Assembly: GCF_001194135.2 (NCBI RefSeq)
Contig: NC_069001.1
Location: 14,029,956-14,075,916, forward strand
Length of the DNA: 45,961 nucleotides
Reading direction: 5' to 3'
From: Octopus bimaculoides
Lineage: Eukaryota
This document shows positions 1 to 45,961 of this stretch, piece by piece (the stretch's first letter is position 1; every line of letters starts with the position of its first letter). The notes below the pieces were generated by a model that made no database searches, was not told the origin of the DNA, and saw nothing but the letters and a program-made list of their open reading frames with translations. Made by a program: the position numbers and the translations under genes.

Positions 1-583
1 GTATAAAAAAATGTATTTTTTCACATTCTTTCGAACTTGCACAAATATTAATGTCAAATGCAGCATATATATATATATATATACATACAAATATTCCTTT
101 CCCGAGCGTCCACTGGCACAATCTGTATCACGTCCTCACGTTGTTGTTTTTTTGTCTTTTTCCTTTTTTGAACTTACACACATATATATATATATATATA
201 TAGGTTCAAAAAAGAAAAACGACAAAAAACAACAACGCGAGGACGCAATACAGATTATGTTACTGGACGCTATAATCGCACACGCGTGCGCACTGACTTG
301 TCAGCCGGAACTTTCAAGTCTCTGTGACAACTATTCTTGTAAAAGTGTATGATAAATAGCCAACAAAAACAATTGAGATCTCTTTCGGGCAAATGTAATT
401 TCTTTTTATTATACAAAAATATGAATACTTACATACATATACACACATGTATACACGCACACACACACACACACACACAGTCTATCACGCACAAACATTT
501 ACGCGTACAAATATTCATACATACATCCATACACGCACACACACACACGCAATTCACAGAAAAACATAAGTGCTAACTTGCTC

Positions 584-632
584 TGACGTGTTCATTTCAC
601 TTTCATTTTCTTTCGCGCCACACCTATATAAA
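584..632 (+). promoter_or_regulatory. Core promoter of the 675-1595 ORF: TGACGT (584-589), tandem IRF-E/ISRE-like TTTCACTTTCATTTTC (595-610), TATATAAA (625-632)
   Basis: Motifs read directly. TATA box lies 43 nt upstream of an ATG in the context aaccATGG. Reverse complement of 595-610 is GAAAATGAAAGTGAAA, two overlapping GAAANNGAAA. Confidence 0.6.
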
Positions 633-674
633 CAACACGAGTTTACTTTCTGACATTCTTCCTTTTACACAACC

Positions 675-1595
675 ATGGGCAAAGGACAGAGACTGAGAGG
701 AGCTGTTAAGGAATACCAGTGGGACGATATTAGTGAGACAGAAGAGAAGGGTCAATACACCCTTAACACATTTGTTCCCTTACCTGAAATACAATTGGAC
801 GGATTGGATTTCGACAAAATCTCCGATGTTGAACTATTAGCTAGCTTCGGTGGAAACGACGTCGATGAGAACGGTCGAACTGCATATTCTTTCACTTATT
901 TGTGCCACGGTACCCTCGGAAAACACGTGGAAGCAATTGAAAGGGAAGGTCTTCGAGGTGCGAAGGGATCCAGCAGTAATGAATTCAAAGATTGTTATTT
1001 TATATGGTGGCACCTCTACCCCTACGATTTTATCTACAATTCTCCAGATGATGAACGATTAAAAGCGAGTATGAAGAATAAGAGGGACCATCTGTTGAAA
1101 AATGTCATGGATGAAGATAACCGGGCGACCCTAGAAAAATCCTTTATCTGGTCCGCTATGTTCAGGGCGAAATTATTCCCGTTTACAGAATACAATTTCA
1201 TAGCAAGTATCACAGACATTATTGAAGAATATAAAACTATAATGGGATGTGAAGAGATCGAAATGAAGAAATATGGAACGTTTGTCTACTTGGATCCTTT
1301 TAAAAGAACGAAATACTTGACGGAAGTGATGTATGGTATCATTGTCTGCCCCAAGGGGACAAAAAGGTTCAGTTCATTGGACAACCTGAGCAACGACAAT
1401 GATATTTTCAAGTACAACACCGAAAATCCATTGGAAGGAACCTGGAATTGGATCCCATATTCCACCTCTCTCTTTGGTAAGGATCAGAAGAAACGCCTTT
1501 GGGATTACGTAAGTTTCGCTTTCTACATGAACGATGACCAAATGAGGTTGAAGCCTCCAGGTACCTGGAAGGGCCAAAAAGTACCGAATTGGTGA
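675..1595 (+). CDS. Intronless 306-aa uncharacterised protein, putative ADP-ribosyltransferase-like fold
   Basis: Uninterrupted ORF of normal globular composition with Kozak ATG and upstream TATA. Motifs LCHGT..VEAIEREGLRG (H78), FIWW, YNF..SITDIIEEY, EVMYGIIV (E217), WDYVSFAF. Function inferred, not established. Confidence 0.8.
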   Translation: MGKGQRLRGAVKEYQWDDISETEEKGQYTLNTFVPLPEIQLDGLDFDKISDVELLASFGGNDVDENGRTAYSFTYLCHGTLGKHVEAIEREGLRGAKGSSSNEFKDCYFIWWHLYPYDFIYNSPDDERLKASMKNKRDHLLKNVMDEDNRATLEKSFIWSAMFRAKLFPFTEYNFIASITDIIEEYKTIMGCEEIEMKKYGTFVYLDPFKRTKYLTEVMYGIIVCPKGTKRFSSLDNLSNDNDIFKYNTENPLEGTWNWIPYSTSLFGKDQKKRLWDYVSFAFYMNDDQMRLKPPGTWKGQKVPNW

Positions 1596-1610
1596 ACACT
1601 TTTACGTTAA

Positions 1611-1754
1611 GATTATTATTATTATTATTATCATTATTATTATTTTATGTTTGACTTTTGCTTTGCATTTGTACAAGTTGGATCCAAGTCTCACCCAGAG
1701 ACCTCAAGAGACAAGTTAGAAGTTCAATGTAGGTGTCATGCCTAGGGTACCATA

Positions 1755-1803
<49 letters not shown>

Positions 1804-1825
1804 GTTGTTGTTGTTGTTGTTATTA
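1611..1825. repeat. (TTA)n/(TTG)n microsatellites flanking a ~110-bp inserted repeat fragment (~1644-1755)
   Basis: Trinucleotide arrays on both sides of a non-repetitive segment. Confidence 0.6.
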
Positions 1826-3495
1826 GTATTATTCTGTGACTCCGAGTTATATGTATTCGACGTTTTTTTTCTTGCATCAACCGTATACTATGTATTCTTC
1901 AACTCGAAAGCGTATTTTTATTTATTTATTTATTTTTTTGTTTTCATTTTAAACGTTTATTTAGGTCTCTATATGCATTTCACGCTTTTTTTCTCTTTTT
2001 GCGTCAACCGTATAGTATTAATGCTTCAACCTGTAATGACGAAAGCGTATATTTGTTTTCATTTTAAACGNNNNNNNNNNNNNNNNNNNNNNNNNNNNNN
2101 NNNNNNNNNNNNNNNNNNNNNNNNNNNNNNNNNNNNNNNNNNNNNNNNNNNNNNNNNNNNNNNNNNNNNNACACACACACACACACACACGGACACAAAA
2201 ACACATATATACACACACACATAGAAATGTACACAAAACCAATCCCCAAAACCAGTGAACCATGACAGACTGTCACAGACCAACCAAAAATAAAATTAAA
2301 AAATCCTTTTTAACTCTTCTTCCCTCCCACCCCAGCTAGCCAGTCATACTGTCTCTTAAGACAGTAAAACATTCCCTCAATATACACAAGAGAAAAAAGC
2401 CAGGTCAGTTCTTCCTCAACTTTATTCGATTGTCAAAGAATATGTATANNNNNNNNNNNNNNNNNNNNNNNNNNNNNNNNNNNNNNNNNNNNNNNNNNNN
2501 NNNNNNNNNNNNNNNNNNNNNNNNNNNNNNNNNNNNNNNNNNNNNNNNNNNNNNNNNNNNNNNNNNNNNNNNNNNNNNNNNNNNNNNNNNNNNNNNNNNN
2601 NNNNNNNNNNNNNNNNNNNNNNNNNNNNNNNNNNNNNNNNNNNNNNNNNNNNNNNNNNNNNNNNNNNNNNNNNNNNNNNNNNNNNNNNNNNNNNNNNNNN
2701 NNNNNNNNNNNNNNNNNNNNNNNNNNNNNNNNNNNNNNNNNNNNNNNNNNNNNNNNNNNNNNNNNNNNNNNNNNNNNNNNNNNNNNNNNNNNNNNNNNNN
2801 NNNNNNNNNNNNNNNNNNNNNNNNNNNNNNNNNNNNNNNNNNNNNNNNNNNNNNNNNNNNNNNNNNNNNNNNNNNNNNNNNNNNNNNNNNNNNNNNNNNN
2901 NNNNNNNNNNNNNNNNNNNNNNNNNNNNNNNNNNNNNNNNNNNNNNNNNNNNNNNNNNNNNNNNNNNNNNNNNNNNNNNNNNNNNNNNNNNNNNNNNNNN
3001 NNNNNNNNNNNNNNNNNNNNNNNNNNNNNNNNNNNNNNNNNNNNNNNNNNNNNNNNNNNNNNNNNNNNNNNNNNNNNNNNNNNNNNNNNNNNNNNNNNNN
3101 NNNNNNNNNNNNNNNNNNNNNNNNNNNNNNNNNNNNNNNNNNNNNNNNNNNNNNNNNNNNNNNNNNNNNNNNNNNNNNNNNNNNNNNNNNNNNNNNNNNN
3201 NNNNNNNNNNNNNNNNNNNNNNNNNNNNNNNNNNNNNNNNNNNNNNNNNNNNNNNNNNNNNNNNNNNNNNNNNNNNNNNNNNNNNNNNNNNNNNNNNNNN
3301 NNNNNNNNNNNNNNNNNNNNNNNNNNNNNNNNNNNNNNNNNNNNNNNNNNNNNNNNNNNNNNNNNNNNNNNNNNNNNNNNNNNNNNNNNNNNNNNGGGGC
3401 AATAAAATAAGCACCCGTTGATTACTGGGGGTAGGTGTAATCAACTATCCCCGTCCCTCGAATTTCAGGCTTTGTGCCATTAGTAGAAAGGATTA

Positions 3496-3536
<41 letters not shown>

Positions 3537-4304
3537 GTTGTTGTTGTTGTTGTTGATGTTATTTTGAGAAAATATTTCACACGCATACATACACATAGAC
3601 ACGAATGGATACGTATAGCGCATATATGCATACCTGTATTCCTATTGCACTGTGAGTTTATTTATCTACAAATATCCATGTGTATGTGTGTGTATCTATC
3701 TATCTAGCTAGCTAGCTAGCTAATTAGCTATACACTCACACATATATGCATGCCCCCACGCACGCGCGCGTGCACACACACACACACACACACACCCACA
3801 TACACATACATACATGATTAGATAAAGATAGTTATGGCCAGTCTGTGTCATAAAGCGCTTAACCTTACATCGTCTCTTCTCTAAAGCTAAGCGCTTTATA
3901 GGCGCGAAAAACCTGGGTAACCCTACAGGAAGAAGGGGAGATAATAAAGGAGTGGTGATCCCAAAATGAAGGTGCGCGTGCGGAGGTATAAGGGAGGATG
4001 TATGTGCGTGTGGAAGAGGGCTGGTGATCTTGACGTGTGCGTGTGTGGTGGTGTTGTGTGGCATGGTGTTGTAGGGTGTGGTGGTGGTGGTGTGTTTGTG
4101 TGTGTATGTATGTATGCATGTGTGCGTGTTTCTGTGTGTGTATGTATGTATGTGTGTGTGTGTGTGTGTGTGTGTATGGAAGTTTGTACGTGTATATAGA
4201 CATGAACAAATATAGACATTGGCAGGTCATTTATAAATAGAAATAACAAAAACACGGTCACTCAAATGCATACTGCCACATCCGGAAATTCACCGACGTA
4301 GGAA

Positions 4305-4445
4305 CAGAGAGAGAGAAGCAGAGAGAGAGAGAAGCAGAGAGAGAGAGAGAGAAGCAGAGAGAGAGAGAGAGAGAGAGAAACAGACAGACAGACAGAGACA
4401 CAGAGAAGGCAGAGAGAGACAGAGAAAGGAGAGAGAGAGAGAGAG
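4305..4445. repeat. (GA)n/(GACA)n microsatellite; (GT)n/(CA)n arrays at ~3770-4190
   Basis: Read directly. Confidence 0.9.
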
Positions 4446-5529
4446 TCATAATTACACGCACACCCATAAACAAACGAGATCATGTATATTTTCACTATTA
4501 ATTAGCAAATTCTGCTTATTTCTCTGTTATTTTGTGTTGTTGAAATAAAATTACAATAAAGATCGATTTTATCACAAATACTCAGCTGTTGATGTTGTTA
4601 CTGTTGTTGTTGATGTTTCTATGATGGTTTTATAGTTTAACCCCAGGTAAGTTGTGAGCATGGTGGATAACCACCTTAATGGGTTTTAGTAGAAGAAATT
4701 GAACCCAGAACTTATTCTTTCTATGCCTACTACTTATTCTATCGAGTTTTTTTGCCTGGACGCGAAATCTTTTTTCCACGAGAGTTCTGGACCCCAGTAA
4801 TGAATTCATTTGCATATAGCCAATTAGAGCAGAGCTACCTTTATCCTTTCTTCCTTTCTAGTCAGCACAGTGCATTCTTTACTCTTTCCCTCTCTACTGG
4901 CAGACAGTAACTTCTCCGTCTATGTTAATGTTTGTTTCTTTTTGTCATTGAGCATTGAGATGGCTGTGAGGTGTGCTAAAAATAACAGCTAAATAAAATT
5001 TTTTGGATAAATCTTTTAAATTGAAGTTTATTTACCAACACCTCGCTCAAAGATTAAAAACTGTTTTTTTCTTTTAAATTATCATAAACATTTATTTACA
5101 TGAAAGAAAATTACCGAACTTTCATCTAATTTTTCTAAATCTTTCTGTTAAAAATTGAAACGTGTTTATCGCATGTAACGTGTTGTTTATCACATTTGTA
5201 TTAAATAGTGGTGGTTGTGAAGTGTGCTAAAAATAACAGTTAAATAAGATTTATTTACATGAAATAAAATTAACGGAGACATAACACATTGTTTATAAAT
5301 ATTCTTTTCTCCTCAATGCACAAGGCCCGAATTTAGGGGGAAGAGAACAATCGATTAGATCGACCGCAGTACGCAACTGGTACTTAGATTTATCGACCCC
5401 GAAAGGAAGAAAAGGCACAGTCGATCTCGGCGGAGTGCTATTTTCAGAATATTGACAACACTATTTATAAAACCTTCGAGCAGTTTCTCTACTTTCATAT
5501 TTGTCCGAAACATTATCTTTGATTGCATG

Positions 5530-5870
5530 ACCCGTTGACAACAGGATCAATGTGAAAGAAGAAGAAAAAAAATAAACAACTATGAAGATTTGAAGTTGGA
5601 AATGCAAAGGTTGTGATCAATGAAGAGAGTAGACGTGAAACCAACAGTAATTGGTTCACTTGGAAGTATCAGCGCTCAACTACCAACATGGCTTAAAAAG
5701 ATTGGTGCAAGTGTGAAGGTAGAACACCTACAAAAATCAGCATTGCTTGGAACTGCAAGAATTTTTCGTAGGGTTCTTGAAGTATGACCAGTAAAACAAG
5801 TGTCACCTTAGTCTGCTGGCTGTGGGCAGCTGACACTTTCCATCATACCCAGCAAAATAAGCTATGATTA
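5530..5870 (+). mobile_element. 3' fragment of an R4/Dong-like non-LTR retrotransposon (restriction-like endonuclease domain, degenerate)
   Basis: Translates approximately as PVDNRINVKEEEK..YEDLKLEMQRL*SMKRVDVKPTVIGSLG...WLKKIG...LQKSALLGTARIFRRVLEV* (stop 5785-5787), the typical RLE C-terminus. Internal stop and frameshift. Confidence 0.75.
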
Positions 5871-6249
5871 GATAAAACGTATCTTTTATTCCAACAACAC
5901 TATTAAACGCACGACAAAAATTTCCTCAAAAATACGTTGAAAATCTTACATATCCACAGTTTTCTCTGCACGAATACAAAAAGGATCATCTTTAAAAACT
6001 TTGAAACTTTAGGCACCACAACTGCCAATATATATAAACTGCACGATTACGAAAGCTAAACCACGGCAAAACCTGTAAAAAGGCAAGAAATATTCAACGA
6101 TGTAAATATTCAACGCTGTAAATATTCAACGATGTAAATATCAAAGTGTGTGTGTGTGTGTGTATTTGTGTGTGTGTGTTTGTGTGCGTGTGTGTGTGTG
6201 TAAGTGTATGTGTGTGTATGTGAGTGTTTGTGTGTGTGTGTGTATATAT

Positions 6250-6660
6250 ATACTCTTTTACTTGTTTCAGTCATTTGACTGTGGCCATCCTTGAGCACCG
6301 CCTTTAGTCGAGCAAATCGACCCCAGGATGTATTCTTTGTAAGCCTAGTACTTATTCTATCGGTCTCTTTTGCCTAACTGCTAAGTTACGAGGACGAAAA
6401 CACACCAGCACCGGTTGTCAAGCGATGTTGGGTGGGGGACAAACACAGACACAAACATATACACACACATACATACATGTATATACATATATACGACGGG
6501 CTTCTTTCAGTTTCCGTCTACCAAATCCATTCACATGGCTTTGGTCGGCCCGAAGCTATAGTAGAAGACACTAGCCCAAGGTGCCACGCAGTGGGACTGA
6601 ACCCGGAACCATGTGGTTGGTAAGCAAGGTACTTACCACACAGCCACTCCTACGCCTAGT
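6250..6660 (-). mobile_element. tRNA-derived SINE (family A) with internal microsatellite
   Basis: Reverse complement of the 9515-9940 copy: A/B-box head ggctgtgtggtaag...ggttcagtccc, tail gactgaaacaagtaaaagag. Confidence 0.85.
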
Positions 6661-7282
6661 CATATATGTATGTATCTATGTATGTATGTTGTTATTATTG
6701 TTATTTTTCTTTTCTACTATAGGCACGAGGCCTGAAATTGTGGGGGAGGAGACTAGTCGATTACATTGACCCCAGTGTTTCACTGGTACTTAATTTATCG
6801 ACCCCGAAAGGATTAAAAGTAAAGTCGACCTCGGCTATGAAGGTATGATATCGTAGAGAAAAAAGTTTTTAAAAAAATTTTAAAAACTGTGTATTTATAG
6901 CCAATAGCGAGATAGAGATTTTCTACGTTTAGCGGAGTTGTGTCAACTTTAAGGTTGTACCCTGTGAAATTTATAGTTTAGCGTCTGTGAAATAACCTCT
7001 TCATTGTAGATTTCTAAATAAACAGAAATACCTAATAAAATCAACATGTATCATCTTACTGTTTCTTTTGTTTCTTCATTGGTTGTATTTTACATATTTT
7101 TCATATATAGCAAAGTTGTTTGCGATGTTTATCCAGTTTCTTAGCATTATCAAGTTGAATGGAATATGTGAGCTTAGTACAGATAATCTGACGTTATTTT
7201 TGAATTCTGCATGCAAAAACATATAAGATGCAGTGTTTACAAGAAAATCGACCATCATTGGTTTCATGTTGAAAGGTGTTCT

Positions 7283-7641
7283 TCCACATGCAGCGAGGAT
7301 GGCATTCCAAAGGCTGGAGCAGTTTGAATGAGAAACGATTCCCTACCCACCATATTCGCCGGACATTGTCCCGTCTGATTGTCATTTATTCCGCAGTCTT
7401 TAAAATCATTTGGACGGAAAAAATATGAATTCTGTTGAAGTCAGAACAGTACTGGAGGAGTATTTTTTGTAACGGACAAGTGAATTTTGGAAGAGGGGCC
7501 TTGTAAGTCTAACAAATAGATAGAAGAGCTTGTCGAAAATGAAGGAGAATATATTTTAGATTAAAAAAGAACTTTGTTTATCTTAATTTTGAAAAATAAA
7601 AGAAGTATAAAAAAACGCATTATTTATTGGGTGACCCAGTA
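7283..7641 (+). mobile_element. Degenerate mariner transposase C-terminus plus 3' TIR; 3' end repeated at 7906-7966
   Basis: PHAAR..QRLEQFE*ETIPYPPYSPDIVPSDCHLFRSL*NHLDGK motif with several stops. End cgcattatttattgggtgacccagta. Confidence 0.8.
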
Positions 7642-8329
7642 TTGATACTTCAATGCAACAGCTATGAATATCAATGAGCTCATTGCTTCCTAGTCTTATA
7701 TATATATAATCAAATAAAAACAATAGATAAACAGATAGATATATATATATATATATATATAGATAGATAGATATGCTTACGCACACTTGTGTGTGTGAAT
7801 ACGTGTATGTATTTGTGTGTGTTATTGTATACAAATATATAAGTGTATTGCTATCATCACCATCATTATTATTAGAAATACACATCCCAAAAAAANNNNN
7901 NNNNNTCTTAATTTTGAAAAATAAAAGAAGTATAAAAAAACGCATTATTTATTGGATGACCCAATATATGCTTTATTTTAAAAGAAATATTCACACTAAT
8001 ACAGGAATAGCGCTATACTATAGCCAAAGTCTTGACACAGTGTGCTTGGCTGAAGGGACTTGCTTGATTAGGCTCAGTATGGGTGTTGTATGTTTGCTGT
8101 GACAAAATGCTTTTGACAATTCCATGCTCCGCTAAGTAAAAAAAAAAAAGGAAGGGAAGGGAATTTTGTATCCCATGCCCCGCCACAATTTTCCCAGGCC
8201 CACCGGTGGGACGTTTGCCTCACGTTGGGAATCACTGCTGTAAAGACTCTATGACATGACATGGGAATCATACCCAAATTGTGATGTTCTTTGAGCGTGT
8301 CTCCAATGATATTGATACCATGCTGTCGT

Positions 8330-8875
8330 TGAACAAGGCCTTACGCTCAATTGTGACGGCTATGTGAAGTTGCTGGAGACTTGGTCAATCCCTGGATGGA
8401 GAGGGTTGCTACTGCAGGTCCATATATCGGGCAGCATAATTCGGTTCCTTGCCGTACATCCGGAAAGAGTCAGAAGTGGTTGTTGGAGAATTCCTACGAC
8501 TTCACCAGCCCCAGTTTCTGGCCGCCTAATCCCCCCCCCCCAATTACAATGGATTACTNNNNNNNNNNTCGACTTAATTCCTTTGTCTGTCCTTGTTTGT
8601 CCCCTCTATGTTAAGCCCCTTGTGGGCAATAAAGAAATAAGATGAAGGAAGTGTTCTAAGATCTTCCCAAGGACATACATAGAGAGGAACGCATGCACCG
8701 GGTCCCGGATCCATCTTAGGGCCGTGGTGGAAATTGAGGGTGATTACTTCGAGAAAACTGTTATCTCCCAGCCTTAATTTAGTTGGTATTTTTTGATTTT
8801 TTAAATTACTTTTATTTTTGGATGTGATATTTGGTTTTCTTTGTCAAACTGTCAAATTTAACCCGAACACTCTGA
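8330..8875 (+). mobile_element. Degenerate Tc1/mariner-superfamily transposase remnant, interrupted by a gap and a SINE tail
   Basis: ..VNPWMERVATAGPYIGQHNSVPCRTSGKSQKWLLENSYDFTSPSFWPPN..MDY matches the QQDSAPCH...WPPNSPDLNPMDY pattern; later AVVEIEGDYFE-like C-terminus. Confidence 0.7.
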
Positions 8876-9514
8876 ATTTACATGCACAGAATCACACATT
8901 TTTACCCCAGAAAACCACTTCAAAATATCCTTCAACGAGTGAATGATGAAACATACTAAATGTACTTCGTTTTTGTATCTGGTTTGCAAGATTTCTTTAT
9001 GAGAATTCGTGTGTTGAAACTAATTTTGTTGTTTAGAAACGCAACAAAATACTAAATCTATTTATCTGAAAATATCGTTGTAAATACGGTTGCACCTTAT
9101 GCGAGAGTACATCTTATGAGAGAGTACATCTTATGCTGGCAAATACGGTATTTTTTAAGGCGTGTGGAAGTTAGAATCGATGCAGTGATACAATCACCGC
9201 ACCGATTCTGCTCACGTTATCAAAGCATGGGAGACAATATATCTGTATGTGTAGACACACAGTGGTTCCCCTTGCATTTGGTATCGGAAAAAGTAGTTAC
9301 TGAGCCGTACTTTGTGACAGTTCTTCTGGCCTTTTAGGTTCTGAGTTCAAATTCCGTCATGGTCGACATTACTAATCGTCCTTTTGGAGTCGATAAAAAA
9401 AAAGATAAATTCATTAAACTGAGAGGTTTTTACCTCACACCACTAGCGCAGCTAGAATGTGTACCACCCGGGGCGACCCTTCTGTTTTCCGTCCCCGGAC
9501 CCCACAAGAAATAC

Positions 9515-9668
9515 AGGAGTGGCTGTGTGGTAAGTAGCTTGCTTACCAACCACATGGTCCCGGGTTCAATCCCACTGTGTGGCACCTTGAGCAAGTGTCT
9601 TCTACTATAGCCTCGGACCGACCTTGTGAGTGGATTTGGTAGAAGGAAACTGAAAGAAGCCTGTCGTA

Positions 9669-9700
<32 letters not shown>

Positions 9701-9940
9701 CATGTGTGTGTATATGTTTCTGTGTCTGTGTTTATCCCCCCACCCCAACCTCGCTTGACATCCGATGCTGGTGTGCTTACGTCCCCGTAACTTAGCGGTT
9801 CGGCAAAAGAGACCGATAGAATAAGTACTAGTCTTCCAAAGAATAAGTCCTGGGGTCGATTTGCTCGACTCAAGGCGGTGCTCCAGCATGGCCGCAGTCA
9901 AATGACTGAAACAAGTAAAAGAGTAAGAGTAAAAGAGATA
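9515..9940 (+). mobile_element. Near full-length tRNA-derived SINE (family A)
   Basis: Pol III A/B-box-like head, internal (TA)n(TG)n, conserved 3' body. Further copies at ~19000-19410(-), 20233-20641(-), 23670-24010(+), 24310-24630(-), 25640-25950(+), 26290-26650(+), 26690-27020(-), 30880-31139(-), 33925-34258(+), 34440-34760(-), 38885-39258(-), 44820-44980(-). Confidence 0.85.
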
Positions 9941-10969
9941 TTGCCTACAGCAATAGCCTACAACAGGATGAAAAGTGCCGCCCGGGGCGGACCGCCCCCC
10001 CCCCCCCCCGAGCTACACTAATGCCTCATCCTCCCTACTTACCGGAGTTATCATCATCAGATTTTCACTTATTCAGTCACTTGAACACTTTACTGGTCGT
10101 AAAACATTCAGAAGAAGGGTCTATGTAGAAACGGTAAACCAAACATTTTTCTCTTCTAAATTTGATTTTTTTTCTTTTCTCGAAGACTCAGAAAGATGGT
10201 TCCGAAGTAGGAAAAAGTTATTGCTAACGACGGTGATTATATTTTGAATGAATAAATATATTTATGATAAGTTTTGAAAGAATGTTGTTGTTATGGGAGG
10301 GTCATTACACCAATAATAATAATAATAACACACCCACATTGGTTCACCATCACTTCTTTATTGTTAGTCAATTAGTTAAATACCTAACCAACCAAACTAT
10401 TCGATCGTTTGCTTAATGTGCTGGTTAAACAATCAATCGGTTGTTTATTCCTCATAGTTCTTTCGTCGCTACACGCGACCTTTTCAGTAACTCGCCTTCT
10501 CCCTTCAAGGTCTACTCTGTGAAAGAATATAAATTGTAAATATATTTATTAACGATGTTTCATACTAATTGGAACTTATTGCATGAAATGCAACATTACT
10601 CTTCCATACCCTTTGTAGGTTATAGGAAATTTGGTTACTATTTCTAGCAGATTGAACGACCACGTTCAAGCCTCCTTCCTCTTGTCGTCTGCTATTGTTT
10701 TTGTTTTTTTTTGTCTTTTACTTTTGGTCAGCATGGGAGAATTTGAAAACTTCCGGTAAGTTGAAGTCGGGCAAGTGAATATTCCGGAAGTCGATAGGGA
10801 AATGCGGAGATGGAAGCTGAATTATTAAAAAAAAAAAAAAGCAATAATTTTTCTTTTTTCAGAATTGGTATTCTTCGTATTTTTAAAAATGGAATTGGTG
10901 ATGTCTGCCGAGGGTTATGTTTTAAAAAATTGAAGACAAATCTTTTTTTTAATGGGGTGCGGATAGTAG

Positions 10970-11520
10970 GTGCACAAGGCCAGTAATTTCGGAGGCAGAA
11001 GTAAGTCGATTACCATGAACATCAGTGTTTAACTGGTACTTAATTTTTAGACCTCGAAAGAAATGAAAGACAAAGTCGACCTCGGCGGAATCTGAATCCA
11101 GAAATACCGCTAAGCATTTTGATCGGCGTACTAACGAGGATGGAGTAAATATTGGTTTCACCTTTTGCCACAAGGGCAGCAATTTATGCGTGACCCCAGT
11201 GTTCAATTAGTACTTATTTTATCGAGCCCTACAGGATGGAAGGTAAAGTCGACCTCGGCGGAATTTGAATCTAGAACCGCTAAGCATTTTGATCGGCGTG
11301 CTAACGAGGATGAAGTAAATATTGGTTTTAACTTTTGCCAAAAGGGCAGCAATTTTGCGTGAGAAAATGAGTCAATTAGTACTTATTTTATCGAGCCCGA
11401 AATGGTGGAAGGTAAAGTCGACCTCAGCGGAATTTGAACTCAGAACGTAGCAACGGGTGAAATACTGCTACGCAGTTCGTCCAGCGCCCAAACGATTCTG
11501 CCAGCTCGCCGCCTTTAAGA
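10970..11520 (-). mobile_element. Three tandem partial copies of a second tRNA-derived SINE (family B), ~170-bp period
   Basis: Repeated aaagtcgacctcggcggaat(t/c)tgaa and ccgctaagcattttgatcggcgt blocks at 11107 and 11277. Confidence 0.75.
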
Positions 11521-11739
11521 ATGTAGTAAATATTGCTTTTATTTTTGTTGCAAAATTGTGATCTCTGTTAGGGAAGAAGTAGAAATCTGAAGACATTTTT
11601 GAGAAAATCGCAAAAAAATGATCGGTGGAGTGAGCGTGTCCTACATGTTCCTTTGATTCGGTTCTGTTAATACAAAAGAAAAAATGGAATGGCCGTGGCT
11701 GGAATGCCTTAAACCAAAGACCTGCTGCATCGGAGTTAG

Positions 11740-12440
11740 GGTTAGAGACAGAGAGAGAGAGAGATGTGTGGTAGAGTAGCAGAGGAAGCATGAGAGAGAA
11801 TGAAGTAAGAGATAGGTGCGGGGGGAGAGAAAACTAGAGATAGAAAGGAAAAATGCAAGGAGAGAGAAGGAAAAGTGAGAAAGGGAGAGAGAGAGAGAGG
11901 AAAGAGAAAGAAAGAAGGGAGAAAGTGGAATAAATAAAATGAAAGGGAGAAATAAAAAGGAGAAAATGGAAGAGAAAAGTGAGAGAAAAAGAAACGTGGC
12001 GAAGATAGAAAAAAAGCGAGAGGGAGTGAAGGCGAAGGAAATAGAGGAAGCGAGTAATACAAGGGAAATACAGAAAGCGGGAGAGAGGAAGCGAGAAAAA
12101 GGAAAAAAAATGAAAGCAAGTTAGAGAGAGAGAGAAAGAGGATGAGGCGAAAAATACAAAGGTAAGATAGGAAACAGAAAAAAAGAGAGGGAGAAATAAC
12201 ACAAAGGAAAATTGGGGAGTAAAAAATAAAAAGGGATGAGTGACAGAGAGAGGAAGCACAAATAACGAGAGAGAGAAAACAAAGAGACGGAGGGAGAGAG
12301 ATAGAGAGAGAGAGACAAAGACAGAGTGGGAGAGAGAGAGAGACAAAGACAGAGTCAGAGAGAGAGAGATAGAGACAAAGACAGAGAGGGGGGAGTCTGA
12401 CAGAGCACGAACCGATAGTGACGTGGGAGAGCCAAAGAAA
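11740..12440 (+). repeat. ~700-bp polypurine (GA-rich) low-complexity tract
   Basis: Almost exclusively A/G on the + strand. Confidence 0.9.
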
Positions 12441-13256
12441 AAAAAAAAACTTTGTCTCGTATGTGCACGTGACTATAAACGAGATTTACTCGAGACCTGA
12501 AGTATCATGTCTGATAACGAAGCTGTCGATGCCGGTGGTTCGTAAACATTTTCCTTTTACTATTCTCTCTTAAATTATTATTATGTTTCTGTTTAGCATT
12601 AGTATATATATTGTATATTAAATATTAAACCACGGCGACATAATAAGTCTATGGCTGTTTGTCGCTCTGTACACATATTAACGAAGGACAGCAACAAAGA
12701 GTTTCATGGTCATACTTAGCTTTAAGTATGGTCTTTAATGTTTTAATACTGAAGCTAGAAATAATGCGTTGGCAGAAGAAGAAGAAGAAGAAAGATAAAA
12801 AAGTATAGTTGATCATATGAACCCTAATAATTCACTGGTATATTATTTTATATAAAAATATAAAAGACATCATTGACCTCAACAGGATTCGAACCCAGAA
12901 CTTAAAGGGAGGTAACCGATCAAGCATAACGGACTTGTTCTCCGTTGTCCTCCTAAACCCGAAAAAAATTTTTCTAGCATAGTCAGAAGCCCTGAAATTT
13001 ACAGTAGCGGCTTGGATAGTTGATTAAAACAATTATAGTACTTTATTACTTTTTGTTCGATTCCCCGAGAGATGAAAGTCAGAGCTGACTCGTGTGGGAT
13101 TTGAACTCGGACTTAAGGGACGTAACTAAAAAACAAAACAAAAGCCTTTTGTTTATTGTATGAGTAGAGTCTAGCTATTTTGCAGAATCCACATTTATAT
13201 CCTAAATAGTCAGGATTAACATAATATAATAATAATTATAATTCTTTCTACTAGAG

Positions 13257-13403
13257 CAGTGGCTCCCAACCTTTTCACTACAAAGGATCCCTTTTATTTA
13301 AATGAATTTTCTCACGGACCCCAGGATATTGAAAAGGTCTTTCAGTTTAACATTTCACAGATCCTCAATACTACCTTTGCAGACCACAAGTTGGGAACCA
13401 CTG
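13257..13403. mobile_element. 147-bp hAT (Charlie-like) MITE
   Basis: TIRs CAGTGGCTCCCAAC / GTTGGGAACCACTG; 8-bp TSD TACTAGAG (13249-13256) / TACTAGAA (13404-13411). Confidence 0.85.
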
Positions 13404-13606
13404 TACTAGAAGCACAAGCCCTGAGATTTTGTGGGACGAGGGTGGGGGAGGGGTTGTCGATTTCACCGACCCCTGCACTCAACTGGTATTTGTTTTATCG
13501 ACCCTGAAATGATGAAAGGCAAAGTCAACATCGGCGGAAATTGTACGCAAAAAAAACGTAAAGACGAACGAAATACTGCTAAGCATTTTGTCTGACGTTA
13601 ACGATT

Positions 13607-13830
13607 CTTATTTCTTTATTGCCTACAAGGGGCTAAACATAGAGGGGACAAACAAAGGAATTAAATCGATTACATCGACCCCAATGCGTAACTGGTACTT
13701 TATTTATCGACCCTGAAAGGATGAAAGGCAAAGTCGACCTCGGCGGAATTTGAACTCAGAACGTAACGGCAGACGAAATACCTCTTAGTATTTCGCCTGG
13801 CGTTCTAACGGTTCTGCCAACTCACCACAT
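13607..13830 (-). mobile_element. tRNA-derived SINE (family B)
   Basis: Reverse complement of the 21806-22020 copy. Other family B pieces at ~5300-5435, 6715-6840, 8570-8642, 9335-9410, 13040-13140, 13410-13600, 35340-35540, 40790-40985. Confidence 0.8.
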
Positions 13831-15668
13831 TAATATCCTCGAAAACCATCTGGTTTTAGTGGTTTTCACAGAAACTCGCTATGTCGCTAGTATCGATGAC
13901 AATAATAATAATAAAGATCAACCCTTATTGATTTCTGATTAAAACAGAGAAGGGTTAATCGATTATGTCGATCGATGCCCCAGCACTTGACGACTGTCAC
14001 TTTATTTTATCGAACCTCGGACGGATGCCTGAAAGGCTAAGTTGAGGTCAGCGTGATTTGAACATAAAGAGCCGGTAAAAAGATACCGCAAAGCATTTTT
14101 TCCCCAAAGCTCTAATGATTCGACCGGCTCATTCCTCGAATTCTGTACATAAGGTTTCGAACCCCCTATGGTGATCTTTCATTCTGAAGATGCTTCTAAA
14201 ATTCTTTTCACGTTTAGGGATGATGGAAGTCAGTACTTCACTGGGGCTTCATTTCATCGATCCCTTTACAAGTTACATGCACGTTTCCTTGGTGTTAACC
14301 ACCTCCAAATTATGTACATCTTTCTAACATGTTTTTATTGATGACACGAAACCTCCACAATTGTTGATAAAAAATAATAATAATAATCGTAGAAATGTGA
14401 GTTGACATCAGTAAATTACTGGATAGTTTTTTTGTATATCGACACTTCGAAGGTACGAAAAATAAGAGAGGACCGATCAATCATTGAATGAGGCTGTGGG
14501 TTCAGAATGGAGAATGACGCAACGAGTAATTATGACTGTCATGCGTACACATATGCTCACCTTACACACACATACTGACTTACATAACGAGACTAATTAC
14601 ATATTTATGTAACTTCGTTGGTGTGTGTGCAGATAAATATATAATCCCCGGTGTATTAATAGAAGAAAGACAGAAGATTAAAAAGGCAATGAAACTACGA
14701 ATGTACTTTACACTGCCTGTTGTGTTGTATAATTTCTTAATAACCAGCTCCCAGACGGTCTCATCCATGGACAACATTAAGCATAGCAATTATAATTTTA
14801 AAACGGAAGGAAGCAAGCTGGACATGGAACTGTTAGTAAATTCCTGATAACTTACACTAGTCTACGTAGAAGGTTAAGAGAAAAGGGAGCAGATATTTAT
14901 TAAATATGTAATAATATTCAGACAACACTAGCCCATTCATCATATGCAGTAGCTGTTTTTTAGTTAGATATACTCTAAAAATAGCTGTACAATTTCAGTG
15001 TTGTGATAAAGAACGTTCTAGACAGTGTTTTAATTATCTTAAAAGACATATGTAGACAATTAGTGGGCATTGTCGGTTTGGTACCGGAAGACATTATAAG
15101 GGACATAACTATTGCATAGAAGAGTTTTTTTTATAACAATTGGTAACTTACATACATATATATGTATAAATAATATATGAGTATATGCATATATGTGTAC
15201 ATGTATGTACATACCTTCATGTGCATATAGATGCATATCTGGGTACATGACGTTGCAAAAAAACATGGACAAAATGATAGACAAGGTACAGAAAACACAC
15301 AGGCCACATAGAGAACATTTCCTTCATCAGCTATATATATATATATATATATATATATATNNNNNNNNNNNNNNNNNNNNNNNNNNNNNNNNNNNNNNNN
15401 NNNNNNNNNNNNNNNNNNNNNNNNNNNNNNNNNNNNNNNNNNNNNNNNNNNNNNNNNNATACCATACCCTACCTGTCATGGCTGTGTTTTCCCTCTGGAT
15501 ATCAACTATAAAAGTTCAAGCAAAACACTTACTGTGTCAATATCACCCACCAATGAAGATCTATAAAATCTGTGAGCATGCTTTCCCTTTTTTCGATCAG
15601 AATATCGAAAATTAGCCCCCAAACTCTGTCATTCTGCCCAGCTACAGCTTCGTTAGTTGAATTGTATT

Positions 15669-15716
15669 TTGTGTCAATAAAATTGACCACTCTAGTGGTC
15701 AATTTTATTGACACAA
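15669..15716. repeat. Perfect inverted repeat, 22-bp arms, 4-nt loop
   Basis: ttgtgtcaataaaattgaccac-tcta-gtggtcaattttattgacacaa. Confidence 0.95.
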
Positions 15717-16310
15717 GAGTGGAGAGACAAGCCAAGTTGACCCTTGCTGTGTATGAACTGGAGAGCTGGGGGGTTTGACTGACTGAATCCACCCCTGATT
15801 CTATGCCACAAACTTTCTGTTTAAAAGTGATCAAAATTTCATGTTAATTTATATCCCAATTAACTAAATTCTTCTAGTCTAACAAAAACATAGTAAGAAA
15901 AGGATTCATGTGTTAGATTATCTTTATGATAAAGAAAACCCTTGGTCACTTTCAGACTACTGTATATATTATAAGATGTGATTATATAGTTATATGCTAT
16001 ATAATGTGTGTACATATGGTGTGTGTTGTTTTTTTTTTCTTTTTTGTATACTATATATATGTGTGTGTTTTATATAAATTCATATAAAATATATTTGAGG
16101 CATATTCATCTATAACAGGGAAATGTATTTGTGATAAATTGATCCATGAAATTAAGCTCTTATGTCTTAGGTTTACACACACATGTATACATACATGTGT
16201 AAATATAATATATATACATGAGCTATAATGTACATTTATATATACATTTTACCTTATTTATATACAGATGCATTTGTGTGCAAGTGTGTATATATGTCTA
16301 TCTGCTTGCT

Positions 16311-16351
<41 letters not shown>

Positions 16352-17934
16352 TCTCTGAGTGGTTGGCGTTAGGAAGGGCATCCAGCTGTAGAAACTCTGC
16401 CAAATTAGATTGGAGCCTGGTGTTGCCATCCGGTTTCACCAGTCCTCAGTCAAATCGTCCAACCCATGCTAGCATGGAAAGCGGACGTTAAACGATGATG
16501 ATGATGATGATGATATATATATTTGCATGCATGTGTGTGTCTGTGTGTATGTATNNNNNNNNNNNNNNNNNNNNNNNNNNNNNNNNNNNNNNNNNNNNNN
16601 NNNNNNNNNNNNNNNNNNNNNNNNNTATATATATATATATATATATATATCTGCATGCATGTGTGTGTATGTATACATATATATATATATAGATATATAG
16701 ATATATATTTAGTCAACTCTGTTTTTGTGAGTTTCCTCATTGATTCAAAACTGTCGCTTGATTCTGCTGCTGTTTTGTGGGGGCAGGAATGTTCTCTGGT
16801 TCTGTAGTTATATAGTAAAGGAAAAATGCTGTAAAAACACAGAATTGGGAGAACACTATGTAGCAATGAAATTAAGCTTCAACTTCAAATCATTGAATAA
16901 CTCAACTATAGCTATAGGTATTGAGTACTTTATTTTTGTAAATCCAAAAATGTATGCATGTATATACAAGTATAGCTCTGTGCATATATATATATGTATG
17001 TGTTTTTGTATCTTATATATGAAATGTATTTTTCTGTTTTTATTGCATTGTAACTCTTACTATTTTTTGCTCCTGTCGATGGCCACTGTCTCAGAACTTT
17101 AATAACTGTTTTCTTCATGTAATTGCTTCACTAAATTTGTCTTTTAATTCTCTCATCTCAACATTTATGCATCACACACACACACACACACACACAAACA
17201 CTCACCTACACTCACACAAGCATATACGAACTCATGAAAATATTCTACAGATGGATGCAGATGTGGGCATGTGGTCAAGAGGTTTTTCTTTGCAACTGCA
17301 TGGGTCCGCATTCAATCCCATTGTCTGGCACCTTGGACAAATGCTTTTCTTCCATAGCCTTGTGTGAACCCAATTTTTGTATAAACGGCTTCAAAGGATC
17401 AAGGCACTTTCCAAGGCATAGGCTCATAAGGCTGGTTTCCCAGATTCTTTGGCATATATATTCCCCCTGGATGGGACACCAGTCCATCGTGGGATGTTAA
17501 TGACTTAAGATCAGGGCTGGCACCACTAGGAAGCGTGGGACCCAATTAGAGAATTGTCTGTGGGACTCTCTACTCCCAAAAGCTGAAGATTGATCTTTTA
17601 TGCTTCACGTAATACTCCAGCCCCAACCAAGAAGCATTGAGGGCTTGAAGTTCCACCATTAGCCACAATGATATACTAAAATTCTTCATAGCATTCAAGC
17701 ATGTGCACTTGGGCCCTCTCTTGGTGTAGCGCCCAGATTAAACAAATATGTCTAATTGGCTTAAAACTGGCCTGCTTGACTGAGTTTTCATTTCTCAGCT
17801 TTTCTCCCACCCCATCCCCACCTGTCCCTCACCCCCTACAAAGGTTCTTGATGCTGTCCTTCCTCTTTCCACTAAGTTATGATTTTATAAGCTTAATAAT
17901 ATCATTTAACTTCCCATATAACACACTTCCAAAT

Positions 17935-18163
17935 TTAACCTGTTAGCTTTCAGATTATTATGTCTGATGTAATGCTTATCTATTCACATTTGTTTTGAAT
18001 TAATCATGCATTATCTCATAGCTTTGGGATTTCAATGACATGATTATTTATTTTTAGAATGGCATTGTAAGGTAGGTGTGAGAGGCCAGATCTGGCTTGT
18101 TTGAGTTTAAAAGATACAGAATATTTTGGCCTGAGGTGGCCAGTTTAAATGCTAAAAGGTTAA
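17935..18163. mobile_element. TTAA-flanked piggyBac-like MITE (~230 bp)
   Basis: Ends ttaacc...tagc / gctaaaaggttaa. Related copies at 20125-20754 (split by a SINE), 24788-25283 (split by a LINE) and ~29800-30030 (reverse). Confidence 0.65.
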
Positions 18164-18194
18164 ATGTAATTATAATAATTATACATATATATAC

Positions 18195-18490
18195 CGCCTG
18201 ACTGGCCTTGTAGGGTTTTCAAGCGAGATCGTTGCCAGTGCCCCTGGACTGGCTCTTGTGCGGGTGGCACATAAAAGACACCATTTCGAGCGTGGCCGTT
18301 TTCGTGCGGGTGACATGTAAAAGCACCCACTACACTCCCTGAGTGGTTGGCGTTAGGAAGGGCATCCAGCTGTAGAAACTCTGCCAAATTAGATTGGAGC
18401 CTGGGGTTGCCATCCGGTTTCACCAGTCCTCAGTCAAATCGTCCAACCCATGCCAGCATGGAAGGCGGACGTTAAACGATGATGATGATA
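18195..18490 (+). mobile_element. RTE-type LINE 3' end or RTE-derived SINE with (GAT)n tail
   Basis: Conserved end ...catggaaagcggacgttaaacgatgatgat. Copies at ~16351-16510(+), 21050-21418(+), 25950-26240(+), 27058-27470(-), 30200-30340(+), 32765-33260(+), 33605-33746(+), 35695-35960(-), 37930-38270(-). Confidence 0.75.
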
Positions 18491-19842
18491 ATTATTTTTG
18501 TGTATCAAAGGGCATTATGTTGGAATTGGGGTGGCGGGGACAAGTCCTTCTCATTCAAATTTATAGCAGATTGTATCTTATCATGATACATGTATACAGC
18601 CAATTAGACTGTTCATAGAACTCAGATGCAATGGGTCAGCGATGCTTTCTGCTGATTTCTGTACTTGTTTACAAAGAGACGGACTAGGAACTATTGAGAG
18701 TTAAGCACAGCTTACAGGGAAACTGCTGCAGGGTGCACCACCTCATGGTTCTCATTTACAGTTAAATGATTCGAACCATTAACTTTTAAATCAACAATAT
18801 ACGTAGATATCACATATGCCCCTCTTGCTACTGATATGACTGTATCAATAGTGAGATATGATTGTAAAGAAAATAAATCGCATTCTTTCCACTTAGTCCC
18901 AAACTTGTCCATCTCACTACTGGTGTGGGATTATATCACTTGTAGATGTGTCTATAAAAAGGCAAAAAAAAAAAAGAAACTATTTTCTTTTTCTTTTATT
19001 CTTTTATTTGTTTCAGTCATTTGACTGCGGCCATGCTGGAGCACCACCTTTAGTCGAGCAAATCAACCCCGGGACTTATTCTTTGGAAGCCTAGTACTTA
19101 TTCTATCGGTCTCTTTTGCCGAACCGCTAAGTGACGGGGATGTAAGCACACCAGCATCGGTTGTCAAGCAATGCTAGGGGTCAAACACAGACACACAAAC
19201 ATATACACACACACATACATACATATATATACATATATATATGACGGGCTTCTTTCAGTTTCCGTCTACCAAATCCACTCACAAGGCTTTGGTCGGCCCG
19301 AGGCTATAGTAGAAGACACTTGCCCAAGGTGCTACGCAGTGGGACTGAACCCGGAACCATGTGGTTGGTAAGCAAGCTACTTACCACACAGCCACTCCTG
19401 CGCCTATATTAAATTCTCCACACTTAGTCCCAAATTTATCCAACTAGCTACACTGGTGTGACTATATCGGTAGTAGATGTGGCTCTAAATAAAACTGGTA
19501 TGATACACACAGACACACACATGCACATACGCCCAATATGTTTGCCGGTCAGTGTTTCCGTCATGCCATTTTAATAATGGTAAGCTAAGAACCTGCTCCT
19601 AATGCCTAAAGTCACCCTGCTATTTCCTATTCTCTTGCAATCTGGTGATCAGAAACATTTTCTTTCAAGTGTTGCTTACTCTTCTTTTTATTCTTTACGT
19701 TCCACAGTGGCTGTCATTCGGTGTAATCCATATGACAAGTGTTTCACATTTCCCAGTACTTTCAAATTAACCAGGAACGGCCATCACCTGCGAGGAGGGG
19801 GAGGTGGGAGAAGAAGACACAGTGTCGTTGAGTGGTGCGGCG

Positions 19843-20067
19843 ATGCCAGACGAATGCCGGACAGCAGATAAGCGCAAGGCTGACCCAGCGACGGAAGACG
19901 ACGACGAAGATGACACCAACAACCACGAAGGCAAGCCAGAGTTAAAAAAGAAATTCATCATGTGCCCGTCTCTCCGAAATGAAGAAGCCAAATATATGAT
20001 TAAGTCTGAAGATGAGCTGAAACAGTCTCAGAAATCAGCGCCAATCAAAATGTCACTAAATACACAG
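19843..20067 (+). CDS. PCNP: PCNP coding exon 1 (MPDECRTADKRK...APIKMSLNTQ, 75 codons)
   Basis: ATG at 19843 follows an in-frame TAA (19768-19770). Donor CAG|GTTAGC at 20068, phase 0. Acidic/PEST-like; PIKMSL aligns to the human PCNP AISIKL region. Confidence 0.8.
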
Positions 20068-20442
20068 GTTAGCTTTCTTCTTCCTTCCTTCCTCTTCTTT
20101 CTTTCTTTGACTTGTTCTCCTTCTTTAACCATTTAGCATTCAGATTACTCTTTCAAATGTAATGCTTATTTAGTCATAATTTTAAATTAATCATGAATTA
20201 TCTCATAGCCTTGAGATTTCAATCATATGATTACTCTTTTACTCGTTTACTTGTTTCAGTCATTTGACTGTGGCCATGCTGGAGCACCGCCTTTAGTTGA
20301 GCAAATCGACCCCAGGACTTATTCTTTGGAAGCCTAGTACTTATTCTATTGGTCTCCTTTTGCCGGACCGCTATGTTACGGGGACGTAAACACACCAGCA
20401 TTGGTTGTCAAGCGATGTTGGGGGGGACAAACACACAAATAT

Positions 20443-20475
<33 letters not shown>

Positions 20476-20790
20476 CGACGGGCTTCTTTCAGTTTTCCGT
20501 CCACCAAATCCACTCACAAGGCTTTGGTCGGCCCGAGGCTATAGTAGAAGACACTTGCCCAAGGTGCCATGCAGTGGGAATGAACCCGGAACCATGTGGT
20601 TGGTAAGCAAGCTACTTACCACACAGCCACTCCTGCGCCTATTTTTAGAATAAAAATGTAGGGTAGGTTTGAGAAGCCGGTTCTGGTCAGTTTGAACCTA
20701 AAGCAGATAGAATATTTGGGCTGGATATGGCCACTTTGATTACTAAAGGATTAATGCACAGTTTAGCTTTCTGTACTTCATCTTTAACCC

Positions 20791-20930
20791 ATTTGATATC
20801 AAACCGCCTGAAACTGCCCATGGATCTGTGATGCAAATTTGACATCAAACCGCCTGAAACTGCCCATGGATCTGTGATGCAAATTTGATATCAAACCGCT
20901 TGAAACTGCCCATGGATCTGTGATGCAAAT
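20791..20930. repeat. Three tandem copies of a 46-bp unit at the end of a TTAA-CCC MITE
   Basis: atttgatatcaaaccgcctgaaactgcccatggatctgtgatgcaa starting at 20791, 20837 and 20883. Confidence 0.9.
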
Positions 20931-21598
20931 TCACCGTTTTAAAGTTAATAAAATTATAACCTTCCATCGAAATTGCTTGTAAAATTTTGTTCCAAACACC
21001 CGGCAAAGTTATTTTATTAAATTCTTCATTATTTTCAAAATTAATTGAAACACGAAACTCAGATTGCGAAGACCTGTTGGGGCAAGCGAAAGCGAAATCG
21101 TGATGGCACATGTAAAGACATTCGTGCGAGATCGTTGCCAGTGCCCCTGGACTGGCACTTGTGCGGGTGGCACGTAAAATACACCATTTTGAGCATGGCT
21201 GTTGCTAGTACTGCCTGACTGGCCCTTGTGCCAGTGGCATGTAAAAGCACCCACTACACTCTCAGAGTGGTTGGCGTTAGGAAGGGCATCCAGCTGTAGA
21301 AACTCCGCCAGATCAGATTGGAGCCTGGTGTAGCCATCTGGTTCGCCAGTCCTCATTCAAATCGTCCAACCCATAATAGCATGGAAAGCGGACGTTAAAC
21401 GATGATGATGATGATGAAAAGCAGTGTATTTCAACAGATATATGGTAATAGAAAGGTTAATGTACTGATTAGCTTTGTTCTTTGTCTTGTTTCTTCCTCT
21501 TTGACTCCTTTTTTCTTCATCTTCTGCCCTCTTTATCTCCTTCCTTCGTCCCGATTTCCTTCATTTCTACATTAAACTATTTCTTTCTTTAATTTCAG

Positions 21599-21673
21599 AA
21601 AAAGTCTGAGATAAAAGCACCAGTCATCAGGAAAAGTGCAGCTGTTGCTAAAGCATTTAACCCCGATGAAGAG
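21599..21673 (+). CDS. PCNP: PCNP coding exon 2 (KKSEIKAPVIRKSAAVAKAFNPDEE)
   Basis: Acceptor tttcag|, donor GAG|GTGGGT, 75 nt, phase 0/0. Matches PCNP VAAAFNEDED. Confidence 0.9.
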
Positions 21674-21805
21674 GTGGGTAACAAACCCTTATACATAAGC
21701 AATATTTGGGGTGGAGAGGTGACTTTTTTCACTTTGTAACTGACACACCAACATTTGGGGAGTATGATGCTGTAACTTCTTTTGACCCTGAAGAAGAGGG
21801 CAGTA

Positions 21806-22020
21806 CGCTGGCAGAAACGTTAGCACACCGGGCGAAATGCTTAGCGGTATTTCGTCTGCTGTTACGTTCTGAGTTCAAATTCCGCCGAGGTCGACTTTGC
21901 CTTTCATCCTTTCGAGGTCGATAAATTAAGTACCAGTTATGCACAGGGGTCGATGTAATCGTCTTAACCCCTTTGTTTGTCCCCCTCTATGTTTAGCCCC
22001 TTGTGGGCAATAAAGAAATT
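21806..22020 (+). mobile_element. Family B SINE with 13-bp target-site duplication
   Basis: TSD GAAGAGGGCAGTA at 21793-21805 and 22021-22033. Confidence 0.9.
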
Positions 22021-22066
22021 GAAGAGGGCAGTAACAAACCCTTATATAGGCAGTACTTGACATTTA

Positions 22067-23631
22067 TATCAGGTCATCCCATAAATTCTGTCCGATTTTA
22101 CCTTTTTTAAAATTGAATGAAATTTAATAGTATTTTAGAATGTCTAATGGAATTAAAAATTATTTTTATGCATTTGTGTATATTTAAACTAATTAAATAT
22201 TATTTTACAGAATAATAGAATTAAAGTTTCTTTGATTAAAACCCTTTCTAACATGGAAGTATCCAAAGNNNNNNNNNNNNNNNNNNNNNNNNNNNNNNNN
22301 NNNNNNNNNNNNNNNNNNNNNNNNNNNNNNNNNNNNNNNNNNNNNNNNNNNNNNNNNNNNNNNNNNNNNNNNNNNNNNNNNNNNNNNNNNNNNNNNNNNN
22401 NNNNNNNNNNNNNNNNNNNNNNNNNNNNNNNNNNNNNNNNNNNNNNNNNNNNNNNNNNNNNNNNNNNNNNNNNNNNNNNNNNNNNNNNNNNNNNNNNNNN
22501 NNNNNNNNNNNNNNNNNNNNNNNNNNNNNNNNNNNNNNNNNNNNNNNNNNNNNNNNNNNNNNNNNNNNNNNNNNNNNNNNNNNNNNNNNNNNNNNNNNNN
22601 NNNNNNNNNNNNNNNNNNNNNNNNNNNNNNNNNNNNNNNNNNNNNNNNNNNNNNNNNNNNNNNNNNNNNNNNNNNNNNNNNNNNNNNNNNNNNNNNNNNN
22701 NNNNNNNNNNNNNNNNNNNNNNNNNNNNNNNNNNNNNNNNNNNNNNNNNNNNNNNNNNNNNNNNNNNNNNNNNNNNNNNNNNNNNNNNNNNNNNNNNNNN
22801 NNNNNNNNNNNNNNNNNNNNNNNNNNNNNNNNNNNNNNNNNNNNNNNNNNNNNNNNNNNNNNNNNNNNNNNNNNNNNNNNNNNNNNNNNNNNNNNNNNNN
22901 NNNNNNNNNNNNNNNNNNNNNNNNNNNNNNNNNNNNNNNNNNNNNNNNNNNNNNNNNNNNNNNNNNNNNNNNNNNNNNNNNNNNNNNNNNNNNNNNNNNN
23001 NNNNNNNNNNNNNNNNNNNNNNNNNNNNNNNNNNNNNNNNNNNNNNNNNNNNNNNNNNNNNNNNNNNNNNNNNNNNNNNNNNNNNNNNNNNNNNNNNNNN
23101 NNNNNNNNNNNNNNNNNNNNNNNNNNNNNNNNNNNNNNNNNNNNNNNNNNNNNNNNNNNNNNNNNNNNNNNNNNNNNNNNNNNNNNNNNNNNNNNNNNNN
23201 NNNNNNNNNNNNNNNNNNNNNNNNNNNNNNNNNNNNNNNNNNNNNNNNNNNNNNNNNNNNNNNNNNNNACCCCACACTGCAAAGATCACATCACAGAAGA
23301 TGGAAGAGCTTGGTTGGGAAAAAATTCCTCATCCACCTTATTCTCCCGACCTTGCTCCTTCAAACTACCAGTTGTTTCGTAGTTTACAGAATCATTTGGG
23401 GGACATAACTTTCGAAAGCCAGGAGGAGGTCGAAACTGACAATTCAGAGTTCTTCGCTTTGAAACGAAAAGAGTTTTACATTAATGGGATTAAAAAACTT
23501 GTAAATAGATGGAAGGAAGTCATAGATAATCAGGGAAAGTACATTGATGATTAAATTTCAATTAAATATAACATTTGATCACTTGTTTTCTGTCTTCAAA
23601 ATTCGGACAGAACTTATGAGATGACTTGATA
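22067..23631 (+). mobile_element. Mariner element with both TIRs; central ~1 kb is an assembly gap; transposase C-terminus at 23270-23554
   Basis: 5' TAtcaggtcatcccataaattctgtccga and 3' tcggacagaacttatgagatgacttgaTA. Protein PHTAKIT...HPPYSPDLAPSNYQLFRSLQNHL...YIDD*. Confidence 0.9.
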
Positions 23632-23794
23632 GTAAAAGTGTTGCTGTGTTAAAAGGTTCCTTTCACAATAATGTGGTTTCAGGTTCAATCCCACTATGCA
23701 GTACCTTGGGTAAGTGTCTTCTGCCATGACCCCAGACCAGCTAAAGTTTTGTGAGTGGATTTGATAGATGGAAACTGAAAGAAGCCCATTATGA

Positions 23795-23877
<83 letters not shown>

Positions 23878-25001
23878 TACACACACAAAAAACCTACATT
23901 TATATCTACATATGTATAGAGGTACAGGCATGGCTGTGTGGTTAAGAAGCTAGCTTCCCAACCATGTGATCTGGGGTTCAGTCTCACTGCGCACCACCTT
24001 GGGTAAGTGTCTTCTCCTATAGCCCCGAGGAGATCAAAGCCTTGCCAGTGGATTTGATTGACAGGAAACAGAAACTAAAAGATGTCTGTTGTGTGTGTGT
24101 GTATGTTTGTATATATCTGTGTGCCTCTTTGTCATGAATTCAGCTAATGGTGATGTCCTATTTCCAATCTTGTCTTAGCCATGGAGGAATATTACCTTTG
24201 CTTGGAAGCAGGTGAGTGTTGTTGGTATTGGGAAGGGCAACTGGTTGTTGATAATCTACCTCGGTGAATTCCATCTGACTCATGCAAGCGTGGAAATGTG
24301 GAAGTTAAAACTATCTTTTACTTATTTTGATCATTAGACAGCAGTACCCCAGTATGGGGCACCGCTTTGAAATAATTTTAACAGCTTGGTACTTATTCTG
24401 TTGGTCTCTTTAACTGAATTGCTAAGTTAGAGACGTAAATACTGGTTGTCAAGCAGCAGTGGGGACTATCTCACACACAAACATATACTATGGGCTTCTT
24501 TCAGTTTCTATCTGCGAAATCTACTCACAAGGCTTTGGTCATCCTGAGTCTATAGTACCTTGACCAAGGTACCATACAGTGGGACTGAACCTGAAACTAT
24601 GTGGTTGGGAAGCAAACTTCTTACCACACATGGTAATGATCTTCCCTAAAGAGTTGGACTTAATAAGTATTTTGCTCCTTTTTATTATTTTTTTCCCTTT
24701 ACTTTTTATCCTTGGACAATGAGAGTACTGTAAATATCTTTGTAGATATCTTTGAGATCTGAATATCTTTTGAGGTATTTGAAGTTTTTAACCCCTTTGC
24801 ATTCAGGTTACCTTGGCAAATGTAATGCTTATTTCTTCACACTGTTTTTCAATTAATCATGTATTATCTCAAAGCTTTGAGATTTGAATGATATTTTATT
24901 TTGAGAATGACATTGAAAGGTAGGTGTGAGAGGCCAGATCTGGCTGGTTTGAACATAAGACAGGTAGAATATTTGGGCCAGTCATGGCCAGTTTAAATGC
25001 T

Positions 25002-25260
25002 TCTTTTTCCTCTTTAATCCCTAGCTGACAACTGGATGGGGAGGCTGTCTTCTCAAGCAATACATTACCGTGGATGCTACTGGATGACCAACTCTGGTGA
25101 TGATGTTATTCCATGCTTTCCAATCTATGGTGCTGGCCTTAGCATGCTCAAGGTCGAGGTGCTACAACTTCAAGTCTTCCTCGATTTATTTCACCCATGC
25201 CTTCTTTGGTGTGCTATGCTGGATTCTCCACTGTGTAGGTTGCTGCCGCCACAAAAATTG
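25002..25260 (-). mobile_element. 5'-truncated LINE (RTE-like ORF2 C-terminus) inserted in a MITE, 11-bp TSD
   Basis: TSD GTTTAAATGCT at 24991-25001 and 25261-25271. Minus strand reads ..PKKAWVK*IEEDLKL...DWKAWNNII, resembling an RTE ORF2 end. Confidence 0.65.
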
Positions 25261-25394
25261 GTTTAAATGCTAAAATGGTTAAAAGTAATAAGAAGCAAAA
25301 TTAAGAAAATAAGTTTCAAATAGATCTTTTTGTTTGTATTGAGTATTGAAACTTGGTTGATAAGTTTTGTTTTATTTCTCATGTTGTTTTGTAG

Positions 25395-25450
25395 AGTGAC
25401 GAAGAGGAGATGCCTCCAGAAGCGAAGATGAGAATGAGGAATATTGGCAG
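25395..25450 (+). CDS. PCNP: PCNP coding exon 3 (SDEEEMPPEAKMRMRNIG-R)
   Basis: Near-identical to human PCNP EEMPPEAKMRMKNIGR. Acceptor gtag|, donor AG|GTAGGT, 56 nt, phase 0/2. Confidence 0.97.
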
Positions 25451-27575
25451 GTAGGTAATGGTGGTGCTTGTCTCTTGCTCTGTCACACTGACATACCAGT
25501 AACTACCTGCATCTAATATAATTCAACACTGCATGTTAGTGTGCAGTATGGAGATCCTAGCTCATTCAGTTGATTACCTATCAGCTACATGATTGTTCAT
25601 TAAGAGCCAACCTGGGACTAAATATAACATACACTGGTGCAAACATGGCTGTGTAGTAAGAAGTTTGCTTTCCAACTACGTGGTTCCAGGTTCAGTCCCA
25701 CTGCATGGCACCTTGAGCAAATATCTTCTACTAAAGCCTTGGGCTGACTGAAGCCTTATGTGTGAATTTAGTAGATGGAAACTGAAAGAAGCCTGTCATA
25801 TATATCTGTGTGTGTCTTTGTGTCTGTTTATACCCTACCATCATTTGACCACCGGTCTTGGTGTGTTTACACCCCTGTAACTTGGTGATTTGGCAAAAGA
25901 AGTCGATAAAATATGTGTCAGGCTTGAAAGAAAGCAATAAAGGCTCAGTTCATTCGACTAAAACATCCAGTCCACCCTGTAAAGTGGTTGGCATATGGAA
26001 GGGTATCCAACTGTAAAATCCATGCCAAAACTGACCTTTCCTGTACCGGTGCCACATAAAAAGCACTCAGCCCACTCTGTGGACTGGTTGATGCTAGGAA
26101 GGGCAGGCATCCTGCCATAAAATCCATGCCAAAACAGACACAGACGTATGGTGCAAGCTTCTGCCTGGCCAGTGCCTGTCAAAACACCCAACCCATACCA
26201 GCATGGAAGGCAGACGTTAAATGATGATGATGATGATGCTCCAGCATAGCTGCGGTCTAATGGCTAAAACAAGTAAAAGACAAGTGTAGGCATGGCTGTG
26301 GGGTTAAGAAGCTTGCTTTGCAATCATGTGGTATTGGGTTCATTTCGTTGTACAGCACCTTGTGCAAGTGTCTCCCGGGGCAACCAATGCCTTGTGAGTA
26401 AATTTGGCAGATGGAAATTCTGTGGAAATGGTTGTTTATATGTGTGTGTGTGTGTCTTTCTGTCTGTGTTTGTCCGCCTTCCAGTGGTAGTTTGTCTTCA
26501 TCCTCATAACTTAGAAGTTTGGCTAAAGAGACTGATATGATAAGTACCAGACTTAAAAAAAAGAAAAAACCTGGGATTGATCTATTTGACTAAAACCCTC
26601 CAAGGTGGTGCCCCAGCTTGGCCACAGCCCAATGACTGAAACGAATAACAAAAAAAAATATTTGTACATGAACTTAATTTTTTTATTCTTTTGTCATTTG
26701 ACTGTGGCAATGCTGGAGCACTACTCTAAAGAATTTTAGTTGAACAAATCGACCCTAGGACATTTTTTTAAAGCCTAGTACTTCTTTTATTTTTTTTATT
26801 GGTCTCTTTTGCCAAACTATTAAGTTACAGGAATGTAAACACACTAACACCAGTTGCCAAATGGTGATGGTGGGGAGGCACAAACACAAAGACACACTCA
26901 CACGCACACACACACACATATGTGACCGGTTTCTTTCAGTTTCCATCTATCAAATCTACTCACAAGGCTTTGGTTAGCCCAAGGCTATAGCAGAAGGGAG
27001 TTGCTCAAGGTGCCACACAGCTACACCTGTGTGCATAAGAATTTTTTTTTCATTTCCTATCATCATCATCGTTTAACGTCTGCTTTCCATGCTAGCATGG
27101 GTTGGACAATTTGACTGAAGACTGGCAAGCCAGGAGGCGGCACCAGGCTCCAATCTGATTTGGCAGAGCTTCTACAGCTGGATGCCCTTCCTAGCGCCAA
27201 CCACTCAGAGAGTGTAGTGGGTGCTTTTATGTGCCATCAGCACGAGGGCCAGTCACACGGTACTGGCAATGGCCACGCTCAAAGTGGTATTTTTTACGTA
27301 CCACTTGCACAGGAGCCAGTCCAGCAGCACTGGCAATGATCTCGCTCGAATGATTTTCTAACGTGCCACCAGCACAAGTGCTAGAAGGCGACGCTGGTAA
27401 CGATTACGCTCAAATGGTGCTATTTATGGGCCACTAGCATGGAAGCCAGACAACTGCTCTGGCAATGAATATTGCTCAAACAAAAAAGACCAAACAAAAT
27501 CATAAACTAACTACTGACATGAAATATCATATTTCTAAATCTCTCAGAGAGATTTAAGCAGTAGTGATGCAATAA

Positions 27576-27830
27576 AGTTGTTGTATATTGTCAACTTAAT
27601 GTGACAATCCCAATAAGGGAATATACTACTGCTGTTTAGCCCTAGGAAACTGAACCGCTTCCTGTCGGCCTTGACACAATTACTGTGTCCTTATGTCTCC
27701 CCCTCGCAAACATAAGGACACAGTAATTGTGTGAAGGCCGACAAGAAGCGGTCCAACTTCCTAGGGCTAAACAGCAATAGTATATTCCCTTATTGGGATT
27801 GTCACATTAAGTTGACAATATACAATAACT
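27576..27830. repeat. 255-bp near-perfect palindrome (121-bp arms, 13-nt loop), probable fold-back MITE
   Basis: Left arm 27576-27696 is the reverse complement of 27710-27830 with few mismatches. Confidence 0.95.
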
Positions 27831-27868
27831 ACTGACATGTTTACAAATGTTCTGTTTTCTTCTTGTAG

Positions 27869-27986
27869 AGACACTCCAACGGCTGCTGGCCCCAATTCCT
27901 ACGGCAAGGGACGACTGGGCTTTTGCGACCGGCAGAAAATATTCGAAAGAGAAATCAAGAAGAAAACAGACAGCCCAAGCAATTGA
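27869..27986 (+). CDS. PCNP: PCNP coding exon 4 ([38 protein letters not shown])
   Basis: Matches human [30 protein letters not shown]. Acceptor ttgtag|, phase 2, TGA at 27984-27986. Full protein 157 aa. Confidence 0.97.
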
Positions 27987-28589
27987 TGTCCAACCACAAC
28001 AGTAACACCATAAGAAGACATTGTGTAGATCTAATTATATAGACAATTGCTTGTATACGTTTCTCCTTCCATCTTTCATCCATCACTTGTGCCGTGTGTC
28101 TCTGTCTATAATACACACATGCACAAATATATATCTATCTATATATACATTTATAAATATATATTTATATATATGTGTGTGTGTAGTGTATGGTTGTATG
28201 TATGTATGTATGTGTGTGTGTTGTGTATGTATCTGTATTTATATATACACATAAACACGTATAATATAATATAAATATATGACTAATAATATAATATAAA
28301 TATATGACCATTTTGTTTGTCACCTTCAATAGTTTTTCTGAGATCTTATTCAGCATTTTTTAAATTTTAAAATAACTATCATGGTCTTTGTTTAGGGTTT
28401 TAGCTGAGATTTTTCTTGTAGGCCTGTTCATGGGAAACTGGGTATATTTCTCCATCCCTCTTCAAACAACTATGGAGCTTTTCCTCACCCGGAGTCTTTC
28501 AGGCTCCATTAGTACGCATTCTGCATTCCAGCTGGTTTCAGGAGAGAGAGAGAGAGTAAGGGCATAATTACCTCTCCCCAGCAACAGCT

Positions 28590-29140
<551 letters not shown>

Positions 29141-30344
29141 AGAAAGTAGTGTGTGTGAGTGTATACTAACTCATAGGGCTGATGAGGCACAACTGAAGAC
29201 TTCAACTTCATGTTCAGTGTCAAAAGAAAAGACGCAGTGGAATGTTACCGCTGTTACCTGTGACTTCTCCATGTTACACCCGATACGCATGCACAGGTAC
29301 ATTCTTCCTTACACACACACACACATGCATTGTGTGCTGCCTGTCAAACTGGTGGTATGTACCTCCCAATGTAAACGACAAACAAGGATCATAGACATAT
29401 CTGCTTGTCCCATACATTGGGTCAGATGAATATTTTTAACTGCTTGACCTTTCGTGATTCAGGGGTATCGATCCACTGGGAATTAGTACAACTCTCCCCT
29501 ACACACGCACACACAGAGCCCACAACTAGCTTTACCACAACCACCTCAGCTCACTGAATCAGGGATATAAGTGCACATTGTTGTCGAGAGCCGACTGCAA
29601 GATTGGTGCTTTTGATCTATAATACACTTTGCTGTTGTTCAGCCATTCTGATTTGACACCTCTGCATTGTGCCTATCCGAAGACTGAGAGACTGAGCCAT
29701 TCAAGAGTGCTGTAATTGTTTAATTGGATGCAAACAGTTTGTTGGGACCAGCTGATATCCTGTTAGCTGCAGTTGTCCATCACACAAGGAAGGGTGTGTT
29801 TTAGCCCTTTAGCATTTAAACCAACGATAGCTGCCCAAAATATTCTTCCTGTTTTATGTTCAAACTGGCCTGATCCAGCCTTTCACACCTACCCTACAAT
29901 GTTAGTCTATAAAAAAAAATAGTCACATAATCGAAATCTCAAGGCTACAAGACAATATCTGATTAATTCAAAATGATGTGAATAAATAAGCATTACATTT
30001 GATCAAATAATCTGAAACTAAAGAGTTAGGGGTAGGAGAGAAAGTGGTTGAGCTTTTAATGGGATTAAAGATTGTGGAGATTATGTGTGTATGTGGAGTA
30101 ATTACTGATAAATTTCAATAGCTGTCCTCTCCACTTTAGGTTTGTGCCCCTAGTTCCTACATGTTCCTATATGTATGCATATCGTAGGAAACAAAACTGT
30201 GGGGGTTAGGAAGGGCATCCAACTATAGAAACCATGCCAAAACAGACGGTGAAGCTTGGTGCAGTCTTCTCCCCAGCCAGCTCCTGTCAAACCGTCCAAC
30301 CCATGCCAGCATGGAATGCAGACATGAAATGATGATGATGATTT

Positions 30345-30389
<45 letters not shown>

Positions 30390-30831
30390 TTGTTGTCCTG
30401 AAGTGTACACTTTTGCAGTGTGTTGATGGCACTAAAATGAAAGTCTTTCCGATAAAGTGAGTTCTCCCATCAGATAAAACCATAGTCTTACTTGCTTCTG
30501 ACTTTCTCATGTTTTCTTGGCTGAGATATTGGGGTGGTTTTCCATTGCCTTCCCCCAACTAGATGGCTGCTGGCCCCCAGGGAGCTCATCCGCCTTTTGA
30601 CAAGCCTTGTTTTTAGTCCTGCTGGGTGTCCAGACACCCTCCTCACAAGAGTAGCTAACTACACAAGTGGGAGAGTTGGTTTGGTCACCGACCATCCAAC
30701 CATGAAGCATGTACTTGTTTCCATGGTACCAGTATCAGATCTAATCGTCCTGTGATGAGATCTCTGACCTAATATTTTGTGTGTGTGTATGTGTATACAC
30801 ACACTGATAGATACATACACACACACACAAA

Positions 30832-30882
<51 letters not shown>

Positions 30883-31535
30883 TCTTTACTCTTTTTACTC
30901 TTTTGTTTCAGTCATTTGACTGCGGCCATGCTGGAGCACCGCCTTTAGTCGAGCAAATCGACCCCAGGACTTATTCTTTGTAAGCCTAGTACTTATTCTA
31001 TCGGTCTCTTTTGCCGAACTGCTAAGTTACGGGGACGTAAACACACCAGCATCGGTTGTCAAGCGATGTTGGGGGGACAAACACAGACACACAAACATAT
31101 ACACACACACACGCATATATATACATATATACGACGGGCNNNNNNNNNNNNNNNNNNNNNNNNNNNNNNNNNNNNNNNNNNNNNNNNNNNNNNNNNNNNN
31201 NNNNNNNNNNNNNNNNNNNNNNNNNNNNNNNNNNNNNNNNNNNNNNNNNNNNNNNNNNNNNNNNNNNNNNNNNNNNNNNNNNNNNNNNNNNNNNNNNNNN
31301 NNNNNNNNNNNNNNNNNNNNNNNNNNNNNNNNNNNNNNNNNNNNNNNNNNNNNNNNNNNNNNNNNNNNNNNNNNNNNNNNNNNNNNNNNNNNNNNNNNNN
31401 NNNNNNNNNNNNNNNNNNNNNNNNNNNNNNNNNNNNNNNNNNNNNNNNNNNNNNNNNNNNNNNNNNNNNNNNNNNNNNNNNNNNNNNNNNNNNNNNNNNN
31501 NNNNNNNNNNNNNNNNNNNNNTATATATATATATG

Positions 31536-31628
<93 letters not shown>

Positions 31629-32093
31629 GTATGTATATATATGTATATATATGTATGTATATATATATGTATATATATGTATGTATATATATATGTATAT
31701 ATATGTATGTATATATATATATGTATATATATAGGATGTGAGATCAAGGTAGACCATATAGATATTTTGATTATATTTTACTTGTTTTGGTAGTATTAGG
31801 GATCGCTAGCTATATAACTGGCTTTCCTTTGCTTCTATTTCAATGAGACTCCCAACTTTTGTGGAACCATTGAACTGTGATAAACTCTATGAAGCTGTAC
31901 AATCTCTAATATGTATGAAACAATACTGCTGATACATCTTCTCTTCTTTCTCTTTCTCATTTCATCACTACAATCCTTCCCTTTTTACCACATCAGTGAC
32001 TGGAAAATACACTGGAAATTGGATGCCAAAAAAAACCTTTGTTTGTTGTCTATAAATTTGTGTGTGTGTGTATGTGTGTTTGCATTTGTGTAA

Positions 32094-32167
<74 letters not shown>

Positions 32168-32170
32168 ATA

Positions 32171-33585
32171 TACGAGGGTTGGCTGAAAAGTTCATAGGCT
32201 GATCCAGATACTCTCATGGAACGTTACCAAATGAGATTTATTTTTCAGCATGGTCACCCTTGTGGCCCACACACTTCTTCCATTGGTGCTACAGTGCTTG
32301 GAACCCATTGGTAAACAAACTTTTATCCTGTTGGTCAATAAAGTCATCATCACTGCAATACTGGTTCCCATCCAGTGGCACCCATGTTAGGGAGCAGATG
32401 ATTGTCAGATGGGAGCCAGATCAGGAGAATAGAGACGGTGATCAACCAGTTCAAAGACATGGTCACGCACAACCATTGAAACCAATGACATCTGTACTGG
32501 AGCATTGTCCCTATGAAACAAGACACCCTTTGTCAGTTTTCCTGGCTGTTTGTGTTTGGTTGCCTTTTCTAACTGCCCCAGTTAATTGGTATAATACTCT
32601 CCATTGATAATGTCACCTTTTTGAAGGTAGTCAATAAACAATACCTTTGACATCTGAAAAAACAAACTGAGGTCATCACCTTTCCTACAGATAAAATGAC
32701 CGTGGCCTTCTTTGGATGTTGTGAAGAGGGGTGTTTCCACTGCTTGGATTGTTTCTTTGTCTCTTCTGAGGCAAGTGAAATCGAAATCGAACTAAATTCG
32801 ACAACTGGCACCCATGCCAACGTCGTCTCCTTCATTGGACACGAGACTCAGCTTGCGAAGACTTATTGGGGCAAGCGAAAGCGAAATCGGGATGGCACCT
32901 GTGCCCAGCGTCGCCTTTCTGGCACTTGTGCCCGTGACATGTGTAAGGATTTTCGAGCGAGATTGTTGCCAGTGTCCCTGGACTGGCTCTTGTGCGGGTG
33001 GCACGTAAAATACACCATTTTGAGCGTGGCCGTTGCCAGTACCGCCTGACTGGCCTTCATGCGGGTGACACATAAAAGCACCCACTACACTCTCGGAGTG
33101 GTTGGCGTTAGGAAGGGCATCCAACTGTAGAAACTCTGCCAAATCAGATTGGAGCCTGGTGTAGCCATCTGGTTTCACCAGTCCTCAGTCAAATCGTCCA
33201 ACCCATGCTAGCATGGAAAGCGGACGTTAAACGATGATGATGATGATGATGATGATGATGACTGAAAGTGATACATCCTTTGCACTGTTGATAAAGCTGG
33301 AGCATCATCCCCTAATGTAGCAATCATATCAACATGAACGTTATTGGAGGAGAAACCCTTTTTTCTACAGGTTCTTGATAGTACCACAATGCTAAATTTT
33401 GTACATTTTCAAGGTAAGTTGCTACTAGTTACTACTGAAATCTTTGAACAGTGAGATGCCAGTTTACTTGGAAAGAAACAATTCAGTTAATAAGAAGAAG
33501 AGTTGAAATTAATGCCTGCAAGATTTCACAGCCCCTGCATCACTCTTTCGTAATCAGCTTATGAACTTTTCATCCCACCCTCATT
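32171..33585 (-). mobile_element. Degenerate mariner deletion derivative with both TIRs and a nested RTE 3'-end insertion (~32765-33260)
   Basis: Left TIR acgagggttggctgaaaagttcataggctgat; its reverse complement with 4 mismatches at 33553-33584. Minus strand contains an FELVDH..YSPDLAP-like motif. Confidence 0.75.
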
Positions 33586-36431
33586 TCACACATTAACTTG
33601 TGTAGTTGGCATTAGGAAGGGCATCCAGCTGTAGAAACTCTACCAGATCAGATTGGAGCCTGGTGCAGCCATCTGGTTCGCCAGTCCTCAGTCAAATCGT
33701 CCAACCCATACTAGCATGGAAAACAGACGTTAAACGATGATGATGAACAGCATTTCATCAGCCCTCTTGAATATTGCTTTCAGATCTTTCTGTAGTTTTA
33801 GGATATCATCAGGGCCCTTGACCATCTGTGATGCTTTTGTATCGTCAGCATAGCTGGTGAGAGTGGCTACTGTATGGCTGAGAGTATGCCTGAAATTTTT
33901 ATAAAGACTTCCTTATATAGGAGCATAAGTGGCTGTGTGGTAAGTAGCTTGCTTACCAACCACATGGTTCCGGGTTCAATCCCACTGCGTGGCACATTGG
34001 GCAAGTGTCTTCTACTATAGCCTCACACTGACCAAAGCCTTGTGAGTGGATTTGGTAGATGGAAACTAAAAGAAGCCCGTCGTATATATGTATATATATA
34101 TATATATATGTATGTGTTTGTCCCCTCCAACATCGCTTGACAACTGATGCTGGTGTGTTTACGTCCCCGTAACTTAGCGGTTCGGCAAAAGAGACCGATA
34201 AAACAAGTACTAGGCTTACAAAGAATAAGTCCTGGGGTCGATTTGCTCAACTAAAGGTTGAAGCAGATAAGTTGTACCAACAGAGAACGGATTTTCTTGA
34301 TGTAACAGAGTTACGTCCCTTGTAACAAAATCGATGAAAAATGATTTTAATTCAAAGGTTTTGTGTGTGTTTATATATGTATATATAAATATGTTAGGGT
34401 AAAGATATATGTATATGCGTGTGTGTATATTACTCTCTCTCTTTTACTTGTTTCAGTCATTTGACTGTGGCCTTGCTGGAGCACTGCCTTTAGTTGAGTA
34501 AATCGACCCCAGGACTTAAGCCAAGTACTTATTCTATCGGTCACTGTTGCCGAACCGCTAAGTTACGGAGACTTAAACACACAATATATATATATATATA
34601 TATATATACGACGGGCTTCTTTCAGTTTCCGTCTATCAAATCCACTCACAAGGCTTTGGTCGGCCCGAGGCTATAGTAGAAGGCTCTTGCCCAAGGTGCC
34701 ACACTGGGACTGAACCCGGAACCATGTGGTTGGTAAGCAAGCTACTTACCACACAGCCACTCATATATTTCTATGTTTATGTGTATATATACATATGTTT
34801 ATGTATACATTTACGGTATGTATGTAGAATCAATCCCTTGGAATACCAAGATCCTTCAGCCTTGGAATGTTCCCCTTCCTTCAACCTCACCCATCTCTGC
34901 AAAATATTCAGGAAATTCCTGAAATGGACCGCAACCCTTTCTCACAGCAGTTATTTATTCACCGAAAATCACAACTACGACATACCATAGAAAGAGAGTA
35001 AAAAGACAATAAATAGATTTAGGAAACCATTCGTTTAATTATTGCTTCAAATAGAGTTTGTAGAAAAATATATCTGACAATTCATTATAAGAACATGGTT
35101 TAAAATTCCTTTTTGATAAAAAAATATTGAAGGTTGCTTGTGAACCCACATCTGTAGACATGAGAGGCATTCTATCATTATAGAATGATAGAAATTTTAT
35201 ATATTGTATATATTATGTATATTGGTGACATCATAATTTATAAACTTTTGAGAGAATGTGAAATAATTCTTATTCTTGGAATAGTGAATCTTGAAGTACA
35301 ACAGCATCATCATCATCATCATCATAATTATTATTAATATTAAGGCAATGAGCTTGCAGAATTGTTAGCGCACTGGACGAAATGTTTGGCGGTATTTCAC
35401 GTGTCACCATGATCTGAGTTCAAATTTCACTGAGGTCAACTTTGCCTTTCATCCTTTTGGGATCAATAGATTAAATACCAGTGAAACACTGGGGACAATG
35501 TAATCGACTTGTCCCCTCCCCACGAATTTGTGGCCTTGTTTATGCTTCCAGTAGAAAAGATGATGATGATGATGATTATAAAAATTATTATTATTATTAA
35601 GGTAGTGAGCTGGCAGATTCATTAGCAAGTTGAATGAAACACTTAACCCTCCCCACTATAGTAGAAAGGATTATGATCATTATTATTATTATTTAACGTG
35701 TTTCCCATGCTGACATGGGTTAAAGGGTTTTGACTTTAGGTGGCAAGCAGGAGAGCTGCACCAGGTTCCGGTCTGATTTGGCCTGATTACTACAGCTGGA
35801 CGCCCTCCTAACACCAACCACTTTACAGAACATGTTAGGTGCTCATTATATGTCATTGGCACAGTAACTTTCATGTGGTGCCAGCTCAGGTGCTTTCATG
35901 TGGTGCCAACACAGGTGCTTTTTACATGGCACCAGCATGAATGCTTTTAATGTGGCACTGGCACAGGGCTCTTGCAGGCCAATCTTCTTCAGCAGAGGAA
36001 ACAGCATTAACACTTCTGCTGTGGAGGATGGGTCTTCTTGAGTACAGCAAGGCACCAGATATCTCACTCCTTTGTACATATAAATCTATATCAAATAGCA
36101 TGTAAATATTTGGTTGATAAAACCCTTTTGGATAGAAAACCTTAAAGGCTGCCCATGGAACTCGAACCCACATCTCCTGTAAACATGATAACCTTTGTTT
36201 TGTTTTCTATTCAAAGGGTTTTTAACCCAATATTTACACATTACTTATAGTTTTATTTGTTTCATGATTCACCATTAAAAGAATTCATTTCAAGTTCTTG
36301 AAGTTTCTAAATTCTTATGGCATCAACAACTTCTGACAATTCTTCAAATTCTTCATGCCACAACAACAGATTGGTGGACCACCATCCACATATCTGACTT
36401 GGTTTTCTCATACTTTTCAGAAAAATGCTTT

Positions 36432-36467
<36 letters not shown>

Positions 36468-37462
36468 TTTGCATGAAATGTTTTTTGTGGGGAGGGATAC
36501 AATTACCATTTTATATTGAAATGTACAGTGTGGTCCTTAGTGAGGTAGATCAATGTCAATGATATAACTGTAAAAACAGATCTGTAGGTCACTGTTCAGT
36601 CCTTCAGCCAATTATATATGTACCATAAGACTGCTCAATCAAAGTTGACCTCCAGGTATCTAACAACAACTACACACATTGTGGTTTTTGTTTTTTGTAA
36701 TAATGTAAACTAGAGGTAGTATGTTAAGTATGATCCTGCCTATTACGTACAATTCAACTTTTCTTCTAATAACCCCTGTACTTTGTCTTTACCATTAGTG
36801 CTTCTTACATAGACTTAACCATTTCTTCTCAATAACTCCAGAAAGTGTGAACTTCGATAAAATATCTACTCTTTCTCATACAACTAGCCATTTGCTCTGA
36901 TTAACCCGAGTTCTTAGTCCTTATGAATGCTGTATCTTAACCCTTTTGTTACCGTATTCCCATTGAAACACACTGCCTTTATTTCAATTAATTCTAAGAA
37001 TAATGAAGAATTTAATGAAATACCTTTGTGCTTACCAATCTGGTCTTTGAAACAAGTTAATGTGAAATTTTGGAGAAATGTTTTAAAATTAGAGCATTTA
37101 AAACAAGATGTTTTGTATCATAGAATCAGGGTTGGTTTTAGATGGATTGGTGTCAAAAGCTATTCATTCCTGTACACTTGGCCATTTCCTCTGAATAACC
37201 CCAGCAGTTGTTCCTTACCATTAATGCTGAAATACCTACTCATTCCCATACATCTCGCAATTTTCTCTGAGTAACCCCAGTACTTAGCCATTATCGTTCT
37301 TTTACACTGCCCTGTTATCCGATGAATTTACTATTCACCATATAGGGCTTAAGAGTACCTTTTACAGTTCATCATCCAGGCCTACTAATAATTTCTCTTA
37401 CTTATCAAGTGGATTCTTAGTTCGTTAGTAATCTCGTTGTTTTGTGTGCTTCCTCGTTAACT

Positions 37463-37818
37463 TTACTGGTTGTCCTGCTTATCAACATCATTTGTAACCT
37501 TATTGTTATCGTCTGAATACACTTTGGCCAAAATGACAGTCAGCTGGTTTTTAAGACCCTCAACTTCTCTGGATAAATCTGTTCCTAAGATCTGTTTCTT
37601 GACGTACATACTTAGTACTTGCTTGTTAAGTACTTCAGCAGTGGTGCTGTCGGATGGTACTGCATCGGGATTTGTTGCTGCACCATAAGGCCAGGCAAAC
37701 AGAAGCATTGTTACCATGTGTAAATTGTGTACAGCTTTGTATGGTTTCGAAGATTTAGAGTTTTCACATTTTTGCGCTGGTTGACAGATGCATGTTGGGG
37801 CCTTGTACTTCTTCTCAC
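37463..37818 (-). CDS. PCS: Phytochelatin synthase coding exon 4 (C-terminal; ends ...DVDKQDNQ*)
   Basis: Acceptor aatttcag| at 37819, phase 1 matches the preceding exon. Open to TAA at 37465-37463. Confidence 0.75.
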
Positions 37819-38416
37819 CTGAAATTATAGACACAATAGTAAACTTAATTAGCGACTAATTACTAAGATGCTCAATGTTATATGTATGTATATATAGGTT
37901 AACAAACAAATGAGTACTTGCGTGGATTCATCATCATCATCGTCGTCGTTTAACATCCGCTTTCCATGCTAGCATGGGTTGGACGATTTGACTGAGGACT
38001 GGTGAAACCAGATGGCTACACCAGACTCCAATCTAATTTGGCCGAGTTTCTATAGCTGGATGCCCTTCCTAATGCCAACCACTCAGAGAGTGTAGTGGGT
38101 GCTTTTTACGTGCCACCGGCACGAAAGCCAGTCAGGTGGTACTAGCAACGGCCACGCTCAAAATGGTGTATTTTATGTGCCACCCGCACAAGAGCCAGTC
38201 CAGGGGCACTGGCAACGATCTCGCTCCAAAGTCCTTACACATGCCGCGGGCACAAGTGCCATTCATTTGACTAAAAATTCTTCAAGGCAACTGGCGGTGC
38301 CGCAGCATGGCTGCAGTCTAATGACTGAGACAAGTAAAAGATAAAAGACACAAATGCAATGCACACATTCACACACACACATTCCTTCAGATGAGAGTTA
38401 AGTTGCTAATACTGAC

Positions 38417-38788
38417 CATGTTGTGAAACCAGCAAATAAAGGTCGGTCTTCTCAAGTTTCTCTAACAGCAATTCTTTGGTACATTGGAACTTCTCTTGCA
38501 GATCACAAGGACATTTCTTGTCAAGAACATGTGTGTCCAGGAGCCAGTTCTCTACCTTCAGATCATTCAGTAGCTTCATTATACAGCCAATCGCCTCCGT
38601 GATGGTCACAAGACAATCTGTGGCCTCGGATTGGTGCTCCAAGAAATCCCACCATTTTTGAACAAAAGTCATAATGTCTGCTGGCATTATGGAATGAATT
38701 ACCAGACTTAGTTGAGAAGACACACAGAATAAAACAGGGTGCTCACAGCCTGTATTCTTGCTCAGCAGTACATAACCTCGGAGAGTTC
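38417..38788 (-). CDS. PCS: Phytochelatin synthase coding exon 3 (G-TLRGYVLLSK...VSQH-G)
   Basis: Acceptor tttgcag|, donor G|GTCAGT, 372 nt, phase 1/1. RGYVLLSK matches the PCS RGFMLIS/RGY motif ending the catalytic domain. Confidence 0.88.
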
Positions 38789-39998
38789 CTGCAAAAAAAT
38801 AATGAAAAGTTACATTTTCGTAAATTGCAAAGAATAGTCAAAAACTGCCAAGACTCGACTGTGATCAATATTGGTTGACTATATCTCTTTTACTTGTTTC
38901 AGTCATTTGACTGAGGCCATGCTGGAGCACCACCTTTAGTCGAGCAAATCAACCCCAGGACTTATTCTTTGTAAGCCTAGTACTTATTCTATTGGTCTCT
39001 TTTTGCCGAACCGCTAAGTTACGGGGATGTAAACACACCAGCCTCGGTTCTCAAGCGAAGTTGGGTGGACAAACACACAAACATATACACACATACATAT
39101 ATATGACGAGCTTCTTTCAGTTTCCATCTACCATATCCACTCACAAGGCTTTGGTCAGCCTGAGGCTATAGTAGAAGACACTTGCCCAAGGTGCCACGAA
39201 GTGGGACTGAACCCAGAACCATGTGGTTGGTAAGCAAGCTACTTACCAACAGCCACTCCATTTTAGATTATTCATCACCAAAATCTCCAGGTATTCAGGA
39301 ATAATTATACAGGAAATAGGACAGAATATGACTTAAATGCTCCCACTTTACACCAGGCATGTCCTTGCTGACATACTTATGTGACTTTAGATATGTGTCT
39401 ACACACACACACACACACACACTCACAAATGCGAAACAAGGTGATTAAAATATTTGAATACTGAAGATAGAGTAATATGCTTTTTATTAATGTCGAAAAA
39501 AATTCTTCAGAAACTGTTACTCTGAGTTTCATGTGACCGCTTATATATAGTATGATCACAACTGTCTGATGAAGTGGTAAAGTGAAACTGAGTATTTGTT
39601 TGTGAAGATTTTTTTCAGCTTTAATAAACAGTTTGACAAAGTATTTGGAGGAAGCAAATAAGAACTGTCTTGAGTTCTAGAACTCATAAAGTTGGTTACT
39701 TGGTTTCCATGGGGCACAAGAAAGCAAGAGCAGAATATTGCCCTCTAAATAGGATGCAAGTCAATTTACGGGGTTACTCATTTTATAGTAGAGTGGACTG
39801 GAACAATTTGAAATGAAGTATTTTGCACCACCCAGTCTGGGAATTGAAACTATAATCTTTCACTCATGAGTACAACACCCTGACCATGAGACCATGCACC
39901 TTCACATGTAGTTGGGTGAAGGAGGAAAAAAAAAAGATGGGATATTCAAAGCTGGAATGTCTTTGGTCATATTTACCAATGCAAAGTCTACTACTAAC

Positions 39999-40221
39999 CT
40001 GTAGCTTTGTCCTGTGTGTTCATAGCAGTGAGTAAAGAGGGTAGATGTATCCAGTGGGGTGGATATTTGAACCGGGCTGTGTCCATGATGAGGACCATGT
40101 CGCGCCCAGGGTGATACCCTGCAATTGGTGAAAAATGTCCGTCTCCAGTTTGTTTGAGAACTTTACGGGAATATGTGGCCACAATGAATGCATTGTCTCG
40201 TTTTGTGTAAGATTTCACAAC
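39999..40221 (-). CDS. PCS: Phytochelatin synthase coding exon 2 (VVKSYTKRDNAFIVATYSRKVLKQTGDGHFSPIAGYHPGRDMVLIMDTARFKYPPHW...)
   Basis: Contains catalytic His161 and Asp179 in the GHFSP and DxARFKYPPHW motifs. 223 nt, phase 0/1, donor G|GTTAGT. Confidence 0.95.
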
Positions 40222-41015
40222 CTTTTGTTTTGTTGGAAAATAGAAAATAAAACATAGTGAAAATAATTTCTGCTTTGAAAGAATTAAAACATTAAAAATT
40301 AATTTATGTTGGCTGAAATAGCCATCTGTGTAACATACGTAATACTTATACATGGTTGATAAACCAGTTATTGTTGCATTTGTCCAAAGATAACATCTCT
40401 TATAGACTTGCTGTGTTAAAAATTCAATAGATATCAGATTGAAATGAAAATTTGTTCCAGCAGTGGTCAGTGAGAACACCACTTGCAGTTTGGCCTTTAA
40501 GAGCCTTTTCAGTAGTCCATTCTTACATCCAGCCACATCCTTGGATGAAAATTTGTTGTCTCTGATATAGGAAAAAATGGATATGTAGTGAATCTTGCAA
40601 GCGTGAAGTGGATTCGATCCACCATAGCCAAATTTAAATTAACACTTCAACAGAACTTTTCTCACGGTGGAACAATGGTTTTTCTCTGACAGCAGTTTTA
40701 CATTTGCCAGACTGCCTTTAGCTAGGCCGAAATAATGTCTTCACCACCTGACCCTTTTGAAGCATAATATAATAGGTTTCAAATTTTGGCTCAAGGCCAG
40801 CAATTTCAAGGGAGTGAGTCAATTACATCAACTCTGGTGTTCAACTGGAACTTATTTTATCAACACTGAAAGGATGAAAGGCAAAGTCAACATCAGTGGA
40901 ATTTGAACTCAGAATATAAAGTAAGAAGAGATGTTCCTAAGCATTTTTTCTGGCATGTTAACCATTCTGCCAGTACACCACCCTCTGAAGCACCAAATAA
41001 TTAAAAGATATTTAC

Positions 41016-41411
41016 ATTTCGGAAAGTTTCTTCGTCTTTTGGTTCTGGACGTACAACTGTTGTGACAAGACAATTACACTGAGCAATACAAGTGAACTGC
41101 TCCAGACTGATCCCTTTTACCTTGACCACCTCCAATGGAACACAGCATTCCAACATGTTTTCATGGTACCATCTCCATGGACCTTTCCATGCAATACCTG
41201 GATCAATCTCCAGGGCGTTGAGTATCATGACCAATGTAGAGAGACCACAGTAGGCTGGTTCGTCCTGTGTACGGAACTGAGCTGCCAGTTTGAAGTAGCA
41301 GTTCATGTATCCAGACATCAAGGCTTCGGTGAAGATGGTTTTGCCTTCTTCGGAAGAGAAGGAAATGCAGCTTTCAGGTAGAACCCGTTGGAAGAATTGA
41401 CCCGTGTTCAT
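41016..41411 (-). CDS. PCS: Phytochelatin synthase (glutathione gamma-glutamylcysteinyltransferase) coding exon 1
   Basis: [44 protein letters not shown], catalytic Cys55. ATG in ACCATG context after an in-frame TGA. Exon acceptor at 41467, donor AAT|GTAAAT. Confidence 0.97.
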
Positions 41412-42513
41412 GGTGAAGTTATTTAGCAGTTCTGTGACTGTGGGAGTCTCCTGTCACCAATGGATTCTGTAAAATACAGAAAAATAAAGTTAACAAAAAA
41501 AAAACAGACATAAATATATAAATAAATTGAAAGGTGAAAATATATTTAGCAGTAGTAGCTACAACAAAGTAAAGATATAGTTGGAATTTACAAAAAACAA
41601 AACAACAGACGAGGACAGGTGGTGTAAACAACAAACAGATGTATTAGTTTAATGCTCAGGAAGTGAGAATGTCTCTCAGTTTATGAACACCTCTGATCAC
41701 GAATAAATCGTGCTGTATGTATGTATCTATCTATCTATCTATATATATATATATATATNNNNNNNNNNNNNNNNNNNNNNNNNNNNNNNNNNNNNNNNNN
41801 NNNNNNNNNNNNNNNNNNNNNNNNNNNNNNNNNNNNNNNNNNNNNNNNNNNNNNNNNNNNNNNNNNNNNNNNNNNNNNNNNNNNNNNNNNNNNNNNNNNN
41901 NNNNNNNNNNNNNNNNNNNNNNNNNNNNNNNNNNNNNNNNNNNNNNNNNNNNNNNNNNNNNNNNNNNNNNNNNNNNNNNNNNNNNNNNNNNNNNNNNNNN
42001 NNNNNNNNNNNNNNNNNNNNNNNNNNNNNNNNNNNNNNNNNNNNNNNNNNNNNNNNNNNNNNNNNNNNNNNNNNNNNNNNNNNNNNNNNNNNNNNNNNNN
42101 NNNNNNNNNNNNNNNNNNNNNNNNNNNNNNNNNNNNNNNNNNNNNNNNNNNNNNNNNNNNNNNNNNNNNNNNNNNNNNNNNNNNNNNNNNNNNNNNNNNN
42201 NNNNNNNNNNNNNNNNNNNNNNNNNNNNNNNNNNNNNNNNNNNNNNNNNNNNNNNNNNNNNNNNNNNNNNNNNNNNNNNNNNNNNNNNNNNNNNNNNNNN
42301 NNNNNNNNNNNNNNNNNNNNNNNNNNNNNNNNNNNNNNNNNNNNNNNNNNNNNNNNNNNNNNNNNNNNNNNNNNNNNNNNNNNNNNNNNNNNNNNNNNNN
42401 NNNNNNNNNNNNNNNNNNNNNNNNNNNNNNNNNNNNNNNNNNNNNNNNNNNNNNNNNNNNNNNNNNNNNNNNNNNNNNNNNNNNNNNNNNNNNNNNNNNN
42501 NNNNNNNNNNNNN

Positions 42514-42890
42514 TACTCCCATCAATGTAAAAGTCTTTTGGTTTCAAAGCGAAGAACTCTGAAATATCAGTTTCGACCTTCTCCTGGCTTGAGAAAGTTA
42601 TGTCCCTCAAATGATTCTGTAAATTATGAAACAAATGGTAGTCCGAAGGAGCAAGGTCGGGAGAATAAGGTGGATGAGGAATTTTTTCCCAACCAGGCTC
42701 TTCCATCTTCTGTGATGTGATCTTTGCAGTGTGGGGTCGCGCATTGTCCTGATGAAACATCACTCCTTTTTGATTCACTAAAGCGGATCTTTTTTTTTTT
42801 TCAAAGCTTGGTTCAAATGCTCTAATTGCTGACAGTAGACTTGAGCATTGATTGTTGCATTAGGTGGTAACAATTCAAAGTGAATTACTT
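42514..42890 (-). mobile_element. Mariner transposase fragment, same family as 22067-23631
   Basis: VIHFELLPPNATINAQVYCQQL...KGVMFHQDNARPHTAKITSQKMEE..WEKIPHPPYSPDLAPSDYHLF; truncated by the gap. Confidence 0.9.
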
Positions 42891-43185
42891 CTTACCATAC
42901 AGCCACAAGAAAATGCTTTGAGATGTTTATCATGGACAAAAGGAAAATGTAAATAGTTCCCATGATAAAAATATGAAAGTATTTTCTTTTTGATTCATGT
43001 GAAGCCTCTTAACTGTTTTTTTAAATACATACATACACACACCCCCACATACATATAATTAGATTGTAAGACACCAAAGAAAGACTAATACTATATAGCA
43101 AAACTTTTGGCCTCCTTGACATGTTTCCATTGTTATCTTATAATATCTTCAGTCAGCAAGTGACATACTTAGAGGTCACACTCAC

Positions 43186-43191
43186 CTGTCT
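43186..43191 (-). other. Candidate 6-nt microexon (AGACAG) or recursive splice site in the PCS 5'UTR
   Basis: Minus strand reads caCTAAC (branch point), a pyrimidine tract, CAG|AGACAG|GTGAGT. Confidence 0.45.
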
Positions 43192-43402
43192 CTGAGTTGA
43201 ACAAGAGGTGTGGAGAGTAGAGGTAACACAGTTAGTGATGGTTGATGTAGCAGGGTATTGTTAATGAATGTAACACCTACCTCTCCATCTGTTAATAGAT
43301 ATGTTGGTAAGTAGTAGATAGATAGATAGACAGATAGAGAGAAAGATAGACAGACAGATAGAAAAATAAATAGATAGATAGATTGATCGATAGAAAGATA
43401 GA

Positions 43403-43470
43403 TCTTTCAGTACCTGATCCAGCAACTTGATACCTCTGTAATTATTCGTATCTAATGCATCACCTTTGCA
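43403..43470 (-). mobile_element. Short RTE LINE ORF2 fragment
   Basis: KGDALDTNNYRGIKLLDQVLK, the KGD..NYRGIxLL motif preceding the RT domain. Confidence 0.7.
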
Positions 43471-44383
43471 CACGCACACACACACATATATATAATAAGA
43501 TGAGAAAATAGAGATGTAATTAATAAATTATTTATTAATTAAAAAATTGACAAACATCCTTTACAACTGTTTTAATTCCGACTCTCAGAAAATTAAAGAA
43601 ATTAAAAATTATTCAACGAAGAGATTCAACTTTCAAATAATTTTTAATTTAATTAATTAATTTTCTGAAAGGTCTGGAATTGAAACAGCTGTAAGAGATG
43701 TCTGTCGATTTTTTAATTGATAAATAATAATTTATTAATTACCTCTCTATTTTCTCATCTTATTATTATAATAAATAAATATATATAAACTGCAGTTTAT
43801 ATAGTTACCTTGCAGTTGAGTATTAAATTTAATGTTTAATTTTCTTTGTTTTGGTAATGGATGAAGTTTGTGACCTTTAATTGTGCTTCTGTAATATATA
43901 TATAAATATGTGTGTGTATGTGTTTTTCCCCACCACACTTGACAACCTAGCAGTTCGACAAAAAGAAACCGATAGAATAAGTACTAGGCTTTACCAAATA
44001 ATAATAATGATAAGTGCTGGGGTCAATTCGTTCTACTAAAATTCTTCAAGGCAGTGCCCCAGCATGGCCGCAGTCTAATGATTGAAAGAAAAAAATTATT
44101 AAGAATATGTAGTTGAATGACAGCAATTTTTCCTCGTTTAAATATTTTTGTGTTTATAGGCTAAAAATATGTATTCTAGCTATTTATAGGCTTGGCTTCA
44201 TTTATTGAATAAAAAAGTTAAATGCTTGACGAATTTTTGTTATTTAAATTATATTTGTAGATTAAGATAAGTTTAAAATGTGTTGAATTACAATTTTGCT
44301 TTTACTTCACGTACAAAGTCCTAAAGTCTTGATTTTAATGGGAAAGTGCAACGCGAGTGCAAAGAAAAAACACAAACCTCTAC

Positions 44384-44413
44384 CTGTCTGCTTGAAATAG
44401 CAGCCAGATATCA
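44384..44413 (-). other. Candidate 30-nt non-coding 5'UTR exon of PCS
   Basis: Long polypyrimidine tract, atttcag|TGATATCTGGCTGCTATTTCAAGCAGACAG|gtagag. Confidence 0.5.
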
Positions 44414-45575
44414 CTGAAATCACATATAAGAGTTTTCAGAAAACAAAGATAAGGAGGGAAAAGAAAAGAAAAAGGAAAACAACAAATAAATGGAATGGTC
44501 ACGTTTTGATCTACTCGTTCAGAATCAATGTGGTGAGTAGAAGGCAAATATATGTGTGCGCGCGCATTGTCCACCTACTACCGCTTGACAACCGGTGTTG
44601 GTTTGTTTACGCCCTCGTAAGTTAGCGGTTCAGATTTTTAAAAAAATTAAGAAAAAAGAATACATGTCTTTGTATGTGTTTTTCCAACCACCACACTTGA
44701 CTTAGCAGTTCGTCAATAGAAACTGATAGAATAAGTATTAGGCTTTACCAAAAAAAAAAAAAAAGTACTAGAGTCAATTCGTTCGACTAAACCCTTCAAG
44801 GTGGTGCCCCAGCATGNNNNNNNNNNTCAGTTTCCGTCTACCAAGTCCACTCACAAGGTTTTGGTCGGCCCGAGGCTATAGTAGAAGACACTTGCCCAAG
44901 GTGCTACGCAGTGGGATTGAACCCAGAACCATTTGGTTGGGAAGCAAGCTAATTACCACACAGCCACTCCTACGCCTATTTGTAGAAAATTTCATTCAAA
45001 AATATCCATTTTCTTGAAAGTTACAAAAAGACAAATTTGGGTTGGTAGGAGATGGGGCACACATGCGTAGGGATGCTTAAAGGCTGGGTTAAATAGTAGT
45101 GTATTTGATTAGCCCCAAAGACAGAGCTGGGTGGGGCACACTATGAGAGACGGGTAGACTGAGCTGTCGGTCAATCGGGTGCAGCCCGAGGGTCCGGAGA
45201 TCTGAGGGGCCCGCACTCTACATATTAACTCTCTTTGATATCAATACTAAGGGGTCCGGTGAACAGTCCGCCCCCTGATGAGAGGAATCGGCCGTACCGA
45301 TTTCTTTAGTTGTTGTCTATACTATAACCCTTTCCGATCCGACCACCGTGTCACGCTTCGTCTCCATACAGATAAATAAACGGTGGATCGTCGGAGAACA
45401 GCATGGTCCACGTCTAGGCGAAAGTACTTCACAGCTGGGAACTCGCACTTGCCGCTTGATTACGCCGAACAGAGAAATACACAATATTAACAACAAGACG
45501 ACTACAACGATTATAATAACGAAACCATACCTAGGCAAAATAAACTCTCCCCCGATTTCTGAATCATATACATAC

Positions 45576-45860
45576 CTGCTGGTGTATATGGAGAGTTATT
45601 TGGGGCTGATCGTATCGAAGTTGGAATTAACACTTATTTACTTTCTTCGAGAACAACGATATGACATCACATCCGGGTTTTTTTAAAATTCTATATTTTT
45701 TTTTCTCTTTCAGTTAAGCTTCAGCCATGACGTCATACGAACTCTCAACGAACAACACTTGCATGGTTTATCTTTTATCAAACTAACCCGACCACACACA
45801 CACACACACACACACACACCACACACACACACAGATATATAAATATATTTGTGCGCATGT
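45576..45860 (-). promoter_or_regulatory. CpG-rich putative PCS promoter and first exon: donor CAG|GTATGT at 45576/45575, CRE ATGACGTCAT (45727-45736), CRE-like TGACATCA (45662-45669), MRE core TGCGCAC (45851-45857, -)
   Basis: Motifs read directly; CpG density visibly higher than in the PCS gene body. TSS not determinable from sequence. Confidence 0.5.
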
Positions 45861-45961
45861 GTTATGTATGTAAAAGCATAAATCAGAGGCATGAGAAGTG
45901 AATACAAGTTTATTTAACCACGTGACTTCTACAGGACCACACACACATATACATACATACA

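Follow-up and report, generated by a model that had tools for sequence, protein, structure and literature searches.

An intact phytochelatin synthase gene under purifying selection is predicted in Octopus bimaculoides

The window, a stretch of 45,961 nt from the Octopus bimaculoides genome (assembly GCF_001194135.2, contig NC_069001.1, positions 14,029,956 to 14,075,916), carries on its minus strand a predicted phytochelatin synthase (PCS) gene whose coding sequence extends, stop to start, over 37463-41411. Four coding exons, separated by three GT..AG introns with polypyrimidine acceptors (phases 0/1/1), assemble into a CDS of 1347 nt that encodes a 448 aa protein with no internal stop. A first-pass annotation of this DNA had described four phase-compatible exons, a 448 aa product and a C55/H161/D179 triad, and we reproduced its coordinates and residue positions exactly. 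Coding exon 1 (41016-41411, minus strand, 396 nt) opens with the ATG at 41411-41409, covers residues 1-132 and ends at the donor GTAAAT; it carries Q49 (41267-41265), Y54, the catalytic C55 (41249-41247) and C89/C90/C108/C112, and at the nucleotide level it is 95-96% identical to its O. vulgaris and O. sinensis counterparts. Coding exon 2 (39999-40221, minus strand, 223 nt; residues 133-207), entered in phase 0 and left in phase 1, lies between the acceptor ..caaaag and the donor GTTAGT and contributes R151, Q156, the catalytic H161 (40137-40135), D179 (40083-40081) and the run R182-F183-K184-Y185, with 97-98% nucleotide identity to the orthologues. The end of the catalytic domain and the first half of the C-terminal domain are encoded by coding exon 3 (38417-38788, minus strand, 372 nt; residues ~207-331; acceptor tttttttgcag, donor GTCAGT), while coding exon 4 (37463-37818, minus strand, 356 nt including the TAA stop at 37465-37463; residues ~331-448; acceptor ataatttcag) supplies the second half, with a CIC motif at 340-342, a WPY motif and a conserved terminal helix with E415. 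Each of the introns, all on the minus strand, contains an interspersed repeat: intron 1 (40222-41015, 794 nt) at ~40753-41004, intron 2 (38789-39998, 1210 nt) a SINE-like element at ~38884-39259 and intron 3 (37819-38416, 598 nt) at ~37936-38076.

On the 5' side, an in-frame TGA (41454-41456, minus strand) is read from the sequence 15 codons ahead of the ATG, which makes the ATG at 41411 the first usable start in that exon. A plausible acceptor (ttttacag) is also seen upstream of the ATG, at ~41467. Further out, an assembly gap of 755 nt (41759-42513) hides the promoter and any 5' exon; in the window as a whole, metal-response elements (TGCRCNC) are not enriched, with 18 found against 20.6 expected, the promoter itself lying inside the gap. 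Beyond the stop codon, about 1 kb (36456-37462, minus strand) shares 91.5-91.8% identity with each of the two other Octopus species, a level matching that of the coding exons, and this conservation suggests that it is a probable 3' UTR. Besides, exon 4 holds an internal donor A|GTATGT (GT at 37611-37610), and a conserved alternative terminal exon is found at 34955-34974 on the minus strand, where a tcgtag acceptor is followed by TTGTGATTTTCGGTGAATAA. Joining the two would produce a 405-aa isoform ending in ...QVL-IVIFGE-stop, comparable to an annotated O. vulgaris isoform of 405 aa (CAI9738421.1), which uses an alternative 3' exon. Searching the window by tblastn recovered the four exons only, with no second PCS copy or pseudogene.

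The predicted protein is 100% identical over 448 aa to RefSeq XP_014771294.1, 'glutathione gamma-glutamylcysteinyltransferase [Octopus bimaculoides]', and XP_014771295.1, XP_052831347.1 and XP_052831348.1 are further entries for the same gene; the RefSeq annotation is automatic and we found no experimental characterisation. Other cephalopods with an annotated PCS are O. vulgaris, O. sinensis, Argonauta and Sepia, and the gene is widely distributed among molluscs. Because it is in RefSeq and its relatives are widely annotated across cephalopods and molluscs, the gene itself is already known and is not new. Database matches to PCS span molluscs, a brachiopod, annelids, cnidarians, tunicates, nematodes and one flatworm, which fits the patchy animal distribution that had been put forward at first. 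In a simple NJ tree the cephalopod PCSs form a clade of their own; one sequence considered as an extra cephalopod paralogue (P0007) groups there with Mytilus and is probably from a bivalve.

Pfam assigns the protein to PF05023 (Phytochelatin), residues 8-212 matching profile positions 3-210 of 210; the score of 288.8 bits (E = 2.3e-86) exceeds the cut-off of 24.9 and lies far beyond chance. All 16 residues that are important in Arabidopsis PCS1 (AtPCS1), namely the triad and 13 others, are found in the octopus protein at a uniform offset of -1, a value obtained by arithmetic on the published AtPCS1 numbering (PMC3855540, PMC7586750) against the octopus sequence and not by alignment to the AtPCS1 record. 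The spacing within the triad (106 residues from Cys to His, 18 from His to Asp) is the same as in AtPCS1 Cys56/His162/Asp180, and the one-residue shift initially proposed for these three positions extends to the 13 further functional residues. Octopus Q49, E51, Y54, R151, Q156, F183, K184 and Y185 correspond, respectively, to AtPCS1 Q50, E52, Y55, R152, Q157, F184, K185 and Y186, which are functionally important in the oxyanion hole and the second-substrate cavity; AtPCS1 mutants in R152 and K185 lose more than 99% of their activity (PMC3855540). An alignment of 42 animal, algal and protist PCSs shows no variation at Q49, C55, C89, C90, C108, C112, R151, Q156, H161, R182, F183 or K184, and at least 90% conservation of D179. 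C89, C90, C108 and C112 are the four N-domain cysteines conserved in eukaryotic PCS, and we take their AtPCS1 counterparts to be C90, C91, C109 and C113. Altogether, these sequence data indicate that the octopus gene encodes a phytochelatin synthase with a complete predicted catalytic and second-substrate apparatus.

The AF2 model of the protein has a pLDDT of 83.4 and a pTM of 0.83, with values mostly above 90 in the N-domain. Foldseek superposes the predicted N-domain on 6TH5, 2BU3 and 2BTW (E = 2.5e-15, TM 0.89, rmsd 2.0 A), and the N-terminal domain (~residues 1-218) is thus, in the model, papain-like. These structures, like 6THO, belong to Alr0975 of Nostoc sp. PCC 7120 (NsPCS), which has the same papain-like fold, is ~32% identical to the octopus protein over ~210 residues (E = 4e-31) and whose AYCG, GHxSP and D..RFKYPP motifs align with the octopus catalytic Cys, His and Asp. 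A 'half' enzyme, NsPCS has no C-terminal domain, whereas octopus PCS adds a 230-residue domain with no solved structural analogue. Prokaryotic 'half' PCSs of the NsPCS type are mainly GSH hydrolases. Assignment of the octopus protein to this prokaryotic class was ruled out by its conserved 230-aa C-terminal domain.

The C-terminal domain (~residues 219-448, ~230 aa) is mostly helical and contains 10 Cys. It has no Pfam match, not even to the plant Phytochelatin_C (PF09328), whether the whole protein is searched at E <= 0.01 or residues 218-448 at E <= 10; the latter search returned only sub-threshold PXA and KaiA_N noise. Foldseek likewise found no PDB analogue past the N-domain, and the BLASTP alignment with a PF09328-bearing plant-type PCS is limited to residues 6-245. 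Octopus PCS therefore resembles AtPCS1 in its triad, oxyanion Gln, second-substrate cavity, four N-domain Cys and two-domain architecture, but differs from it in a C-domain that is not recognisably similar by either PF09328 or BLASTP, and that has CPC (299-301) and CIC (340-342) in place of the plant-style twin-Cys clusters. By contrast with this plant comparison, the domain aligns lengthwise with the C-domain of Lumbricus rubellus PCS, which is 39% identical over residues 5-428 and includes the C-domain motifs W..L, LL..LE.T.L, H..T.LLL.WPY and E...L..QL, motifs that are common to other metazoan PCSs. By sequence comparison, the octopus C-domain is of the metazoan and not of the plant type. 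Assigning it a metal-sensing role would be an extrapolation, because it has no Pfam match and because C265 and C275 vary within Octopus, being replaced by Y/H in the other species. PCSs from phytochelatin-making animals (C. elegans PCS-1, Lumbricus rubellus, Lymnaea stagnalis, Biomphalaria glabrata) are 39-53% identical to the octopus protein; Lumbricus rubellus makes phytochelatins (PCs) in vivo (PMC3838358), and molluscan PC synthesis has been shown in Lymnaea and Biomphalaria (PMC6981842).

The orthologues CAI9738422.1 (O. vulgaris) and XP_029649159.1 (O. sinensis) are 94-95% identical to the O. bimaculoides protein at the amino acid level and have the same four coding exons and junctions at a collinear locus; the O. 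sinensis protein is shorter by 2 residues in the C-domain. Compared with O. vulgaris, dN/dS is 0.20 over the whole protein, 0.05 in the N-domain and 0.39 in the C-domain; the corresponding values for O. sinensis are 0.15, 0.04 and 0.29. From the other Octopus species, dS is 0.13-0.18. The splice junctions are identical in the three Octopus species and, together with the dN/dS values, speak against a pseudogene or an assembly artefact. The predicted PCS gene is intact and under purifying selection, and the description of an intact cephalopod phytochelatin synthase is borne out by the full PF05023 profile, the absence of stops and this constraint. A PCS 1-like protein from Argonauta hians is 64% identical to octopus PCS, and an intact, constrained PCS is present in every coleoid that we examined.

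The best overall explanation of these data, to which we give a probability of about 0.8, is a single-copy, selectively maintained PCS (EC 2.3.2.15) with a predicted metal-activated auxiliary role beside metallothionein (MT). By homology with NsPCS and AtPCS1, C55 would attack glutathione with release of Gly to form a gamma-Glu-Cys thioester. The adjacent cavity would then take up another glutathione, or a PCn, in the form of a metal bis-thiolate such as Cd-GS2, and the free amine of this acceptor would receive the dipeptide to yield (gamma-Glu-Cys)n+1-Gly. The C-terminal domain may tune metal activation and, when no acceptor is present, the same chemistry would hydrolyse GSH or GS-conjugates. 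The physiology that we infer is an auxiliary route, constitutive and activated by metal, that would deal with Cd and As alongside octopus metallothionein and not replace it. Literature on phytochelatins and cephalopods yielded incidental co-mentions only, and we found no enzymatic, metabolite or expression report on a cephalopod PCS.

It could be argued that only a relic is left, silent or decaying, with an unexpressed or non-functional ORF, since the Octopus protein cluster has no transcript-derived (Logan) members, while the Sepia clusters have dozens. Such a fate is highly improbable for a gene that has no stops or frameshifts, keeps canonical splice sites in three Octopus species, conserves all functional residues and a probable 3' UTR (~92%), and shows a catalytic-domain dN/dS of 0.04-0.05 at the dS given above. 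The Argonauta orthologue and the decapodiform PCS paralogues, which are transcribed, weigh in the same direction, and a Sepia-type species provides evidence of cephalopod PCS transcription, in the form of a 2004-nt contig whose 531-aa ORF is uninterrupted. The enzyme might alternatively act for the most part as a peptidase that removes Gly from glutathione or glutathione S-conjugates, in xenobiotic catabolism or thiol turnover, with PC synthesis as a side reaction. All PCS-fold enzymes share the first half-reaction (acylation and Gly release), the superposed Nostoc enzyme is termed a 'primitive' PCS, and the gene is kept across many animal phyla whatever their metal ecology; in addition, constraint is much stronger on the catalytic domain than on the C-domain with its putative metal-sensing role, and a preprint describes an AtPCS1 defence function that is independent of PC synthesis (bioRxiv 10.1101/568113). 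We nevertheless judge a predominantly hydrolytic function unlikely, as the transpeptidation residues for the second substrate are all conserved (R151, K184, Y54, Q156, F183, Y185), including the counterparts of the two AtPCS1 positions, R152 and K185, at which mutation removes more than 99% of activity (PMC3855540). Moreover, purifying selection (omega 0.3-0.4) acts on a C-terminal domain that is complete and of the eukaryotic type, and close animal relatives make PCs in vivo.

Cd-phytochelatin complexes have a size of 2-3 kDa. In octopus fed Cd-loaded mussels, most of the cytosolic liver Cd is associated with ligands in this same range, below the size of classic MT (PMC4101491), and it was conceivable that phytochelatins and not metallothionein are the main Cd carrier and detoxifier of the octopus digestive gland. 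Further points in favour are the intact and constrained enzyme gene, a MT share in cephalopod Cd binding that is reported as limited or inconsistent with exposure (PMC5397501 and PMC4101491, citing Bustamante 2002 and Craig & Overnell 2003), and the Cys pattern of coleoid MTs, which is slightly degenerate (PMC7826182) and, by the snail model (PMC6981842), would favour a PC back-up; on that model, reliance on PCs is expected only where the coleoid MT is non-selective or poorly inducible. The idea of a non-metallothionein Cd route had, however, started in part from a supposed scarcity of canonical metallothioneins in coleoids, and this premise fails: O. bimaculoides (ObiMT1), O. vulgaris and Sepia esculenta have published alpha/beta1 MTs, 69-73 aa long and described as just 'slightly divergent' from that of Nautilus (Calatayud et al. 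2020, PMC7826182). The Nautilus protein is a true Cd-thionein, and in O. vulgaris the level of MT reportedly follows that of Cd (PMC9781358). The authors who described the 2-3 kDa ligands ascribed them to MT proteolysis or a single-domain MT (PMC4101491). PCS genes occur in essentially all gastropods, across all clades, and Biomphalaria makes PCs under Cd, yet in Arion a Cd-selective MT alone detoxifies Cd despite the PCS gene (PMC6981842); since the role of PCs differs among snails that have PCS, the presence of the gene alone does not carry the conclusion of a main detoxification system. A leading role for phytochelatins in the octopus is for these reasons improbable, and an auxiliary PCS beside MT is preferred. 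Nicosia et al. 2015 (PMC4326271), considered as a source on MT induction by Cd in octopus paralarvae, names MT in its reference list alone and was set aside.

Cephalopods accumulate cadmium in the digestive gland at levels that bear on food safety and on what is passed to top predators, and its ligand has been debated for decades between MT-like proteins, high-molecular-weight proteins and the 2-3 kDa pool. Coleoid PCS is a concrete and cheaply testable candidate source for that pool. Cd-phytochelatin complexes as the 2-3 kDa Cd-, Cu- and Zn-binding pool of octopus digestive-gland cytosol are a doubtful identification; if it were correct, phytochelatins and not MT would bind a large part of the coleoid Cd burden, which is very high, and decades of inconsistent 'MT-like protein' results would be explained. 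The gene itself adding nothing new, the value of the present analysis lies solely in prompting a measurement of cephalopod phytochelatins, which has seemingly never been made. Under the same assumption about the pool, the PCS duplication in decapodiforms could be an adaptation to Cd load.

The phytochelatin synthase (PCS) gene lies on the minus strand and is encoded by exon 1 (41411-41016, an open segment followed by donor GTAAAT), exon 2 (40221-39999, acceptor acaaaag, donor GTTAGT), exon 3 (38788-38417, acceptor tttttttgcag, donor GTCAGT) and exon 4 (37818-37463, acceptor ataatttcag, stop TAA). The intron phases are 0/1/1 and the 1347-nt CDS displays no internal stop. Four phase-compatible exons, 448 aa and a C55/H161/D179 triad had been proposed in the first-pass annotation; these positions are exact, the exons join through canonical splice sites, and the limits proposed there (37463-41411) run precisely from stop to start of the CDS. 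The start codon lies in the context ACCATGA, with an in-frame TGA 15 codons 5' of it, and a sequence search of the whole window revealed no further PCS copy. Because an assembly gap (N, 41759-42513) begins only 348 nt upstream of the start codon, neither the promoter nor a possible 5' non-coding exon can be read. A mariner-like transposase remnant (41735-42778, minus strand) borders this gap, while each of the three PCS introns carries an interspersed repeat (37936-38076, 38884-39259 and 40753-41004).

RefSeq already contains this gene model, since screening about 5.8 billion proteins brought up an entry of 448 aa and 100% identity, [quoted passage not shown], whose cluster contains XP_014771294.1, XP_014771295.1, XP_052831347.1 and XP_052831348.1 together with the orthologues from O. 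vulgaris (CAI9738422.1) and O. sinensis (XP_029649159.1). Other matches came from Argonauta hians (64% identity), many gastropods and bivalves, Lingula, annelids, cnidarians, tunicates, nematodes and a flatworm. Being annotated and belonging to a well-known family with activity demonstrated in other molluscs, the gene is already known, and its remaining interest is a hypothesis on its physiological role.

The Pfam family Phytochelatin (PF05023) matches the protein with E = 2.3e-86 and an alignment that takes in positions 3-210 of the 210-position profile, and the crystallised Nostoc enzyme Alr0975 matches it with E = 4e-31, the AYCG, GHxSP and D..RFKYPP motifs being aligned. The one-residue offset from Arabidopsis PCS1 (AtPCS1) noted earlier holds throughout, as all 16 functional positions, R183 and the four N-domain Cys among them, are conserved with a uniform -1 shift. 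In an alignment of 42 animal, algal and protist sequences, Q49, C55, C89, C90, C108, C112, R151, Q156, H161, R182, F183 and K184 are invariant. The published AtPCS1 residues are C56/H162/D180 for the triad and Q50, E52, Y55, R152, Q157, F184, K185 and Y186 for the oxyanion and second-substrate cavity (PMC3855540, PMC7586750).

From the alignment, AlphaFold2 predicts a structure (mean pLDDT 83.4, pTM 0.83) whose N-domain superposes on the Alr0975 structures 6TH5, 2BU3 and 2BTW (TM 0.89, rmsd 2.0 A). Helices are predicted for most of the C-terminal 230 residues, which contain 10 Cys, including CPC (299-301) and CIC (340-342); this domain matched no Pfam family, plant Phytochelatin_C included, and a structure search with the predicted model returned no PDB analogue. 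It aligns along its whole length with Lumbricus rubellus PCS (39% identity over residues 5-428) and has motifs in common with other metazoan PCSs. By homology, glutathione (GSH) would acylate C55 with release of glycine, and a second GSH or a phytochelatin (PCn), as metal thiolate, would enter the cavity of Q49, Y54, R151, K184 and Y185 to take the gamma-Glu-Cys unit, with the C-domain presumably tuning metal activation.

Orthologous loci of O. sinensis and O. vulgaris are collinear with the window, and all four exons map to both with the same splice junctions and a nucleotide identity of 93-98%. By Nei-Gojobori, dN/dS against O. vulgaris is 0.20 for the whole protein, 0.05 for the catalytic domain (residues 1-218) and 0.39 for the C-terminal half; against O. 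sinensis the values are 0.15, 0.04 and 0.29, dS being 0.13-0.18 in both comparisons. These values indicate that purifying selection acts strongly on the catalytic domain and that the C-domain is moderately constrained. Two of the 10 C-domain Cys, both in exon 3 (about 38417-38788), vary among the Octopus species: O. vulgaris has Tyr in place of C265, and both O. vulgaris and O. sinensis have His in place of C275. The CPC and CIC pairs are kept in all three. Besides, conservation across the three species stays at exon level for about 1 kb beyond the stop, which suggests a 3' UTR.

A second 3' end is possible. The annotated 405-aa O. vulgaris isoform CAI9738421.1 consists of residues 1-399 plus IVVFGE and a stop, using an internal exon 4 donor, A/GTATGT, and a terminal exon 3.45 kb downstream (16118-16125 and 19569 of that locus). 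Both elements are conserved on the minus strand in O. bimaculoides: the donor at 37606-37612 (GT at 37611-37610) and the terminal exon, tcgtag/TTGTGATTTTCGGTGAATAA, at 34955-34974, where one mismatch gives IVIFGE and a stop. Such an isoform would be without the conserved C-terminal helix (E415). Octopods show one PCS, while decapodiforms appear to carry at least two paralogues: Sepia pharaonis has CAE1251003 and CAE1250999 on one 2.33-Mb contig, and a simple neighbour-joining tree without bootstrap (matches P0003-P0006, P0129 and P0143) sets octopod PCS as sister to two decapodiform subclades, which suggests a duplication in decapodiforms.

That the gene is a silent relic is very improbable, being contradicted by the dN/dS values and the conserved splice junctions. 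The Octopus cluster holds genome-derived entries only, with no transcript-derived Logan (read-assembly) contigs, while Sepia-type clusters hold dozens; either low octopus expression or just uneven sampling could account for this. Many Logan contigs of 1.7-2.5 kb hold full ORFs of decapodiform PCS genes, i.e. transcripts, and one 2004-nt Sepia-type contig reads as a spliced mRNA, since it combines UTRs with an unbroken 531-aa ORF. If no acceptor is present, the enzyme would act as a peptidase on GSH or GS-conjugates; that this is its main role seems unlikely, as substitution of R152 or K185 abolishes >99% of AtPCS1 activity (PMC3855540) and conservation of their equivalents therefore argues for a transpeptidase, beyond a hydrolase.

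We give a probability of roughly 0.2 to phytochelatins being the main cadmium route in octopus. Consistent with this route, most cytosolic liver Cd in Cd-fed Octopus elutes with 2-3 kDa ligands, smaller than metallothionein (MT), which Isani and Carpene tentatively put down to MT cleavage (PMC4101491), and reviews call the MT role in cephalopod Cd binding limited or inconsistent (PMC4101491, PMC5397501). Against it, the first pass took canonical MTs to be hard to find in coleoids, a premise contradicted by ObiMT1, OvuMT1 and SesMT1, which are alpha/beta1 MTs of 69-73 aa with 19-21 Cys (Calatayud et al. 2020) and diverge somewhat from the Nautilus form (PMC7826182), itself a Cd-thionein (PMC9781358). 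All major gastropod clades have PCS genes; Biomphalaria, with a non-selective MT, makes phytochelatins under Cd, whereas Arion detoxifies Cd solely by a Cd-selective MT (PMC6981842), so a PCS gene alone does not imply a major phytochelatin route. None of the papers retrieved in our literature search links phytochelatins to cephalopods.

Elsewhere in the window, a second mariner-like remnant (22232-23554, plus strand) surrounds an N gap (22269-23268); one of the two remnants matches DDE_3 with E = 1e-5, below the Pfam cut-off, and shows the motif ...HQDNARPHTA...PYSPDLAPSDYHLF. Further interspersed repeats lie at 30199-30350, 32967-33258, 33602-33746, 33928-34257 and 44827-44971; like the intronic ones, they are SINE-like, about 140-390 nt long, with multiple matches (75-93% identity) in the O. 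vulgaris and O. sinensis loci. An uninterrupted ATG-initiated ORF of 306 aa (675-1595, plus strand), beginning MGKGQRLRGAVKEYQWDD..., is unusually long for AT-rich, repeat-laden sequence and matched no Pfam family at E <= 0.01. In O. vulgaris, a DUF4735 protein gene (1-9990 of the locus) is the next gene upstream of PCS, in the same orientation. Part of its orthologue is probably present at the window's right end, since 42887-43266 and 44979-45961 are collinear with that stretch of the O. vulgaris locus at about 83% identity.
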